A DNA stretch of 64,000 nt, from assembly GCF_024298765.1 (NCBI RefSeq), contig NZ_CP101210.1. The stretch is one strand, 5' to 3'. This document shows positions 1 through 64,000 of this stretch, piece after piece. Position 1 is the first letter of the stretch; the number at the start of each line of letters is the position of its first letter. The notes below the pieces were generated by a model. The model saw nothing but the letters and a program-made list of their open reading frames with translations, did not search any database and was not told the DNA's origin. The translations under genes were made by a program, and so were the position numbers. This DNA comes from Escherichia coli. Its GTDB lineage: Bacteria; Pseudomonadota; Gammaproteobacteria; Enterobacterales; Enterobacteriaceae.

Positions 1-124
1 CTTTTCGGGCATGGGCGACCGTATTCGCGGCATTTTCAGTAGCGGGGAATTTTTCCAGCAATGCGACAGGAGGAAGTAACTCTTTGATTTCTTTGATGCG
101 TAAATCGTCGTTCTGATAATTCAT
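1..124 (-). CDS. aroG: DAHP synthase AroG, N-terminal 41 codons only (gene continues beyond window start)
   Basis: Reverse-strand translation from ATG at 122-124 reads MNYQNDDLRIKEIKELLPPVALLEKFPATENAANTVAHARK, the AroG N-terminus. Confidence 0.8.
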   Translation of the reverse strand, partial: MNYQNDDLRIKEIKELLPPVALLEKFPATENAANTVAHARK

Positions 125-439
125 GTCTGTTCCAGTGTTGCCATACTTATCTTAGTGAATGCAATACTTCCAATCTATATCTTCCGTCAGAATGTGTAAA
201 CGGGGTTTTACACTATGAACGGATTAATCCTGGAATTAGCAAGAAAAACGCCAGATTGTCGCGAAAAACGAGATCTCTCCTACAATTTCTAACTGTAACT
301 CCTTTGTTTGTTAATTATTTCAAGATTCTCTGCTGGGTATCTTTGCCTGGCTGAAATCTTAAACCATTGCCTTATATTCACCTGCAAATGCACTGTTGGA
401 AGAGGTTATCCGACATAACGACCATAACAGGAGCATCCT

Positions 440-820
440 ATGAAAATGACAAAACTGGCCACACTATTTTTGACTGCCACTCTAAGCCTTGCCAGCGGTG
501 CCGCACTGGCTGCCGATAGCGGAGCGCAAAGCAATAACGGCCAGGCAAACGCCGCAGCTGATGCGGGCCAGGTAGCCCCTGACGCCCGTGAAAATGTCGC
601 GCCAAATAACGTCGACAATAACGGGGTAAATACCGGTTCTGGAGGCACAATGCTGCATCCGGATGGTTCTTCAATGAACAACGACGGCATGACCAAAGAT
701 GAAGAGCACAAGAACACCATGTGCAAAGATGGTCGCTGCCCGGATATCAATAAAAAAGTCCAAACCGGTGATGGCATCAACAATGATGTCGATACCAAAA
801 CCGACGGTACCACGCAGTAA
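440..820 (+). CDS. ybgS: Small secreted Gly/Asn-rich protein YbgS
   Basis: 126-aa ORF with an N-terminal signal peptide ([24 protein letters not shown]) and low-complexity N/G/D-rich body; position between aroG and zitB. Confidence 0.8.
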
Positions 821-841
821 CCCTGCGAAATAGCCAATAAT

Positions 842-872
842 GGGAGAGCGGAGTCTCTCCCTTTTAATTTTT
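842..872 (+). terminator. Rho-independent terminator after ybgS
   Basis: GC hairpin gggagagcggagtctctccc followed by a T-run. Confidence 0.5.
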
Positions 873-933
873 CCCTTCTAAAAGCAGTATGATGTCATAA
901 AGTTAAGTGAGAATAATTAAGGGATGACTCGTC

Positions 934-1875
934 ATGGCGCACTCACACTCACACACTTCCTCACACCTGCCAGAAGATAATAATGCTCGTCGCTTGTTAT
1001 ATGCTTTCGGCGTGACTGCCGGGTTTATGCTCGTAGAAGTCATTGGTGGTTTTCTTTCCGGTTCTCTGGCATTGCTGGCCGATGCGGGTCATATGTTGAC
1101 CGATACTGCCGCCCTGCTTTTCGCCCTACTCGCAGTGCAATTTTCCCGTCGTCCTCCCACCATTCGCCACACTTTCGGTTGGCTAAGATTGACCACGCTC
1201 GCGGCGTTTGTGAATGCCATCGCCCTGGTGGTGATTACTATTTTGATTGTCTGGGAGGCGATAGAACGCTTCCGCACTCCGCGTCCGGTCGAGGGCGGCA
1301 TGATGATGGCAATTGCCGTGGCTGGGCTGCTGGCAAATATACTTTCTTTCTGGTTACTTCATCACGGCAGCGAAGAGAAAAACCTCAACGTGCGAGCAGC
1401 GGCACTGCATGTGCTCGGGGACCTGCTGGGTTCGGTTGGGGCTATTATTGCCGCGTTGATTATTATCTGGACCGGCTGGACACCTGCTGACCCCATTCTC
1501 TCAATACTGGTGTCGCTTCTGGTTCTGCGTAGCGCGTGGCGACTGTTGAAAGATAGCGTGAATGAATTACTTGAAGGTGCACCGGTATCGCTGGATATCG
1601 CCGAACTGAAGCGTCGTATGTGCCGGGAAATCCCGGAAGTCCGCAATGTGCACCATGTGCATGTATGGATGGTAGGCGAGAAGCCGGTGATGACGCTGCA
1701 TGTGCAGGTGATCCCGCCACACGATCACGATGCCTTGTTAGATCAGATCCAACACTACCTGATGGATCACTATCAGATTGAGCACGCCACTATTCAGATG
1801 GAATATCAACCTTGTCATGGGCCAGACTGCCACCTGAATGAAGGGGTGTCTGGCCATTCACATCATCACCATTAA
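934..1875 (+). CDS. zitB: Zn(II) efflux transporter, cation diffusion facilitator family
   Basis: 313-aa ORF, His-rich N- and C-termini, CDF transmembrane core; conserved position. Confidence 0.93.
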
Positions 1876-2591
1876 TGGGACAGCGCGCGTGAACCTCTTT
1901 CGCGTGCGCTGTTGATCCACATCCGGCTGCCGTTGAGGGCAATAAAGGTCAGGATGATGTACTCCAGAGACATGGCGTAAACGCCCTGAAGTGCAAAAAT
2001 AACGACGCTAATCACGTTAATAATCACCCACAACAGCCAGTTTTCCACATACTTACGCGTCATCAGAATCATTGCCACGATAGATAACACCATCATGCAT
2101 GAATCCCAGAACGGGAAAGCGTCCGGCTGTAGTTCAGGCATCGCAACCTGTAATCCTAATGCTTGCATGATCATGACTGCCACGCGGGTCAAAAATGCAA
2201 ACACCGGATTGATAAATACTGTCATCAGACCAATCGAAACAACGCAAACCGCTAACCAGCTTAGCGCCTTCGGCAATGGCAACCAGCGAATTTTCAACTC
2301 CGCCTCGTTCTGACTGGTTTGTCGCGACCACGCATACCAGCCGTAAATATTCGCGGCAAAGAAAAACACCTGTAATAGCAGGCTGGCATACAGCTGAATC
2401 TGAAAGAAAATAATGCCAAACAAGGTGACGTTGATCAGGCCAAAGAAGTAGTTGCTGATCTTCTCCAGACTGGCAAGGCCAATACACAGCAACCCGGCGA
2501 TCGTGCCTACCGCTTCGATCCATGAGAGATCATAACCGCCTGCACCTATTGGTATATGTACCAGGATATTCTGCACACTAAAAAAATCCAT
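1872..2591 (-). CDS. pnuC: Nicotinamide riboside transporter PnuC
   Basis: 239-aa polytopic membrane ORF directly downstream of nadA; 3' end overlaps the zitB stop by 4 nt (convergent). Confidence 0.93.
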
Positions 2592-2628
2592 CTTTCCCCC
2601 AAAGCGTAACGTTACGCCTTATTATTCG

Positions 2629-3672
2629 TTATCCACGTAGTGTAGCCGCAAAATCCAGCATACGATTGAGCGGCACCAGCGCCCTCTCTCGCAGCCTTTC
2701 ATCAACATGAACCTCGTGATTGCTTCCTTCCTGTTCTAATGCCTCTGCGATGGCCTGAAGGCCATTCATGGCCATCCACGGACAATGCGCGCAGCTGCGG
2801 CAGGTTGCACCCTCACCCGCGGTTGGTGCTTCCAGTAACTCTTTATCTGGCACCGCCTGCTGCATTTTGTAGAAAATGCCCCGATCGGTTGCCACGATAA
2901 GCCGCTGATGTGGCAATGTTTTCGCAGCAGCGATCAGTTGACTGGTGGAACCGACCGCATCCGCCATATCGACAATAGCTTGTGGTGATTCTGGATGCAC
3001 CAGTATGGCAGCATCCGGGTATTCTTCTTGCAAGCGGGTTAACGCCTGAGTCTTAAATTCATCATGCACAATGCAGGCACCCTGCCAGCATAAAATGTCT
3101 GCGCCCGTCTGTTTTTGCACGTAACGCCCCAGATGTTTGTCGGGTGCCCAGATGATTTTTTCACCCAAACTATCCAGATGATCAATAAGTTCGACGGCAA
3201 TGCTTGAAGTTACCACCCAATCTGCGCGCGCTTTTACCGCAGCAGAAGTGTTGGCGTAGACGACGACAGTACGATCGGGATGGGCATCGCAAAATGCGTT
3301 AAATTCTTCAACAGGGCAGCCGAGATCCAGTGAACATTCAGCCTGAAGTGTCGGCATCAGAATTGTTTTTTCCGGACTGAGAATTTTGGCGGTTTCTCCC
3401 ATAAATCTCACCCCAGCGACTAATAACGTAGAAGCGGGATGCTTTGCACCGAAGCGCGCCATTTCCAGAGAATCAGAAATACAGCCACCGGTTTCTTCTG
3501 CCAGTTGTTGAATTTCGGGATCGGTATAGTAGTGGGCAACCATCACCGCATTACGTTCTTTTAGCAGACGTTTTATCTTCTCACGGTAATACGCTTTTTC
3601 ATCAATGCTTAACGGCGTCGGCTTCGGGGGGAAAGGATAAATCGCCGTGTCTGGATCAAACATCACGCTCAT
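2629..3672 (-). CDS. nadA: Quinolinate synthase A
   Basis: 347-aa ORF with conserved Cys ligands ([10 protein letters not shown] region) of the NadA 4Fe-4S family. Confidence 0.95.
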
Positions 3673-3744
3673 CTTACCATCTCGTTTTACAGGCTTAACG
3701 TTAAAACCGACATGAGCGTAATATTCGCTGTTATCGGTGAAATT

Positions 3745-3762
3745 TGTTTTATATGCTAAACA
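3745..3762 (-). promoter_or_regulatory. Candidate NadR operator in the nadA promoter
   Basis: TGTTTT-N6-TAAACA palindrome about 75-90 bp upstream of the nadA start, matching the TGTTTA-N6-TAAACA NadR box with one mismatch. Confidence 0.45.
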
Positions 3763-3920
3763 AGATAGTCGAATGGTGGGGAAAAGTCACTCGAATTACG
3801 TATGAGATGCCGAATGCCACACTTTGCGTCTTATTCCTCCGACGTAGAGTTGTTTACGCAGCAAACGCGGAGTATGTCATCAGGGTCAAGAATTGAAATT
3901 GAGAGATGCCTGAATAGCAA

Positions 3921-3946
3921 AAAAGCGCCTTTAGGGCGCTTTTTTG
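3921..3946 (-). terminator. Rho-independent terminator at 3' end of the lys/val tRNA operon
   Basis: Hairpin agcgccctaaaggcgct flanked by A-run/T-run immediately downstream of the last tRNA. Confidence 0.6.
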
Positions 3947-3949
3947 CAT

Positions 3950-4025
3950 TGGTGGGTCGTGCAGGATTCGAACCTGCGACCAATTGATTAAAAGTCAACT
4001 GCTCTACCAACTGAGCTAACGACCC
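3950..4025 (-). tRNA. lysQ: tRNA-Lys (UUU)
   Basis: Reverse complement gives GGGTCGTTAGCTCAGTTGGTAGAGCAGTTGACTTTTAATCAATTGGTCGCAGGTTCGAATCCTGCACGACCCACCA. Confidence 0.95.
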
Positions 4026-4058
4026 CTTGCGGGATTATGCTGCTTTAATCATTCAGGA

Positions 4059-4134
4059 TGGTGGGTCGTGCAGGATTCGAACCTGCGACCAATTGATTAA
4101 AAGTCAACTGCTCTACCAACTGAGCTAACGACCC
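4059..4134 (-). tRNA. lysZ: tRNA-Lys (UUU)
   Basis: Identical tRNA-Lys sequence, CCA encoded. Confidence 0.95.
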
Positions 4135-4182
4135 ATACGGGTGTTACCTGAAAGATTTCTACTCGGAACCAATGTTTAAAAT

Positions 4183-4258
4183 TGGTGGGTCGTGCAGGAT
4201 TCGAACCTGCGACCAATTGATTAAAAGTCAACTGCTCTACCAACTGAGCTAACGACCC
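4183..4258 (-). tRNA. lysY: tRNA-Lys (UUU)
   Basis: Identical tRNA-Lys sequence. Confidence 0.95.
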
Positions 4259-4261
4259 GAG

Positions 4262-4337
4262 TGGTGGGTGATGACGGGATCGAACCGCCGACCCCCTCCT
4301 TGTAAGGGAGGTGCTCTCCCAGCTGAGCTAATCACCC
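4262..4337 (-). tRNA. valZ: tRNA-Val (UAC)
   Basis: Reverse complement gives GGGTGATTAGCTCAGCTGGGAGAGCACCTCCCTTACAAGGAGGGGGTCGGCGGTTCGATCCCGTCATCACCCACCA. Confidence 0.95.
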
Positions 4338-4388
4338 GATACTGCGCTGGATACTACAAACTACTTCCACCGAACCCACAGTAATTAG

Positions 4389-4464
4389 TGGTGGGTCGTG
4401 CAGGATTCGAACCTGCGACCAATTGATTAAAAGTCAACTGCTCTACCAACTGAGCTAACGACCC
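4389..4464 (-). tRNA. lysW: tRNA-Lys (UUU)
   Basis: Identical tRNA-Lys sequence. Confidence 0.95.
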
Positions 4465-4466
4465 GG

Positions 4467-4542
4467 TGGTGGGTGATGACGGGATCGAACCGCCGACCCC
4501 CTCCTTGTAAGGGAGGTGCTCTCCCAGCTGAGCTAATCACCC
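4467..4542 (-). tRNA. valT: tRNA-Val (UAC)
   Basis: Identical tRNA-Val sequence. Confidence 0.95.
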
Positions 4543-4577
4543 GATACTACGCTGGATACTACAACTAACTATGTTAG

Positions 4578-4594
4578 TGGTGGGTCGTGCAGGA
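4578..4594 (-). other. 17-nt fragment identical to the 3' end of tRNA-Lys, in the lysT-valT spacer
   Basis: tggtgggtcgtgcagga matches the acceptor/T-arm end of tRNA-Lys, then diverges. Confidence 0.5.
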
Positions 4595-4677
4595 TGACTC
4601 GACTTCGTCTCGCCCTTCGGGCCGTTGCTGACGCAACGTTATCCTTCACGTTTTACTACCGCGTCCACCTTAGCGAT

Positions 4678-4753
4678 TGGTGGGTCGTGCAGGATTCGAA
4701 CCTGCGACCAATTGATTAAAAGTCAACTGCTCTACCAACTGAGCTAACGACCC
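4678..4753 (-). tRNA. lysT: tRNA-Lys (UUU), first gene of the operon
   Basis: Identical tRNA-Lys sequence. Confidence 0.95.
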
Positions 4754-4917
4754 ACTTTTTCGTTGCTTTCGGTTTGTTTGATATCCCGTGGCAACGGCGG
4801 CATATATTACTGATTTCAGACTTGAGCGCAACAAAAATTTCGATGTAGATCACTCAACTGCTTATGATTCGCACGACACGACCAGAAATAATGCGACTTC
4901 TGGTCGTGTGTTATGCA

Positions 4918-5709
4918 TTACATCGCGTTCAGACGTTTTTGCGCCTGTTTAGCGCCATCAGTACCAGGGTATTTACTGATAACCTGCTGGTATACGGCTT
5001 TCGCTTTTGCGGTGTCACCTTTGTCCTGCATGATGACGCCGACTTTAAACATCGCATCTGCAGCCTTCGGTGACTTCGGATAGTTTTTCACTACCGAAGC
5101 AAAATAATACGCCGCATCATCTTTTTTACCCTTGTTGTAGTTTAACTGACCCAGCCAATAATTGGCGTTTGGCAGGTAAGTTGAATCAGGGTAATTTTTG
5201 ATGAAATTCTGAAATGCCACCATTGCGTCATCCTGGCGGGATTTATCCTGCACCAGCGCAATAGCTGCATTGTAATCCGTGTTTGCATCACCGCTTTTCA
5301 CCGGCGCGCCAGCATTCGCAGTACCAGCATCAGCTGTCGGCGTCGTTGATGCCGCCACACCGCTTTGATCGCCGCTGGTTGATTGCGCCGCTGCACCACC
5401 GCTGCTGAGGCTGTCGATCTGCAACAGGATCTGCTTTTGCCGCTCCACGACCTGATTCAGTTGATACTGATTTTCCTGAATCTGACCACGCAGGGAATCA
5501 ATATCGGATTGATTATCAGAGAGTTGTTGCTGGAGTTGGGTTAAAAGCTGGCTGTGAGCATTAGAAATACGCTCAAGTTGAGTGACGCGGTCTTCGACCG
5601 AGCCTGAGCCGACACTACTGATTGGTGCCTGAGCAAAAGCGGCCCAGGGGGCCGCTATACCAACCAGTAACGACAGACTCAATAGTTGATGTCTGAAGTT
5701 ACTGCTCAT
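4918..5709 (-). CDS. cpoB: Cell division coordinator CpoB (YbgF), TPR periplasmic protein
   Basis: 263-aa ORF with signal peptide, coiled-coil and C-terminal TPR repeats; last gene of the tol-pal cluster. Confidence 0.93.
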   Translation of the reverse strand: MSSNFRHQLLSLSLLVGIAAPWAAFAQAPISSVGSGSVEDRVTQLERISNAHSQLLTQLQQQLSDNQSDIDSLRGQIQENQYQLNQVVERQKQILLQIDSLSSGGAAAQSTSGDQSGVAASTTPTADAGTANAGAPVKSGDANTDYNAAIALVQDKSRQDDAMVAFQNFIKNYPDSTYLPNANYWLGQLNYNKGKKDDAAYYFASVVKNYPKSPKAADAMFKVGVIMQDKGDTAKAKAVYQQVISKYPGTDGAKQAQKRLNAM

Positions 5710-5718
5710 GCAATTCTC

Positions 5719-6264
<546 letters not shown>

Positions 6265-6274
6265 TTAATTATTA

Positions 6275-7567
6275 TCACAGATACGGCGACCAGGCAGGGA
6301 ATTTGACCTGTCCATCAGTTGCCGGAAGACGCGCTTTGAAACGCCCATCTGTAGAAACCAAATTCAGCACGGATCCCATCCCCTGAGAAGAGCTGTAGAT
6401 TACCATAGTGCCGTTAGGTGCCAGACTTGGCGTTTCATCCAGGAACGTGGACGACAGAACTTGTACGCCTCCCGTTGCCAGATCTTGTTTGGCAATGTGC
6501 TGCTGCCCACCGTTGGAGCTGACCATTACCATAAATTTACCGTCGCTGCTGACATCCGCATCCTGGTTCTGCGAACCTTCCCAGGTAATACGTTGTGGCG
6601 CACCGCCGTTGATATTCACTTTATAAACCTGCGGACGACCGGCCTGGTCAGAAGTAAATGCCAGGTTCTGGCTGTCCGGGAACCAGGTCGGTTCGGTATT
6701 GTTACTGCGACCATCAGTTACCTGGCGGATCTGACCAGAAGCCAAATCCATTACGTACAGGTTCAGGCTACCGGTTTTCGACAAGGCGAATGCCAGTTTG
6801 CTGCCGTCTGGCGAGAATGCAGGTGCACCGTTGTGACGCGGGAATGAAGCCACCTGACGTACAGCGCCATTTGCCAGCGTCTGAATAACCAGCGCGGAAC
6901 GACCGCTTTCGAAGGTCACATAAGCCAGTTTAGAACCGTCTGGTGACCACGCCGGAGACATCAGCGGTTGCGGTGAACGGTGAACGACAAACTGGTTGTA
7001 ACCGTCATAGTCAGATACGCGCAGTTCATACGGGAACTGACCGCCGTTAGTCTGAACAACGTAGGCAATACGGGTACGGAACGCACCTTTAATACCGGTC
7101 AGTTTTTCAAATACTTCGTCACTGGCGGTATGACCAGCATAACGCAGCCACTGCTTGTTCACTTTGTACGAGTTCTGAGCAAGTACAGTACCCGGTGCGC
7201 CGCCAGTGTCAACAAGTTGATAAGCGACATTGTAAGAACCATCCGGATTCGGAGTGACCTGACCGACAACCACAGCGTCAATGCCCAGCGCGGACCATGC
7301 AGCTGGTTGTACTTCCTGCGCACTACCCGGCTGCTGTGGCAGACGAGCACGATCTAACGGATTAAATTTACCGCTGTTACGCAAGTCAGCAGCAACGATG
7401 CCGCCAATATCTTCAGGTGCCGCACCAGGCCCCGCCCACTGGAAAGGAACAACACCAATAGGACGACCGGAATCTACACCGCTGTCGATCACAATGCGGA
7501 CTTCAGCATGCAGAACTGATGCCCACAGTATGAGAAAACCAAATGCTACTCGTAATGCCTGCTTCAT
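6275..7567 (-). CDS. tolB: Tol-Pal system periplasmic beta-propeller protein TolB
   Basis: 430-aa ORF with signal peptide and WD40-like propeller repeats. Confidence 0.95.
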
Positions 7568-7699
7568 CATATCTCCCTTATCTGGACCGATGGCCCACGA
7601 TAATTTAGCAGAATGTTAACAAACTAAAATACACAAAACTACCAGAACCCCGTAGCAACCGGTGCCTGATGTTGACCGTCGGAACAGTCAACATCGCGA

Positions 7700-8989
7700 T
7701 TACGGTTTGAAGTCCAATGGCGCGTTTTTGAACACTTCATATACTGCCTGGCTTGGTGGTTTCGGGATCTTCGCAAGTTTAGCTGCTGCCAACGCAGCTT
7801 GACAAAGTGCGGGATCGCCACCTTCAGGTTTGATATCCAGTAACATACCATCGGGTGCCAGTTTTATGCGCAGCGTACAGGTTTTGCCTGCATAGGACGA
7901 TGCGTCATAGAACTTACTTTCGATAGCAGATTTAATCTGCCCGGCATAGTTATTGATATCGGCCCCTGATGCGCCATTGTTTTTAGTATTACCACTCCCG
8001 GCAGGCGAAGCATTGTTCCCTTTCGCCCCTCCCCCCGTTTTCGGTGCATTCTTACCAGAGCTTAGCTCACCGAAAATATCATCTGCCTCTGCGGCAGCTT
8101 TTGCTGCAGCGGCTTTTTCAGCTGCTGCTTTTGCCGCTGCCGCTTTTTTGTCTGCGGCGGCTTTTTCTGCCGCTGCTTTCTTATCAGCTGCTGCCTTTTC
8201 AGCAGCCGCTTTTTCTGCTGCTTTTTTGTCGGCTGCCGCTTTCTCTGCTGCCGCTTTCTTATCAGCTGCAGCCTTTTCAGCAGCCGCTTTCTTCTCAGCT
8301 TCTGCCTTGGCTTTTTCAGCAGCTTCGGTTGCCGCTTTCTTTCTTGCTTCAGCTGCAGCTGCTTCTGTCGCTTCAGCTTTCTTCTTCAGCGCCGCAGCAG
8401 CAGCCTCGGCTTTTTTCTGCGCTTCGACTGCGGCTTTGGCGGCTTCTGCTTCTGCTTTTTTCTTCGCGTCTGCCGCCGCTTTCTTCGCTGCTTCTTCCGC
8501 AGCTTTAGCATCCGCTTCGGCCTTCGCTTTAGCATCCGCTTCGGCCTTCGCTTTAGCATCTGCCGCCGCTTTCGCTGCCGCCTCTTCCGCTTGCTTCTGC
8601 TTTAACTCGGCCTGTTTTGCGGCTTCTTCAGCCTGCTTTTTCTGCTCCTGAGCCGCTAACCGCTCTTTCTCAAGTTGCTTCAGGCGTTCCTGTTCAGCCG
8701 CTTGTTTCTCACGCAGTTCTTCAGCAGCCTGCTGCTCCTTCATCTTGCGCTGCTCATCAGAACGCTTCGCGCTTGATTCCTGGCTTTGCATACGTTTGTA
8801 CTGCTCAACTACCGCACCTGAATCAACCATGACAGCGTCGATGGACGAACCACCGCCGCCTCCGGCTGAAGCTTCTATATTCTCATCGAACGAACTCCAG
8901 ATCAGCGCCGCAAATAAGATGACATGCAGCACTGCTGAAATAATTATCGCCCGCTTGAGCTTGTCGTTTTGTTCGGTTGCCTTTGACAC
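7700..8989 (-). CDS. tolA: Tol-Pal system protein TolA
   Basis: N-terminal TM anchor, long Ala/Lys/Glu-rich helical domain II, conserved C-terminal domain III; 429 aa. Confidence 0.93.
   Translation of the reverse strand: MSKATEQNDKLKRAIIISAVLHVILFAALIWSSFDENIEASAGGGGGSSIDAVMVDSGAVVEQYKRMQSQESSAKRSDEQRKMKEQQAAEELREKQAAEQERLKQLEKERLAAQEQKKQAEEAAKQAELKQKQAEEAAAKAAADAKAKAEADAKAKAEADAKAAEEAAKKAAADAKKKAEAEAAKAAVEAQKKAEAAAAALKKKAEATEAAAAEARKKAATEAAEKAKAEAEKKAAAEKAAADKKAAAEKAAADKKAAEKAAAEKAAADKKAAAEKAAADKKAAAAKAAAEKAAAAKAAAEADDIFGELSSGKNAPKTGGGAKGNNASPAGSGNTKNNGASGADINNYAGQIKSAIESKFYDASSYAGKTCTLRIKLAPDGMLLDIKPEGGDPALCQAALAAAKLAKIPKPPSQAVYEVFKNAPLDFKP
8080..8620. repeat. Imperfect tandem coding repeats in tolA domain II
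   Basis: Directly repeated units, e.g. the 24-nt unit gcatccgcttcggccttcgctttagca repeated in tandem at about 8510-8560, encoding A/K/E/D repeats. Confidence 0.8.
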
Positions 8990-9053
8990 TCTCGGTTTCC
9001 AAAAACTGTTCGCCTGTTACCCGCTCTCTTTCAAGCAAGGGAAACGCAGATGT

Positions 9054-9482
9054 TTAGATAGGCTGCGTCATTAAACCAACCGATTTCACACCCGCACTAT
9101 GTAACAAGTTCAGTGCTTTAATTATTTCATCGTAAGGCACATCTTTTGCGCCACCGATCAGAAAGACCGTTTTCGGGTTGGCCTTGAAACGGCTGGACAC
9201 TTCCGCCACCACCTGCTCTGGTGGTAAACGCTCCAGACGATCTTTCTCAACCACCACGGTGTACTGACCAATACCAGACACTTCAACAATCACTGGCGGA
9301 TTATCGTTACTGCTCACCGCCTGTGATTCAGTAGCGTCTGGCAGATCGACCTCCACGCTCTGGGTGATGATGGGCGCTGTCGCCATAAAGATCAGCAACA
9401 GCACCAGCAGTACGTCCAGCAACGGTACAATGTTGATTTCGGACTTGAGATCGCGACGACCTCGTCCACGCGCTCTGGCCAT
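9054..9482 (-). CDS. tolR: Tol-Pal system protein TolR (ExbD family)
   Basis: 142-aa ORF, single TM, ExbD/TolR fold; gene order. Confidence 0.95.
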   Translation of the reverse strand: MARARGRGRRDLKSEINIVPLLDVLLVLLLIFMATAPIITQSVEVDLPDATESQAVSSNDNPPVIVEVSGIGQYTVVVEKDRLERLPPEQVVAEVSSRFKANPKTVFLIGGAKDVPYDEIIKALNLLHSAGVKSVGLMTQPI

Positions 9483-9485
9483 GGC

Positions 9486-10579
<1,094 letters not shown>

Positions 10580-10677
10580 TTTACATCCCGGTAATGCAAC
10601 AAAAGTTAGAGCTTTTAAACGCTGCTACTATACGCGCGCGATTGAGGTTTGGGAATGAGGGCAAGTTAAGGGAGCGT

Positions 10678-10714
10678 AAAAATTTATGGGCCTGACTCGG
10701 CCCATAAATTTTTA
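10678..10714 (-). terminator. Palindromic terminator between ybgE and the ybgC-tol promoter
   Basis: Perfect inverted repeat aaaaatttatgggcc / ggcccataaattttt flanked by A/T runs. Confidence 0.6.
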
Positions 10715-10728
10715 AAGAGAATTCTGAT

Positions 10729-11022
10729 TTAAAAGAAGAAGAAAATCAGCCCGACAATGAGAACAATATCGGCAAGCAATGGGCAAAAAATCCCTTGCCA
10801 GAGAACCTTCTGCGGACGAAAGCCCACGCCGTGAATCACACCAGCACAGACGGCCCACATCAGCAGTAAACCATGCCAGATTTCCAGTTCACTGGTCTTC
10901 GCGGCGAAACGTGATGGGTCCCAAAACATACATCCTGCTAACAGAAGTGCCATCACGAAGGAAAGCGCCCGCAGGGGGCGCTTGTCCATTACCGCATACA
11001 AGGTTGCGATAATCTTACTCAT
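10729..11022 (-). CDS. ybgE: Small inner-membrane protein YbgE (cyd operon)
   Basis: 97-aa hydrophobic ORF downstream of cydX. Confidence 0.85.
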   Translation of the reverse strand: MSKIIATLYAVMDKRPLRALSFVMALLLAGCMFWDPSRFAAKTSELEIWHGLLLMWAVCAGVIHGVGFRPQKVLWQGIFCPLLADIVLIVGLIFFFF

Positions 11023-11135
11023 CAGATGTCTTCTTGACCGGCTTTGCCTGATTCGACGTGCTCAAGCGCCAGCGCGGTGATTACCCCAAACGAACAGGCA
11101 AGAAGCGTTCCCAGAATCCATGCGAAATACCACAT
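11022..11135 (-). CDS. cydX: Cytochrome bd-I accessory subunit CydX (37 aa)
   Basis: Translation MWYFAWILGTLLACSFGVITALALEHVESGKAGQEDI; absent from the ORF track because it is under 60 aa; stop overlaps the ybgE start. Confidence 0.9.
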   Translation of the reverse strand: MWYFAWILGTLLACSFGVITALALEHVESGKAGQEDI

Positions 11136-11149
11136 TTTTAGCTCCTTAC

Positions 11150-12289
11150 TTAGTACAGAGAGTGGGTGTTACGTTCAATATCTTCTTTGGTGATACGACC
11201 GAACATTTTCCAGTAACACCAGGCGGTGTAGAGCAGAATGATCGGTACCAGAACCACCGCAACCCAGGTCATGACGTTAAGCGTCAGCTGGCTGGAAGTT
11301 GCATCCCACATTGTCAGACTTGCGTTCATCATGGTGCTGGACGGCATCACAAACGGGAACATTGCGATACCGGCAGTCAGGATGATGCAGGCCAGCGTCA
11401 GGGAGGAGAACACAAACGCCCACGCGGCTTTATCCATACGTGCAGTCAGGATGGTCAGCAGCGGCAGAACCACACCCAGTGCCGGAATAGCCCACAGAAT
11501 TGGCGTGTTGTTGAAGTTAACCAGCCATGCGCCAGCTTCACGAACCACTTCTTTATTCAGCGGGTTAGAGGCTGCGTAATGGTCCATTGTCGATTTCACG
11601 ACATAACCATCGATACCGTACATCACCCATACGCCAGCCAGTGCGAAGCAGACCAGCGTCACCAGTGCCGCCACCTGAGCCGTTGCACGGGTACGCAGGT
11701 GCAGTTCGCCCACGGTACGCATTTGCAGATAGGTTGCGCCCTGAGTAATGATCATCCCTACGCTCACCACACCTGCCAGCAGGCCGAACGGGTTAAGCAG
11801 CTGGAAGAAGTTACCGGTGTAGTACAGACGCAGATATTCATCAACGTTGAATGGTACGCCCTGCAACAGGTTACCGAACGCTACACCAATCACCAGCGGC
11901 GGAACGAAGCTACCAATGAAGATGCCCCAGTCCCACATGTTACGCCAGCGGGTTTCTTCAATCTTGGAGCGGTAATCAAAACCGACCGGACGGAAGAACA
12001 AAGACGCCAGCACGAGGATCATCGCCACATAGAAGCCGGAGAACGCAGCGGCATAGACCATCGGCCAGGCAGCAAACAGTGCGCCGCCTGCGGTGATCAG
12101 CCAAACCTGGTTACCGTCCCAGTGTGGTGCGATGGAGTTAATCATAATTCGACGCTCGGTGTCGTTACGACCGAGGAAACGGGTGAGCATGCCCACCCCC
12201 ATGTCGAAACCGTCAGTGACTGCAAAACCAATCAGCAGAACGCCAACCAGCAGCCACCAGATAAAACGCAATACTTCATAATCGATCAT
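11150..12289 (-). CDS. cydB: Cytochrome bd-I ubiquinol oxidase subunit II
   Basis: 379-aa polytopic membrane ORF downstream of cydA. Confidence 0.95.
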   Translation of the reverse strand: MIDYEVLRFIWWLLVGVLLIGFAVTDGFDMGVGMLTRFLGRNDTERRIMINSIAPHWDGNQVWLITAGGALFAAWPMVYAAAFSGFYVAMILVLASLFFRPVGFDYRSKIEETRWRNMWDWGIFIGSFVPPLVIGVAFGNLLQGVPFNVDEYLRLYYTGNFFQLLNPFGLLAGVVSVGMIITQGATYLQMRTVGELHLRTRATAQVAALVTLVCFALAGVWVMYGIDGYVVKSTMDHYAASNPLNKEVVREAGAWLVNFNNTPILWAIPALGVVLPLLTILTARMDKAAWAFVFSSLTLACIILTAGIAMFPFVMPSSTMMNASLTMWDATSSQLTLNVMTWVAVVLVPIILLYTAWCYWKMFGRITKEDIERNTHSLY

Positions 12290-12304
12290 TTGACGACTCC
12301 TGTC

Positions 12305-13873
12305 TTAGCGTGCCGGCTGAGTAGTCGTGGAAGACTGCTCAAAGTGATAGCGACCGGTTTTCAGGCTGCTTGGGCCGAGGCGTGCAAACTTGAACATTAA
12401 GAACAATTCTGCCACCAGGAACAGGGTATACAGGCCGCAAATCAGCACCATTGAGAAGATGAGATCGCCTGCGGTCAGTGACGAATTCGCCACAGCTGTC
12501 GGCAGCACTTCACCGATAGCCCACGGTTGGCGGCCATATTCAGCCACGAACCAGCCCGCTTCTACAGCAATCCACGGCAGCGGAATACCGTACAGCGCGG
12601 CGCGCAGCAGCCATTTTTTCTCGCCAATGCGGTTGCGGATGACACTCCAGAAAGAGAGCGCAATGATTGCCAGCAGCAGGAAGCCACACGCCACCATGAT
12701 ACGGAACGCGAAGTACAGCGGCGCTACACGCGGAATGGAGTCTTTGGTTGCCTGTTGAATCTGAGCTTCAGTCGCATCAGCCACGTTTGGCGTATAGCGT
12801 TTCAGCAGCAGACCGTAACCGAGATCTTTCTTCATGCTATTGAACTGGTCACGAACGGCCTGGTCAGTAGAACCAGAACGCAGTTGTTCGAGCAGAGAGT
12901 ACGCCTTCATCCCGTTACGAATGCGTTCTTCATGCTGCACCATCAGTTCTTTCAGGCCGATAACTGGAGTATCCACGGAACGCGTTGCAATGATGCCCAG
13001 CGCGTAAGGGATCTGGATCGCAAATTTGTTCGTCTCCTCTTCCTGATCAGGAATGCCGAACAGAGTAAAGGCAGCAGGTGCAGGTTGCGTTTCCCACTCG
13101 GCTTCGATAGCAGCCAGTTTGGTTTTCTGCACGTCGCCCATTTCGTAACCGGATTCATCACCCAGAACAATAACAGACAGAACGGCAGCCATACCGAAGC
13201 TGGCAGCGATAGCAAAGGAGCGTTTAGCGAAGGCGAAGTCACGACCTTTCAGCATATACCATGCGCTGATACCGAGGATGAACATTGCGCCAGTCACATA
13301 ACCAGAAGCTACGGTGTGAACGAATTTCACCTGAGCAACCGGGTTAAGCACCAGCTCGGAGAAGCTCACCATCTCCATACGCATAGTTTCAAAGTTGAAA
13401 TCGGACGCGATTGGGTTTTGCATCCAGCCGTTTGCAACCAGAATCCACAGTGCGGACAGGTTTGAACCGAGCGCCACCAGCCAGGTGACACACATATGCT
13501 GAACTTTACCCAGACGATCCCAACCGAAGAAGAACAGACCTACAAAGGTGGATTCGAGGAAGAAGGCCATCAGACCTTCGATTGCCAGCGGCGCACCGAA
13601 GATATCCCCTACATAGTGGGAATAGTAAGACCAGTTAGTCCCGAACTGGAACTCCATGGTCAGACCGGTAGCCACACCCAGAGCAAAGTTGATACCAAAC
13701 AACTTGCCCCAGAACTTGGTCATATCTTTATAAATCTGTTTGCCGGAAAGAACGTAGACCGTTTCCATAATGGCCAGCAGGAACGCCATACCGAGCGTCA
13801 GTGGCACAAAAAGGAAGTGGTACATCGCGGTCAAGGCAAACTGTAAGCGCGACAGTTCGACTATATCTAACAT
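12305..13873 (-). CDS. cydA: Cytochrome bd-I ubiquinol oxidase subunit I
   Basis: 522 aa from the second Met ([28 protein letters not shown]), with the Q-loop region. Confidence 0.95.
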
Positions 13874-14450
13874 CATGACTCCTTGCTCATCGCATGAAGA
13901 CTCCGAGAGTGAACCCCGTTAGAAAGGGTCACACGCATGCCCCAATACAAAATTATTTGCTCGCCTCTATCGTTGCCATTTCATCAAAAGAGGAAAAGAC
14001 AATGATAAAAAAGTTACAAATGTGTTAATGAATAAACCAAATTGATCCCGTAATTATATTACGCCGCAAAATCCTTACAATAAACAGGTTTTTATTGAGC
14101 AAATTTGCATTTTTCGACAGTGATCAATTTATAGCGAAATTGTCACGATCTCACCAATTTGATCTACAACAATTTATCGTGTTTTGCAGATTTTTTTCAA
14201 GAATTAAAAATTGATTTATATCAAAATCAACCATATATGTTAATTATGTGTGAATCATGAGCCACTGGTAACTTTATTGTTAATTTATTGTAACAAAATA
14301 GCACAGTAAAATTACCCACATGGAAATATATAGATAAAAAACCAGTATTTTATTTAACAGAGCCGCTTTATCGACTTTTTATAATACTAATTAGTTAGAG
14401 TAGCTACTTTATTGCCATTTTACATAACATATTTTTATCAACGTTAATTG
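13874..14450 (-). promoter_or_regulatory. cydA upstream regulatory region (complex promoter, expected FNR/ArcA/H-NS control)
   Basis: Long AT-rich non-coding leader upstream of cydA; individual sites not resolved by eye. Confidence 0.45.
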
Positions 14451-15201
14451 ATTGTTGTCTTTATGAGCAACGTACTGTAAATCCGTCACTTATTGTTTCA
14501 TTGGTAATAATCACAAGAAGAAATAGATACCTTAGGTATAGTCAGATGGAACAAGGATTTTCAAAATAAAATATATATGGTATTAATATTTCCCGATCTG
14601 TATTCAATGATTAGCTCAAAGATTGAAAATCAAGAGAAATTGTTATAGCAGTGATACGAAACAACAAAACGGAATGATTGCCAGCCGTTAGAAAACACCG
14701 GACACTCTCGTGTAAAAAGCTACCCTGTCTATGGATATAGCGATATCAACTCATCAAGCGTGGACTGAATGATATTCAGCTCCATATGGGCGGCAACCTG
14801 GAGGATAAACATGATTTCGCCGTTGGAATCAAGGTTGTTCTGCAATATCTACCAGACTGCTTCAATTTATCTGTTTTGGCAGTGCCATAATCTTAATTTA
14901 ACTATTTGAAGATGATGATATTGTAAGATGCCAGAAATTTAGTAATCTGGAGAACCATGTTTACGATCACTAAATATTAAAGTAATAGTCGATAATTCAG
15001 TAACACATCGGGTAATATAATGTATTGATACATAATCATATTAAAAATTCGTGATTAAATAACATAAGAATATGTTTTATTATCATTAAAAAACCTTCTA
15101 TTTCCATCATCCTTAAGATAATAGAACAGTGAATGATGGATAACTTCACCAGAAAAACAAGCAAGAATATAAAATTTAAAAATATGATTCCACTTTCATT
15201 G

Positions 15202-16317
15202 TTATAAAATGGCATCGTGAAGAGCGAGTTGATAATACTGCAATGCATCAGCGTCCTGTCCAGCAGTTTCATAAATTTTGGCAATGTTATAATAGGAGTT
15301 AGCGCGCATTGTCGCCGCATTTGCTCCACTGGCTAACGAGATCGCTTTACGATTTGCCCAAATTGCTTCCGCGATGTTGCCATTTTTCTGATACGCCAGC
15401 CCCAGGTTACTAAATGCCTGTCCGTAATTGCCGTCTAATTCTGTTGCCTGTTGGAAGAGTTGAATGGCTTGCTCAAGTTGACCGGTTTTATAAACAGCTT
15501 CACCTTCGCGATTATATTTTCTTGCCAGTTGAGTATCTCCACTGTTTTGCATCGCAGGTGAAGCCGGAGTTGAAGAACCCGTCGCAGGCATTATCACAGT
15601 GGCTAAATCCCTGACGCCTAATGTGGTGTCGTTAAAATTGGCGCTGGTAACAGAGTTGATATCTTCAAACTCGCCGTTTGGATTGAGTTTAAACACGGTC
15701 CAGATGTTCCCTCGTTTTCCAGCAGGGACACTATAACTACGCACCAGGGAGCTCCCTACATAAACAAACACTTTTGCCTTACTGGCAGAGAGATAATTAC
15801 TGTTGGGCAACCCTTTGTTGCTATAGTCCTGCACGGCATAGATGTAACTTTCGCCAAAATGCTTTTTGCTGATAGTGACAGTTTCTGATCCATAGCTATC
15901 CGTATCATCAACATCCAGATTAGCATCAGTCCCCTCTTTACTATCAAAATAGATATGTCCGCCAGGGAAGATCAAATGTGAATCAAGATCAAAAGGCTTT
16001 TCGCCCCAGCTCAAAACTACACGCATGCCATCCAGACTAGTCATTGCCGGACTAATCGCATAAGTCATGCCAGCACACGAACATTTGACCACCAGATTAG
16101 AATAGCCCTCTTTTTTGACGATCAATAAAGCATCTTGATCATCAGCAAATGTAGAACCCAGATTAACGCTGCCCGATGCATTTGTGGTTCCAGAAACAGA
16201 TTGTGCGCCATTGCGTTGCAGCGTCACCGATACTCCCTCAATGCGTTTATCTTTCACTGTCGCACTTAAAATATCGATATTTACATCGGCCGCATAAACG
16301 TCCGAATTTACACCCAT
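15202..16317 (-). CDS. Hypothetical protein with C-terminal TPR repeats, probably secreted; occupies the position where K-12 has mngR-mngA-mngB
   Basis: 371-aa ORF; C-terminal TPR-like helices; in-frame upstream codons encode a Sec-signal-like segment (KKKIVLPVALALMGVNSDVYA/AD) with no ATG/GTG/TTG start, so the true start is uncertain. Confidence 0.6.
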   Translation of the reverse strand: MGVNSDVYAADVNIDILSATVKDKRIEGVSVTLQRNGAQSVSGTTNASGSVNLGSTFADDQDALLIVKKEGYSNLVVKCSCAGMTYAISPAMTSLDGMRVVLSWGEKPFDLDSHLIFPGGHIYFDSKEGTDANLDVDDTDSYGSETVTISKKHFGESYIYAVQDYSNKGLPNSNYLSASKAKVFVYVGSSLVRSYSVPAGKRGNIWTVFKLNPNGEFEDINSVTSANFNDTTLGVRDLATVIMPATGSSTPASPAMQNSGDTQLARKYNREGEAVYKTGQLEQAIQLFQQATELDGNYGQAFSNLGLAYQKNGNIAEAIWANRKAISLASGANAATMRANSYYNIAKIYETAGQDADALQYYQLALHDAIL

Positions 16318-16454
16318 CAGGGCCAGAGCAACCGGCAGAACAATTTTCTTCTTGTATAAATGCTTTTACAGAACGGAGAGGGGATATTTTGCCGGGCATT
16401 ATTGCGCAGAAGATGGGAGAAAAGCAGTGGGCAAACTTTTCAGATTAGTGCCCG

Positions 16455-16481
16455 AATAAAAAAGGCCATCATAAGATGGCC
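16455..16481 (-). terminator. Rho-independent terminator downstream of sucD
   Basis: Hairpin ggccatc-ataa-gatggcc followed on the transcribed strand by a U-run. Confidence 0.6.
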
Positions 16482-16556
16482 AACCATGTCGAAACCGACA
16501 GCCCTTCGCCCCTCCTGTAGAGGGAAGCGGCGAGGGCTATTTCTTATTACAGATAT

Positions 16557-17426
16557 TTATTTCAGAACAGTTTTCAGTGCTTCACCGATATCCGCCAGGC
16601 TGCGAACGGTTTTCACGCCTGCGGCTTCCAGAGCAGCGAATTTCTCATCCGCAGTCCCTTTACCACCGGCAATGATCGCACCTGCGTGACCCATACGTTT
16701 GCCTTTCGGCGCAGTCACACCAGCGATGTAACCCACAACTGGCTTGGTAACGTGCTCCTTGATGTACGCCGCTGCTTCTTCTTCAGCGCTACCGCCGATC
16801 TCACCGATCATCACGATCGCTTCGGTCTGCGGATCTTTTTCGAACATTTCGAGGATGTCGATAAAGTTAGAGCCAGGGATCGGGTCGCCGCCGATACCAA
16901 CGCAGGTCGACTGACCGAAACCGTAATCCGTGGTCTGTTTAACCGCTTCATAGGTCAGCGTACCGGAACGGGAAACGATACCCACTTTACCCGGTTTGTG
17001 AATGTGACCCGGCTGGATACCGATTTTGCATTCCCCCGGGGTGATAACGCCTGGGCAGTTCGGGCCGATCATACGAACGCCTGCTTCATCCAGTTTCACT
17101 TTCACCGTCAGCATATCCAGCGTCGGGATGCCTTCAGTGATGGTGATAATCAGTTTGATGCCTGCATCGATAGCTTCCAGAATGGAGTCTTTGCAGAACG
17201 GTGCTGGTACGTAGATAACAGAGGCGGTAGCGCCAGTAGCAGCAACAGCTTCACGCACGGTGTTGAACACTGGCAGGCCGAGGTGGGTAGTACCGCCTTT
17301 ACCTGGGGTTACGCCGCCAACCATTTTAGTGCCGTATGCAATGGCCTGTTCTGAGTGGAAAGTCCCCTGGCTACCGGTAAAGCCCTGGCAGATAACCTTG
17401 GTGTTTTTATCAATTAAAATGGACAT
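16557..17426 (-). CDS. sucD: Succinyl-CoA synthetase alpha subunit
   Basis: 289-aa ORF with CoA-binding and His-phosphorylation loop motifs. Confidence 0.96.
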
Positions 17427-18592
17427 TATTTCCCCTCCACTGCGGCAACAACCTGCTGAGCTGCATCCGTCAGACCTTTTGCTGCAATAATATTCAGGCC
17501 GCTGTCAGCCAGTTTCTTCGCGCCGAGTTCGGCGTTGTTACCTTCCAGACGTACCACGACCGGTACGTTAACACCCACTTCCGCTACCGCGCCGATGATA
17601 CCGTCAGCGATCAGGTCGCAACGAACGATACCGCCGAAGATGTTAACCAGAACGGCTTTCACTTTGTCGTCAGAGAGGATGATTTTGAACGCTTCGGTTA
17701 CACGTTCTTTGGTTGCGCCGCCGCCAACGTCCAGGAAGTTAGCTGGTTCGCCGCCGTGCAGTTTAACGATGTCCATGGTGCCCATCGCCAGGCCTGCGCC
17801 GTTAACCATACAACCGATGTTACCGTCCAGCGCAACGTAGTTCAGTTCCCACTGTGCAGCCTGTGCTTCACGCGGATCTTCCTGCGACTGGTCACGCATT
17901 TCGCGCAGATCAGGCTGGCGGAACAGTGCGTTGCCATCAGCGCCCAGTTTGCCGTCGAGGCAAATCAGATCGCCCTGTTTGGTAATGACCAGCGGGTTGA
18001 TTTCGATCAGCGCCAGGTCGCGCTCCAGGAAAATGGTCGCCAGGCCCATGAAGATTTTGGTGAACTGCTGAACCAGTTTACCTTCCAGACCCAGTTTGAA
18101 CGCCAGCTCGCGTCCCTGATACGGCATCGGGCCAGTCAGCGGATCAAGCGCAACTTTGTGGATCAGGTGCGGAGTTTCTTCCGCCACTTTTTCAATTTCC
18201 ACGCCGCCTTCGGTGGAGGCCATAAAGACCACACGACGGGAACTACGGTCAACAACGGCACCGAGATACAGCTCTTTAGCGATATCGGTCGCTGCTTCAA
18301 CCAGAATCTGGTTAACCGGTTGGCCATTGGCATCTGTTTGATACGTTACCAGACGCTTGCCCAGCCAGTTTTCTGCAAAAGCACGGATGTCTTCTTTGCT
18401 GTTTACCACTTTCACACCGCCCGCTTTACCGCGGCCACCAGCGTGAACCTGACATTTCACTACCCACGGACCGGCACCGATTTTTGAAGCGGCTTCTTCT
18501 GCTTCGCGCGGAGTAGTACAGGCATAACCCACCGGTGCTGGTAAGCCATAGCGGGCAAAAAGTTGTTTTGCCTGATATTCATGTAAGTTCAT
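17426..18592 (-). CDS. sucC: Succinyl-CoA synthetase beta subunit
   Basis: 388-aa ATP-grasp ORF; stop overlaps the sucD start. Confidence 0.96.
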
Positions 18593-18685
18593 GTGTTCTG
18601 TCCATCCTTCAGTAATCGTTATCTTTTAAACCGTAGACCGACACCCTATTCACGTCGGTCTACAGTGCAGGTGAAGCTTAAACTA

Positions 18686-19903
18686 CTACACGTCCAGCAG
18701 CAGACGAGTCGGATCTTCCAGCAACTCTTTGATCGTTACCAGGAAGCCCACGGATTCGCGACCATCGATCAGACGGTGATCGTAGGACAGCGCCAGGTAC
18801 ATCATCGGCAGGATCTCAACCTGACCATTCACCGCCATCGGACGATCTTTGATAGCGTGCATACCCAGAATTGCGCTCTGCGGCGGGTTGATGATAGGCG
18901 TTGACATCAGGGAACCGAACACACCACCGTTGGTGATGGTGAAGTTACCACCGGTCAGATCTTCAACCGTCAGCTTGCCGTCACGGCCTTTAACTGCCAG
19001 CTCTTTGATTTTCTTCTCGATGTCTGCCATGCCGAGGGTATCGACATCACGCAGAACCGGCGTCACCAGGCCGCGCGGCGTAGAAACCGCCATACTGACG
19101 TCGAAATAGTTGTGGTAAACCACATCATCGCCGTCGATAGACGCATTCACTTCCGGGTAACGTTTCAGGGCTTCAACCACCGCTTTCACGTAGAAGGACA
19201 TAAAGCCCAGACGAATGCCGTGGCGTTTTTCAAACGCTTCACCGTACTGCTTACGCAGATCCATAATCGGCTTCATGTTGACTTCGTTGAACGTGGTCAG
19301 CATGGCGGTGGAGTTTTTCGCTTCCAGCAGACGCTCTGCCACACGCTTACGCAGGCGGGTCATCGGGACACGTTTTTCGCTACGTGCAGCCAGGGCCGGT
19401 TGCGCCGCCGGAGCAGCCGCTGCCGGAGCAGACTCTTTCGCCGGGGCTTTCGCCAGATGTTTTTCCACATCTTCACGGGTCAGACGACCACCCACACCGG
19501 TGCCTTTAATGGCGCTGGCGTCGAGGTTATGTTCAGCCAGCAGGCGACGGATCGCCGGGCTTAACGCATCGTTGTTTTGCTCTTCCAGAGACGCCTGCTG
19601 GCGTTGCGCCGGAGTGGACGCTTTCTCTTCAGATTTCGCGCTGGTTTCTTTACCCGCGCTGTTGCCTTCACGCAGGCGACCAAGGATCTGACGAGACGTT
19701 ACCGTTGTACCTTCATCTTCCAGAACCGCATCCAGAATGCCGTCTGCTGATGCCGGTACTTCCAGTACCACTTTGTCAGTTTCGATTTCTACCAGCACTT
19801 CATCACGTACGACTGCGTCGCCGGGTTTTTTATGCCAGGTTGCGACGGTGGCATCGGCTACGGATTCAGGCAGGTCAGGGACCAGAATATCTACGCTACT
19901 CAT
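18686..19903 (-). CDS. sucB: 2-oxoglutarate dehydrogenase E2 (dihydrolipoyl succinyltransferase)
   Basis: 405-aa ORF with lipoyl domain, Ala/Pro linker and catalytic DHRxxDG motif. Confidence 0.96.
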
Positions 19904-19917
19904 TGTGTATCCTTTAT

Positions 19918-22719
19918 TTATTCGACGTTCAGCGCGTCATTAACCAGATCTTGTTGCTGTTTCTGGTGAACGGACATATACCCTACCGCCGGAGAGGCGG
20001 AGGCCGGGCGGCCTGCATAACGCAGAGAAGCCCCAAACGGAATCACTTCACGGAAATGATGCTGGCTGCAGTACCATGCGCCCTGGTTGAGCGGCTCTTC
20101 CTGGCACCAGACAAAATCCTTGACGTGAGCAAACTGCTGCAACACTTCCTGCATCGCTTTATGCGGGAACGGGTAGAGTTGCTCGATACGCACAATGGCG
20201 ACATCGTGTTGATTGTTCTTACGACGTTGTTCCAGCAGGTCGTAATAAACCTTACCAGAACACATCACTACACGCTTAACGCCCTTCGGATCAAGCTCGT
20301 CGATTTCACCGATGGCTGGCAGGAAGGTGCCGTTCGCCAGTTCTTCGAGGCTGGAAACCGCCAGCGGATGACGCAGCAGGGATTTCGGCGACATCACGAC
20401 CAGCGGACGACGCATCCCGCGCAGCGCCTGACGACGCAGCATGTGGTAAACCTGTGCCGGGGTAGAAGGTACGCAAACCTGCATGTTTTGCTCAGCACAA
20501 AGTTGCAGATAACGTTCCAGACGCGCGGAGGAGTGCTCCGGCCCCTGCCCTTCGTAACCGTGCGGCAGCAACATCACCAGACCACACATCCGGCCCCATT
20601 TCTGTTCGCCAGAGGAGATGAACTGGTCGATAACCACCTGCGCACCGTTGGCGAAGTCACCGAACTGCGCTTCCCAGATGGTCAGAGTGCGTGGTTCTGC
20701 GGTGGCATAACCGTATTCAAACGCCAGCACGGCTTCTTCTGACAGTACGGAGTCCCAGACACGGAACGCGCCCTGACCGTTATGGATGTGTTGCAGCGGC
20801 GTGTAAGTGGAACCGTTAGACTGGTTGTGGATCACCGCGTGGCGGTGGAAGAAGGTACCGCGACCGGAGTCTTCACCCGACAGGCGAACCGGAATGCCTT
20901 CATCAACCAGCGTGGCGTAAGCGAGGTTTTCCGCACCGCCCCAGTCGAACAGTTTCTCACCGGCTGCCATTGCCTGGCGATCGCCATAAATCTTGGCAAC
21001 GCGAGACTGCATTTCAACTGCTTCCGGCACCGTACTGATGCGTTTAGCCAGTTCCTGCAGGCGCTTCATCTCAACTTTGTTCGGGTACTCTTCGTCCCAT
21101 TCGTGGTTGAGGTATGGCGACCAGGTGAAAGAGTGCATGTTCATCGGACGCCACTCTGCTACCACGCAATCGCCAGCATCCAGCGCATCGCGGTACAGGT
21201 TAACCATCTCGGTGGCATCTTCCAGCGTCGCCACTTTTTCCTGCTCCAGCTTGTCAGCGTAGATTTTGCGCGGCGTCGGATGTTTTTTGATTTTCTGATA
21301 CATCAGCGGCTGGGTTGCGCTCGGCTCGTCGGCTTCGTTGTGGCCATGACGGCGGTAGCACACCAGGTCGATGAAGACATCACGTTTAAAGGTGTTACGG
21401 AAATCGAGCGCCAGACGGGTCACAAAGGCAACGGCTTCCGGATCATCCGCGTTTACGTGGAAAATCGGTGCCTGAACCATCTTACCGATATCAGTACAGT
21501 ACGGCGTCGAACGGGCATCCAGCGGGTTAGAGGTGGTGAAGCCAACCTGGTTGTTGATAACGATACGTACCGTACCGCCAACTTCATAGCCACGCGCTTT
21601 CGACATGTTCAGGGTTTCCTGAACCACGCCCTGTCCGGTCACTGCGGCGTCACCGTGGATGGTGATTGGCAGCACTTTGTTGCTGCTCGGCTCATCAAGT
21701 CTGTCCAGACGGGCACGAACAGAACCGATAACTACCGGGCTGACAATCTCAAGGTGAGACGGGTTAAACGCCAGCGCCAGGTGCACCAGGCCGCCATCGG
21801 TCTGGAAGTCAGACGAGAAGCCCATGTGGTATTTCACGTCACCCGTGCCGAGGTGTTCTTTATGTTTACCGGCGAACTCGTCGAACAAGTCTTGCGGTTT
21901 TTTACCCAGCACGTTCACCAGCACGTTCAGACGACCACGGTGCGCCATCCCGAGAACCACTTCGCGGGTGCCGCTGTTGCCAGCGTGGCGGATCATCTCT
22001 TTAAGCATCGGGATTAACGCGTCACCGCCTTCCAGCGAGAAGCGTTTTGCGCCAGGGAATTTTGCGCCGAGGTAACGTTCAAGGCCTTCAGCGGCGGTCA
22101 GTTCGCTTAAGAAGCGTTTTTTCTCTTCGCTATTGAAAGTCGCGCGACCAGACTCGATACGCTGTTGGATCCAGCGTTTTTCTTCGGTGCTGGTGATGTG
22201 CATATACTCGGCACCAATCGGGCCGCAGTAGGTTTGCTTGAGGGCTTCCAGCAGCTCGCCGAGTTTCATGGTTTCTTTGCCGCTGGCAAATGAACCGACG
22301 TTGAAGGTCTCCTGGAAGTCTGCTTCGGTCAGATCGTGGAAAGATGGATCCAGATCGGCCACTTTATCTTGCTGCCACAGTCCCAGCGGATCGAGATTCG
22401 CATGCTGGTGACCACGGAAGCGGTATGCGTTAATGAGCTGCAGGACTTTAACCTGCTTCACATTGGTGTCAGGGTCGGAGATCGTTGAAGAGTAACGTGA
22501 AGCGTCTTTCGCCAGGCGGCGGAAATATTCACGCGTTTGAGAGTGGAATTGATCCGGTTTGACTCCCGTACCAGGTAACTGCTGGAACGTCGAACGCCAG
22601 TTAGCGTCAACCGAGTCAGGATCGGTTAAGAAGTCTTCATAGAGCTGTTCTATCCAGCTCTGGTTTGCGCCAGAGAGGTAAGAAGAGTCCAACCAGGCTT
22701 TCAAAGCGCTGTTCTGCAT
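19918..22719 (-). CDS. sucA: 2-oxoglutarate dehydrogenase E1 component
   Basis: 933-aa ThDP-dependent E1 ORF. Confidence 0.96.
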
Positions 22720-22904
22720 CGTGATCCCTTAAGCATCTTTTTTATGCTTACTTCGCCGTGGATACTACCACGCACATTTCATATCTGATGTGCGTGCCGG
22801 GGTTCACTTGTTGCGGACTTGTCGTGTTTTCTGCGTCCGCTAAGGAACCTTTAAAAACTGTCTTAGTGTCAGGGGCAGTTTTTAAAGATTTCCTGCATTT
22901 CTTT

Positions 22905-23078
22905 TGTAGGCCGGATAAGGCATTCACGCCGCATCCGGCGCTGTTTGCCTGATGCGACGCTTGCGCGTCTTATCAGGCCTACGGTTTCTGCATTTCTTTT
23001 GTAGGCCGGATAAGGCGTTCACGCCGCATCCGGCACTGGTTGCCTGATGCGACGCTTGTGCGTCTTATCAGGCCTGGG
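22905..23078. repeat. Two tandem REP (BIME-type) palindromic units between sucA and sdhB
   Basis: Two near-identical units tgtaggccggataaggc...gccgcatccggc...tgcctgatgcgacgctt..cgcgtcttatcaggcc. Confidence 0.85.
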
Positions 23079-23079
23079 T

Positions 23080-23796
23080 TTACGCATTACGTTGCAACAA
23101 CATCGACTTGATATGGCCGATGGCGCGCGTCGGGTTCAGCCCCTTCGGACATACACTGACGCAGTTCATGATGCTGTGACAGCGGAATACGCTGAATGCA
23201 TCGCTCAAACCGTCGAGGCGGCTGTCAGTCTCGGTATCACGGCTATCGATCAGGAAACGATATGCCGCTAACAAGCCTGCCGGGCCGATAAACTTATCGG
23301 GATTCCACCAGAAAGACGGACAAGAGGTTGAACAACATGCGCAGAGAATACATTCATACAGCCCGTCGAGTTTTTCGCGCTGCTCTGGCATCTGTAAATG
23401 CTCGCGAGCTGGCGGATTTTGTCCATTATTCAACAGGTAAGGCTTAATTTTCTCATATTGCGCATAGAATTGTCCCATGTCTACCACCAAATCGCGGATC
23501 ACCGGTAAACCTGGCAGCGGGCGAATCACAATCTTCTTGCCCGGCTGGTTGAGTGCCGAAATCGGGGTAATACAGGCCAGACCATTCTTGCCGTTCATGT
23601 TCAGACCGTCGGAACCGCACACACCTTCACGGCAGGAGCGACGGAACGACAGGCTGGGATCTTTCTCTTTCAGCTGGATAAGCGCATCCAGCAGCATCAT
23701 GTCACGACCTTCTTCCGCTTCCAGGGTGTAATCCTGCATACGCGGAGCATCATCAACATCCGGGTTATAGCGATAAATTGAAAACTCGAGTCTCAT
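23080..23796 (-). CDS. sdhB: Succinate dehydrogenase iron-sulfur subunit
   Basis: 238-aa ORF with three Cys clusters for 2Fe-2S, 4Fe-4S and 3Fe-4S centres. Confidence 0.96.
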   Translation of the reverse strand: MRLEFSIYRYNPDVDDAPRMQDYTLEAEEGRDMMLLDALIQLKEKDPSLSFRRSCREGVCGSDGLNMNGKNGLACITPISALNQPGKKIVIRPLPGLPVIRDLVVDMGQFYAQYEKIKPYLLNNGQNPPAREHLQMPEQREKLDGLYECILCACCSTSCPSFWWNPDKFIGPAGLLAAYRFLIDSRDTETDSRLDGLSDAFSVFRCHSIMNCVSVCPKGLNPTRAIGHIKSMLLQRNA

Positions 23797-23811
23797 TTTC
23801 CTGTCTCCGCA

Positions 23812-25578
23812 TTAGTAAGTACGAATCTTCGGCGGGAATGCCGGGCGCAGTTTCGGTTCCATGTTGACGCTTCGGCGCGTCATGGATTCCGACTCAGGCA
23901 GATACAGGGAGTGGCACAGCCAGTTTTCATCATCACGATCCGGGAAGTCGAAGCGGCTATGTGCGCCACGGCTTTCGGTACGGAAGTTGGCAGAAACAGC
24001 CGTTGCATACGCCGTTTCCATCAGGTTATCCAGTTCCAGGCACTCAACGCGCTGGGTGTTGAACTCGCTGGAAGTGTCATCCAGACGGGCATTTTTCAGA
24101 CGCTCGCGGATAACTTTCAACTGCTCAAGCCCTTTCGCCATCGCATCACCTTCACGGAAGACCGAGAAGTTATGCTGCATACATTCTTGCAGCGCTTTAC
24201 GAATCGCCACCGGATCTTCACCGTTACGATTATTGTTCCAGCGGTTCAGACGATCCAGAGATGCTTCAACATCAGACTCGCTGGCATCGCGCAATGCGCC
24301 CTGCTCGGCGATAGACTCTTGCAGATGCAAACCCGCTGCGCGACCAAAGACCACCAGGTCCAGCAGCGAGTTGCCGCCCAGACGGTTAGCGCCGTGTACC
24401 GATACACAAGCGATTTCACCAACGGCAAACAGCCCCGGAACAACCACATCTTCGCCTTTCTCGTTCACCGTCAGCGCCTGACCGGTCACTTTGGTCGGAA
24501 TACCGCCCATCATGTAGTGACAGGTTGGGATAACCGGAATCGGCTCTTTCACCGGATCAACGTGAGCGAAGGTACGGGAGAGTTCCAGAATACCCGGCAG
24601 ACGGGATTCGAGAACTTCTTTACCCAAGTGGTCAAGTTTCAGTTTCGCGTGTGGCCCCCACGGACCATCACAGCCGCGACCTTCACGGATTTCAATCATG
24701 ATGGAACGCGCCACCACGTCACGGCCCGCCAGGTCTTTGGCGTTCGGCGCATAACGCTCCATAAAGCGTTCGCCATGTTTGTTCAGCAGATAACCGCCTT
24801 CACCACGGCACCCTTCGGTGACCAGTACGCCCGCACCGGCAATACCGGTCGGGTGGAACTGCCACATTTCCATATCCTGCACTGGTACGCCTGCACGGAT
24901 AGCCATGCCGACGCCGTCGCCAGTGTTAATGTGGGCGTTGGTAGTGGACTGATAAATACGCCCTGCCCCGCCAGTCGCCAGCACGGTAGCGCGAGCTTTG
25001 AAGTAAACCACTTCACCAGTTTCGATGCACAGTGCGGTACAACCGACCACCGCGCCATCCTGGTTTTTCACCAGATCCAGCGCATACCACTCGGAGAAAA
25101 TGGTGGTGTGGTTTTTCAGGTTCTGCTGATAAAGGGTGTGCAACAGTGCGTGACCGGTACGGTCAGCTGCCGCCGCAGTACGTGCCGCCTGCTCGCCGCC
25201 GAAGTTTTTCGACTGACCGCCAAACGGACGTTGATAGATACGACCATCATCAAGACGCGAGAACGGCAGGCCCATATGTTCCAGTTCCAGAATCGCTTCC
25301 GGCCCGGTTTTACACATATATTCAATCGCGTCCTGGTCACCGATATAGTCCGAACCTTTTACGGTGTCGTACATATGCCATTCCCAGTTATCTTCATGGG
25401 TATTACCCAGCGCAACGGTAATGCCGCCTTGCGCAGAAACGGTATGGGAACGGGTCGGGAAGACTTTAGAGAGCAGCGCACAGGTCTGACCGCTCTGGGA
25501 AATTTGCAGCGCCGCGCGCATACCTGCGCCACCGGCACCAATCACAACTGCATCAAATTCTCTGACTGGCAATTTCAT
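23812..25578 (-). CDS. sdhA: Succinate dehydrogenase flavoprotein subunit
   Basis: 588 aa from [24 protein letters not shown] (FAD-binding GxGxxG); track ORF is 4 codons longer. Confidence 0.96.
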
Positions 25579-25925
25579 CACACACCCCACACCACAACGA
25601 ATCCATAAATCACGTAAACCACCAGAGCAACGACAATCACCAGTTGCAGCATCAGGCGCAAGGCCAGCGGTTTAACGTAGTCGGTCAACACCTGCCACAT
25701 GCCGATCCAGGCATGGATCAAGATAGAAAACAGCGCCAGCAGGGTGAACACTTTGGTGAACGCAGAGGCGAAGAAACCGATCCAGACTTCATATGTCAGT
25801 TCGCCACTGGTGGCGAAAAAACCGACCATATAAATGATGTAGAGCGTCAGGACGATAGCGGTAGCGCGAACGAGGATGAAATCATGTACGCCATTGCGTC
25901 CTAATGCGGAGGCGTTGCTTACCAT
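25578..25925 (-). CDS. sdhD: Succinate dehydrogenase membrane anchor subunit
   Basis: 115-aa three-TM ORF. Confidence 0.95.
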
Positions 25926-26308
25926 ACGAGGACTCCTGCGAGAAGTGAAAGCACGACAGTAATAACAAAGGAGATTTTGGCGGAGCGTTTACCCGCTTCG
26001 AATGTTTCTTCCAGATAGCCAAAATCCATCATCATGTGGCGAATACCTACGACGACGTGATACGCCAGAGCGGTAAGGATGCCCCACATGATAAATTTGA
26101 CGAAGAAGCTGCCCATAATCGCGGAAGCTTGCTCGAAACCTTCAGGGGAAGAGAGGCTGGTACCCAGAAGCCACAGCAGGATGCCCACTGCAACAAAGGT
26201 GATCACACCGGAAACGCGATGGAGAATGGACGCTATCGCCGTGATGGGGAACCGGATGGTCTGTAGGTCCAGATTAACAGGTCTTTGTTTTTTCACATTT
26301 CTTATCAT
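25919..26308 (-). CDS. sdhC: Succinate dehydrogenase cytochrome b556 subunit
   Basis: 129 aa from [15 protein letters not shown]; track ORF is 5 codons longer. Confidence 0.95.
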
Positions 26309-27016
26309 GAATAACGCCCACATGCTGTTCTTATTATTCCCTGGGGACTACGGGCACAGAGGTTAACTTTCTGTTACCTGGAGACGTCGGGATTTCCTTC
26401 CTCCGGTCTGCTTGCGGGTCAGACAGCGTCCTTTCTATAACTGCGCGTCATGCAAAACACTGCTTCCAGATGCGAAAACGACACGTTACAACGCTGGGTG
26501 GCTCGGGATTGCAGGGTGTTCCGGAGACCTGGCGGCAGTATAGGCCGTTCACAAAATCATTACAATTAACCTACATATAGTTTGTCGGGTTTTATCCTGA
26601 ACAGTGATCTGCGTCACGATAACAACATTTATTTAATTTTTAATCATCTAATTTGACAATCATTCAACAAAGTTGTTACAAACATTACCAGGAAAAGCAT
26701 ATAATGCGTAAAAGTTATGAAGTCGGTATTTCACCTAAGATTAACTTATGTAACAGTGTGGAAGTATTGACCAATTCATTCGGGACAGTTATTAGTGGTA
26801 GACAAGTTTAATAATTCGGATTGCTAAGTACTTGATTCGCCATTTATTCGTCATCAATGGATCCTTTACCTGCAAGCGCCCAGAGCTCTGTACCCAGGTT
26901 TTCCCCTCTTTCACAGAGCGGCGAGCCAAATAACAAACGGGTAAAGCCAGGTTGATGTGCGAAGGCAAATTTAAGTTCCGGCAGTCTTACGCAATAAGGC
27001 GCTAAGGAGACCTTAA
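26309..27016. promoter_or_regulatory. Divergent sdhC / gltA promoter-regulatory region
   Basis: 708-bp non-coding region between divergently transcribed sdhC and gltA; sites not individually resolved. Confidence 0.6.
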
Positions 27017-28300
27017 ATGGCTGATACAAAAGCAAAACTCACCCTCAACGGGGATACAGCTGTTGAACTGGATGTGCTGAAAGGCACGCTGGGTCAAGAT
27101 GTTATTGATATCCGTACTCTCGGTTCAAAAGGTGTATTCACCTTTGACCCAGGCTTCACTTCAACCGCATCCTGCGAATCTAAAATTACTTTTATTGATG
27201 GTGATGAAGGTATTTTGCTGCACCGCGGTTTCCCGATCGATCAGCTGGCGACCGATTCTAACTACCTGGAAGTTTGTTACATCCTGCTGAATGGTGAAAA
27301 ACCGACTCAGGAACAGTATGACGAATTTAAAACTACGGTGACCCGTCATACCATGATCCACGAGCAGATTACCCGTCTGTTCCATGCTTTCCGTCGCGAC
27401 TCGCATCCAATGGCAGTCATGTGTGGTATTACCGGCGCGCTGGCGGCGTTCTACCACGACTCGCTGGATGTTAACAATCCTCGTCATCGTGAAATTGCCG
27501 CGTTCCGCCTGCTGTCAAAAATGCCGACCATGGCCGCGATGTGTTACAAGTATTCCATTGGTCAGCCATTTGTTTACCCGCGCAATGATCTCTCCTACGC
27601 TGGTAACTTCCTGAATATGATGTTCTCCACGCCGTGCGAACCGTATGAAGTTAATCCGATTCTGGAACGTGCTATGGACCGTATTCTGATCCTGCACGCT
27701 GACCATGAACAGAACGCCTCCACCTCCACCGTGCGTACCGCTGGCTCTTCGGGTGCGAACCCGTTTGCCTGTATCGCTGCAGGTATTGCTTCACTGTGGG
27801 GACCTGCGCACGGTGGTGCTAACGAAGCGGCGCTGAAAATGCTGGAAGAAATCAGCTCCGTTAAACACATTCCGGAATTTGTTCGTCGTGCGAAAGACAA
27901 AAATGATTCTTTCCGCCTGATGGGCTTCGGTCACCGCGTGTACAAAAATTACGACCCGCGCGCCACCGTAATGCGTGAAACCTGCCATGAAGTTCTGAAA
28001 GAGCTGGGTACCAAAGATGACCTGCTGGAAGTGGCTATGGAGCTGGAAAACATCGCGCTGAACGACCCGTACTTTATCGAGAAAAAACTGTACCCGAACG
28101 TCGATTTCTACTCTGGTATCATCCTGAAAGCGATGGGTATTCCGTCTTCCATGTTCACCGTCATTTTCGCAATGGCACGTACCGTTGGCTGGATCGCCCA
28201 CTGGAGCGAAATGCACAGTGACGGTATGAAGATTGCCCGTCCGCGTCAACTGTATACAGGATATGAAAAACGCGACTTTAAAAGCGATATCAAGCGTTAA
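27017..28300 (+). CDS. gltA: Citrate synthase (type II)
   Basis: 427-aa ORF matching the GltA family. Confidence 0.96.
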
Positions 28301-28330
28301 TGATTGATTGCTAAGCCGTTTACTTTCCGG

Positions 28331-28360
28331 ACCCGCCTTTAATAGAGCGGGTTCTTTTTT
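28331..28360 (+). terminator. Rho-independent terminator after gltA
   Basis: Stem acccgc/gcgggt followed by tctttttt. Confidence 0.6.
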
Positions 28361-28689
28361 ATATGGCTGAACATAATAAATTGTAAAAATTAAACCAGAT
28401 GCAAATACCCATTAATAAGGTGAAAAAATGTGACAAGTCACATACTGAGCAGAATGATAAGTTTATTTTTTTACTTTCCTGCCGGTAGCATTGTTAACCC
28501 AATGAAAATTATGCATATCCATCCCACCCCATCTTTCATCTCATTAAACAATAAATTTATGCACTCAATTATTCCATTCTTTATATAACAAGCTTTTTAA
28601 TATTGTTAAATAAAACCAAATACATTCAACTGTCAGTTAATATATTCTTGCCTCGCAACACTCTATCTCATTATTTAAAGGACTCAGCT

Positions 28690-29256
28690 ATGTTTAAAGG
28701 ACAAAAAACATTTGCCGCACTGGCCGTATCTCTGCTGTTCACTGCACCTGTTTATGCGGCTGATGAAGGATCCGGTGAAATTCACTTTAAAGGTGAAGTT
28801 ATTGAAGCACCGTGTGAAATACATCAGGATGATATTGATAAAGAAGTTGAACTCGGTCAGGTGACCACCAGCCACATTAATCAGTCGCATCACAGCGATG
28901 CCGTTGCTGTCGACCTGCGCTTAGTCAACTGCGATCTGGAAAACTCCAACAACGGTTCCGGCGGCAAGATTTCTAAAGTTGCAGTCACCTTTGACAGCTC
29001 AGCGAAAACCACCGGCGCAGATCCGATTCTCAACAACACCAGCACGGGTGAAGCGACCGGTGTCGGCGTGCGTTTAATGAATAAAGATCAAAGCAATATC
29101 GTTTTAGGCACCGCTACTCCAGATATCGACCTGGCACCAACCTCCAGCGAACAAACGTTAAATTTCTTTGCGTGGATGGAACAAATTGATCAGGCTACGC
29201 CCGTAACACCAGGCGCAGTTACGGCGAATGCGACCTACGTACTGGATTATAAATAA
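28690..29256 (+). CDS. ybgD: Fimbrial major subunit (type 1 pilin family), YbgD-like
   Basis: 188 aa from MFKGQKTFAALAVSLLFTAPVYA with signal peptide and RBS aagga; pilin C-terminal beta-strand; first gene of a chaperone-usher operon. Confidence 0.85.
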   Translation: MFKGQKTFAALAVSLLFTAPVYAADEGSGEIHFKGEVIEAPCEIHQDDIDKEVELGQVTTSHINQSHHSDAVAVDLRLVNCDLENSNNGSGGKISKVAVTFDSSAKTTGADPILNNTSTGEATGVGVRLMNKDQSNIVLGTATPDIDLAPTSSEQTLNFFAWMEQIDQATPVTPGAVTANATYVLDYK

Positions 29257-29306
29257 GTATCACTTTGGCGGCGTCATCGCCGCCTTTCTTCAAATATTTA
29301 TCAGGT

Positions 29307-31766
29307 ATGGACACCGTGAATATTTATCGACTCTCTTTTATATCCTGCCTGGTCATGGCGATACCTTCCGCATTGGCGGTCGAATTCAACCTGAATGTCC
29401 TCGATAAATCGATGCGAGATCGCATTGATATTTCATTATTAAAGGAAAAAGGGGGCATTGCTCCCGGTGAATATTTTGTTAGCGTTACAGTAAATAACAA
29501 CCAAATCAGTAACGGACAAAAAATTGACTGGAAAAAGAACGGTGACCAAACCATTCCGTGTATTAATGATTTACTGGTAGATAAATTTGGTTTAAAACCT
29601 GAAGTTCGTCAGTCGTTACCACGGTTAAACCAGTGCGTCGATTTTAGCTCCCGGCCTGAAATTCTCTTCATTTTTGATCAGGCTAGCCAGCAACTGAATA
29701 TCACTATTCCACAAGCCTGGCTGGCGTGGCACTCAGATAACTGGACTCCCCCCTCAACATGGAAAGAAGGTGTCGCCGGCGTCCTGATGGACTACAACCT
29801 GTTTGCAAGCAGCTACCGCCCACAGGATGGTAGCAACAGCACTAACCTGAACGCCTATGGAACAGCCGGAATTAACGCGGGAGCATGGCGTTTACGCAGT
29901 GATTACCAATTGAATCAGACCGATAGCGATGATAACCATGAACAGTCAGGCGAAATATCACGCACCTATCTTTTTCGTCCATTACCGCAATTAGGTTCAA
30001 AATTAACCCTTGGTGAAACGGATTTCAGTTCCAATATTTTCGACGGCTTTTCTTATACCGGCGCGGCACTGGCAAGTGACGATCGGATGTTACCGTGGGA
30101 GCTACGCGGCTACGCCCCACAAATCAGCGGCATTGCACAAACCAACGCCACCGTCACCGTGAGTCACTCAGGGCGAGTTATTTACCAGAAGAAAGTCCCA
30201 CCAGGTCCGTTTATCATTGATGACCTTAATCAGTCCGTCCAGGGTACGTTAGATGTCAAAGTGACGGAAGAAGATGGTCGGGCGAACAATTTCCAGGTTT
30301 CGGCAGCATCGACGCCTTTCCTTACGCGCCAGGGGCAGGTTCGCTATAAACTTGCTGCCGGTCAGCCGCGAACATCTATGTCTCATCAAACTGAAAATGA
30401 AACCTTTTTTAGCAATGAAGTTTCCTGGGGGATGCTGTCAAATACCTCACTGTACGGCGGCCTGCTGATTTCGGGTGACGACTACCATTCTGCCGCAATG
30501 GGTATCGGGCAAAATATGCTGTGGCTTGGTGCATTGTCGTTTGATGTCACGTGGGCCAGTAGTCAGTTTGATACTCAGCAGGACGAGCGGGGCTTAAGTT
30601 ACCGCTTTAATTACAGCAAACAAGTGGATGCCACCGACAGCACGATTTCGCTCGCCGCTTATCGTTTCTCCGATCGTCATTTTCACAGCTACGCCAACTA
30701 TCTGGATCACAAATACAACAACAGCGATGCGCAGGACGAAAAACAGACGATCAGCTTATCCGTGGGCCAACCGATTACCCCACTGAACCTCAATCTGTAC
30801 GCCAACCTGCTGCATCAAACCTGGTGGAATGCAGACGCCTCCACGACCGCCAACATCACGGCGGGTTTTAATGTTGATATTGGTAACTGGAGAGATATCT
30901 CGATCTCGACGTCATTCAATACAACCCATTACGAAGATAAAGATCGCGACAATCAGATTTACCTGTCGATTTCGCTCCCCTTCGGTAACGGGGGGCGGGT
31001 CGGTTATGACATGCAAAACAGTAGTCACAGCACCACACACCGCATGTCGTGGAATGATACGTTAGATGAACGTAATAGCTGGGGCATGTCTACCGGACTG
31101 CAATCCGACCGTCCGGATAATGGAGTCCAGGTGAGCGGTAACTATCAGCACCTGAGTTCAGCGGGTGAGTGGGATATTTCTGGTACCTATGCCGCCAATG
31201 ATTACAGTTCCGTCAGCAGCAGCTGGAGCGGTTCTTTCACGGCAACTCAATATGGTGCGGCGTTCCATCGTCGCAGCTCCACCAATGAACCACGTCTGAT
31301 GGTCAGTACCGATGGCGTGGCAGATATTCCGGTTCAGGGCAATCTCGACTACACCAACCATTTTGGCATTGCGGTGGTGCCGTTGATTTCCAGTTATCAG
31401 CCTTCCACCGTGGCGGTGAACATGAATGATTTACCCGACGGCGTAACAGTGGCAGAAAACGTTATCAAAGAAACGTGGATTGAAGGCGCGATAGGTTACA
31501 AATCGCTGGCTTCCCGTTCCGGTAAAGACGTTAACGTCATCATTCGCAACGCCAGCGGTCAGTTCCCTCCCCTCGGTGCGGATATCCGCCAGGATAACAG
31601 CGGCATTAGCGTGGGGATGGTTGGCGAGGAAGGACATGCCTGGTTAAGCGGAGTCGCTGAAAATCAAATGCTTACCGTGGTCTGGGGTGATAGTCAGCAT
31701 TGCTCGCTCCATCTTCCTGAACATATGGAAGACACCGCAAATCGACTGATTTTACCTTGTCATTAA
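29307..31766 (+). CDS. ybgQ: Fimbrial outer-membrane usher, YbgQ-like
   Basis: About 820 aa; usher family; start set at the ATG giving signal peptide MDTVNIYRLSFISCLVMAIPSALA (track ORF starts at an upstream TTG at 29265). Confidence 0.85.
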   Translation: MDTVNIYRLSFISCLVMAIPSALAVEFNLNVLDKSMRDRIDISLLKEKGGIAPGEYFVSVTVNNNQISNGQKIDWKKNGDQTIPCINDLLVDKFGLKPEVRQSLPRLNQCVDFSSRPEILFIFDQASQQLNITIPQAWLAWHSDNWTPPSTWKEGVAGVLMDYNLFASSYRPQDGSNSTNLNAYGTAGINAGAWRLRSDYQLNQTDSDDNHEQSGEISRTYLFRPLPQLGSKLTLGETDFSSNIFDGFSYTGAALASDDRMLPWELRGYAPQISGIAQTNATVTVSHSGRVIYQKKVPPGPFIIDDLNQSVQGTLDVKVTEEDGRANNFQVSAASTPFLTRQGQVRYKLAAGQPRTSMSHQTENETFFSNEVSWGMLSNTSLYGGLLISGDDYHSAAMGIGQNMLWLGALSFDVTWASSQFDTQQDERGLSYRFNYSKQVDATDSTISLAAYRFSDRHFHSYANYLDHKYNNSDAQDEKQTISLSVGQPITPLNLNLYANLLHQTWWNADASTTANITAGFNVDIGNWRDISISTSFNTTHYEDKDRDNQIYLSISLPFGNGGRVGYDMQNSSHSTTHRMSWNDTLDERNSWGMSTGLQSDRPDNGVQVSGNYQHLSSAGEWDISGTYAANDYSSVSSSWSGSFTATQYGAAFHRRSSTNEPRLMVSTDGVADIPVQGNLDYTNHFGIAVVPLISSYQPSTVAVNMNDLPDGVTVAENVIKETWIEGAIGYKSLASRSGKDVNVIIRNASGQFPPLGADIRQDNSGISVGMVGEEGHAWLSGVAENQMLTVVWGDSQHCSLHLPEHMEDTANRLILPCH

Positions 31767-31780
31767 TTAAGGAAATGAAA

Positions 31781-32512
31781 ATGACATTTATGAAAGGACT
31801 ACCCCTTTTGTTGTTGGTTGCCAGTCTGTGCAGCCACGCTGCACTACAACCCGATCGCACTCGTATTGTGTTTAACGCTAATGATAAAGCTACCAGTCTG
31901 CGCGTGGATAATCGTAGCGATAAACTCCCCTACCTCGCTTATTCCTGGCTCGAAAATGAAAAAGGGGAGAAAAGCGATGATCTTCTGGTTGCCCTGCCAC
32001 CGATACAACGTCTGGAACCGAAAGCAACAACGCAGGTACGGATAGTAAAGCAAGCCTCGACCACAAAATTACCGGGCGATCGCGAAACGCTATTTTTCTA
32101 CAATATGCGTGAAATTCCTCCCTCCCCAGAAAAAAACAGCGGCCATGCCGTTCTGCAAGTCGCCATTCAGAGTCGTATCAAGGTATTCTGGCGACCGGCT
32201 GCATTACGCAAGAAAGCAGGAGAAAAGGTCGAGCTACAGTTACAAGTCAGCCAGCAGGGCAACCAACTGACACTGAAAAATCCTACCGCGTATTATCTGA
32301 CCATTGCCTATCTGGGGAGAAATGAAAAAGGCGTTCTTCCCGGCTTCAAAACCGTGATGGTTGCGCCTTTTAGTACAGTAATTACAAACACCGGAAGTTA
32401 TAGCGGCAGTCAGTTTTATCTCGGTTATATGGATGATTACGGCGCGTTACGCATGACGACGCTCAACTGCAGCGGACAATGCCGTTTACAAGCAGTGGAG
32501 GCGAAGAAATGA
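31781..32512 (+). CDS. ybgP: Fimbrial periplasmic chaperone (PapD family), YbgP-like
   Basis: 243 aa from [20 protein letters not shown] with RBS aggaa; PapD-like. Confidence 0.85.
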
Positions 32513-33570
32513 GTGCTGGCAAGGGAGTGTTGCTCGTCATCTGTCTGGTATTTCTGCCATTGAAGTCTGCGCTAGCGCTGAACTGCTATTTTGGTACTTC
32601 CGGCGGAACGGTAGAAAAATCGGAAGCGATTCAACCCTTTGCTGTGCCAGGTAATGCCAAACCCGGCGATAAGATCTGGGAATCTGACGATATTAAAATT
32701 CCCGTCTATTGTGACAACAATACCAACGGCAACTTTGAAAGCGAACATGTCTACGCATGGGTAAACCCCTACCCCGGGGTACAGGATCGTTATTATCAAC
32801 TCGGCGTGACATACAATGGTGTCGATTACGATGCCAGTCTGGGGAAAAGCCGCATCGACACCAACCAGTGTATCGACAGTAAGAACATTAACATTTATAC
32901 CCCTGAGCAGATTATCGCGATGGGCTGGCAGAACAAAATATGCTCGGGTGACCCCGCTAATATTCACATGTCGCGAACCTTTCTCGCTCGTATGCGGTTA
33001 TACGTTAAGATTCGCGAAATGCCGCCGCATGATTATCAAAGTACGCTTAGCGACTATATCGTCGTGCAATTTGACGGTGCCGGTAGCGTTAACGAAGACC
33101 CTACTGCCCAAAACCTGAAATATCATATTACTGGTCTGGAAAACATTCGCGTGCTGGATTGCAGCGTCAATTTTTCCATTTCACCGGAAACACAGGTGAT
33201 TGATTTTGGTAAATTTAATTTGCTGGATATTCGCCGCCACACAATGTCGAAAACATTCAGTATTAAGACGACAAAATCACAAAATGACCAGTGCACCGAC
33301 GGATTTAAGGTCAGCTCTTCGTTTTATACCGAAGAAACATTGATTGAAGAGGATAAAGCACTGCTGATTGGTAATGGACTGAAGCTACGTTTGCTGGATG
33401 AAAATTCTTCACCCTATACTTTCAACAAATACAGCGAATATGCTGATTTCACCAGCGATATGCTGATCTACGAAAAAACCTATACGGCTGAACTTTCGTC
33501 CATTCCCGGCACCCCCATCGAAGCGGGTCCCTTCGATACAGTGGTGCTTTTTAAGATTAACTATAACTAA
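32509..33570 (+). CDS. ybgO: Fimbrial adhesin-like tip subunit, YbgO-like
   Basis: 353 aa from [23 protein letters not shown] with RBS ggagg; two-domain adhesin-like size; overlaps the chaperone stop. Confidence 0.8.
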
Positions 33571-33722
33571 TTTATCATGATGCCCTTTGCAGTCAGTAAA
33601 GGGCCTCTCTTTCAGAAAATTGCTGATTTTCCCCTTTTCCTTGATTGCTGTTATTTTTTCCTGGCCCGGCTTTCTTTATGCTGTATCGATACACCAAAGA
33701 GAAAATAATGAGGGAGCGAAGG

Positions 33723-34769
33723 ATGCCAGTTTTGCAGTGGGGAATGTTATGTGTGCTCTCACTTCTACTTTCTATTGGCTTCCTCGGATTACATCTCCCG
33801 GCGGCGCTATTACTTGGGCCGATGCTCGCCGGGATCATCTTCAGTATGCGCGGGGTTACCCTGCAACTCCCCCGCTCCGCTTTTCTCGCCGCGCAGGCCA
33901 TTCTTGGCTGCATGATTGCGCAAAACCTGACCGGTTCGATCCTGACCACGCTAGCGGTGAACTGGCCGATTGTGTTAGCTATTTTACTGGTGACGTTACT
34001 TTCCAGCGCCATCGTGGGTTGGTTATTGGTGCGCTATAGCTCGCTGCCAGGAAATACCGGGGCCTGGGGTTCTTCTCCTGGCGGCGCGGCGGCAATGGTC
34101 GCAATGGCGCAAGATTACGGCGCAGATATTCGCCTGGTGGCGTTTATGCAATATCTGCGAGTGCTGTTCGTCGCAGGAGCCGCTGTTCTGGTCACCCGCA
34201 TGATGCTGGGCGATAACGCTGAAGCGGTTAACCAGCAGATCGTCTGGTTCCCGCCAGTGAGCATTAATCTCCTGCTTACGATTTTGCTCGCGGTCGTTGC
34301 CGGTACGGCGGGATGCTTGCTACGTCTTCCTTCCGGCACGATGCTCATCCCGATGCTGGCGGGCGCAGTGCTCCAGTCTGGTCAGCTCATCACGATTGAA
34401 CTCCCGGAATGGCTGCTGGCGATGGCATATATGGCAATTGGCTGGCGGATTGGTCTTGGTTTCGATAAGCAAATATTACTGCGGGCATTGCGCCCACTGC
34501 CACAAATCCTGCTGTCGATTTTTGCTCTGCTGGCTATTTGTGCGGGTATGGCGTGGGGGCTGACCCGGTTTATGCATATTGATTTTATGACCGCCTACCT
34601 CGCCACCAGCCCCGGCGGGCTTGATACCGTGGCGGTCATCGCCGCAGGGAGCAATGCCGATATGGCGCTCATCATGGCGATGCAAACCCTGCGCCTGTTC
34701 AGTATTTTGCTGACGGGACCTGCCATTGCGCGGTTTATTTCAACCTATGCGCCGAAGCGTTCTGCCTAA
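33723..34769 (+). CDS. abrB: Inner-membrane protein AbrB (putative regulator/transporter, AbrB duplication family)
   Basis: 348 aa from [16 protein letters not shown]; polytopic membrane protein; conserved position next to nei. Confidence 0.85.
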
Positions 34770-35557
34770 TGCTGGCAGCCAGGGCACCAGTAAAACGGGC
34801 GAGATGACAGCGTGGTTTTCTCAATGATGCCGCCACAGCGTTCGCACAGTTCGCCATCACGATGAAAAACCTTAAAGCGAAACAGCGCCCCATGATGCTT
34901 ATTCTCATCCACCTGCCCCCGCGTAGCGTAGGAAAATCGAGGAATATCCAGTAACGCGTGTGCGAGTGCATCCAGTTGCGCCGCATTGAGATCTTTCGCT
35001 TTATGATTTCCAGTCAACCCAACCTGCCAGAGGATCTCCACCCGCAAATAATTGCCAAGCCCAGCCAGAAACGCCTGATCGAGCAGTAATCCAGCAAACT
35101 GACGGTTACGAAAGCGCGGCGACAATAACCGTTCCTTTACCACCTCCGGCGTCAGATTCGGATCCAGCACATCGGGGCCGACTCGTTGTAAAAACGGATG
35201 CGTGATCAGTTGTTCCGGCGTCAACATCTCAATATCCGAGGCGCTATAAAGCAGAATAGTTTTGTCAACCGTTTGCAGTTTTACCCGCAATACTCGCATA
35301 GTCTGCGGCTCTTCGCCGGTATCAACCACGCGCCAGACGCCGTAAAGCTGATTATGGCTGTAGAGCGTTAAGTCGTTGGAAAAATGAGTTAACAACGCCT
35401 TACCACGCGTTTCCACATGGGTAACGTGTTGACCGATAAGTTGTGATTGATAAGGTTTTAACTGCGGGAAGGCAAACCAGACATCAGTTAGTGGTTTGCC
35501 TTTGATCGCCGCCTCCAGGTTATCCGCTGCACGGCGGATCTCCGGGCCTTCAGGCAT
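34766..35557 (-). CDS. nei: Endonuclease VIII (DNA glycosylase/AP lyase)
   Basis: 263-aa ORF starting MPEGPEIRR (Fpg/Nei catalytic N-terminal Pro) with C-terminal zinc finger CxxC...CxxC. Confidence 0.95.
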
Positions 35558-35592
35558 GGTGATATCCTTTTTTCATTCTTTATTAAACGGGG

Positions 35593-36327
35593 TTATGCTG
35601 CGACAACAATCCCCTTTTCGGCAAATGTAGAGCGTAGTCGGCGGGCGAATGCCAGTGCGTGCTCGCCGTCGCCATGCAGGCAGACCGTTTGCGCCGTGAC
35701 CGTTGCCCATTCGCCGGTGATGCTTTTGACTCTGCCGTGTTGCACCATCTCCAGCGTTTGCGCCAGCGCCTGTTCTTCGTTTTCAATCAACGCGCCTGGC
35801 TGGCTTCGCGGCACCAGCGAACCGTCTGCCTGATAACCGCGATCGGCAAACACTTCCTCGCGCGTTGTCAGGCCATATTGCTTGCCTGCACGAATCAGCT
35901 CGCTTCCTGCCAGCCCGACGAGAATCAATGCCGGATCGCAAGCGTATACCGCTCTGGCGATGGCGTCTGCCAGTTGTGCCTCTTTCGCTGCCTGGTTGTA
36001 TAACATGCCGTGAGGTTTGACATGACGCATAACACCGCCTTGCGCACGGGCAATCGTTGCCAGCGCGCCAATTTGATACAGCGTCTGGGCGTAAACGGTT
36101 TCTGGCGGCAGCTGCATGACGCTGCGCCCAAAATTTTCCCTGTCGGGAAAACTCGGGTGAGCGCCAATCGCAACACCATTTTTTATTGCTTCACGCACGC
36201 AAGCCTGCATGGTTTGCGCATCGCCTGCATGAAATCCACAGGCAATATTGGCAGAGGAAACCAGCGTTAATAGCTCTGCGTCGCTGGCATAGCCTTCGCC
36301 CAGATCGGCGTTCAGGTCAATTTTCAT
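35593..36327 (-). CDS. pxpA: 5-oxoprolinase subunit A (LamB/YcsF family)
   Basis: 244-aa ORF; gene order ybgJ-ybgK-ybgL. Confidence 0.9.
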
Positions 36328-37249
36328 TGTGCAGCCGCCACGCTAATTGTTCGAAATAACGTTGCTGATCTTGCCGTGCTTTCAGTGCTTCTTCCAGTGA
36401 ACACTGGACAAAATGAATCGGCTGACCGAGCGGAATTTGCGCCAGATGGTACATATCAGCCTCGATGATACAGGCAATACGCGGATAACCACCGGTGGTC
36501 TGTGCGTCGTTCATCAACACAATCGGCTGCCCGTTATGTGGCACCTGCACCACGCCCGGTAACAAACCGTGAGATAACAGTTCGCGATCGGTGGTGCGTT
36601 TTAAAATTTGCCCCTGTAAGCGATAGCCCATTCGGTTACTTTGCGAGCTAAGCTGCCAGGGCGAACGCCAGAATGCATCCTGCGAGGCGCGATCGAACTC
36701 ATGATATTCCGGCCCCGGCAAGGCGCGAATGCGGTTGCCCCACAGCAGCTGTTTAACGCCCTGCGCTTCCATAAAATCACGCTTCGATTTGCCAATCGGG
36801 AGTCGGTCACCATCCTTTAGTAAACGGCCTTCCAGCCCGCCAATCCCCACTTTGAGATCGGTGCTGCATGACCCCATTACCGGCGGAACATCAATACCAC
36901 CCGCGACCGCCAGATAACTGCGCATCCCGTGCTGCGGGCGTTTAAGCGTTAAACGCTGACCTGCTTTCATCGGCAATCGCCAGCCGGTCCAGACGGCGTT
37001 ATCATCCAGCCGCGCTTCGCAACCGGCCCCCGTCAGAGCAAACCACCCATCAGTTTCGAACTCAACCGTTAACTGACCGAGCGTGATCTCCAGCGCGGGG
37101 GCATTGGCGTCATTACCCACCAGTAGGTTAGCAATGCGTAACGCGGGCATATCCAGTGCGCCGCAGTGGCTGATACCCGACTGGCGAAAACCGTGACGAC
37201 CGCCATCCTGCACAGTGGTATACATGCCCGCACGAATAATCTTCAGCAT
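36317..37249 (-). CDS. pxpC: 5-oxoprolinase subunit C (allophanate hydrolase subunit 2-like)
   Basis: 310-aa ORF; gene order. Confidence 0.9.
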
Positions 37250-37899
37250 ACTCCCTCCTTCTGCGGTACAAAGCGCACGCTGTCTCCCGGACGTAATAAG
37301 ATGGGTTCGTCACGCGCCGGATCAAACAGGCTGAGTGAGGTATGACCAATCAACTGCCAGCCACCCGGCGTTGCCAGCGGATAAACACCGGTCTGCGGCC
37401 CGCCGATCCCGACAGAACCTGCCGGAACGAGCAAGCGCGGTTCAGCGCGCCGTGGCGTGTGTAGTTGTTCCGGCAAACTCCCGAGATACGGGAAGCCCGG
37501 TTGAAAACCTAAAAACCAGACCACGTATTCCACGGAGGAGTGCAATTCAACAACCTGTTTTTCGCTCAACCCACAATGCGCCGCGACCACCGCCAAATCC
37601 GGTCCGCCTGCGCCACCGTAAACCACCGGAATTTCAATAAAACGAGACTCCGGCTCCAGCGCCTCACTCTCCTCCCACCAGCGTTGCAAACGCTCTATGG
37701 CATCCAGCGCCAGCGACTCAGGATTACGTAAAATCACCGTGATATTGTTCATGCCAGGAATGGCTTCAACCACATTCGGCATATCCACCAGACGCTGCGC
37801 CAGTCGCCAGATCCGTTTCTGGCTAGCCAGCGTCACCGGCGGTTCCAGCTCCAGCACTACCGCCGTTTCACCTATCAGATAACAACGCGCTCGTTGCAC
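37243..37899 (-). CDS. pxpB: 5-oxoprolinase subunit B (allophanate hydrolase subunit 1-like)
   Basis: 218-aa ORF; gene order. Confidence 0.9.
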
Positions 37900-37921
37900 T
37901 TTCGATCCCTCTGATTATTCG

Positions 37922-38665
37922 TTATGCAGGATTAGGAATATCAATAAAGGTCACATCAAGATCGGTATTTTCATTCAGCCACTCGCTCAATGCGCGAATA
38001 CCACCGCGTTCAGTGGCATGGTGACCCGCAGCATAAAAATGCAATCCCTGCTCGCGGGCTGAATGAATGGTCTGTTCAGAAACTTCGCCAGTAATAAAAG
38101 CATCCACGCCAAAACGCGCGGCGCTATCGATAAAACTTTGCCCGCCGCCCGTGCACCAGGCGACGCGCTGGACCACCTCAGGTCCGGTATCGCCACACCA
38201 TAACGGCTTACGTCCCAGACGCGCTTCAATCCAGGAGGCCAGTTCCAGTCCCGGCACAGGCATGGTCAGTTCGCCCCACGGCACCAACGGCTCAATTTCG
38301 CCCATGACCGTGATCCCCAGTAACGCCGCCAGCTGTGCGTTATTGCCCAGCTCAGGATGTGCGTCAAGCGGCAAATGCCAGCCATACAGGTTGATATCAT
38401 TCGCCAGCAACGTTTTTAAACGGTTACGCTTCATGCCGCGAATGACCGGGGATTCGCCTTTCCAGAAGTAGCCATGATGCACAATGACCGCATCCGCGCC
38501 CAGACGCACCGCTTCATCGAGCAAAGCCTGGCTGGCAGTGACACCGGTAACAATTTTTTGCACCGTCTCTTTGCCTTCCACCTGCAAACCATTCGGCGCG
38601 TAATCACTAATCGCCGCGCTGTTCAGTTTTTCGTTAATCAGTTGTTCCAGTTCGGTGTTTTTCAT
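37922..38665 (-). CDS. ybgI: Nif3-family dinuclear metal-centre protein YbgI
   Basis: 247-aa ORF with Nif3-like His-rich motifs. Confidence 0.9.
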   Translation of the reverse strand: MKNTELEQLINEKLNSAAISDYAPNGLQVEGKETVQKIVTGVTASQALLDEAVRLGADAVIVHHGYFWKGESPVIRGMKRNRLKTLLANDINLYGWHLPLDAHPELGNNAQLAALLGITVMGEIEPLVPWGELTMPVPGLELASWIEARLGRKPLWCGDTGPEVVQRVAWCTGGGQSFIDSAARFGVDAFITGEVSEQTIHSAREQGLHFYAAGHHATERGGIRALSEWLNENTDLDVTFIDIPNPA

Positions 38666-38752
38666 CTTCGCGCCTTCCGTATTCTGATAGCTACACCGTT
38701 AACATAGCGTTACCTCGCCTGTTCGTCGATAGCCAATCTTTTGACATATTAA

Positions 38753-40417
<1,665 letters not shown>

Positions 40418-40459
40418 TAGACCAGCACCGATGCCTGATAAGACGCTCACTGCGTTTTA

Positions 40460-41878
40460 TCAGGCTCCTTTCCTCGCTTCTTCGTACGCTGCCAGCGTTC
40501 GCAGCCTTGCCTCTTTGTGATCAACTATCGGTTGCGGATAATCCAGCGTCATACCTGCTTTCTGCGCCCACTTCCACGGCTCATGCACCACTTTCCCTGG
40601 CACATCGCGCAGTTCCGGTAGCCACTGGCGGATAAACTCGCCTTCGCGGTCAAATTTCTCGCCCTGGGTTGTCGGGTTAAAAATACGAAAATACGGCGCT
40701 GCATCGGTTCCGGTTGAAGCGGCCCACTGCCAGCCACCGTTATTAGCTGCCAAATCACCATCAATCAGCTGCGACATGAAATATCGCTCGCCTTCGCGCC
40801 AGTCGATCAACAAATCTTTCACCAGAAAACTGGCTGTAATCATCCGTAGCCTGTTATGCATCCAGCCAGTGCTGTTAAGCTGACGCATGGCAGCATCGAC
40901 AATCGGGTATCCCGTTTTGCCTTCCTGCCAGGCCTGTAAATGTGCGGGATTGCTCTGCCACTGCACACGATCCGTCCAGGCAATAAACGGACAATGTTTA
41001 CACAACGAGGGGTAATACGTCATCAGATGACGGTAGAACTCGCGCCAGATCAGCTCACTAAGCCAGACACTACCGGCCCCACCGTCCAGCGCCTGCGGCT
41101 GTTCCGCCAACAAGCGATGCAAACACTGGCGAGGCGATAACCCGCCCGTTGCCAGGCTGGCGGACAAACGACTGGTGCCTTCCACTGCCGGAAAATCTCG
41201 TTGTTGCTCATATTCTCCGGCACCGTTCTGGCAAAACTGGCGTAATTGCGCAATCGCAGCTTTTTCTTCCACCGGGAAATGCGCAGTATCGAAAGACTGA
41301 CGAGGATAATTCAGCGTAATGGATGGCGCGGGCTTTATCGATCCGCTACTACGAACTTTTGGTGCAGCGACGCACTCCGGCATCCCTTCCCGCAGCCGTT
41401 TCAGCCAGGCATTTTGAAAAGGCGTAAAGACTTTGTACATCTCATGATTGTCAGTCATCACCGCGCCAGGCGGCAGGATCACGCTGTCATCAAATCCTTC
41501 ACACACCACGTTACGCAGCGTTCTCTCAACCTGCACATCCCGCGCCCGCTCATTCACCTCATACTGATAGTTATAAAAAAGATGAGTAACGCTGTTTTCC
41601 GCGCACACCTGTTTAACTATTTCGACGCTGGCGGCAAAGTCATCCACTTCACGGAACAATAAAGGAATGCCTTTTTCCGCCAGCGCGATTTGTAGCCCGT
41701 TCAGTTGAGCATTGATAAGTTCAGCCTGACGCGGCGACATGTTATGCGCCGCCCACTGGCGTGGTGTAGCGATATACAACGCCAGCACGCTTGCAGACGA
41801 ATTGCGGCAGGCGGCAGCCAGCGCGAGATTATCGTGCTGACGTAAATCCTGGCGAAACCAGACCAGATGGGTAGTCAT
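40460..41878 (-). CDS. phr: Deoxyribodipyrimidine photolyase
   Basis: 472-aa ORF; photolyase/cryptochrome FAD-binding domain. Confidence 0.95.
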   Translation of the reverse strand: MTTHLVWFRQDLRQHDNLALAAACRNSSASVLALYIATPRQWAAHNMSPRQAELINAQLNGLQIALAEKGIPLLFREVDDFAASVEIVKQVCAENSVTHLFYNYQYEVNERARDVQVERTLRNVVCEGFDDSVILPPGAVMTDNHEMYKVFTPFQNAWLKRLREGMPECVAAPKVRSSGSIKPAPSITLNYPRQSFDTAHFPVEEKAAIAQLRQFCQNGAGEYEQQRDFPAVEGTSRLSASLATGGLSPRQCLHRLLAEQPQALDGGAGSVWLSELIWREFYRHLMTYYPSLCKHCPFIAWTDRVQWQSNPAHLQAWQEGKTGYPIVDAAMRQLNSTGWMHNRLRMITASFLVKDLLIDWREGERYFMSQLIDGDLAANNGGWQWAASTGTDAAPYFRIFNPTTQGEKFDREGEFIRQWLPELRDVPGKVVHEPWKWAQKAGMTLDYPQPIVDHKEARLRTLAAYEEARKGA

Positions 41879-42384
41879 AAAACTCCTGAATGGCGCAAGT
41901 TAATCACACACGGCCAAAGTTCGAAATAACGCTGCACTGAAAGCCAGGCGTCAGGATAAAGCGCCATATAGTGTTTGATACGCATCAGCGGCGCAAGAAG
42001 TGGTTGCTCGCCACGGCGATAACTGTCGATAAGCGCCGCCAGCTGCTGGCGTTCTGTGGAATCAATATGTGGGCGAAAATATCCCTGAACGTGCATCAAA
42101 ACGTTAGTATGATCACGCCGGTTGGCAGGGTGAGAAAGCAAAACAATCACGCGTTGGCGGTACTGGTTGTAATAGTCATCCAGACTTTGCCACCGGTGAA
42201 TATCAGCCACAAACGGGCCAAGTTTGCGGTATTCCGGCTGGGAATGCGCCAGAAAGACGAGTTTATAACGGCTGTGATAATCGAGAAGCGCCCCGCGCGT
42301 TAAGCCATGTTCTTTCAGTCGATATAGCTCATAAATCGCGAAGATGCGGATTAGGGTGCTTTCATCAAATCGTTGCTGATTCAT
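41875..42384 (-). CDS. ybgA: DUF1722-family protein YbgA
   Basis: 169-aa ORF upstream of and overlapping phr. Confidence 0.9.
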   Translation of the reverse strand: MNQQRFDESTLIRIFAIYELYRLKEHGLTRGALLDYHSRYKLVFLAHSQPEYRKLGPFVADIHRWQSLDDYYNQYRQRVIVLLSHPANRRDHTNVLMHVQGYFRPHIDSTERQQLAALIDSYRRGEQPLLAPLMRIKHYMALYPDAWLSVQRYFELWPCVINLRHSGVL

Positions 42385-42459
42385 TACTGCTCCTGAACGG
42401 TTTACAGGAGTAAGTGTAGACGTTGGGAAATGAAATTTGTGAAGTTAATCCTGTTGTAG

Positions 42460-43294
42460 CAGGGCAAGATTACGAAAGCCCGCTCCCCGTAAGGACTGAC
42501 GCCAGGTAGTTTCTGTCCATAGCTGCCCTTTCTATTCAAACGTGAAATCAATAAGTTCATCAGGGACATCACAAACAATATGAAGACGGGTTTCTTCTCT
42601 GCCGTGACTCTTTTCACTAATTGAGTAACTGTCGTGCTCTGGATTATTTAATTCTTTCAGCGGAAATTTTTCCTCAAAGGCTTTATTAAGCCGCCACCTG
42701 ATTTCCTTTTACAGCGAATAAATAATCACCTCCCTGTTTTTGTATCTTCTCTGCAATATCTTTCTGGCAACTCATCGCATCAGTTGTGATGATTTTTCCT
42801 TTAATATCCAGCATGTTAAGAAGTTCAGGGATAGCTGTAATTTCATTGGATTTCTCATCCGTCCTGATCTGTCCGATGACCAGACTGTGCATTGTTGAGA
42901 ACGCACTAATGACATGAATCGCTCCCCTGCGGCGACTCTTGTCATAAGAATGCCGGAGCGTTTTTCCATCAATTGCAATAACGTCTTTATCATCTGAAGA
43001 ATGGCAGTCACGCATCCAGTTAATAAAGCACTCGTGAAATTTTGAAGGACTGATACAGGATACAACTCTGGCGATGGTATCGTGAACAGGAATACCATTT
43101 TAAAAATCACCATATTGTTTTAAAAAATCGAGATGTGTTTCCCCAAAATCCTCTATATCTTCCCAACCATCTGCACCAGAAATAACGGCACAAATAGTCA
43201 ACAGTAGAATATCCGACAATTTATGTTCCACTTTTCCAGGATTGTCTGTAATCGGGAATAACAGAAATATGTTCCATCAATTTTTTAAGTACCA
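42460..43294 (-). pseudogene. H-repeat (ISAs1-family) transposase pseudogene, copy 1: internal deletion plus nonsense/frameshift
   Basis: Aligns to the intact copy at 45108-46244 but lacks about 330 bp near the 3' end, has the 1-bp insertion shared with copy 3, and a stop (ttttaaaa in place of ttttcaaa) near 43100. Confidence 0.85.
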
Positions 43295-43424
43295 TTTTGT
43301 TCTCCTTAATTATGTAAGGAGTATTTGATCATGTATAAGCAATAAAAAACAGCTTTAGGTAATGAGGAATATCTCAATTTTTAAACATAAAATGCGAATT
43401 GTCTAGTACAAAAAAGCAGCGTTA

Positions 43425-43531
43425 CGTGATCTTTCCCTGAGAGGTACAGGAACTGCGGGAGGAACTTTATCAGGTTAAACAGGGGTTAAGGGGATGCGGA
43501 ACGGGATGTTTAGTGTGCTGAACGAAAGCTA
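43425..43531 (+). pseudogene. SymE-like toxin gene remnant (internal deletion)
   Basis: Retains the leader and GTG start context and the 3' end of the intact copy at 46375-46725; central part deleted, early stop. Confidence 0.7.
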
Positions 43532-43587
43532 AATAATAAAAAAGCCGGGAAGATCTTATCTTTCCCGGCCATCTTGCCATACATTAA

Positions 43588-44022
43588 TTATTTATGAATA
43601 TAATATAACTGAACATCATATTCATTATCACTTAAAACTATTAGTCGATCGGGAAATGTAAATGCTAATGAAAGATCATATGTTTCATTTATCGAAAACA
43701 AACTCAATATGAAATTTGAAAAATTTTCGACATGAAGAGATATGCAAACATCTCCATTATAGAATATATTGCAAAGAATATCTTTTTTCACATTCAGTGT
43801 ACTTTCAACATCTCTCGCTAGATCATTAATATTTAAAGGTAAATTGAAAACTCTCCTTTCAATAATATTATCGGTTTTATTTATTGCCATTAGCATTTCT
43901 CGATGCCACATGAAGTCATTCTTACGTAAGAATGATACATCAAAGGAAGTGACACCATTTAATTTAGAAGCATAATCTTTTGCTCTAATTAAATTTAATT
44001 TATCTTCAAGGCTAATTTTCAT
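43588..44022 (-). CDS. Putative Rhs-toxin immunity protein (orphan cassette 1)
   Basis: 144-aa low-GC ORF starting 4 nt before the stop of the orphan toxin reading frame; typical rhs-CT/rhsI arrangement. Confidence 0.6.
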   Translation of the reverse strand: MKISLEDKLNLIRAKDYASKLNGVTSFDVSFLRKNDFMWHREMLMAINKTDNIIERRVFNLPLNINDLARDVESTLNVKKDILCNIFYNGDVCISLHVENFSNFILSLFSINETYDLSLAFTFPDRLIVLSDNEYDVQLYYIHK

Positions 44023-44470
44023 AATATATATGATGATCCTTAGTTACAGGGTCATTGATCTTCTGATATCTATCACTTTTGAAATCGTATGTTCTAGGAT
44101 CAGCGCCCGGTTTAGGTTGTCCTGCATGTGCGTGAGGGCCAGGTGCCCTAGGATCTGCCGTGTGCTCGACTACAACTTTCTTACGTCCGTAGGCATCTGT
44201 ATATTCATAATATCGCCCATGAGACCCTAAATCTTCCGAATATTTATAATTTGTTTGTCCCCTTCTTCTAGGATCATTTCCAACGGTCCATTGCCTATTA
44301 GGTTGCTGTGAACGAGGTATGCCCGCAAGATCTTTTGCTTTATTTAGTGCCTGACGACGGTTTCTTAATTCACCACATTTAAGACCAAGCGGATCTATCC
44401 AGCTTACTGGATTAGGCGCGTAAGCATATAAGTTTAGCCCCCCCGCCAGCCCTATCGGGTCGGGTTACGT
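44011..44470 (-). pseudogene. Orphan rhs C-terminal toxin remnant (no start codon; in-frame stop before the DPxGL motif)
   Basis: Reverse-strand frame reads ...[46 protein letters not shown] followed by a 125-aa unique domain ending at the immunity gene; not in the ORF track because it lacks a start. Confidence 0.7.
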
Positions 44471-44634
44471 AAATGTTCCACAGTCCGAGTCGTAGTACCT
44501 CAGAAGGTTGCAGTGCAATCCCGCCTTGCGACATCAAGGCATAGTTTCAGAAAAAGTAAGGAGCAATCACCATACCCCAATTCACTGGGTGCTAAATAAT
44601 ATCTGGTAACATCCCTTACTTCAATTCTATTTCA

Positions 44635-45030
44635 TTACAACTTCTTTACTTTCCATATTCTTTGCGCAGCTAAAAAAGATACTCCTTTGAACCAAGACGC
44701 ACATTCAATAACTTGTTCCCATGAATATATTTTATGTGAGCTAAATTTTATCGATTCATCTTGGTTCATTATCTCAATAAAATAATATCCTTTATTATAA
44801 TCTCTTTTTTCTATTCTATCTTCAGCTCTTGCCGAACGTATAGAAATAACACAATCATCTAATAAACAAAATCTTTTCTTTATAATCGCATCATCTTGGT
44901 TCCATGGATTTGTACTTGCCATTTGTTCTGATTGTTTCAGCTCATTCACTACTGTATACCAAATAGCTTCGGTATCACTTGCCTTTGCATTCTCTCTATC
45001 AGACTCGGATCTAAATATAATTTTGTCCAT
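44635..45030 (-). CDS. Hypothetical protein, possibly an orphan immunity gene
   Basis: 131-aa low-GC ORF between H-repeat copy 2 and the orphan toxin remnant; no recognisable motif. Confidence 0.4.
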   Translation of the reverse strand: MDKIIFRSESDRENAKASDTEAIWYTVVNELKQSEQMASTNPWNQDDAIIKKRFCLLDDCVISIRSARAEDRIEKRDYNKGYYFIEIMNQDESIKFSSHKIYSWEQVIECASWFKGVSFLAAQRIWKVKKL

Positions 45031-45107
45031 TTTAATAATCCAAATGTAAATTACTTAAAATACCCTCTGCCTCATTCCAGGCATTGACATGGGAACCCAG
45101 GGAAAGA

Positions 45108-46244
45108 TTACGAAAGCCCGCTCCCAGCAAGGACTGACGCCAGATAGTTTCTGTCCATGGCTGCTTTTCGCATCTTACGTCTTAACCCTGCCTTGAATAC
45201 CTTATCATTCGTCAAAATATTAATAGCGATGTGCCGTATCCCTGAAAATAATTCTGCTGCATTTCCTCTTCTTATTTTGCAGTCGTCTTCATTCATTACC
45301 ACGTCCAGACGCCAGTGCAGCTTATTCTCCACGTGCCAGTGGTTTCGGATTGCTGTGGCGAACTTCTCTGCGGTTAAATCAGCAGAACTGATATAATATC
45401 TGACCGTCATTTCTGGCTCTTTCTTTTGTTCTGCTATTATTGACCGAAAGGAGACTGCCACGCATAATTTCTTCAGACCTTTCCATTCAAACGTGAAATC
45501 AATAAGTTCATCAGGGACATCGCAAACAATATGAAGACGGATTTCTTCTCTGCCGTGACTTTTTTCACTAATTGCGTAACTGTCATGCTCTGGATTATTT
45601 AATTCTTTCAGTGGGAATTTTTCCTCAAAGGCTTTATTAAGCCGCCCCTGATTTCCTTTTACAGCGAATAAATAATCACCGCCCTGTTTTTGTATCTTCT
45701 CTGCGATATCTTTCTGGCACCCCATCGCATCAGTTGTGATAATTTTTCCTTTAATATCCAACATGTTAAGAAGTTCAGGGATAGCTGTGATCTCATTGGA
45801 TTTCTCATCCGTCCTGATCTGTCCGATGACCAGACTGTGCATTGTTGAGAACGCACTAATGACATGAATCGCTCCCCTGCGGCGACTCTTGTCATAAGAA
45901 TGCCGGAGCGTTTTTCCATCAATTGCAATAACGTCTTTATCATCTGAAGAATGGCAGTCACGCATCCAGTTAATAAAGCACTCGTGAAATTTTGCAGGAC
46001 TGATACAGGATACAACTCTGGCAATGGTATCGTGAACAGGAATACCATTTTCAAAATCACCATATTGCTTCAAAAAATCGAGATGTGTTTCCCCAAAATC
46101 CTCTATATCTTCCCAGCCTTCTGCACAAGAAATAACGGCACAAATAGTCAACAGTAGAATATCCGACAATTTATGTTCCACTTTCCAGGCTTGTCTGTAA
46201 TCGGGGATAATAGAAATATGTTCCATCAATTTTTTAAGTTCCAT
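45108..46244 (-). CDS. H-repeat-associated protein (ISAs1-family transposase), intact copy 2
   Basis: 378-aa ORF of the YhhI/YdcC/YbfD H-rpt type; element left end about 45094 (aagattacgaaagcccgc). Confidence 0.9.
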
Positions 46245-46374
46245 TTTGTTCTCCTTAATTATGTAAGGAGTATTTGACCATGTATACGCAATAAAAAACA
46301 GCTTCAGGTAATGAGGAATATCTCAATTTTTAAACATAAAATGCGAATTATTTAGTACAAAAAAGCAGCGTTAC

Positions 46375-46725
46375 GTGATCTTTCCCTGGTTAATCATGGC
46401 TGAACACGATATTACGCCAGAAATCACCATTTCCAAAACACAGCGCCGCTATAAAGTCGGCTATGTCAGAGCCCGCCACATAAACAGCAAAACCTACATG
46501 ACCACGTACTACTCACGACACCCCAGCCTGAACCTCAAGGGCGACTGGCTGAAAGAGGCCGGATTTGATACCGGGCGGGGTGTCACGGTGAAGATTTCGG
46601 AGGGGTGCCTGACCATCATCGCTGACAGTGACGAGGTGCAGGAACTGCGGGAGGAACTTTATCAGGTTAAACAGGTGGTTAAGGGGATGCGGAGCGGGAT
46701 GTTTAGTGTGCTGAACGATAATTAA
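46375..46725 (+). CDS. SymE-like toxin (AbrB/SpoVT-fold type I toxin family), intact copy
   Basis: 116-aa ORF from GTG (or 109 aa from ATG at 46396); contains the SymE-family core LKGDWLKEAGFDTGRGVTVKISEGCLTI. Confidence 0.75.
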   Translation: MIFPWLIMAEHDITPEITISKTQRRYKVGYVRARHINSKTYMTTYYSRHPSLNLKGDWLKEAGFDTGRGVTVKISEGCLTIIADSDEVQELREELYQVKQVVKGMRSGMFSVLNDN

Positions 46726-46734
46726 ATAATAAAA

Positions 46735-46765
46735 AGCCGGGAAGATTTAATTTTCTTTCCGGCTT
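46735..46765 (-). terminator. Hairpin terminator between the SymE-like gene and the immunity gene
   Basis: gccgggaaga...tctttccggc hairpin flanked by an A-run on the plus strand (U-run for the minus-strand transcript); same motif at 43540-43572 and 51983-52018. Confidence 0.55.
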
Positions 46766-46776
46766 TGTCTAATTAA

Positions 46777-47172
46777 TTATTCAGGAAATTTTCTATTTTT
46801 ATATGATGACCATAAGTGAGTGATCGACCAAGAGTTTTCCTTTCCGAGTACAAAACTTTTGGAGATTATCTCAATATCATCAGATATACGCGAAGATATT
46901 TCAGAATTATTAATCACCCTGAATGAGTATTTAAATGCCTTTTCTCGCAAGGAATCAATAAACTCAATATCATCATCCTGAAAACTTTCCTTATCTAATG
47001 AATTAAACTCACTCATCCAGCAATCATCAAACTCCGGTTCATCTCTTGAGTCTAATGCACTATCAACATTTAATGATTTAAGAAAATCAAAAAATGACGG
47101 GGTGGATAAACAGTTATCAATTTCAATTAGCTTATTATTAATCATCACATTAACCCTTGTCCTTTGAGCCAA
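46777..47172 (-). CDS. Putative Rhs-toxin immunity protein (orphan cassette 2)
   Basis: 131-aa acidic low-GC ORF immediately 3' of and overlapping the GHH-type orphan toxin. Confidence 0.6.
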   Translation of the reverse strand: MAQRTRVNVMINNKLIEIDNCLSTPSFFDFLKSLNVDSALDSRDEPEFDDCWMSEFNSLDKESFQDDDIEFIDSLREKAFKYSFRVINNSEISSRISDDIEIISKSFVLGKENSWSITHLWSSYKNRKFPE

Positions 47173-47790
47173 ACCTCTATTAAATCAACAGCCTTGGATG
47201 GTGTCACATTAGTACCTAGCGTATAAGTTCCATTTGGAGATTTAACATCAACTCTGATGTCATCTAATTTTGAATACGCTTTTCTGTAAGCATCAAATAA
47301 CTCTTTATCCGAACCAAGGAAATCACCTTGTCTTGGACCTATCACATCTCGTTCCGCATGATGTAAACGCCAGTGATTATGTTCTGGATTTTCTCCTCTA
47401 GGGAATAATGTTGGGCGAGTTTTATCAGATCGGGAAACTTCAAACGGACGTCCTTTAGATTTACGAACCGCAGGAACATGATGTCCAGATTCACTCACGC
47501 CCATACACTTCTTCGTTAATCCAAGGGGATCGATCCAGCTTAACGGATTCGGTGCATAAGCATACAGGTTTAACCCGCCTCTTAGCCCTATCGGGTCCGT
47601 TACCATGAACCGCCCGACATCCGGATCATAGTACCTGTGCAGATTGTAATGCAGCCCCGTTTCCCTGTCGAGGTACTGTCCCTGGTAGCGCAGGTTCTGC
47701 TCCACCCCGCCGTGGTCCTTCTCCTGTATCGTGTTACCCCAGACCTGATACCCCGTCTCCCACACGATTTTCCCGTCACTGTCCGTCATC
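47145..47790 (-). CDS. Orphan rhs C-terminal fragment with GHH-signature HNH/EndoVII-like nuclease toxin domain
   Basis: Core end ([38 protein letters not shown]) followed by a unique domain containing SGHHVPAV and EHNHWRLHH; 5' end truncated by the H-repeat copy 3 insertion; the track Met is fortuitous. Confidence 0.65.
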
Positions 47791-47802
47791 TCCAGGGCAA
47801 GA

Positions 47803-48940
47803 TTACGAAAGCCCGCACCCCGCAAGGACTGACGCCAGATAGTTTCTGTCCATGGCTGCTTTTCGCATCTTACGTCTTAACCCTGCCTTGAATACCTTAT
47901 CATTCGTCAAAATATTAATAGCGATGTGCCGTATCCCTGAAAATAATTCTGCTGCATTTCCTCTTCTTATTTTGCAGTCGTCTTCATTCATTACCACGTC
48001 CAGACGCCAGTGCAGCTTATTCTCCACGTGCCAGTGATTTCGGATCGCTGTGGCGAACTTTTCTGCGGTTAAATCAGCAGAACTGATATAATATCTGACC
48101 GTCATTTCTGGCTCTTTCTTTTGTTCTGCTATTATGGACCGAAAGGAGACTGCCACGCATAATTTCTTCAGTCCTTTCCATTCAAACGTGAAATCAATAA
48201 GTTCATCAGGGACATCACAAACAATATGAAGACGGGTTTCTTCTCTGCCGTGACTCTTTTCACTAATTGAGTAACTGTCGTGCTCTGGATTATTTAATTC
48301 TTTCAGCGGAAATTTTTCCTCAAAGGCTTTATTAAGCCGCCACCTGATTTCCTTTTACAGCGAATAAATAATCACCTCCCTGTTTTTGTATCTTCTCTGC
48401 AATATCTTTCTGGCAACTCATCGCATCAGTTGTGATGATTTTTCCTTTAATATCCAGCATGTTAAGAAGTTCAGGGATAGCTGTAATTTCATTGGATTTC
48501 TCATCCGTCCTGATCTGTCCGATGACCAGACTGTGCATTGTTGAGAACGCACTAATGACATGAATCGCTCCCCTGCGGCGACTCTTGTCATAAGAATGCC
48601 GGAGCGTTTTTCCATCAATTGCAATAACGTCTTTATCATCTGAAGAATGGCAGTCACGCATCCAGTTAATAAAGCACTCGTGAAATTTTGCAGGACTGAT
48701 ACAGGATACAACTCTGGCAATGGTATCGTGAACAGGAATACCATTTTCAAAATCACCATATTGCTTCAAAAAATCGAGATGTGTTTCCCCAAAATCCTCT
48801 ATATCTTCCCAGCCTTCTGCACCAGAAATAACGGCACAAATAGTCAACAGTAGAATATCCGACAATTTATGTTCCACTTTCCAGGCTTGTCTGTAATCGG
48901 GGACAATAGAAATATGTTCCATCAATTTTTTAAGTTCCAT
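47803..48940 (-). pseudogene. H-repeat (ISAs1-family) transposase pseudogene, copy 3 (frameshifted)
   Basis: Split into two ORFs (47803-48156 and 48332-48940) by a 1-bp insertion (aagccgccacctg versus aagccgcccctg in the intact copy). Confidence 0.85.
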
Positions 48941-49080
48941 TTTGTTCTCCTTAATTATGTAAGGAGTATTTGATCATGTATAAGCAATAAAAAACAGCTT
49001 TAGGTAATGAGGAATATCTCAAATCTTAAACATAAAATGCCAATTATTTAGTACAAAAAAGTAGCGTTACGTGATCTTTC

Positions 49081-49570
49081 CCTAAAACGCAGACCCAGTT
49101 GTGCATAGTACACATGGTACGCAACAGCCTGCGGTTCGTGACGTGGAAAGACTATAAAGCGGTAACCCGTGACCTGAAACAGGTTTACCGCGCGGCCACG
49201 GAAGAAGGCGTGTTGCAGGCGCTGGATGCGTTCGGGAAGGAATGGGATGCACGGTACCCGCAGATAAGTCGCAGCTGGCGGGCAAACTGACCGAATGTTG
49301 CCACCTTCTTCGTGTACCCGGAGGCGATCCGAAAGGTTATCTACACCACTAACGCAATCGAATCGCTGAATAGCGTCATCAGACATGCGATAAAGAAAAG
49401 GAAAGTGTTCCCGACAGATGAATCGGTGAAAAAAGTGGTGTGGCTGGCTATCCAGTCAGCCTCACAGAAATGGACGATGCCACTTCAGGACTAGCGGATA
49501 GCCATGAGTCGCTTTATTATCGAGTTCGGTGACCGCCTTGACGGTCACTTCTGAGAAAGGCATTTACACA
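49081..49570 (+). mobile_element. IS256-family (mutator-type) transposase gene remnant, 5'-truncated and frameshifted
   Basis: ORFs 49099-49290 and 49312-49494 encode the C-terminal part of an IS256-type transposase (...YPQISRSWRAN / IRKVIYTTNAIESLNSVIRHAIKKRKVFPTDESV...); begins abruptly at the shared leader sequence. Confidence 0.75.
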
Positions 49571-49619
49571 GAATGATGGACAGGCTCAACGGGAAGGCTA
49601 CATGCCTTCCCATTTTATA

Positions 49620-49946
49620 TTAATCACCCGGCTTCTCCCAACATTTTATCTTTTCTATTTCTCTCTCAATATCATCCATATCATCATCTCCAAGATCGGT
49701 ATTAAAATTTTCAGTAATAACCCTTCTTATTTCAGCCAACCGATGTGTAATATTTTTATCATCAATAAATTTAGTGGTTTCTTTAAAGTAAGAATTCAAC
49801 AATTTATCATCAATAACGTTCTGCTCTATACCATTGAAATAATACCTTGCAATATTCTTAAGTGATATCAATATGTACTCTACCTCACTTAGAATATAAA
49901 GGGCATCCTTCCCGGGTATATTAATTACATCATTGTTTTTATTCAT
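49620..49946 (-). CDS. Putative Rhs-toxin immunity protein (orphan cassette 3)
   Basis: 108-aa acidic low-GC ORF 1 nt downstream of the 601-aa orphan rhs. Confidence 0.6.
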   Translation of the reverse strand: MNKNNDVINIPGKDALYILSEVEYILISLKNIARYYFNGIEQNVIDDKLLNSYFKETTKFIDDKNITHRLAEIRRVITENFNTDLGDDDMDDIEREIEKIKCWEKPGD

Positions 49947-49947
49947 A

Positions 49948-51753
49948 TTATTTACGCCGAGTTATTTTTGCATTATCAGAAAGAACAATATCACCTTTCA
50001 CAGTCAATTCATCTATATGGTATCGAGGGTTTGTTACCCACTCTAATTGCTCGTTAGGTACATCTGTTTCCACATAATCTCTACCTTTCCCACGACCTAT
50101 TTGATATTTCGCCTCTATGTCTACTTGACTGAGTGGTTTTTTATTCGCAGGTTCCAAATATACACGACCGTTATCATGCGCCTTAATTATCCCACTTTCA
50201 GCAATCGCATTTGAACCTTTACGATTAGTATAATGCCGCACACGAGTAGTTCCATTACAGAGCTCTTTTTTTAATCCGAGTGGATCAATATATTTCAGCG
50301 GATTAGGCGCATAAGCATATAAGTTCAACCCACCCGCCAGCCCTATCGGATCCGTTACAATGAACCGCCCGACATCCGGATCATAGTACCTGTGCAGATT
50401 GTAATGCAGCCCTGTTTCCCTGTCGAGGTACTGTCCCTGGTAGCGCAGGTTCTGCTCCACCCTGCCGTGGTCCTTCTCCTGTATCGTGTTACCCCAGACC
50501 TGATACCCCGTCTCCCACACGATTTTCCCGTCACTGTCCGTCATCTCTTCCGGCGCGCCGTTCACATCCGTGTGAAAATACAGTATCCGGTTCGGGCCCT
50601 CTTTGCCCGCCTTATCCACCCGCGCCAGCGGTTCATAACTCCCCGGGTCCCTGTAGATGTACAGGCTGTCTGTTCCCTCCGGCCTGCTCTCCTGCGCCAG
50701 CCGCATTCCGTCCCATAAAAATGCCGTCCGGTTGTACGGTTTACCGTCAGGGCTGATGTGCTGTTTTTCCGTCCGCCTCCCCAGCGCATCGTACACATAC
50801 CGGTACGTTCCCCGCGCTGTCGTCACTTCCACCATCCGGTGTTCCGCATCATAACGGTAACTCTGCGTGCCGCTCCGCCCCTCCTTTTCCACCGCACGGC
50901 CAAATTCGTCGTAACGGTAGTGCACACCACGGTAAGACATCAGCCGGTTGAACGGCACCACGCTGTTTTCTGCCGTGGCCCTTTCCCCCGCGCGCCGCCC
51001 CAGCAGGTTTCCCGCCGCGTCGTACTGCCAGCTCGCCAGATACCCCTCATCCTCCGAGCGGCACGCCGTGATGCGCCCCGTGGGGTCGTAGAAGTAATCC
51101 GTTTCCCCCCGCCGGCTGTGCCGCGTCTTCAGCAGTTCATCCTCGCCACTGTAGCTGTACTGCCGGTCCGTGAACGTCTCCGGTACCACCCCGCGCATCC
51201 CGCTGTATGTCTCCCTGCGCTTCAGCCGCCCGGCGGGGTCGTAAAGCTGCCGCGTGCTCAGTCGCCCCTGACTTCTGAGCACTTCACGGTGCAGGGCGTC
51301 ACGAGTGAACTCGCTGATGACCTCCCGGTCCAGATTTATCTGCTGGAGATGGCCGCTGCCGTAGTACAGATGACGCTGCGTTCTGCCGTCCGGAAAGGTG
51401 GTGGCTGTCCGGTTGCTGAGTTCATCGTACTGATGGGTCAGGACGCCCTGCGCCGTCTCCTCAGTCAGCATCCGCCCCAGTCTGTCGTAACTGAAACGGA
51501 TAATCTCCGGTGCGTCTGTTTCCCCGGCATCCGACCGTCGGCGGCGGATTTCCAGTAACTGGTCTGCCGCATCATGGACGTATTCCGTACGGCTATCGGC
51601 TGTCTCCTTTGCCGTGAGCCGGCCCGCCGCATCACGTGCCAGCCGGTGGCGGATTTCACCGCCCCGGTCCCCGGTGAACACCACTTCCGTGACCGCGTTC
51701 AGCGCGTTGTAGCGGTACGTCTGGCGGCAGCCGTCGTGCTGCCAGCGCAGCAT
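49948..51753 (-). CDS. Orphan rhs fragment: about 480 aa of Rhs core plus a distinct C-terminal toxin domain
   Basis: YD-repeat core near-identical to the main rhs, then DPIGLAGG...DPLGL and a unique roughly 108-aa tail (KKELCNGTTRVRHYTNRKGSNAIAESGII...); rhs homology starts at DGCRQTYRY, so the track Met is fortuitous. Confidence 0.8.
   Translation of the reverse strand: MLRWQHDGCRQTYRYNALNAVTEVVFTGDRGGEIRHRLARDAAGRLTAKETADSRTEYVHDAADQLLEIRRRRSDAGETDAPEIIRFSYDRLGRMLTEETAQGVLTHQYDELSNRTATTFPDGRTQRHLYYGSGHLQQINLDREVISEFTRDALHREVLRSQGRLSTRQLYDPAGRLKRRETYSGMRGVVPETFTDRQYSYSGEDELLKTRHSRRGETDYFYDPTGRITACRSEDEGYLASWQYDAAGNLLGRRAGERATAENSVVPFNRLMSYRGVHYRYDEFGRAVEKEGRSGTQSYRYDAEHRMVEVTTARGTYRYVYDALGRRTEKQHISPDGKPYNRTAFLWDGMRLAQESRPEGTDSLYIYRDPGSYEPLARVDKAGKEGPNRILYFHTDVNGAPEEMTDSDGKIVWETGYQVWGNTIQEKDHGRVEQNLRYQGQYLDRETGLHYNLHRYYDPDVGRFIVTDPIGLAGGLNLYAYAPNPLKYIDPLGLKKELCNGTTRVRHYTNRKGSNAIAESGIIKAHDNGRVYLEPANKKPLSQVDIEAKYQIGRGKGRDYVETDVPNEQLEWVTNPRYHIDELTVKGDIVLSDNAKITRRK
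50362..51735. repeat. 1.37-kb direct repeat, copy A (orphan rhs core)
   Basis: Essentially identical to 52880-54253 (offset 2518 bp); the antisense track ORFs 50392-50718 and 50758-51558 recur identically at 52910-53236 and 53276-54076. Confidence 0.9.
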
Positions 51754-51774
51754 CTGCCCAACCGCAGCGACACG

Positions 51775-51978
51775 CCGGTGATCAAAATCAGCGCCAAATG
51801 GCTGAGAGAAGCGGGATTTGAGATCGGCACGGGCGTTACCGTGAAGATCTCGGAAGGCTGCCTGATCCTGCTTGCAGATAACAACGGAGTACAGGAACTG
51901 CGCAGGGAACTTTATCAGGTTAAACAGTCTGTTAAGGGGATGCGGAACGGGATGTTTAGTATGCTGAACGATAATTAA
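51775..51978 (+). pseudogene. SymE-like toxin gene 3' fragment
   Basis: Encodes ...IKISAKWLREAGFEIGTGVTVKISEGCLILLADNNGVQELRRELYQVKQSVKGMRNGMFSMLNDN; 5' part replaced by the orphan rhs junction. Confidence 0.7.
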
Positions 51979-52043
51979 ATAATAAAAAGCCGGGAAGATT
52001 TAATTTCTTACCCGGCTTTTGATAACTTAATAATATTATAATC

Positions 52044-52424
52044 CTAAATCAATCTTTTTTTTAATTCCCTTATTTCAGGAGTTAATGCAAAACTGTCTTC
52101 TAAAGATTCGTCATCCAAGGCCCAGTAATTAATAAGATCTATATGATTTTTATAATTATCAAGCAGAGTGTTGAGTGCTTTTACAATAACTTTATCTGAA
52201 GGAGGTACTCCAGAAGATAATAAATCATTACAGACATCAAGGGCTAAAGTCATTAATTCATTCTTCCCTTTTTGTGAGTAGCCATTATTTAAATATGCAG
52301 CAATATATTTACTTAACCACTCTTTAGTTCGATATTTTTCAGGCAGTTCATAAGCCCAATCTTGTGTAAACTTATCACTCACTGGTACACCAAGTTCACT
52401 ACAGATTTTATCTATTTCATTCAT
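52044..52424 (-). CDS. Putative immunity protein for the main Rhs toxin
   Basis: 126-aa low-GC ORF 18 nt downstream of the main rhs stop. Confidence 0.65.
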   Translation of the reverse strand: MNEIDKICSELGVPVSDKFTQDWAYELPEKYRTKEWLSKYIAAYLNNGYSQKGKNELMTLALDVCNDLLSSGVPPSDKVIVKALNTLLDNYKNHIDLINYWALDDESLEDSFALTPEIRELKKRLI

Positions 52425-52441
52425 ATATATCCTTCATTATT

Positions 52442-55400
52442 TTAGTTGTCGTGTGATGAATTGAATGGGAACGATGTACGTACAGAACCGTCGGGTTTTA
52501 CAACAACCCTTGCCATATCTGGAACTACCTCTGTCCCATCAGGTAAATAACCTCGACTTTTTATATTTGTAGGCAATGGCACATCATGCACACCTGGTCC
52601 TTTTTTGGCAACAGAAGCAATAAAATCAGCAGCAGAATTATCATCGAGATATTGTCCAACTTGATGACCTTTATTTCTGGCACGATCAATTAACTGATTT
52701 GGTTTCATTTTCTGTCCGTGTTCAGAAAAGGTGTGACCGTATGTAGGCTTACTTTTTGGATTTCCCCATTTGAAGTCAGATTTAGGACACAATCCAAGTG
52801 GGTCGATCCATGACAGTGGATTAGGTGCATACTGATATAAGTTTAACCCGCCTCTCAGCCCTATCGGGTCCGTTACCATGAACCGCCCGACATCCGGATC
52901 ATAGTACCTGTGCAGATTGTAATGCAGTCCCGTTTCCCTGTCGAGGTACTGTCCCTGGTAGCGCAGGTTCTGCGCCACCCCGCCGTGGTCCTTCTCCTGT
53001 ATCGTGTTACCCCAGACCTGATACCCCGTCTCCCACACGATTTTCCCGTCACTGTCCGTCATCTCTTCCGGCGCGCCGTTCACATCCGTGTGAAAATACA
53101 GTATCCGGTTCGGGCCCTCTTTGCCCGCCTTATCCACCCGCGCCAGCGGTTCATAACTCCCCGGGTCCCTGTAGATGTACAGGCTGTCTGTTCCCTCCGG
53201 CCTGCTCTCCTGCGCCAGCCGCATTCCGTCCCATAAAAATGCCGTCCGGTTGTACGGTTTACCGTCAGGGCTGATGTGCTGTTTTTCCGTCCGCCTCCCC
53301 AGCGCATCGTACACATACCGGTACGTTCCCCGCGCTGTCGTCACTTCCACCATCCGGTGTTCCGCATCATAACGGTAACTCTGCGTGCCGCTCCGCCCCT
53401 CCTTTTCCACCGCACGGCCAAATTCGTCGTAACGGTAGTGCACACCACGGTAAGACATCAGCCGGTTGAACGGCACCACGCTGTTTTCTGCCGTGGCCCT
53501 TTCCCCCGCGCGCCGCCCCAGCAGGTTTCCCGCCGCGTCGTACTGCCAGCTCGCCAGATACCCCTCATCCTCCGAGCGGCACGCCGTGATGCGCCCCGTG
53601 GGGTCGTAGAAGTAATCCGTTTCCCCCCGCCGGCTGTGCCGCGTCTTCAGCAGTTCATCCTCGCCACTGTAGCTGTACTGCCGGTCCGTGAACGTCTCCG
53701 GTACCACCCCGCGCATCCCGCTGTATGTCTCCCTGCGCTTCAGCCGCCCGGCGGGGTCGTAAAGCTGCCGCGTGCTCAGTCGCCCCTGACTTCTGAGCAC
53801 TTCACGGTGCAGGGCGTCACGAGTGAACTCGCTGATGACCTCCCGGTCCAGATTTATCTGCTGGAGATGGCCGCTGCCGTAGTACAGATGACGCTGCGTT
53901 CTGCCGTCCGGAAAGGTGGTGGCTGTCCGGTTGCTGAGTTCATCGTACTGATGGGTCAGGACGCCCTGCGCCGTCTCCTCAGTCAGCATCCGCCCCAGTC
54001 TGTCGTAACTGAAACGGATAATCTCCGGTGCGTCTGTTTCCCCGGCATCCGACCGTCGGCGGCGGATTTCCAGTAACTGGTCTGCCGCATCATGGACGTA
54101 TTCCGTACGGCTATCGGCTGTCTCCTTTGCCGTGAGCCGGCCCGCCGCATCACGTGCCAGCCGGTGGCGGATTTCACCGCCCCGGTCCCCGGTGAACACC
54201 ACTTCCGTGACCGCGTTCAGCGCGTTGTAGCGGTACGTCTGGCGGCAGCCGTCCGGATTTATCTGCTCCGCCAGACGGTCCAGCACGTCATGGCGGAACC
54301 GGTAGCTTTCTCCGTTCTCGTTTGTCAGCGTGACCAGACGCCCGTAAGCATCGTACCCGAACGCCGTCCTGCGCCCCGTCGCGTCTGTCCGGCTGCGCAC
54401 CCGGCCCTGCCCGTCCCGCTGCCAGCGCGTTATCCTCCCCATCGGGCTGGTGTACTTCACCAGCCTGCCCGCCGCGTCCGACTGGTAATTCACCGTGCGG
54501 CCGTCCGCCAGTATCACCTCCGTCAGGTGGCCGCTGTCGTCATACCCGTAGCGCGTGCTGTGGCTCTGCGCGTCTGTCATCCGTATCAGCCGCGTGCGTT
54601 CGTCGTAGAACCAGGCCGTCTGCGAGCCGGAACAGTCCGTGTGCCGCATGAGCTGCCCGTCTTCGTTCCACTGAAGGTATTTATTCCCCCCGCGCGCATC
54701 GGTTATCTGCACCACCTGGCCGTGGCGGTCATACTGATACCGGGTGTTCTGCTGCAGCGGGTCGGTCACCGCAAGAAGATTGCCGCGTTCATCGTACTCA
54801 CAGCACCAGCTGTTCCCCGCCGCGTCCACCTCCGTTTCCGGCTGGTGCCACACCGGGTGCCACTGTGTCTGTGCCACCCGCCCCAGCGGGTCGTGCGTCT
54901 CCGTGATATGCCCCTGCCGGTCATACACATAGCGCCATTTGCCGCCCTGCGCATCGGTCATTCCCAGTAACAGCCGTTCTTCGTCGCTCCAGCGGAACGT
55001 CGTCACCTGCCCGGCTTCGTCCTGGTACGCCGTCACCTGATTCTGCGCGTCCCACTGATGATAACGCGTGCGCCCCAGCCCGTCCGTCACGCACAGCCTG
55101 CGTGACGCCAGGCTCCACGCCAGCCGGTACTGTTCACCGCTGTCCGTGTGGTGCCCCGTCACCCGCCACGCTGCGTCATCCGGGCCTTCATACCAGCTCC
55201 ACTGGTAATAATACCCTTCGCCGCCCGGCTGGCGGTGCAGGGTCATGCAGTGGTTTTCGTCGTAAGCAAACTCGCGCAGCAGGTGTCCCGTGCTGTCGTA
55301 CACGCCGTTCAGGTCGCCGGCCTCGTCATAGCGGTAACGACGCAGCAGTAAAGGAGCCGTCTCAGGGAAATGCTGATAAATCTGTGTCACCCGCCGGGGA

Positions 55401-57100
55401 TGCGCCGCCAGTTCATAATGCAGACGGATGCACGGACGCTGCTGTTCACCGCTGATTTGCGTGATGCGCCCCAGCTCGTCGTAGTACAGATTCAGACAGT
55501 TGCTGTTGCGGTCGCCCAGCATTTTCAGCCGCTGGCGCTGCGGGTGATGCGGGTCGGCTTCAAACAGAAAAAACTGCCCGTCATCGCTGCTGATAAGCCA
55601 GTGCCCCTGCTCACCCCGCCTTACCGCCAGTCCTTCGCCGGGGCTGTAAAACCCGCTCCCCGGCAGCACGGCCTCCATATCCAGGCGTCGCCCCATGCCC
55701 GACACAAAGGTCATGCAGTTTTCGTCAGCAGTACCCGGCGTGCGCCCGAGGCTGACTTCATACATCACGCTCCAGCCCTGCCCGAACATCCCTTCCGTGC
55801 GGTCGTCACGACTGCTGTACACGCGCTGCCAGTCCAGCGGAAAGTGGCCCGGCAGACTGAAATCGAAGTCATCGTCATCGGCCAGATATTTGGCTCCGGT
55901 GGCGGCATTGACCGGATGCGGAAGGGCACTGATGGCCTTCTGCGTCATCACCCCCATCCCGACACTGGCAGCAAAACAGGCGATTTTAGAAAGCATTTTG
56001 CCCGGGCGAAGAAACATCAGCGCCACGGTTGCCACCAGGGTTATCTGCGACCTGCCGCTTCTGATATCCCTGACCACCAGTAACGGACCGCCAATGCGGA
56101 CATCCGGTGACACAAACGCCCCGTTCCCCGGCTCATTCACCACCCTGGCCTCGCAGGTGCAGCGTGCCCCGCTGCGTGCCGCCGGCTGGCTGTTGATACG
56201 CACATCCCGCGCGCCTTCCGCGATATATTCCGCTGCGGGCGGTTCATCATCGCCTTTGAACAGATTACTGATGCTGCCAATAACCGCATTCACTCCCTGA
56301 AAGGCGGTTTCCAGCATACCGTCCGGACTCAGCAGGTTAAGGGCCGTTCCCAGGGGGTCATCCAGAAAGGCGGCTTTTTTTTGTGCGAGAAACTGCGTCA
56401 GTGAGGAGGGATGTTTATGGCAGTCGATTTTATCGTCAGGGGTCGGGGTGGAGCCCGGGGCCGCACTGGCCACGGTGGGCTGCCATAGTTCCGACACAAA
56501 ATGTGTCACGCCATCCACCATTTCAGAACGCCCTTCTTCCGTACTGAGCTGGTCGTGCAGCGCCCGGGACATCAGCACAGGCCCTGTCACCGGGTTAACC
56601 GCCAGGGCTATGGCCCCCGCCATTTCCAGATATTCCCCGGCCACATCCAGGAACGTTCTGGCATCCTCCTGACGCTGCGCTTCTTCCTGTTCCGCCTTCG
56701 CCTGCGCCTCCTGCGCCTCAATGTCCTGCCGCGATGCCGCAGTCGCCGCGGCCCGCGCGGCAGGTTTGCTGTTGATCCATGTGTCGCCAGAGCCGGTGAG
56801 GATGTAACCTTCAATCTGAGGCGGGAAAAGCATATTTGCGAGGTCTGAACAGACTTCGCTGACCGTGTCTGTCACGCCGGTGTACACCATCGCCACACCC
56901 GCCACAAAACCGGTCAGCACGACGGCCGTGCACCCCATCGTGATCCCCACTGACGCCGCCAGTAACGAGGTTGTGCCGACAATGAGGGCATCAATAACGA
57001 CATTTGCGGCCACCTCCAGCACCGCCCCCAGCACATCTGCCATAAACGACGTATGCAGCAGGGCATCACCCTGCCTTGCCGCCCAGAATGCCTCTTCCAT
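52442..57100 (-). CDS. Full-length Rhs polymorphic toxin with N-terminal prePAAR-like motif and hydrophobic segment (T6SS effector-like), YD-repeat shell and variable C-terminal toxin domain
   Basis: 1552-aa ORF; N-terminus MEEAFWAARQGDALLH fits AARxxDxxxH, followed by about 55 hydrophobic residues and PAAR-containing segments; YD repeats; core ends PxxxxDPxGL (WIDPLGL) about 115 aa before the stop. Confidence 0.85.
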   Translation of the reverse strand: MEEAFWAARQGDALLHTSFMADVLGAVLEVAANVVIDALIVGTTSLLAASVGITMGCTAVVLTGFVAGVAMVYTGVTDTVSEVCSDLANMLFPPQIEGYILTGSGDTWINSKPAARAAATAASRQDIEAQEAQAKAEQEEAQRQEDARTFLDVAGEYLEMAGAIALAVNPVTGPVLMSRALHDQLSTEEGRSEMVDGVTHFVSELWQPTVASAAPGSTPTPDDKIDCHKHPSSLTQFLAQKKAAFLDDPLGTALNLLSPDGMLETAFQGVNAVIGSISNLFKGDDEPPAAEYIAEGARDVRINSQPAARSGARCTCEARVVNEPGNGAFVSPDVRIGGPLLVVRDIRSGRSQITLVATVALMFLRPGKMLSKIACFAASVGMGVMTQKAISALPHPVNAATGAKYLADDDDFDFSLPGHFPLDWQRVYSSRDDRTEGMFGQGWSVMYEVSLGRTPGTADENCMTFVSGMGRRLDMEAVLPGSGFYSPGEGLAVRRGEQGHWLISSDDGQFFLFEADPHHPQRQRLKMLGDRNSNCLNLYYDELGRITQISGEQQRPCIRLHYELAAHPRRVTQIYQHFPETAPLLLRRYRYDEAGDLNGVYDSTGHLLREFAYDENHCMTLHRQPGGEGYYYQWSWYEGPDDAAWRVTGHHTDSGEQYRLAWSLASRRLCVTDGLGRTRYHQWDAQNQVTAYQDEAGQVTTFRWSDEERLLLGMTDAQGGKWRYVYDRQGHITETHDPLGRVAQTQWHPVWHQPETEVDAAGNSWCCEYDERGNLLAVTDPLQQNTRYQYDRHGQVVQITDARGGNKYLQWNEDGQLMRHTDCSGSQTAWFYDERTRLIRMTDAQSHSTRYGYDDSGHLTEVILADGRTVNYQSDAAGRLVKYTSPMGRITRWQRDGQGRVRSRTDATGRRTAFGYDAYGRLVTLTNENGESYRFRHDVLDRLAEQINPDGCRQTYRYNALNAVTEVVFTGDRGGEIRHRLARDAAGRLTAKETADSRTEYVHDAADQLLEIRRRRSDAGETDAPEIIRFSYDRLGRMLTEETAQGVLTHQYDELSNRTATTFPDGRTQRHLYYGSGHLQQINLDREVISEFTRDALHREVLRSQGRLSTRQLYDPAGRLKRRETYSGMRGVVPETFTDRQYSYSGEDELLKTRHSRRGETDYFYDPTGRITACRSEDEGYLASWQYDAAGNLLGRRAGERATAENSVVPFNRLMSYRGVHYRYDEFGRAVEKEGRSGTQSYRYDAEHRMVEVTTARGTYRYVYDALGRRTEKQHISPDGKPYNRTAFLWDGMRLAQESRPEGTDSLYIYRDPGSYEPLARVDKAGKEGPNRILYFHTDVNGAPEEMTDSDGKIVWETGYQVWGNTIQEKDHGGVAQNLRYQGQYLDRETGLHYNLHRYYDPDVGRFMVTDPIGLRGGLNLYQYAPNPLSWIDPLGLCPKSDFKWGNPKSKPTYGHTFSEHGQKMKPNQLIDRARNKGHQVGQYLDDNSAADFIASVAKKGPGVHDVPLPTNIKSRGYLPDGTEVVPDMARVVVKPDGSVRTSFPFNSSHDN
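52880..54253. repeat. 1.37-kb direct repeat, copy B (main rhs core)
   Basis: Essentially identical to 50362-51735. Confidence 0.9.
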
Positions 57101-57118
57101 GTCCCGTTCCCTGTGTGA

Positions 57119-57349
57119 TTAATTCGTCCCGGCTTCCTGCCGCATCCTGAAGCGCAGATTCTTTTTAATTTCAGCCCAGCGCGTCATATCAGCCGGGGTC
57201 AGCGGTGTGGTTCGGGCGTAGGTGAAGGCCATCATGACCCGCTCACCCGGCAATACAAATGCCACCTGACACTGGTACACCTGCTCGTTACCCCGGAGAA
57301 ACTGGCTCTGTATTTGCAAACCGCCTCATTGAGATAATATTCCGTCATA
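57119..57349 (-). pseudogene. Possible degenerate Eag-type (DUF1795-like) chaperone gene remnant upstream of rhs
   Basis: ATG at 57347-57349 opens MTEYYLNEAV... (resembles the DUF1795 N-terminus) but stops after 38 codons; a second frame continues 66 codons to 57119; total length is about half that of an intact Eag gene. Confidence 0.25.
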
Positions 57350-58102
57350 ATAGAAGTCGTCCTTTTTAATAAATGAATTATTTATTGACAGGTTCTGTTT
57401 TTTAATCATGAATGTAATGTCTATCACCGCTTTACAGCACTCTTTATCTTTCAAGCCGTAATCACTAATAACATTAAGCAATTACCCATATTTACAATGA
57501 CCGGAACTGATATGCCGTTATGTATTTAACAATCCCAACATATTCACCATACAAATAAAATCACGAGTAACAAACACACTACCGCCTCCATATAAAAAAT
57601 GGACAGCTTATAAAATTGCATCTTGCATAGAAAGGGCTGAGATATCGAGTGTATTTTAATTATCAACTATAAATGTTGAATATTTTCATTAACAGAAACA
57701 CATCTTATCCCATTAGATATGTTAACAATCAATTATTCTTAACATATCACTAAAGTATATATTACTCTCTTTACTATCTGTTTTTATTGCGGTAGCGATA
57801 TTAATAGCAAAATTCGGAATTTATTTAGATGCTGGAATAAGAAAAAGTGATGGCGGCTTTCTCACCTTACCCTGAAGTTTCAGGAAAGTGTGTAAGGAAG
57901 GATGCAACCTAACTGGAGATTTCTGAGGATCTAGTTGCTTAGAGCGACAATGAAGGTGAACGCATCCAGAGTAGTCCTATGAAAGGATACTATTGAAAAT
58001 TGATGCTAAAACAGTGATTAAATGAACAACACCATGGAACCCGTTGATTCAAAACGCCTAAACCAGCCCCCTGATACGAGGCTGGCTTAAACGCGCAGGC
58101 AA

Positions 58103-58309
58103 TCAGTAAAAATCACCCGTTGCCTTTTCGGCCTGATCCATCCACACCGGTTTCTCGCTGGTTTTCGACCAGACGCGGTGCAGGTAGCTGTAAAAGCGGG
58201 CGCGGTCTTTCCAGAAAAGCATGAAAGGCAGCGCCAGAACGCCCGCTGCAACCGCATAAGTACGGCGTAAAAAGATAAGCCATGCAGGATATTCTCTGTA
58301 GAGTTCCAT
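58103..58309 (-). CDS. ybfA: Small inner-membrane protein YbfA (DUF2517)
   Basis: 68-aa [38 protein letters not shown]... Confidence 0.85.
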
Positions 58310-58520
58310 ACTTTTCTCCCCCTTTTGTATCTACCCGGTGAATGGCACCGGAAAAATGAATTTGTTTATCTGATGAAAATAGTACCGCCTTTTGTGTAAT
58401 TTTACTACTCATCCGACCACTTATTTTTGCTTATTGATGGTTTATTTACATTCACACTGTAATTAAGTTACACAAAAGTTAAATTAATACTAACCATCAG
58501 TTAAATCATGGCTTTTGCCA

Positions 58521-58540
58521 TTTTTATACTTTTTTTACAC
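58521..58540 (+). promoter_or_regulatory. Candidate KdpE-binding T-rich box in the kdpFABC promoter
   Basis: tttttatactttttttacac about 80-100 bp upstream of the kdpF start, resembling the known KdpE operator. Confidence 0.5.
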
Positions 58541-58621
58541 CACGCCCGAAGATTTTTGCGAAATCTTTGCAGCCAGAATTCTACCCTTCCGGTATCACTT
58601 TTAGGCCACTGGAGGTGCACT

Positions 58622-58711
58622 GTGAGTGCAGGCGTGATAGCCGGCGTGTTGCTGGTGTTTTTATTACTGGGTTATCTGGTTTATGCCCTGATCAATGCGG
58701 AGGCGTTCTGA
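58622..58711 (+). CDS. kdpF: K+-transporting ATPase small subunit KdpF (29 aa)
   Basis: GTG start after RBS ggagg; [29 protein letters not shown]; stop overlaps the kdpA ATG. Confidence 0.85.
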
Positions 58712-60384
58712 TGGCTGCGCAAGGGTTCTTACTGATCGCCACGTTTTTACTGGTGTTCATGGTGCTGGCACGTCCTTTAGGCAGCGGGCTGGCGCGGCTG
58801 ATTAATGATATTCCTCTTCCTGGTACGACGGGCGTTGAACGCGTACTCTTTAGCGCGCTTGGCGTCTCTGACCGCGAGATGAACTGGAAGCAGTATCTCT
58901 CAGCCATTCTTGGCCTGAATATGCTGGGGCTGGCGGTGCTGTTTTTTATGTTGCTCGGTCAGCACTATCTGCCGCTTAATCCACAGCAGTTGCCAGGGCT
59001 GTCATGGGATCTGGCGCTGAATACCGCCGTCAGCTTTGTCACCAATACCAACTGGCAATCTTATAGCGGTGAAACCACGTTGAGCTATTTCAGCCAGATG
59101 GCGGGCTTAACGGTGCAAAACTTTCTTTCTGCCGCCAGCGGGATTGCGGTGATTTTTGCCCTCATCCGTGCGTTTACCCGCCAGAGCATGAGCACACTCG
59201 GGAATGCCTGGGTCGATCTGCTACGCATCACGTTATGGGTGCTAGTCCCTGTGGCGTTGTTGATCGCACTGTTTTTTATTCAACAAGGTGCGCTGCAAAA
59301 CTTTCTGCCCTATCAGGCGGTGAATACCGTTGAAGGAGCGCAACAGCTGTTACCCATGGGGCCTGTAGCTTCTCAGGAAGCGATCAAGATGCTCGGTACT
59401 AACGGCGGTGGCTTCTTTAATGCCAACTCGTCGCATCCGTTTGAAAACCCAACCGCACTGACCAACTTCGTGCAGATGCTAGCGATCTTCTTGATCCCAA
59501 CAGCGCTGTGCTTTGCCTTTGGTGAAGTGGCGGGCGATCGTCGTCAGGGGCGCATGTTGCTGTGGGCGATGTCAGTGATTTTTGTTATCTGCACAAGCGT
59601 GGTGATGTGGGCAGAAGTTCAGGGTAATCCTCATCTGCTGGCGCTGGGTGCGGACAGCAGCATCAATATGGAAGGTAAAGAGAGCCGTTTCGGCGTGCTG
59701 GTCAGTAGCCTGTTTGCGGTCGTGACTACGGCGGCTTCCTGTGGCGCGGTGATTGCGATGCATGATTCGTTTACCGCTCTTGGTGGCATGGTGCCGATGT
59801 GGTTGATGCAAATTGGTGAAGTGGTATTCGGCGGCGTCGGTTCAGGCCTTTACGGCATGATGCTGTTTGTCCTGCTGGCGGTGTTTATTGCCGGGCTGAT
59901 GATTGGTCGTACACCGGAATATCTGGGTAAAAAAATCGACGTACGCGAGATGAAACTGACTGCACTGGCGATTCTGGTCACCCCGACGCTGGTGCTGATG
60001 GGCGCGGCGCTGGCGATGATGACCGACGCCGGACGTAGCGCCATGCTCAACCCTGGCCCGCATGGTTTTAGCGAAGTGCTGTACGCCGTGTCATCCGCCG
60101 CTAACAACAACGGCAGCGCCTTTGCCGGATTAAGCGCCAACTCTCCGTTCTGGAACTGTTTACTGGCGTTGTGCATGTTTGTCGGGCGCTTCGGGGTGAT
60201 TATCCCGGTGATGGCAATTGCCGGTTCGCTGGTGAGTAAAAAGAGCCAACCCGCCAGCTCCGGCACGCTGCCAACGCACGGCCCGCTGTTTGTTGGCCTG
60301 TTAATCGGCACCGTGTTGCTGGTTGGCGCACTGACCTTTATCCCTGCCCTGGCGCTTGGTCCGGTGGCGGAATATCTCTCCTGA
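58711..60384 (+). CDS. kdpA: K+-transporting ATPase subunit A
   Basis: 557 aa from [15 protein letters not shown]; the track ORF start lies upstream, inside kdpF. Confidence 0.95.
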
Positions 60385-60406
60385 TGATATTGAGTGAGCA
60401 CTGAAT

Positions 60407-62455
60407 ATGAGTCGTAAACAACTGGCGCTATTCGAACCAACACTTGTCGTTCAGGCGCTGAAAGAAGCGGTGAAAAAATTAAACCCGCAGGCGCAATGGC
60501 GTAATCCGGTGATGTTTATCGTCTGGATCGGCAGTCTGTTAACCACCTTTATTTGCATCGCAATGGCAAGCGGTGCGATGCCTGGCAATGCGCTGTTTAG
60601 CGCGGCAATTAGCGGCTGGCTGTGGGTCACCGTACTGTTCGCTAATTTCGCCGAGGCGCTGGCAGAGGGCCGCAGTAAAGCGCAGGCCAACAGTCTGAAA
60701 GGGGTGAAAAAAACTGCCTTTGCCCGCAAGCTTCGTGAGCCGAAATATGGCGCTGCGGCAGACAAAGTTCCTGCCGATCAACTGCGTAAAGGCGATATCG
60801 TACTGGTAGAAGCTGGCGATATTATCCCCTGCGATGGTGAAGTTATTGAAGGGGGTGCATCGGTCGATGAAAGCGCCATCACCGGGGAATCAGCACCGGT
60901 TATCCGTGAATCCGGCGGCGATTTTGCCTCCGTCACCGGCGGCACGCGTATTCTTTCTGACTGGCTGGTAATTGAGTGCAGCGTTAACCCCGGTGAGACA
61001 TTTCTGGATCGGATGATCGCGATGGTGGAAGGCGCACAGCGACGCAAAACGCCGAACGAGATTGCCCTGACCATTCTCCTGATTGCCCTGACTATCGTCT
61101 TTTTACTGGCAACCGCCACGCTGTGGCCGTTTTCCGCGTGGGGCGGTAATGCAGTGAGTGTAACGGTACTGGTGGCGCTGCTGGTCTGTCTGATCCCAAC
61201 CACTATTGGCGGCCTGTTGTCAGCGATCGGCGTCGCCGGGATGAGTCGGATGCTGGGCGCGAATGTGATTGCCACCAGCGGACGTGCAGTTGAAGCGGCA
61301 GGTGACGTTGACGTTCTGCTACTGGATAAAACCGGCACCATCACACTCGGTAACCGTCAGGCGTCGGAGTTTATCCCCGCGCAGGGCGTGGATGAAAAAA
61401 CGCTGGCTGACGCCGCACAACTGGCTTCGCTGGCTGATGAAACGCCGGAAGGTCGCAGTATTGTGATCCTCGCCAAGCAACGTTTTAACCTGCGCGAGCG
61501 CGATGTGCAGTCGCTCCATGCCACCTTTGTACCGTTTACTGCGCAAAGCCGGATGAGCGGGATCAACATCGACAACCGCATGATCCGTAAAGGTTCTGTC
61601 GATGCCATTCGCCGCCATGTTGAGGCTAATGGTGGTCACTTCCCTGCCGATGTCGATCAAAAAGTCGATCAGGTTGCGCGTCAGGGAGCCACGCCGCTGG
61701 TAGTAGTAGAAGGCTCCCATGTGCTTGGCGTTATTGCGCTGAAAGATATCGTCAAAGGCGGTATTAAAGAGCGCTTCGCGCAGTTGCGTAAAATGGGCAT
61801 TAAAACGGTGATGATTACCGGCGATAACCGTCTGACTGCCGCCGCGATAGCTGCGGAAGCGGGCGTCGATGATTTTCTCGCCGAAGCAACACCGGAGGCC
61901 AAGCTGGCACTGATTCGTCAGTATCAGGCGGAAGGCCGTTTAGTGGCGATGACCGGCGATGGCACCAACGATGCTCCGGCGCTGGCACAGGCCGATGTTG
62001 CGGTGGCGATGAACTCCGGCACCCAGGCGGCGAAAGAAGCGGGCAATATGGTGGATCTCGACTCCAACCCGACCAAGTTGATCGAGGTAGTGCACATTGG
62101 CAAACAGATGCTGATGACCCGTGGCTCGTTGACCACCTTCAGCATTGCCAACGATGTGGCGAAATACTTCGCCATTATTCCAGCGGCGTTCGCGGCAACG
62201 TATCCGCAGTTAAATGCGCTGAACATCATGCGCCTGCATTCGCCCGACTCCGCCATTCTCAGTGCGGTCATTTTCAACGCCTTGATTATCGCCTTTTTGA
62301 TTCCCCTGGCGTTAAAAGGCGTGAGTTATAAACCGCTTACCGCTTCTGCCATGTTGCGCCGTAACTTATGGATTTACGGTCTGGGTGGGCTGCTGGTGCC
62401 GTTTATTGGTATCAAAGTCATTGATTTACTGCTAACCGTTTGCGGTCTGGTGTGA
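60407..62455 (+). CDS. kdpB: K+-transporting P-type ATPase subunit B
   Basis: 682-aa ORF with DKTGT phosphorylation motif and [11 protein letters not shown] hinge. Confidence 0.96.
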
Positions 62456-62463
62456 GGTTTACC

Positions 62464-63036
62464 ATGCGTGGATTACGTCCGGCATTATCGACATTTCTCT
62501 TTCTGTTATTGATTACTGGCGGCGTTTACCCGCTGCTGACCACCGCACTGGGGCAATGGTGGTTTCCCTGGCAGGCCAACGGTTCATTGATTCGTGAAGG
62601 TGATACGGTGCGCGGTTCGGCATTAATCGGGCAAAATTTTACCGGCAACGGCTATTTTCATGGTCGCCCGTCGGCAACAGCAGAAATGCCCTATAATCCA
62701 CAGGCTTCTGGCGGGAGCAATCTGGCAGTCAGTAACCCGGAGCTGGATAAACAGATAGCCGCACGCGTTGCCGCATTACGGGCTGCTAACCCGGATGCCA
62801 GCACGAACGTTCCGGTTGAACTGGTGACGGCGTCAGCAAGCGGGCTGGACAATAACATCACCCCGCAAGCGGCGGCCTGGCAGATCCCACGCGTGGCGAA
62901 AGCGCGTAATCTCAGCGTTGAACAGCTCACGCAACTGATCGCAAAATACAGCCAACAACCGCTGGTGAAATATATCGGCCAGCCGGTCGTCAACATTGTC
63001 GAACTCAATCTGGCACTGGATAAGCTTGATGAATAA
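62464..63036 (+). CDS. kdpC: K+-transporting ATPase subunit C
   Basis: 190 aa from [25 protein letters not shown] with RBS gaggt. Confidence 0.93.
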
Positions 63037-64000
63037 CGAACCCTTACGTCCCGACCCCGATCGTCTGCTGGAACAAGCTGCCGCGCCGCATCGGGGGAAG
63101 CTGAAAGTATTCTTCGGTGCCTGCGCAGGCGTCGGGAAGACCTGGGCGATGCTGGCGGAAGCCCAGCGACTGCGGGCGCAAGGGCTGGATATTGTGGCTG
63201 GCGTGGTAGAAACCCACGGTCGGAAAGATACCGCCGCAATGCTGGAAGGGCTGGCTGTTCTGCCGTTAAAACGCCAGGCGTACCGTGGGCGGCACATCAG
63301 CGAGTTTGATCTCGATGCCGCCCTCGCCCGCCGTCCGGCACTGATCTTAATGGACGAACTGGCGCACAGTAATGCGCCAGGTTCTCGTCATCCCAAACGC
63401 TGGCAGGACATCGAAGAGCTGCTGGAAGCTGGCATTGATGTTTTCACTACCGTCAACGTTCAACATCTGGAAAGCCTGAATGATGTGGTCAGCGGCGTCA
63501 CCGGAATTCAGGTTCGGGAAACCGTGCCCGATCCTTTTTTTGATGCCGCCGACGACGTAGTGCTGGTGGACTTGCCCCCGGACGATCTGCGCCAGCGACT
63601 GAAAGAAGGCAAAGTCTATATTGCCGGGCAGGCGGAGCGCGCCATTGAACATTTTTTCCGCAAAGGTAATCTGATCGCCCTGCGCGAACTGGCACTACGC
63701 CGTACTGCCGATCGCGTAGATGAGCAAATGCGCGCCTGGCGGGGGCATCCTGGCGAAGAGAAAGTCTGGCACACACGCGACGCGATCCTATTATGCATCG
63801 GGCATAACACCGGCAGTGAGAAACTGGTCCGCGCGGCGGCGCGGTTGGCCTCGCGCCTGGGCAGTGTCTGGCACGCGGTGTATGTTGAAACCCCTGCCCT
63901 GCATCGCTTACCGGAGAAAAAACGTCGGGCAATTCTCAGCGCCTTACGTCTGGCGCAGGAGCTGGGCGCGGAGACGGCAACACTTTCTGATCCAGCGGAA
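63029..64000 (+). CDS. kdpD: Sensor histidine kinase KdpD, N-terminal part (continues beyond window end)
   Basis: ATG overlapping the kdpC 3' end; [38 protein letters not shown] (Walker A of the KdpD N-terminal domain); no stop before the window end. Confidence 0.9.

What the first reader, a model, noticed from the sequence alone, without database searches (positions are those of the whole stretch)
52442..57100. Full-length Rhs toxin with prePAAR-like motif and hydrophobic N-terminal segment, suggesting a T6SS-delivered effector
The 1552-aa Rhs begins MEEAFWAARQGDALLH, a precise fit to the prePAAR motif AARxxDxxxH, followed by about 55 hydrophobic residues and then PAAR-containing segments (INSKPAAR, INSQPAAR) before the YD-repeat shell. 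That is the architecture described for prePAAR/TMD T6SS effectors that need Eag chaperones, yet no vgrG or intact eag gene is adjacent. The 115-aa C-terminal tail after WIDPLGL (CPKSDFKWGNPKSKPTYGHTFSEHGQ...) matches no toxin family I can name.
Basis: partly seen in the sequence, partly recalled or inferred. Interest (0 to 1): 0.7.

Follow-up and report, generated by a model that had tools for sequence, protein, structure and literature searches.

The report
E. coli T6SS Rhs toxin, RNase-like
This is an intact E. coli Rhs "toxin capsule" built for delivery by the type VI secretion system and carrying a predicted RNase A-like killing domain; it is a known kind of bacterial weapon, but here it sits in a half-decayed locus and depends on helper genes elsewhere in the genome.

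Summary
In detail: a 1552-aa ORF (52442-57100, minus strand) has an exact prePAAR motif, a ~60-residue hydrophobic segment, a PAAR domain, a YD-repeat shell and a 115-aa tail. It is a class I prePAAR Rhs effector, a known T6SS effector class already described in Escherichia. New points:

2. The locus, at the K-12 rhsC site next to ybfA, is a decayed vgrG-eag-rhs module. About 11 codons of vgrG remain, and eag has a 223-bp frameshifting internal deletion.
3. In the closest genomes (GPEC1035, D10), intact vgrG and eag lie ~0.8 Mb away at the rhsE site, where the Rhs itself is frameshifted before its toxin.
4. The only T6SS core cluster found in that lineage has an 11-bp deletion in tssH/clpV. 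Its VgrG is only 24% identical to the orphan VgrG.

So the architecture is clearly that of a T6SS effector, but active delivery in this strain is doubtful. Interest is moderate to low.

The parts
52442..57100 (-). Full-length rhs gene (1552 aa), a class I prePAAR Rhs effector
   Evidence: ORF; YD repeats, Rhs_assc_core, PAAR and DUF6531; 99.9% identical locus in E. coli GPEC1035 annotated as an RHS repeat-associated core protein
57053..57082 (-). prePAAR motif AARQGDALLH (residues 7-16)
   Evidence: Regex match; aligns to AAREGDPIKH of Tre23 (7pq5); motif definition from PMC7773334
56867..57049 (-). Single N-terminal transmembrane-domain region (residues 18-78, 2-3 helices), the predicted Eag-binding segment
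   Evidence: Kyte-Doolittle profile. No dedicated TM predictor was available
56747..56812 (-). First part of the PAAR domain (residues 97-118, INSKPAAR)
   Evidence: Pfam PAAR_motif model positions 8-29, weak on its own; aligned to the RhsA and Tre23 PAAR regions
56243..56746 (-). Insert or linker between the PAAR halves (residues 119-286): an acidic, Gln-rich low-complexity stretch, a hydrophobic stretch, and the conserved WQPTVASAAPGS...DCHKHP
   Evidence: Absent in Tre23 and shorter in P. protegens RhsA; partly conserved with RhsA. Function unknown
56138..56230 (-). Second part of the PAAR domain (residues 291-321, INSQPAAR...CTCEA)
   Evidence: Pfam PAAR_motif E 2.1e-5, model positions 39-69; NCBIfam T6SS_PAAR_dom weak
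55919..56047 (-). Hydrophobic seal/anchor-like segment (residues 352-394), ending at the predicted N-terminal autocleavage site H395|P396
   Evidence: Aligned to the RhsA region preceding its H304|P305 cleavage site (PMC8765631). Cleavage itself is inferred
55682..55918 (-). DUF6531 plug/cork domain (residues 395-473)
   Evidence: Pfam PF20148 E 3e-18
53024..55681 (-). YD-repeat cocoon (residues ~474-1359)
   Evidence: TIGR01643 YD_repeat_2x in 11 stretches, E 2.9e-65
52790..53023 (-). Rhs-associated core / aspartyl-protease plug (residues 1360-1437), with DPIGL and DPLGL motifs; predicted cleavage after L1437
   Evidence: TIGR03696 E 1.7e-28; Pfam RHS PF03527
52445..52789 (-). C-terminal toxin domain (residues 1438-1552), a predicted RNase A-superfamily fold
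52044..52424 (-). Cognate immunity gene (126 aa), starting 17 nt after the rhs stop codon
   Evidence: Homologous genes follow the toxin in Pectobacterium (68% id) and Paenibacillus (26% id, E 6e-11); no Pfam, NCBIfam or PADLOC family
57119..57348 (-). eag (DcrB/DUF1795 chaperone) pseudogene: start codon plus ~9 codons, a 223-bp frameshifting internal deletion (codons ~10-84), then the last 67 codons
   Evidence: Alignment to the intact eag of GPEC1258. RefSeq marks it incomplete. The intact homologue is Pfam DcrB, E 1e-18
57398..57440 (-). 3'-terminal remnant of vgrG (~11 recognisable codons, ...AVIDITFMIKK, ~80% nt identity to the intact gene)
   Evidence: DNA alignment
49948..51753 (-). Orphan rhs core-plus-toxin cassette (601-aa ORF without an N-terminal delivery region) carrying a different C-terminal toxin
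   Evidence: 98.4% nt identity to the main rhs core and then divergent; RefSeq annotates it as a partial RHS protein
49620..49946 (-). Putative immunity gene of the orphan cassette (108 aa)
   Evidence: Position immediately 3' of the orphan toxin. A 108-aa gene occupies the same position after the rhs in L015; its sequence was not compared
51736..51978 (+). symE-like gene convergent with the immunity gene, a conserved companion of this toxin/immunity cassette
   Evidence: NCBIfam SymE E 5.6e-10; RefSeq annotation; same layout in Pectobacterium and L015

Best explanation
The gene encodes a class I prePAAR Rhs effector of the type VI secretion system. By design it works in four steps. (1) An Eag (DcrB/DUF1795) chaperone shields the N-terminal transmembrane helices (residues 18-78). 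(2) The prePAAR motif completes the split PAAR domain, which caps a cognate VgrG spike. (3) The YD-repeat cocoon encloses the C-terminal toxin after autoproteolysis at H395|P396 and after DPLGL(1437). (4) On firing, the TMDs help move the 115-aa toxin into the target cytoplasm. The toxin is most likely a metal-independent endoribonuclease of the bacterial RNase A-like (CdiA-CT Ykris) fold, using His24 (possibly also His19), Arg36 and the Thr105-x-Phe107 motif. The 126-aa product of the next gene neutralises it. The locus at the rhsC/ybfA hotspot is a decayed copy of a vgrG-eag-rhs module, so any delivery must use the intact VgrG and Eag encoded at the rhsE site of the same genome. What is shown: domain anatomy, homology, fold, toxin-immunity linkage, the locus decay, and the trans copies in near-identical genomes. 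What is inferred: RNase activity, the cleavage sites, chaperoning in trans, and whether the effector is fired at all.
For: The architecture is supported by the exact prePAAR motif and single hydrophobic region, PAAR and DUF6531 matches, and YD repeats with Rhs_assc_core. The N-terminus is homologous to the solved T6SS effectors RhsA (E 4e-28) and Tre23. Class definitions come from PMC7773334.

The intact vgrG-eag-rhs paralogue is 99.7% identical from eag codon ~85 into rhs. The intact Eag matches Pfam DcrB and the orphan VgrG matches TIGR03361 at 561 bits. Of the 25 best ybfA-locus genomes, 23 are listed with intact vgrG+eag, and GPEC1035 was checked directly. A 13-gene T6SS cluster is present in D10 and GPEC1035. 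There is an E. coli precedent: the review PMC6730261 reports that vgrGO1 and eagR are required for Rhs-CT delivery.

Against: The adjacent eag and vgrG are destroyed, and no promoter signal above chance lies upstream. In the closest genomes, tssH/clpV of the only T6SS cluster found carries an 11-bp frameshifting deletion. In another E. coli, a ClpV2 mutant abolished Rhs-CT3 killing (PMC6730261). The orphan VgrG is only 24% identical to that cluster's VgrG and 33% to the aspV/O157-type VgrG. The aspV site of D10 holds no T6SS. In GPEC1035 and D10 the intact Eag sits next to an Rhs whose TMD is only ~60% identical to ours, although in GPEC1258 the identical Eag sits next to an identical TMD. The toxin does not match Pfam PF18431 or any PDB sequence, so the RNase assignment rests on fold and motifs. 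The window's own genome outside these 64 kb was not seen; all genome-level statements come from near-identical proxies.
Confidence: 0.8

Rival explanations
1. Stranded effector. The ORF is intact only because the decay is recent. In this lineage it is no longer exported: the module has lost vgrG and eag, ClpV is broken, and no T6SS of a subtype matching the orphan VgrG is present. The toxin-immunity pair may persist as a selfish or addiction-like cassette, or as recombination stock for other Rhs loci. This rival concerns current function only and is compatible with the architectural assignment.
For: The 223-bp eag deletion and the vgrG remnant. The 11-bp tssH deletion is shared by ~75 genomes, including GPEC1035 and D10. 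The rhsE-locus Rhs is also frameshifted. The orphan VgrG is 24-33% identical to both E. coli cluster VgrGs and is the only vgrG-like DNA match in a same-lineage genome. There is no T6SS at aspV in D10. T6SS loss in E. coli lineages is documented (PMC10711316). Salmonella Rhs elements can act as intracellular TA-like modules according to the abstract of PMC7043789.
Against: A 4.6-kb ORF and its immunity gene remain intact in ~187 complete genomes. Intact VgrG and Eag are retained in the same genomes. A split ClpV might retain partial function, and from general knowledge some T6SSs fire at reduced efficiency without ClpV (not tested here). Genomes were not scanned exhaustively for a further T6SS.
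Confidence: 0.45
2. The C-terminal domain is not an RNase. Its RNase A-like fold might be used for another activity, such as DNase action, binding without catalysis, or membrane or other targets.
For: There is no sequence-level match to PF18431 or to any solved RNase. Identity to 5e3e is 12%. No residue-level structural superposition of the catalytic residues could be made with the tools available.
Confidence: 0.15
3. It is an ordinary RhsA-D-type E. coli Rhs element (as at the K-12 rhsC site) with no special link to Eag chaperones.
For: It occupies the ybfA-rhsC chromosomal site and is followed by orphan cassettes and ISAs1/H-repeat elements, as in K-12.
Against: It is only 29% identical to K-12 RhsC, whose N-terminus is a bare PAAR (MSGKPAARQGD...) with no prePAAR or TMD. 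RHS_core scores 330 bits against a cutoff of 2000. An eag remnant lies immediately upstream.
Confidence: 0.02

Closest known systems
Class I prePAAR Rhs effectors with Eag chaperones: P. protegens RhsA-EagR1-VgrG1, Salmonella Rhs1-SciW, Enterobacter cloacae RhsA (ECL_01567/ECL_01566) (Ahmad et al. 2020, PMC7773334; Guenther et al. 2022, PMC8765631)
   Same: The prePAAR motif, single TMD region, PAAR, DUF6531 plug with an H|P cleavage motif, YD cocoon, DPxGL aspartyl-protease end and C-terminal toxin are all shared. The N-terminus is homologous to RhsA (E 4e-28), and a DcrB-family Eag and a VgrG are encoded upstream in the intact paralogue.
   Different: Here the adjacent vgrG and eag are pseudogenised. 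The stretch between the PAAR halves is ~170 residues, longer than in RhsA and absent in Tre23. The toxin domain is different.
E. coli vgrGO1-eagR-Rhs-CT modules (Ma et al. 2017b, as summarised in PMC6730261)
   Same: The species and the gene order (vgrG - DUF1795/eagR - PAAR-Rhs-CT - immunity) are the same. That work reports experimental dependence on VgrGO1, EagR and a T6SS ClpV, and also notes 'neighborless' Rhs-CTs.
   Different: I could not read the primary paper. I therefore do not know whether its vgrGO1 is the same VgrG, or whether this toxin corresponds to one of its Rhs-CT1 to Rhs-CT10 types (CT5-CT8 are listed as putative RNases). The copy here is a decayed, trans-dependent one.
CdiA-CT from Yersinia kristensenii 33638 (PDB 5E3E; Pfam RNAse_A_bac PF18431; Batot et al. 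2017, PMC5435912)
   Different: Identity is 12% and there is no HMM-level match. This family has a second conserved histidine (GH19TFxxH24G), as in two-histidine RNases. It is carried on an Rhs/T6SS scaffold rather than on CdiA.
Shigella flexneri SF0266/SF0267 with chaperone SF3490 (PMC7773334)
   Same: A prePAAR Rhs effector whose Eag chaperone is encoded at a distant locus; the pair co-purified.
   Different: In Shigella the effector is split into two ORFs. Here the effector is intact, and a dead copy of the chaperone gene is still adjacent.

Membership tests
Class I prePAAR T6SS effector (Ahmad et al. 2020) | N-terminal prePAAR motif AARxxDxxxH | tested here: met
   AARQGDALLH at residues 7-16; aligns with the Tre23 prePAAR motif. 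The Pfam prePAAR_I HMM match is only weak (E 1.8)
Class I prePAAR T6SS effector (Ahmad et al. 2020) | One (not two) TMD region between prePAAR and PAAR | tested here: met
   The only segment with a Kyte-Doolittle mean of at least 1.5 is residues 18-78. The later hydrophobic stretch at 352-392 aligns with the RhsA seal/anchor region. This rests on hydropathy only; no TM predictor was run
Class I prePAAR T6SS effector (Ahmad et al. 2020) | PAAR domain | tested here: met
   Pfam PF05488 E 2.1e-5 (residues 291-321) plus a weak first half (97-118); homology to the RhsA and Tre23 PAAR regions. The fold was not modelled
Class I prePAAR T6SS effector (Ahmad et al. 2020) | Rhs/YD-repeat cage with a C-terminal toxin | tested here: met
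   TIGR01643 in 11 stretches, TIGR03696 and Pfam RHS
Class I prePAAR T6SS effector (Ahmad et al. 2020) | Eag (DUF1795/DcrB) chaperone in the same genome | tested here: met
   The adjacent copy is a pseudogene. An intact copy (Pfam DcrB, E 1e-18) is present in GPEC1035, D10 and 23 of the 25 best-matching genomes. This is by proxy genomes, not the window's own genome
Class I prePAAR T6SS effector (Ahmad et al. 2020) | Eag-dependent stability and T6SS-dependent export | not testable with these tools
   Needs co-purification and competition or secretion assays. Doubt arises from the tssH frameshift and VgrG divergence
T6SS Rhs cocoon with double autoproteolysis (P. protegens RhsA type) | C-terminal aspartyl-protease motif (DPxGL...DPxGL) and an N-terminal H|P cleavage motif at the start of the plug | tested here: met
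   DPIGL...WIDPLGL at residues 1410-1437 and ALPH395|P396VNAATG match the motifs described in PMC8765631. Cleavage itself was not tested
Bacterial RNase A-like toxins (CdiA-CT Ykris, Pfam PF18431) | RNase A superfamily fold | tested here: met
Bacterial RNase A-like toxins (CdiA-CT Ykris, Pfam PF18431) | Equivalents of the catalytic His175, Arg186, Thr276, Tyr278 | tested here: inconclusive
   H24 (97%), R/K36 (97%), T/S105 (95%) and F/Y107 (99%) are conserved, with spacing similar to Ykris. No residue-level structural superposition was available
Bacterial RNase A-like toxins (CdiA-CT Ykris, Pfam PF18431) | Match to the family HMM PF18431 | tested here: not met
   No hit for this sequence at E up to 10. 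Only 2 of 29 remote relatives touch it, at E ~0.02. The profile-versus-PDB sequence search does not find 5e3e
Bacterial RNase A-like toxins (CdiA-CT Ykris, Pfam PF18431) | Metal-independent RNase activity blocked by the cognate immunity protein | not testable with these tools
   Needs biochemistry
Classical E. coli RhsA-D elements (NCBIfam NF041261 RHS_core) | Full-length match above the curated cutoff, with a bare PAAR N-terminus | tested here: not met
   330 bits against a cutoff of 2000; 29% identity to K-12 RhsC, whose N-terminus lacks prePAAR and TMD

The most novel reading that the evidence does not exclude
[quoted passage not shown] It combines an N-terminal histidine pair (G-H-T-F-x-x-H-G) with the Ykris-type Arg and C-terminal T-x-[F/Y]-P. 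[quoted passage not shown]
Probability: 0.3. Interest if true: 0.55.

Novelty: new member of a known kind. Interest (0 to 1): 0.35.

Why it matters
It assigns a fold and a testable mechanism to a toxin domain that no curated library names. The prediction is an RNase with named catalytic residues and a cognate immunity protein, and the domain recurs in hundreds of polymorphic toxins delivered by very different systems.

It also documents an instructive state of decay in an avian and extraintestinal E. coli lineage. One locus keeps the spike and chaperone but has lost its toxin by frameshift. The other keeps the toxin and immunity genes but has lost the spike and chaperone. The T6SS ATPase gene is broken as well. 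This shows that "T6SS effector present" in a genome annotation does not imply a working weapon, and it offers a natural system for testing chaperone and VgrG action in trans. None of this overturns current understanding.

Tried and rejected
- **Curated libraries for the tail and immunity proteins.** Pfam, NCBIfam and PADLOC found nothing for the C-terminal tail or either immunity protein.
- **Sequence searches against PDB.** Profiles of the toxin family (A1 and the deeper A3) did not reach 5e3e, so the RNase A link rests on fold and motifs only.
- **Class II reading (two TMD regions).** Rejected. Only one region passes the hydropathy threshold, and the later hydrophobic stretch aligns with the RhsA seal/anchor region. 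My initial recollection of which class is which was wrong and was corrected from PMC7773334.
- **'Two PAAR domains'.** Rejected in favour of one split domain.
- **RhsA-D-type reading.** Rejected.
- **Eag as a simple 5' truncation (the RefSeq note).** Replaced by an internal 223-bp deletion with the start codon retained.
- **T6SS at the aspV island in D10.** None found; the cluster was found at metZWV instead.
- **Promoter and terminator scan upstream of rhs.** No more sites than in shuffled sequence.
- **Homology search with the orphan VgrG, to find its native T6SS type in other genera.** The output was saturated with near-identical E. coli entries and was uninformative.
- **Mining Zhang et al. 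2012 for a named Ntox family matching this domain.** No match found.
- **First structure model from 22 sequences.** It left the histidine-bearing N-terminal 24 residues unmodelled. A model from an 87-sequence alignment resolved this.
Full report
**Observation.** The ORF at 52442-57100 (minus strand) is real and encodes 1552 aa beginning MEEAFWAARQGDALLH. AARQGDALLH at residues 7-16 fits the prePAAR consensus AARxxDxxxH exactly. Residues 18-78 are the only strongly hydrophobic region in the protein. PAAR tetrapeptides occur at residues 113 and 306, and the Rhs core ends ...WIDPLGL at residue 1437, leaving a 115-residue tail. NCBIfam and Pfam find YD repeats (11 stretches), the Rhs-associated core (1360-1437), DUF6531 (395-473) and the PAAR motif. 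The two PAAR hits cover model positions 8-29 (residues 97-118) and 39-69 (residues 291-321). This is therefore one PAAR domain interrupted by about 170 residues, not two domains.

The N-terminal 400 residues are homologous to two solved T6SS Rhs effectors. P. protegens RhsA (7q97, E 4e-28) aligns in three blocks, which shows that it has a shorter version of the same insert. Photorhabdus Tre23 (7pq5) aligns from the prePAAR motif onward with contiguous PAAR halves.

**Class.** Ahmad et al. 2020 (PMC7773334) define class I prePAAR effectors as Rhs proteins with a single N-terminal TMD region, and class II as ~450-aa proteins with two. This protein is class I. Its later hydrophobic stretch (352-392) aligns with the RhsA region that Guenther et al. 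2022 (PMC8765631) describe as the seal peptide and anchor helix before the H304|P305 autocleavage site. The equivalent ALPH395|P396VN is present here. Escherichia was one of the genera screened in the 2020 study, and the Shigella pair SF0266/SF3490 is a precedent for a chaperone encoded at a distance from its effector.

**Genomic setting.** The window is E. coli. The 6.5-kb locus is 99.9% identical to strain GPEC1035 (chicken), and 187 of 5426 complete genomes carry at least 80% of it, many of them avian or extraintestinal isolates. It lies between ybfA-kdpFABC and a run of orphan rhs fragments, small genes, symE-like genes and ISAs1 elements. This is the site where K-12 has rhsC. The protein is nevertheless only 29% identical to K-12 RhsC, which starts with a bare PAAR, and it scores 330 bits against the 2000-bit cutoff of the RHS_core model. 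It is not an RhsA-D-type element.

**The missing partners.** RefSeq marks the upstream gene as a DcrB-related protein 'missing N-terminus'. Alignment with an intact paralogous module gives a more precise picture:
- eag retains its ribosome-binding site, start codon and about nine codons.
- It then has a 223-bp internal deletion (codons ~10-84) that shifts the frame.
- The last 67 codons follow, 98.5% identical to the intact protein.
- About 11 recognisable terminal codons of vgrG lie just upstream, at ~80% nucleotide identity.

The locus is thus a decayed vgrG-eag-rhs module. One assembly (L015) has the complete module next to a DUF1722 gene, the family of K-12 ybgA, which suggests the same chromosomal site.

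**Partners in trans.** The intact module (two small genes, a 664-aa VgrG, a 150-aa Eag, rhs, small genes, symE) lies between ansP and yddH, the site of the K-12 rhsE pseudogene. The Eag matches Pfam DcrB (E 1e-18) and the VgrG matches TIGR03361 (561 bits). Of the 25 genomes that best match the ybfA locus, 23 are listed with this vgrG-eag at 100% identity. GPEC1035, which was not among the rows shown, was checked directly and has it.

In D10 the rhsE-locus Rhs (the same protein accession is annotated in GPEC1035) is 100% identical to ours across residues ~101-1400. It is frameshifted at DPIGLAGG|INLYQYAPNP, so the end of its core and a different toxin lie out of frame. In GPEC1258 it is annotated as frameshifted. 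The two loci have therefore decayed in complementary ways: one keeps the spike and chaperone, the other keeps a complete effector with its immunity gene.

There is a wrinkle. In D10 and GPEC1035 the TMD segment (residues ~28-88) of the rhsE-locus Rhs is only ~60% identical to ours. In GPEC1258 the identical Eag protein (WP_000141612.1) sits next to a TMD identical to ours.

**Is there a T6SS to fire it?** D10 has no T6SS at the aspV island, but it has all 13 core genes next to the metZWV tRNAs. The same cluster, at ~100% identity, is in GPEC1035 and in nearly all top ybfA-locus genomes, and 1439 of 5426 genomes have it. Two caveats follow.
- **ClpV lesion.** tssH/clpV is annotated as frameshifted in both D10 and GPEC1035. 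Comparison with an intact allele shows an 11-bp deletion at codon ~466, which separates the N-domain and AAA1 from AAA2. About 75 genomes fall in the same band of at least 99% identity, and two of them listed at 100% (13P477T, GPEC1258) span the same 2626 bp.
- **VgrG mismatch.** The orphan VgrG is only 24% identical to the VgrG of that cluster, and 33% identical to the VgrG of the O157/aspV-type cluster, which carries TagH and an RHS core protein. In a same-lineage genome it is the only vgrG-like DNA match even at low stringency.

The review PMC6730261, summarising Ma et al. [quoted passage not shown] It also reports that Rhs-CT3 killing was lost in a T6SS2 ClpV2 mutant, and that 'neighborless' Rhs-CTs exist. 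The effector class is thus experimentally established in E. coli. In this particular lineage, however, the machinery looks compromised, and T6SS loss in E. coli lineages is documented (PMC10711316).

**The C-terminal toxin.** A word-indexed search found only ~30 close relatives, mostly orphan fragments from Pectobacterium, Xenorhabdus, Cronobacter, Proteus and Paenibacillus. An exhaustive profile search found 556 representatives (62 at E <= 1e-30), with the domain always at the extreme C-terminus of proteins from ~100 to 5800 aa. Among 29 longer relatives scanned, carriers include Rhs, PT-HINT, pyocin-S, filamentous haemagglutinin, VgrG (Phage_GPD), eCIS core, DUF4280 and PT-TG, which is the signature of a polymorphic-toxin domain.

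Batot et al. 2017 (PMC5435912) showed that 5E3E is an RNase A-fold, metal-independent RNase that depends on His175, Arg186, Thr276 and Tyr278, with Tyr278 often Phe in homologues. Their primer sequences translate to ...DR-H-VGKTEAELLN-R-V... and ...II-T-G-Y-PTP. The present family has ...SE-H24-GQKMKPNQLID-R36-A... and ...VR-T105-S-F107-P. Conservation in the 87-sequence alignment is 97% (H24), 97% (R/K36), 95% (T/S105), 99% (F/Y107) and 100% (P108). A second histidine, H19, is 91% conserved.

The family does not match Pfam PF18431 (only two remote members touch it at E ~0.02) or any PDB sequence. I therefore assign the fold and the likely mechanism, but not membership of the curated family.

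**Immunity.** The 126-aa gene that starts 17 nt after the rhs stop codon has no known family. The genes immediately downstream of the toxin in Pectobacterium parmentieri and in a Paenibacillus are homologous to it (68% identity; 26% identity, E 6e-11). In Pectobacterium the layout also includes the convergent symE-like gene, and an upstream full-length prePAAR Rhs is present.

**Verdict.** This is a class I prePAAR, Eag-dependent T6SS Rhs effector, which is a known kind already reported in E. coli. This analysis adds three things: a fold-based assignment of the unnamed tail to the bacterial RNase A-like toxins, with candidate catalytic residues and an immunity partner; the anatomy of the decayed module and its complementary partner locus; and evidence that the T6SS of the closest lineage carries a clpV frameshift and a mismatched VgrG, so current delivery is uncertain (I put it at roughly even odds or lower). 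All genome-wide statements come from near-identical public genomes, not from the unseen remainder of the window's own genome.

Noticed in passing
outside the window: L004 14485-17110 (E. coli D10) and L006 501-3126 (GPEC1035): tssH/clpV of the metZWV-adjacent T6SS carries an 11-bp deletion at codon ~466 relative to an intact allele (2626 vs 2637 bp). This splits ClpV between AAA1 and AAA2. About 75 complete genomes fall in the same identity band of at least 99%.
   Followed up: yes
outside the window: L007 4401-8777 (D10 rhsE locus); also L002 8778-13101 (GPEC1258): The Rhs next to the intact vgrG-eag is frameshifted at DPIGLAGG|INLYQYAPNP, leaving the end of its core and a different toxin out of frame. 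Residues ~101-1400 are 100% identical to the window's Rhs, which implies recent gene conversion between the two loci.
   Followed up: yes
window 56830-57020 (Rhs residues ~28-88) versus L007 ~8500-8700: The TMD segment is a mosaic patch. It is ~60% identical between the ybfA-locus Rhs and the D10/GPEC1035 rhsE-locus Rhs, with near-identical flanks, whereas GPEC1258 has our allele next to the same Eag protein. This may reflect allelic exchange of the chaperone-binding region.
   Followed up: partly
window 46467-46595 (-): Rfam isrA Hfq-binding sRNA (117.6 bits, E 4e-26) lies antisense to the second symE-like ORF (46375-46725, +). No such hit accompanies the shorter symE-like gene at 51736-51978. 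This may be an antisense regulator of symE-like toxins in Rhs loci.
   Followed up: no
window 49620-51753 (-): An orphan rhs core-plus-toxin cassette (601-aa ORF, 98.4% nt identity to the main core, with a different ~107-aa tail: KKELCNGTTRVRHYTNRKG...) and a 108-aa putative immunity gene. Neither has a Pfam, NCBIfam or PADLOC family.
   Followed up: partly
window 43588-49494: Further Rhs-locus debris, mapped from the GPEC1035 annotation: an HNH/endonuclease VII-fold polymorphic toxin (~44012-44455) with small neighbouring genes, an intact ISEc1 (ISAs1 family) transposase (45108-46244), another partial RHS fragment (47145-47792) with a small downstream gene, a frameshifted ISAs1 transposase (47803-48940) and another transposase fragment (49090-49494).
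   Followed up: no
window 57441-58099: About 660 bp of AT-rich (~34% GC) non-coding DNA between ybfA and the vgrG remnant. It has no homology to the K-12 ybfA-rhsC spacer or to VgrG, and its origin is unexplained. Homology to K-12 ends immediately after ybfA.
   Followed up: partly
window 56243-56746 (Rhs residues 119-286): The insert between the PAAR halves is about twice as long as in P. protegens RhsA and is absent in Tre23. It contains an acidic, Gln-rich low-complexity run (QDIEAQEAQAKAEQEEAQRQEDAR) and a hydrophobic stretch. Its function is unknown.
   Followed up: partly
outside the window: L007 11515-12398 and L015 2449-3332: Two small conserved genes (176 aa with no family; 118 aa with a weak match to a putative T6SS immunity periplasmic lipoprotein) always precede the orphan vgrG. 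They may be another effector-immunity pair belonging to this vgrG island.
   Followed up: no

What the first reader, a model, noticed from the sequence alone, without database searches (positions are those of the whole stretch)
57119..57349. Possible Eag-type chaperone pseudogene immediately upstream of the prePAAR Rhs
prePAAR/TMD effectors normally have a DUF1795 (Eag) chaperone gene directly upstream. Here the 250 bp upstream of rhs carry an ATG opening MTEYYLNEAV... (reminiscent of the DUF1795 N-terminus) that stops after 38 codons, and a second frame continuing ...VMMAFTYARTTPLTPADMTRWAEIKKNLRFRMRQEAGTN to 19 nt before the rhs start. Total length is about half an intact Eag gene, consistent with an internal deletion and frameshift. 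If so, the main Rhs may be undeliverable in this strain.
Basis: inference. Interest (0 to 1): 0.5.

Follow-up and report, generated by a model that had tools for sequence, protein, structure and literature searches.

The report
Broken Eag chaperone gene before Rhs
The 230 bases upstream of this E. coli Rhs toxin gene are the wreck of its chaperone gene (a 223-base internal deletion plus frameshift), an ordinary pseudogene that RefSeq already annotates and that is backed up by a near-identical intact copy elsewhere in the genome.

Summary
Window 57119-57348 (- strand) is a remnant of a 453-nt eag gene (DUF1795/DcrB family, PF08786). Codons 1-10 are kept, nt 31-253 are deleted (223 nt, which shifts the frame), and the last 200 nt are kept at 99% identity to intact genes.

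The intact 150-aa gene sits at the same kdp-ybfA/rhs site in other E. coli, for example RM9387. PGAP already labels the remnant a 'DcrB-related protein' pseudogene.

The same junction occurs in 96 of 5426 complete E. coli genomes, upstream of different, mostly intact Rhs toxins. The lesion is therefore old.

The inference that the Rhs is undeliverable because of this deletion is not supported. Strain 104, a near-identical genome of the window's lineage, has an intact Eag in a vgrG-eag-rhs island about 790 kb away. In strain JNE120442 that exact Eag protein is the adjacent partner of an intact Rhs whose first 100 residues are identical to the window's.

Delivery is nonetheless doubtful for another reason. 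57 of the 60 closest genomes lack the T6SS class this VgrG belongs to. Their only T6SS cluster, seen in strain 104, is a different class and often carries an 11-nt deletion in tssH.

This is ordinary genome decay and of low interest.

The parts
57349..57428 (-). Diverged relic of a vgrG 3' end plus the vgrG-eag spacer and the eag ribosome-binding site (AAAAAGGAC). This is the left edge of the rhs element at this site.
   Evidence: In one search, window 57326-57428 aligns to L005:19887-19993 (vgrG tail, spacer and eag start) at only 75.7%. RM9387 aligns to the same stretch at 96.9%. One search finds this flank at 90% identity or more only in the 96 deletion-allele genomes.
57319..57348 (-). 5' remnant of eag: start codon plus codons 2-10 (MTEYYLNEAV).
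   Evidence: Codons 8-10 differ among deletion alleles (GAGGCGGTT, GAGGAAGTT, GAGACGGTT), which indicates drift.
57318..57319 (-). Deletion junction. Nt 30 of eag is joined to nt 254, so 223 nt are missing (codons 11-84 plus one base). There is no microhomology.
   Evidence: The A37 junction reads GTT|TGGAAATACAG, against intact ...GTTGTAAC... and ...GGGCTGGAAATACAG.
57232..57234 (-). Premature TGA stop reached in the frame of the original ATG after the frameshift. It ends a 38-codon ORF.
57119..57318 (-). 3' remnant of eag: nt 254-453, covering codons 85 (partial) to 150 plus the TAA stop. It is out of frame with the ATG.
   Evidence: PF08786 positions 77-126, E = 2.1e-5; 99.1% identity to L005 over a 219-nt alignment that covers these 200 nt and the 18-nt spacer. 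RefSeq annotates the matching stretch in strain 104 as a pseudogene, 'DcrB-related protein, missing N-terminus'.
57101..57118 (-). 18-nt eag-rhs spacer with a Shine-Dalgarno-like AGGGA, so rhs has its own translation start signal.
   Evidence: Read directly from the sequence. It is conserved in the intact loci.
52442..57100 (-). Intact class I prePAAR Rhs effector of 1552 aa. It has the prePAAR motif AARQGDALLH (aa 7-16, window 57053-57082) and a hydrophobic TMD region (aa 18-77, window 56870-57049). It also has a PAAR domain, DUF6531, 15 RHS repeats, the RHS core, a DPIGL motif and a 137-aa C-terminal toxin of unknown family.
56831..57019 (-). Variable TMD cassette of the Rhs (aa 28-90). It is 37% identical in protein to the cassette of the paralogous Rhs in strain 104, and nt identity is 69% over rhs codons 1-100. 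The flanks are otherwise identical.
52044..52424 (-). Presumed cognate immunity gene (126 aa, WP_001002164.1, no Pfam hit).
   Evidence: The assignment rests on position only and is an inference.
49620..51735 (-). Displaced orphan rhs C-terminal fragment (49948-51735) with its immunity gene (49620-49946, WP_001039055.1).
   Evidence: In JNE120442 this immunity gene follows the main Rhs behind the same deleted eag.

Best explanation
Window 57119-57348 (- strand) is a dead eag gene. eag encodes the DUF1795/DcrB-family chaperone that normally shields the N-terminal transmembrane segment of the prePAAR Rhs toxin encoded just downstream.

A 223-bp internal deletion (nt 31-253 of 453) removed codons 11-84, about 60% of the domain. 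It also shifted the frame, so translation from the retained ATG ends after 38 codons and the 66-codon C-terminal part is out of frame. The remnant has no function of its own.

The lesion is old and inherited. The same junction is found in 96 complete E. coli genomes, behind different Rhs toxin tips.

The loss is tolerated for two inferred reasons. First, a near-identical Eag in a vgrG-eag-rhs island about 790 kb away can plausibly serve this Rhs in trans. Second, in the window's own lineage the T6SS class these components belong to is mostly absent, so selection on delivery is probably relaxed anyway.

Shown here: the homology, the deletion map, the frameshift, the population distribution, the existence and partner pairing of the second Eag, and the absence of the cognate T6SS class in close relatives. 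Inferred: trans-chaperoning, relaxed selection, and the delivery status.
For: Identity of the remnant:
- PF08786 matches the C-terminal frame at E = 2.1e-5. The intact ortholog scores 68.8 bits, E = 6.4e-19.
- An intact 453-nt gene lies at the same ybfA/rhs site in RM9387 and E189.
- Base-level alignments place the 223-nt gap between window 57319 and 57318.
- RefSeq annotates the matching stretch in strain 104 as a pseudogene.

Distribution:
- The junction is present in 96 of 5426 complete genomes.
- It lies upstream of intact Rhs genes with different toxins and immunity genes in the window, A37, 06-00048 and JNE120442. In A20 the Rhs is frameshifted.

Backup chaperone:
- The deleted middle segment exists elsewhere in 204 of the 211 genomes that carry this eag family.
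- In strain 104 it lies in vgrG-eag-rhs next to ansP.
- That Eag differs by 3 aa from the rhsC-site ortholog.
- A synthetic chimera of that eag plus the window's rhs codons 1-100 occurs naturally at 100% identity in 5 genomes and at 99.9% in JNE120442. In JNE120442 the Rhs is intact and its first 100 aa are identical to the window's.

Literature:
- About 10% of prePAAR effectors lack an adjacent eag and are presumed to use one encoded elsewhere (PMC7773334).

Secretion system:
- The island VgrG is 74-77% identical to VgrGs inside the tagJ/tagK-type T6SS clusters, but 24% identical to the VgrG of strain 104's only cluster found, at metV.
- 57 of the 60 closest genomes lack that class's tssC.
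Against: - No experiment was possible. Trans-chaperoning by the distant Eag is inferred from natural gene pairings only.
- In 64.1 and E7, the rhs paired with that Eag and carrying the window-type N-terminus is itself frameshifted. Only JNE120442 shows the pairing with an intact Rhs.
- The window does not contain the second locus or any T6SS genes. Statements about them rest on near-identical genomes (99.9% over 25 kb), not on the window's own genome.
- The left flank of the junction is far more diverged (76-78%) than the right (99%), and no intact gene with that left flank was found. The event may therefore have been an illegitimate recombination between diverged alleles rather than a simple deletion in a modern allele.
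- Some carriers (A37, and probably GF131 and GPEC657) have no second eag, yet A37 keeps an intact Rhs.
Confidence: 0.9

Rival explanations
1. One reading: the eag deletion by itself makes the downstream Rhs unstable and undeliverable, so the rhs gene is a functionally dead relic because of this lesion.
For: - Deleting the cognate eag abolishes accumulation and delivery of Rhs effectors in P. protegens and S. marcescens (PMC7773334; PMC4524185).
- In A37 both eag copies are gone.
- In A20 the Rhs behind the same deletion is frameshifted.
Against: - An Eag differing by 3 aa is encoded elsewhere in strain 104, from the window's lineage, and the deleted middle segment exists elsewhere in at least 89 of the 96 deletion carriers.
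- That exact protein is the natural adjacent partner of an identical prePAAR-TMD.
- The published specificity concerns chaperones only 25% identical.
- The 4.6-kb rhs ORF is intact behind the same junction in four lineages with different toxins. A toxin-tip displacement also occurred after the deletion.
Confidence: 0.15
2. The junction did not arise by a simple intragenic deletion. It arose by illegitimate recombination, when an incoming or converting rhs element (3' eag plus rhs) was joined to codon 10 of a resident, diverged eag. The result is still a pseudogene, but the history differs.
For: - There is a sharp change in divergence exactly at the junction. The left 107 nt are 76% identical to all intact alleles, and the right 219 nt are 99% identical.
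- There is no microhomology at the junction.
- No intact gene with the left-flank type exists in 5426 E. coli genomes.
Against: - The same pattern is expected if a simple old deletion later became a barrier to gene conversion from the paralogous locus. The right side would be homogenised and the left side would not.
- No donor or parent allele was found.
Confidence: 0.3
3. The remnant still makes a useful product, for example a 38-aa peptide from the ATG or a C-terminal Eag fragment from an internal start.
For: The ATG and its ribosome-binding site are retained, and the 3' 200 nt are highly conserved.
Against: - The 38-aa ORF is out-of-frame read-through with no family match.
- Codons 8-10 drift among alleles.
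- The C-terminal fragment lacks about 60% of the domain.
- Conservation of the 3' part is explained by homogenisation with the paralogous locus.
Confidence: 0.03

Closest known systems
EagR1 of Serratia marcescens and P. protegens (DUF1795 chaperones of class I prePAAR Rhs effectors)
   Same: The gene position is the same, directly upstream of a prePAAR-TMD-PAAR-Rhs gene. The Pfam family is the same (PF08786). The intact E. coli ortholog has a similar length (150 aa).
   Different: The gene here is broken: codons 11-84 are deleted and the frame is shifted. Chaperone activity of the E. coli protein was not tested.
SciW of Salmonella Typhimurium (PDB 6XRB, 6XRR)
   Same: It is the closest solved structure to the intact E. 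coli Eag by sequence (residues 32-124 against 35-127). It is a chaperone of an Rhs N-terminus.
   Different: The similarity is only marginal for a single-sequence search (E = 0.002). The remnant retains only the part equivalent to the last third or so of SciW.
E. coli vgrGO1-eagR-rhs-ct orphan islands (Ma et al. 2017b, as summarised in PMC6730261)
   Same: The second locus in strain 104 (ansP side) has exactly this vgrG-eag-rhs-immunity layout. The window locus is the same kind of element without vgrG.
   Different: The window locus has only a 34-nt relic of vgrG and a dead eag. The reported dependence on a T6SS could not be met in most close relatives, which lack the cognate T6SS class.
prePAAR effectors without an adjacent eag (about 10% in Ahmad et al. 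2020, PMC7773334)
   Same: This is an Rhs with prePAAR and TMD whose chaperone, if any, must be encoded elsewhere in the genome.
   Different: Here the reason for the missing neighbour is visible: a decayed copy is still in place.

Membership tests
Eag / DUF1795 chaperone (Pfam PF08786 DcrB) | Sequence match to the family profile | tested here: inconclusive
   The remnant's C-terminal frame scores 25.1 bits (E = 2.1e-5) against a 27.2-bit cut-off, covering profile positions 77-126 only. The intact ortholog scores 68.8 bits. Homology itself is beyond doubt, with 99% nt identity to intact genes over 200 nt.
Eag / DUF1795 chaperone (Pfam PF08786 DcrB) | Complete open reading frame of about 150 aa encoding the whole domain | tested here: not met
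   223 nt are deleted and the frame is shifted, leaving a 38-codon ORF and a 66-codon ORF. It is therefore a pseudogene of the family, not a working member.
Eag / DUF1795 chaperone (Pfam PF08786 DcrB) | Encoded directly upstream of a prePAAR/TMD effector gene | tested here: met
   An 18-nt spacer separates it from the rhs ATG at 57100.
Eag / DUF1795 chaperone (Pfam PF08786 DcrB) | Binds the effector TMD and is needed for effector stability and delivery | not testable with these tools
   This needs co-purification and competition assays. Only natural gene pairings were examined.
Class I prePAAR effector (the downstream Rhs) | AARxxDxxxH prePAAR motif at the N-terminus | tested here: met
   AARQGDALLH at aa 7-16. 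The motif definition is from PMC7773334.
Class I prePAAR effector (the downstream Rhs) | N-terminal transmembrane region followed by a PAAR domain and an Rhs cage | tested here: met
   Hydropathy windows of 1.6 or more span aa 18-77. PF05488 PAAR matches at E = 3.5e-8, with 15 RHS repeats, DUF6531 and the RHS core.
Class I prePAAR effector (the downstream Rhs) | Delivered by a T6SS through a cognate VgrG | tested here: inconclusive
   No vgrG lies at this locus. A VgrG is encoded at the ansP island of strain 104. The T6SS class it resembles (74-77% identity to in-cluster VgrGs) is absent from 57 of the 60 closest genomes. The only cluster found in strain 104 is a different class, with 24% VgrG identity.

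The most novel reading that the evidence does not exclude
One Eag chaperone encoded about 790 kb away services two paralogous Rhs effectors whose TMD cassettes are only 37% identical. This redundancy let the local eag copy die long ago, while the rhs behind it kept swapping toxin tips and TMD cassettes. The Eag would then be promiscuous towards TMD sequence within class I effectors, not strictly cognate.
Probability: 0.4. Interest if true: 0.35.

Novelty: already known. Interest (0 to 1): 0.15.

Why it matters
It matters little beyond annotation. It shows that an rhs locus can lose its own chaperone gene and still be kept intact and keep acquiring new toxin tips. Presence or absence of an adjacent eag is therefore a poor predictor of effector status unless paralogous eag copies and the matching T6SS class are also checked. 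For anyone scoring T6SS effector repertoires in avian-pathogenic-type E. coli, the more important point is that this lineage mostly lacks the T6SS class these Rhs elements belong to.

Tried and rejected
- MAFFT pairwise alignment placed the gap wrongly. I replaced it with anchored and affine-gap alignments.
- NCBIfam gave no meaningful hit for either the remnant or the intact Eag.
- A single-sequence PDB search gave only a marginal SciW hit, E = 0.002, mixed with spurious complement-receptor hits.
- The promoter and terminator scan of 57000-58150 found one weak promoter-like site, fewer than in shuffles, so it says nothing about rhs transcription.
- I searched for the origin of the diverged left flank. 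Sensitive blastn against 5426 E. coli genomes found it only in deletion alleles. Two exact-pattern scans of GTDB representative genomes found nothing.
- I looked for a T6SS at the aspV/yafV and dkgB sites of strain 104 and found none.
- I rejected the idea that the intact form is an insertion, because the intact gene matches the full Pfam domain.
- I rejected programmed frameshifting, because 223 nt of coding sequence are simply absent.

Full report
**What is in the sequence**

On the - strand, an ATG at 57348 opens a 38-codon frame (MTEYYLNEAV...SGS) that stops at 57232-57234. The adjacent frame reads LQIQSQFLRGNEQVYQ...RMRQEAGTN to a TAA at 57119-57121. That stop lies 18 nt before the ATG (57100) of a 1552-aa Rhs gene at 52442-57100.

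The Rhs is a textbook class I prePAAR effector. It has AARQGDALLH at aa 7-16 and a hydrophobic stretch at aa 18-77. It also has a PAAR domain, DUF6531, 15 RHS repeats and the RHS core (motif definition in PMC7773334).

**Identity of the remnant**

The second-frame peptide matches Pfam PF08786 (DcrB/DUF1795), profile positions 77-126 of 127. The score is E = 2.1e-5 and 25.1 bits, just under the 27.2-bit cut-off.

The window is E. coli. The locus is the kdpFABC-ybfA / rhs / ybgA-phrB site. A 1-kb stretch around the remnant is 100% identical to strain 104 and other genomes. A 25-kb stretch is 99.9% identical to strain 104, and 44 genomes cover at least 80% of it, including APEC O78:H4 E14033 and APEC O2-211.

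RefSeq already annotates the stretch as a pseudogene: 'DcrB-related protein, incomplete, missing N-terminus'. In RM9387 and E189 the same site carries an intact 453-nt gene (150 aa, WP_001542752.1). That gene scores 68.8 bits on PF08786. Its closest solved relative is SciW, at a marginal E = 0.002.

**Anatomy of the lesion**

Anchored alignments show three features:
- eag nt 1-30 are retained (window 57348-57319).
- nt 31-253 are missing. That is 223 nt, or codons 11-84 plus one base.
- nt 254-453 are retained (window 57318-57119).

The junction is blunt, with no microhomology. In A37 it reads GTT|TGGAAATACAG. The missing codons correspond to about 60% of the domain.

To the right of the junction the DNA is 99% identical to intact genes. 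To the left, 107 nt are only 76-78% identical to every intact allele. Those 107 nt comprise a 34-nt relic of a vgrG 3' end, the spacer and eag codons 1-8. Among the 5426 complete E. coli genomes this left flank is known only in deleted form. Two exact-pattern scans of species-representative genomes found nothing.

My reading is an inference. The deletion is old, and it has since blocked leftward gene conversion from the paralogous locus. The right side is therefore kept modern while the left side preserves old divergence. An illegitimate join between diverged alleles cannot be excluded.

**Population picture**

The junction is present in 96 of 5426 complete genomes (confirmed). About 44 further genomes have the intact gene in the same context (140 full-length matches, minus 96).

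The same junction lies upstream of different full-length Rhs proteins with different toxin tips and immunity genes. These are the window, A37 (rodent, Australia; Imm26 immunity), 06-00048 and JNE120442. In A20 the Rhs is frameshifted.

In JNE120442 the main Rhs ends with the toxin/immunity pair (WP_001039055.1) that appears in the window as the displaced orphan at 49620-51735. At least one toxin-tip displacement therefore happened after the eag deletion. Codons 8-10 of the remnant vary among carriers, as expected for a drifting pseudogene.

**Is the Rhs stranded without a chaperone?**

The literature shows that Eag proteins are needed for stability and delivery of their effectors. The demonstrated specificity is between chaperones only 25% identical (PMC7773334; PMC4524185). 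The same paper notes that about 10% of prePAAR effectors lack an adjacent eag and presumably use one encoded elsewhere.

The deleted middle segment is present elsewhere in 204 of the 211 genomes that carry this eag family. In strain 104 it lies in a vgrG-eag-rhs-immunity island next to ansP, about 790 kb away. That Eag (WP_000141612.1) differs from the intact rhsC-site ortholog at 3 of 150 residues. Its C-terminal tail is identical to the remnant's.

The two Rhs paralogs of strain 104 are 97% identical over 1418 aa, with two exceptions:
- a sharply bounded TMD cassette (aa 28-90, 37% identical);
- the toxin tips.

To test whether the distal Eag ever partners the window-type cassette, I searched with a synthetic chimera. 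It joined the strain-104 ansP-site eag, the spacer and the window's rhs codons 1-100. The chimera occurs naturally at 100% identity over 771 nt in five genomes and at 99.9% in JNE120442. In those genomes the same VgrG and the same Eag protein precede an Rhs whose first 100 residues are identical to the window's. That Rhs is intact in JNE120442 and frameshifted in 64.1 and E7.

Conversely, 06-00048 and 64.1 carry the other cassette behind the dead eag. One Eag sequence is therefore naturally paired with both cassettes. Trans-chaperoning is plausible but untested.

A37 is the exception. Its ansP-site eag and the rhs 5' end are also deleted, yet its rhsC-site Rhs remains intact.

**Is there a machine to deliver it?**

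Strain 104 has no T6SS genes at the aspV/yafV island or next to dkgB. It has one T6SS cluster at metV.

The island VgrG is only 24% identical to that cluster's VgrG. It is 74-77% identical to the VgrGs that sit inside tagJ/tagK-type T6SS clusters ending in vgrG-eag-rhs, as in VE-T9 and RM9387. The tssC of that class is 98% conserved between those two strains. It is 42% identical in protein to the metV tssC.

I ran a chimeric query of a lineage marker (window 57349-58948) plus that tssC. It showed that 57 of the 60 genomes with a 100% marker have no such tssC. The exceptions are 2014C-3338, SCU-171 and JNE120442.

In addition, the metV cluster's tssH carries an 11-nt deletion shared by 62 complete genomes, although sister strain STE15 has the intact version. 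A review citing Ma et al. 2017b states that vgrGO1 and eagR are needed for Rhs-CT delivery and that this delivery is T6SS-dependent (PMC6730261).

In the window's lineage the Rhs is thus probably not deliverable by its cognate system. The main reason is the missing machine, not the dead chaperone gene. This is an inference from close relatives, because the window itself contains none of these loci.

**Verdict**

The finding is real and correctly interpreted as an Eag pseudogene made by internal deletion and frameshift. It is already annotated in RefSeq, and it belongs to the published class of prePAAR effectors that lack an adjacent chaperone gene.

The functional corollary needs re-wording. 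The deletion alone does not strand the Rhs, because a near-identical Eag with a proven natural pairing to this exact N-terminus exists in the lineage. The lineage nevertheless seems to have lost the matching T6SS. This is ordinary decay of an rhs element, of low interest. A modestly interesting side observation is that one Eag sequence is paired in nature with two TMD cassettes that are only 37% identical.

Noticed in passing
window 56831-57019 (rhs aa 28-90); L005:20523-20711; L012, L014, L016: The TMD-encoding part of the Rhs is a sharply bounded cassette, 37% identical in protein between the two types. It sits inside otherwise identical genes. It is exchanged between the rhsC-site and ansP-site loci in sister strains: strain 104 has type A at rhsC and type B at ansP, and strain 64.1 has the reverse.
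   Followed up: partly
window 49620-51735 (-), compared with L022:2283-7245: The orphan rhs C-terminal fragment and its immunity gene (WP_001039055.1) in the window form the tip of the main Rhs in JNE120442. This is a clear case of C-terminal displacement that occurred after the eag deletion.
   Followed up: partly
window 51736-51978 (+) and 46396-46725 (+); also L002, L004, L005, L012: A SymE-family type I toxin gene lies convergently just after the immunity gene at nearly every rhs locus examined. The association is conserved, but I did not explore the reason.
   Followed up: no
L010:20280-22905 (strain 104, metV T6SS cluster; outside the window): tssH (clpV) carries an 11-nt deletion and frameshift shared by 62 complete genomes. 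It is therefore real and not a sequencing error. Sister strain STE15 has the intact 312-nt version.
   Followed up: partly
L018:3731-9806 (strain A37, ansP site): A deletion joins the vgrG 3' end directly to a 5'-truncated rhs, removing eag and the prePAAR-TMD region. A37 therefore has no Eag of this family, yet keeps an intact Rhs behind the deleted eag at the rhsC site.
   Followed up: partly
window 42535-48940: There is a cluster of ISAs1-family elements (ISEc1 at 45108-46244, a frameshifted copy at 47803-48940, and a ybfD pseudogene at 42535-43295). They are interleaved with orphan toxin/immunity modules, including an HNH/EndoVII-fold toxin at 44012-44455.
   Followed up: no
L021:18042-24301 (RM9387 T6SS cluster): Even in a strain with intact eag genes and the cognate T6SS class, tssL (internal stop) and tssM (frameshift) are annotated as pseudogenes. 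This suggests that this T6SS class is decaying in several lineages, or that the assembly contains errors.
   Followed up: no
L005:16830-17713 and the equivalent genes in L014-L016, L018: Two conserved small genes (176 and 118 aa, no Pfam hit) always precede the island vgrG. One of them is named 'type IV secretion protein Rhs' in some records. Their function is unknown.
   Followed up: partly

Follow-up and report, generated by a model that had tools for sequence, protein, structure and literature searches.

Gene order at the ybfA-rhs locus

The window analyzed here, a 64,000-nt stretch of the Escherichia coli contig NZ_CP101210.1 (assembly GCF_024298765.1), contains an AT-rich tract lying between the core gene ybfA and an eag-rhs module in which eag has decayed. 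On the minus strand, the order is ybfA (58309-58103), the tract itself, a decayed eag gene (57348-57119), rhs (57100-52442), and then a series of immunity and orphan modules, with kdpFABC residing on the plus strand and directed away. The ybfA gene is a 68-aa ORF of the core genome, 98% identical to its K-12 counterpart and annotated as a "YbfA family protein" in every related genome. It is the upstream neighbor of the tract and shares the orientation of the genes downstream of it. The same region is found at 100% identity in strain 104, in APEC O2-211, and in many poultry and human isolates, and PGAP places no annotation within the tract in any of the E. coli genomes returned by our searches.

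An initial sequence-only reading had placed a non-coding tract at 57350-58100, between the start of rhs and ybfA. The ybfA side of this description holds, but the other side does not, as the tract is bounded by the eag start codon at 57348 rather than by the rhs start at 57100. Its true limits are therefore 57349 and 58102, a span of 754 bp between the start codon of eag and the stop codon of ybfA. The eag pseudogene and a vgrG relic, both on the rhs side, had been missed in that reading.

The GC content of positions 57350-58100 is 0.348, compared with 0.504 for the whole window, and only 3.0% of 750-bp windows across the 64,000 nt are equally or more AT-rich. A 200-bp profile shows values of 0.28-0.33 over 57300-57900, climbing to 0.39-0.50 near ybfA, and values of 0.58-0.68 in the adjacent rhs core. 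The marked AT-richness originally reported, relative both to the rhs core and to the surrounding DNA, is thus borne out by the profile. Likewise, there is no ORF of at least 60 aa inside the tract, the longest being 51 aa. By this measure, only two ORF-free stretches in the window, the cydA upstream region and a tRNA cluster, exceed the present one (57320-58102, 783 bp), which thus ranks third. At 35% GC, such a lack of ORFs is what chance predicts, and it therefore shows only that a gene is absent and is not in itself a signal.

The tract begins at the edge of a genomic island

Alignment with genomes that differ at this locus reveals an abrupt boundary immediately beyond ybfA. Homology to K-12 stops at position 58099, at the sequence TGATTGC, 4 nt past the ybfA stop codon. 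Homology to CFT073, in which the site is empty and the gap between ybfA and ybgA is only 100 bp, stops at 58098 and restarts at 42435. These breakpoints place the core/island junction at 58098-58099, 4-5 nt past the ybfA stop, and define an island of 15.7 kb (42436-58097) that takes the place of 44 bp of CFT073 sequence, including the native ybfA terminator.

The distribution of the flanking sequences among 5426 complete E. coli genomes is consistent with this assignment. Megablast searches matched the ybfA side in 5424 of these genomes, with the conserved match ending at 58098-58099, and matched the tract in only 145 to 212, with 145 genomes covering the whole query. The central portion of the tract (57428-58053), considered below, is carried by 198 of the 5426, always at the ybfA/eag-rhs locus and always unannotated. 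The junction also coincides with a fall in GC content from approximately 0.50 to approximately 0.30, and genes for ISAs1-family transposases are annotated inside the island. The sudden loss of homology, the patchy distribution, and the compositional shift accompanied by mobility genes together confirm the proposal that this is the boundary of an acquired island. By these sequence comparisons, the tract is the ybfA-proximal end of an rhs island, and most E. coli either lack this island or have a different one at the same position.

The first feature on the island side of the junction is a minus-strand hairpin (58054-58094) with a 17-bp stem, which is recovered in both single-sequence and consensus folds. 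Conservation within the tract peaks here, with a fraction of 0.95 of the alignment columns invariant, and in a more distant haplotype (L025) the stem is kept and the loop is changed. The U-tract that follows is weak, as the T-run is short or interrupted, and a terminator scan made no call at this position. At the 3′ side of ybfA, K-12 and CFT073 carry a different, canonical terminator. Judging from its position and fold, the hairpin is probably a leaky, island-borne replacement for the native ybfA terminator.

Remnants of a vgrG-eag-rhs operon

The opposite end of the tract is recognizable by comparison with two canonical vgrG-eag-rhs clusters (L008 and L009), in which an intact vgrG lies 46-50 bp ahead of eag within a single operon. 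These clusters are homologous to the proximal 80 bp of the tract, to the eag start, and to the prePAAR-containing Rhs protein, with 76-79% identity at the junction. Minus-strand positions 57349-57396 align with the 46-50-bp spacer of these clusters and include a ribosome-binding site for eag (AAGGA, 57360-57364). Immediately beyond this former spacer, also on the minus strand, nucleotides 57397-57427 encode AVIDITFMIKK, which aligns with the VgrG C-terminus LAIDVAFMTKK; the segment thus corresponds to the last ~10 codons of vgrG, from which the stop codon has been lost. Nucleotide homology to the vgrG-eag junction of the two clusters ends at approximately 57428. In contrast to the canonical arrangement, only 31 nt of vgrG survive here, its place is occupied by 620 bp of AT-rich DNA unrelated to it, and eag is frameshifted.

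The decayed state of eag, which corresponds to a DcrB/DUF1795 chaperone gene, is evident from alignment of the minus-strand pseudogene (57119-57348) with intact 150-aa genes in two other haplotypes (L003 and L004). Whereas every haplotype retains the start codon at 57348, a 223-bp deletion between positions 57318 and 57319 places the first 10 codons out of frame with the last 66 codons. Of the 127 positions in the Pfam DcrB model, the remnant covers no more than 77-126, as opposed to a match over the whole model (2e-18) for the intact L003 gene, and it is labeled by PGAP as "DcrB-related protein, incomplete." The deletion junction occurs in 96 genomes, or about half of the 198 carriers. Strain 104 contains a second match to the query representing this junction.

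The rhs gene downstream of the tract (52442-57100, minus strand) is full length by both ORF and annotation, encoding 1552 aa. The N-terminus of its product contains the sequence AARQGDALLH, which conforms to the prePAAR motif AARxxDxxxH (PMC7773334) and is followed by a hydrophobic stretch. Effectors bearing this motif depend on a cognate Eag chaperone both to remain stable and to be delivered (PMC7773334). What is present at this locus is therefore not an intact vgrG-eag-rhs module of a type VI secretion system (T6SS), as the prePAAR motif is retained, vgrG is represented by ~31 nt, and eag is frameshifted. The vgrG relic and the old vgrG-eag spacer suggest that the eag-rhs module originates from a vgrG-eag-rhs operon out of which it was cut, and we infer that it came away without vgrG and without the promoter upstream of that operon. 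Since eag is frameshifted and no vgrG is adjacent, Rhs is probably not deliverable, barring a substitute paralogous eag elsewhere in the genome. Given the sequence of the locus, the Rhs toxin encoded here is probably poorly expressed, unstable, or undeliverable.

An orphan AT-rich spacer

Between the vgrG relic and the hairpin lies an orphan AT-rich spacer of ~620 bp (57428-58053), which is present in a single copy. Searches of phages and of true plasmids yielded no matches to this spacer, and a plasmid origin was set aside when the single match labeled as a plasmid proved to be a 4.9-Mb chromosome record. Two scans of species-representative genomes returned only two chance 19-mers, and the seven contigs returned by a metagenome scan all carry the spacer within an identical E. 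coli context. Compared with other parts of the island, with vgrG clusters, and with the K-12 rhsC and O157 loci, the spacer showed no similarity at either the nucleotide or the translated level. Accordingly, tblastx and blastn searches gave no support to the spacer being a relic of the island's own modules or of the K-12 rhsC locus, and the idea that it is a degenerate vgrG was rejected after tblastn detected nothing past the 31-nt relic.

The tract diverges at a near-neutral rate

The mode of evolution of the tract was examined by comparing six complete haplotypes, a number small enough that short functional elements may have escaped notice. These haplotypes differ at 4-15% of aligned sites and by indels of 10, 11, and 27 bp. 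For the comparisons of the window with L003 and L004, mismatch within the tract amounts to 10.2% and 13.3%, respectively, close to the values for synonymous sites of kdpA and of the rhs 5′ region, which flank it, in these pairs (pS 0.095-0.099). The adjacent core region between ybfA and kdpF, which is intergenic and regulatory, differs by only 2-3% in these pairs. Taken more broadly, haplotype mismatch is 10-13%, in keeping with a pS of 0.095-0.13 for kdpA and rhs, and the ybfA-kdpF region differs by only 2-4%. In other carriers, ISEc1 has inserted at two sites in the tract and ISKpn26 at a third, and coverage of the orphan spacer is not contiguous in 53 of the 198 carriers. Divergence at the synonymous rate, together with the indels and IS insertions, indicates that there is little constraint on the sequence of the tract. 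Its length is nearly full in all six complete haplotypes (754-784 bp), and blocks such as 57700-57843 are ~90% invariant.

The substitution pattern bears on the origin of the AT-richness itself. Polarized by majority rule, which is a crude procedure, the singleton substitutions are almost in balance, comprising 35 GC-to-AT and 28 AT-to-GC changes, and imply an equilibrium GC content of ~0.29, which is close to the value of 0.34 actually observed. With an equilibrium this low, neutral decay alone would account for the base composition, and a foreign origin is not required. On this sequence evidence, the AT-richness of the tract could reflect mutational decay in DNA free of constraint just as well as acquisition from a foreign source.

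Promoter-like sites and the potential for H-NS binding

The sequence-only reading had presumed that the tract contains the rhs promoter and had likened it to targets of H-NS silencing. The strongest form of this view, namely that the tract is a dedicated regulatory region combining the rhs promoter with a nucleation site from which H-NS silences the rhs operon, is a possibility that we consider doubtful, though it is the most credible of the alternatives. Its appeal derives in part from location, as the tract immediately precedes eag-rhs and shares its orientation, and in part from the retention of its length across haplotypes. Against it stands the rate at which the tract diverges, which matches that of synonymous sites and is unlike that of the adjacent kdp/ybfA regulatory region. 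Moreover, IS elements break the tract in about one in four carriers, with nothing to suggest that such insertions are selected against, and the native context of the module is a vgrG operon that leaves only 46-50 bp ahead of eag.

The promoter evidence is similarly divided. The best sigma-70-like candidate on the minus strand (57377-57405) has the form TTAAAA-17-AATAAT and was identified both by a consensus scan and as the top-scoring site (10.2) of a position weight matrix (PWM), although it is weak. The matrix, a rough, home-made one, finds four sites with scores of 9-10.2 on the minus strand within 0.78 kb, none of them strong, where about one would be expected from the window average, and this excess favors a regulatory role. 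The consensus scan argues in the other direction, as it finds one site compared with 4.0 ± 2.2 in shuffled sequences. The best candidate is located within the old vgrG-eag junction, and its spacing is not conserved, being altered by a 5-nt indel in L003 and L004. A promoter for rhs within the tract is thus plausible, with the site at 57377-57405 as a candidate only, and read-through from ybfA past the weak hairpin would be an equally viable source of the transcript.

With regard to H-NS, the composition of the tract is that expected of a target: it is 65% AT, compared with 50% for the window, the frequency of TpA steps is about twice that of the window (0.099 versus 0.048), and A/T tracts are more abundant (1.7 versus 1.0 per 100 bp). 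There is no corresponding enrichment of sequences resembling the high-affinity H-NS motif TCGATAAATT, as the tract contains two sites with up to two mismatches and dinucleotide shuffles contain 2.0 ± 1.4. Nor is curvature unusual, the mean bend being 19.7 degrees in the tract and 18.1 degrees in the window under a rough wedge model. The curvature profile suggested at the outset as a check on H-NS targeting therefore reveals an average tract and lends no support to that idea, and the lack of any excess in either motif or curvature counts against a dedicated nucleation site.

Related loci offer some precedent for silencing. In K-12, genomic SELEX has assigned H-NS sites to the upstream spacers of both rhsD and rhsE (PMC3946193), and these spacers also have constitutive promoters, which favors a regulatory role for the tract. 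The rhs/T6SS island of Salmonella (SPI-6) is silenced by H-NS, at least as summarized in a later account (PMC7043789, citing Brunet 2015). In CFT073, a strain for which H-NS ChIP-seq data exist, the site is empty at this locus, and only ~33% of the lineage-specific genes of that strain are bound by H-NS (PMC9765446). By analogy with the related loci and on the basis of its composition, coating of the tract by H-NS is plausible and, we predict, likely.

Search for decayed or hidden genes

The tract had been described as non-coding, and several approaches agree with that description. Peptides from all six frames gave no match above threshold to any family in Pfam or NCBIfam, no annotated homologue was recovered, and even the best frame exhibits a pN/pS of ~0.9. 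No conserved coding gene, the finding that would have contradicted the original description, emerged from the family, homologue, or substitution analyses.

That best frame nevertheless forms the core of a second alternative, in which the orphan spacer is a graveyard of one or more decayed coding sequences, for example a membrane protein related to the N-terminus of PBP1b, or an old rhs immunity or orphan module. The plus-strand frame at 57726-57872 has a sub-threshold match to the NCBIfam model PRK09506 (PBP1b N-terminus; E = 0.0018, 16 bits against a cut-off of 1120). A tblastn search with K-12 MrcB aligns 35 aa at 48.6% identity, with E = 1.3e-4 when the tract is the target and 0.011 when the whole window is. 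The resemblance falls in the transmembrane and juxtamembrane segment of MrcB, and the frame is open to the same stop codon in five of the six complete haplotypes as well as in L025. It is also the case that rhs islands grow by stacking AT-rich toxin and immunity modules. However, the MrcB similarity is borderline when one allows for the at least 10 peptides compared and for the post hoc choice among them, it owes something to transmembrane-like composition, and tblastn finds nothing past those 35 residues. The frame itself has no ATG, GTG, or TTG start, is interrupted by a stop codon in L002 and by a 10-nt deletion in L005, and exhibits a pN/pS of 0.91 across five haplotypes. A word-indexed search of 5.8 billion proteins produced no homologue, and a phmmer search of 1.84 billion representatives produced a single match, a contig-edge ORF of the same locus whose N-terminus appears to derive from a Nextera-like adapter. 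Taken together, the missing start, the stop and frameshift in two haplotypes, the pN/pS value, and the lack of any real homologue dismiss this frame as a live gene, and we treat its likeness to PBP1b as either chance or an old relic. As the spacer also shows no translated similarity to the genes of the island or to the K-12 rhsC locus, its derivation from decayed coding sequence is improbable.

Part of the orphan spacer could in principle provide a lineage-specific control element for an rhs gene that has neither vgrG nor chaperone, either as an operator at a palindrome or as a small hydrophobic peptide or RNA arising from ~57544-57875. The palindrome (57716-57748, 33 bp) is near perfect and consists of GATATGTTAACAAT and ATTCTTAACATATC, 14-nt arms that are 93% complementary and separated by a 5-nt gap. 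It sits in the best-conserved AT-rich block and is present in all six haplotypes, although in two of them its symmetry is broken by a G-to-A change with no compensatory substitution. The minus-strand mini-frames at ~57544-57591, among them a frame of 15 codons, MEAVVCLLLVILFVW, adjoin a GGAGG sequence, and in every haplotype these frames are uninterrupted and the GGAGG is unchanged. Short open frames are, however, expected by chance. We rejected the mini-frames as genes given that the changes within them are mostly non-synonymous and that ISEc1 disrupts this region in many other genomes.

Searches for structured RNA gave a similar result. The fold of the minus strand has a z-score of -3.7, a value obtained with only 20 shuffles and including the ybfA hairpin. 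In the six-haplotype alignment, RNAalifold returns a penalizing covariation term of +3.29 with compensatory changes at 4 of 212 pairs, and thus no covariation support. At E ≤ 1, Rfam yields a chance miRNA hit that falls within ybfA and nothing in the tract, and a search of the whole window at the gathering threshold likewise leaves the tract empty. A scan for terminator-like sites inside the tract was likewise negative. The tract therefore qualifies neither as a protein-coding gene nor as a structured non-coding RNA, and a hidden live element, whether an unannotated small RNA or small protein, such as one from the MEAVVCLLLVILFVW frame on the minus strand, or an operator at the palindrome, is very improbable. 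Were such an element to exist in the orphan spacer, it would set the timing of an otherwise silent rhs toxin.

Discussion

The reading that we favor, with a probability of roughly three in four, is that the tract is non-coding, near-neutral junction DNA at the edge of an rhs island, assembled from four pieces. The piece nearest ybfA would be the hairpin standing in for the native ybfA terminator, and the second would be the ~620 bp of orphan AT-rich DNA, evolving at a roughly neutral rate. The third appears to be the 31-nt relic of the vgrG 3′ end, and the last the old vgrG-eag spacer bearing the ribosome-binding site of the now frameshifted eag gene. Excision of the module from a vgrG-eag-rhs operon would have removed its native upstream promoter, such that transcription of eag and rhs might now begin at weak promoter-like sites in the spacer or arrive by read-through of the ybfA hairpin. 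As suggested by composition and by analogy with other rhs and T6SS loci, coating of the spacer by H-NS or StpA would keep rhs quiet.

Several known systems resemble this arrangement in part. The K-12 ybfA-rhsC spacer (242 bp) shares its position, orientation, and AT-richness, begins 4 nt past the ybfA stop codon, and has its own ybfA terminator. Genomic SELEX lists a constitutive promoter for a minor sigma factor within that spacer (PMC5493296). It differs from the tract in having no homology to it past the ybfA stop and only one third of its length, and in leading straight into the PAAR-type rhsC without an eag gene or vgrG relic. The K-12 rhsD and rhsE spacers and the SPI-6 island are likewise horizontally variable loci with AT-rich DNA ahead of the rhs genes, but their sequences are unrelated to the tract and the likeness is purely compositional. 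Within the window itself, the cydA upstream region (13877-15035) is also a long, ORF-free, low-GC stretch upstream of an operon, and the lowest-GC 750-bp segment of the window begins there (13931, 29% GC). The cydA upstream region is a densely used regulatory region, at which ArcA, Fnr, and H-NS act. It belongs to the core genome, in contrast to the tract, which is lineage-specific and neutrally evolving.

The tract is thus an ordinary, essentially unconstrained junction spacer that contains gene relics, and represents an example, not described before, of a familiar type of sequence. Its importance is mostly one of annotation, as the position at which the rhs island ends beside ybfA is now precisely fixed and the gene for the cognate chaperone, eag, is recognized as dead in about half of the carriers. 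More broadly, an AT-rich tract at the edge of an island need not mark foreign DNA or a regulatory hub, and the pattern observed here fits neutral decay toward the AT-biased equilibrium of E. coli.

Origin of the eag-rhs module

In the tract separating ybfA from eag, 31 nt on the minus strand (window 57397-57427) survive as a relic of the vgrG 3′ end; their translation, AVIDITFMIKK, can be aligned with LAIDVAFMTKK*. This relic indicates that the eag-rhs module next to ybfA arose by excision from a vgrG-eag-rhs operon.

Sequence features and IS insertions in the spacer

A near-perfect palindrome with 14-nt arms and a 5-nt gap (57716-57748) is kept in all haplotypes while the rest of the spacer evolves neutrally, and it may be a protein-binding site. 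At 58032/58033, the window haplotype and that of L023, a related locus, lack 27 bp. The equivalent position in another such locus, L003, carries these 27 bp as a perfect hairpin with 12-bp arms (ACGTCTTCCATG...CATGGAAGACGT), as do other haplotypes, and the loss looks like a palindrome-mediated deletion.

The plus strand of the tract also contains a hydrophobic 49-codon stop-to-stop frame (57726-57872) with similarity to the transmembrane and juxtamembrane segment of PBP1b/MrcB (residues 69-103), which is borderline by both hmmscan (E = 0.0018) and tblastn against the window (E = 0.011). This frame has no start codon and a pN/pS of 0.91, and it could be a relic or a chance occurrence. Its sole database match is a 61-aa 'protein' from L025, a contig of public assembly GCA_013369175.2 that stops within the tract. 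The terminal 65 nt of this contig (L025 1-65) resemble a Nextera adapter (GTCTCGCGGGCTCGGAGATGTGTCTCAGAGACAG), and the N-terminus of the 'protein' is the gene caller's translation of this adapter-like segment.

ISEc1, an ISAs1-family element of the H-repeat type associated with rhs, interrupts the tract in other genomes at two separate positions, one near window 57574 and the other at 57596-57605, the latter with a duplication of about 10 bp. In another genome, ISKpn26 interrupts the tract near ybfA (L011, transposase gene at 3140-4120). Loci with an interrupted tract include L002 (7710-9000) and L006 (about 1580-3000), and one IS insertion in the tract has produced a chimeric 'hypothetical protein' annotation.

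Other features of the window

Within the rhs island, amid ISAs1-family copies, there is a strong minus-strand Rfam match (46467-46595; 117.6 bits versus a gathering score of 51) to isrA, an Hfq-binding sRNA encoded on a Salmonella island. A SymE-family type I toxin gene (51736-51978, plus strand; annotated via L001 3637-3879) is located on the opposite strand, with the main rhs immunity gene on one side and the orphan rhs fragment on the other; L002 likewise has a SymE gene, at the far end of its island.

The longest ORF-free stretch in the window (13877-15035, 1159 bp) overlaps its lowest-GC 750-bp segment (29% GC, starting at 13931). Given its position upstream of a cydA-like 523-aa ORF, this stretch presumably corresponds to the long regulatory region known for cydAB.

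Loss of the eag chaperone

Upstream of rhs, the minus-strand eag (DcrB/DUF1795) chaperone gene (57119-57348) is frameshifted after codon 10 by a 223-bp internal deletion at 57318/57319. The deletion junction is shared by 96 of the 5426 genomes, and these extend to a haplotype in which substitutions separate the tract from that of the window by about 4%, along with several indels. With eag a pseudogene, this prePAAR-type Rhs is without its cognate chaperone.
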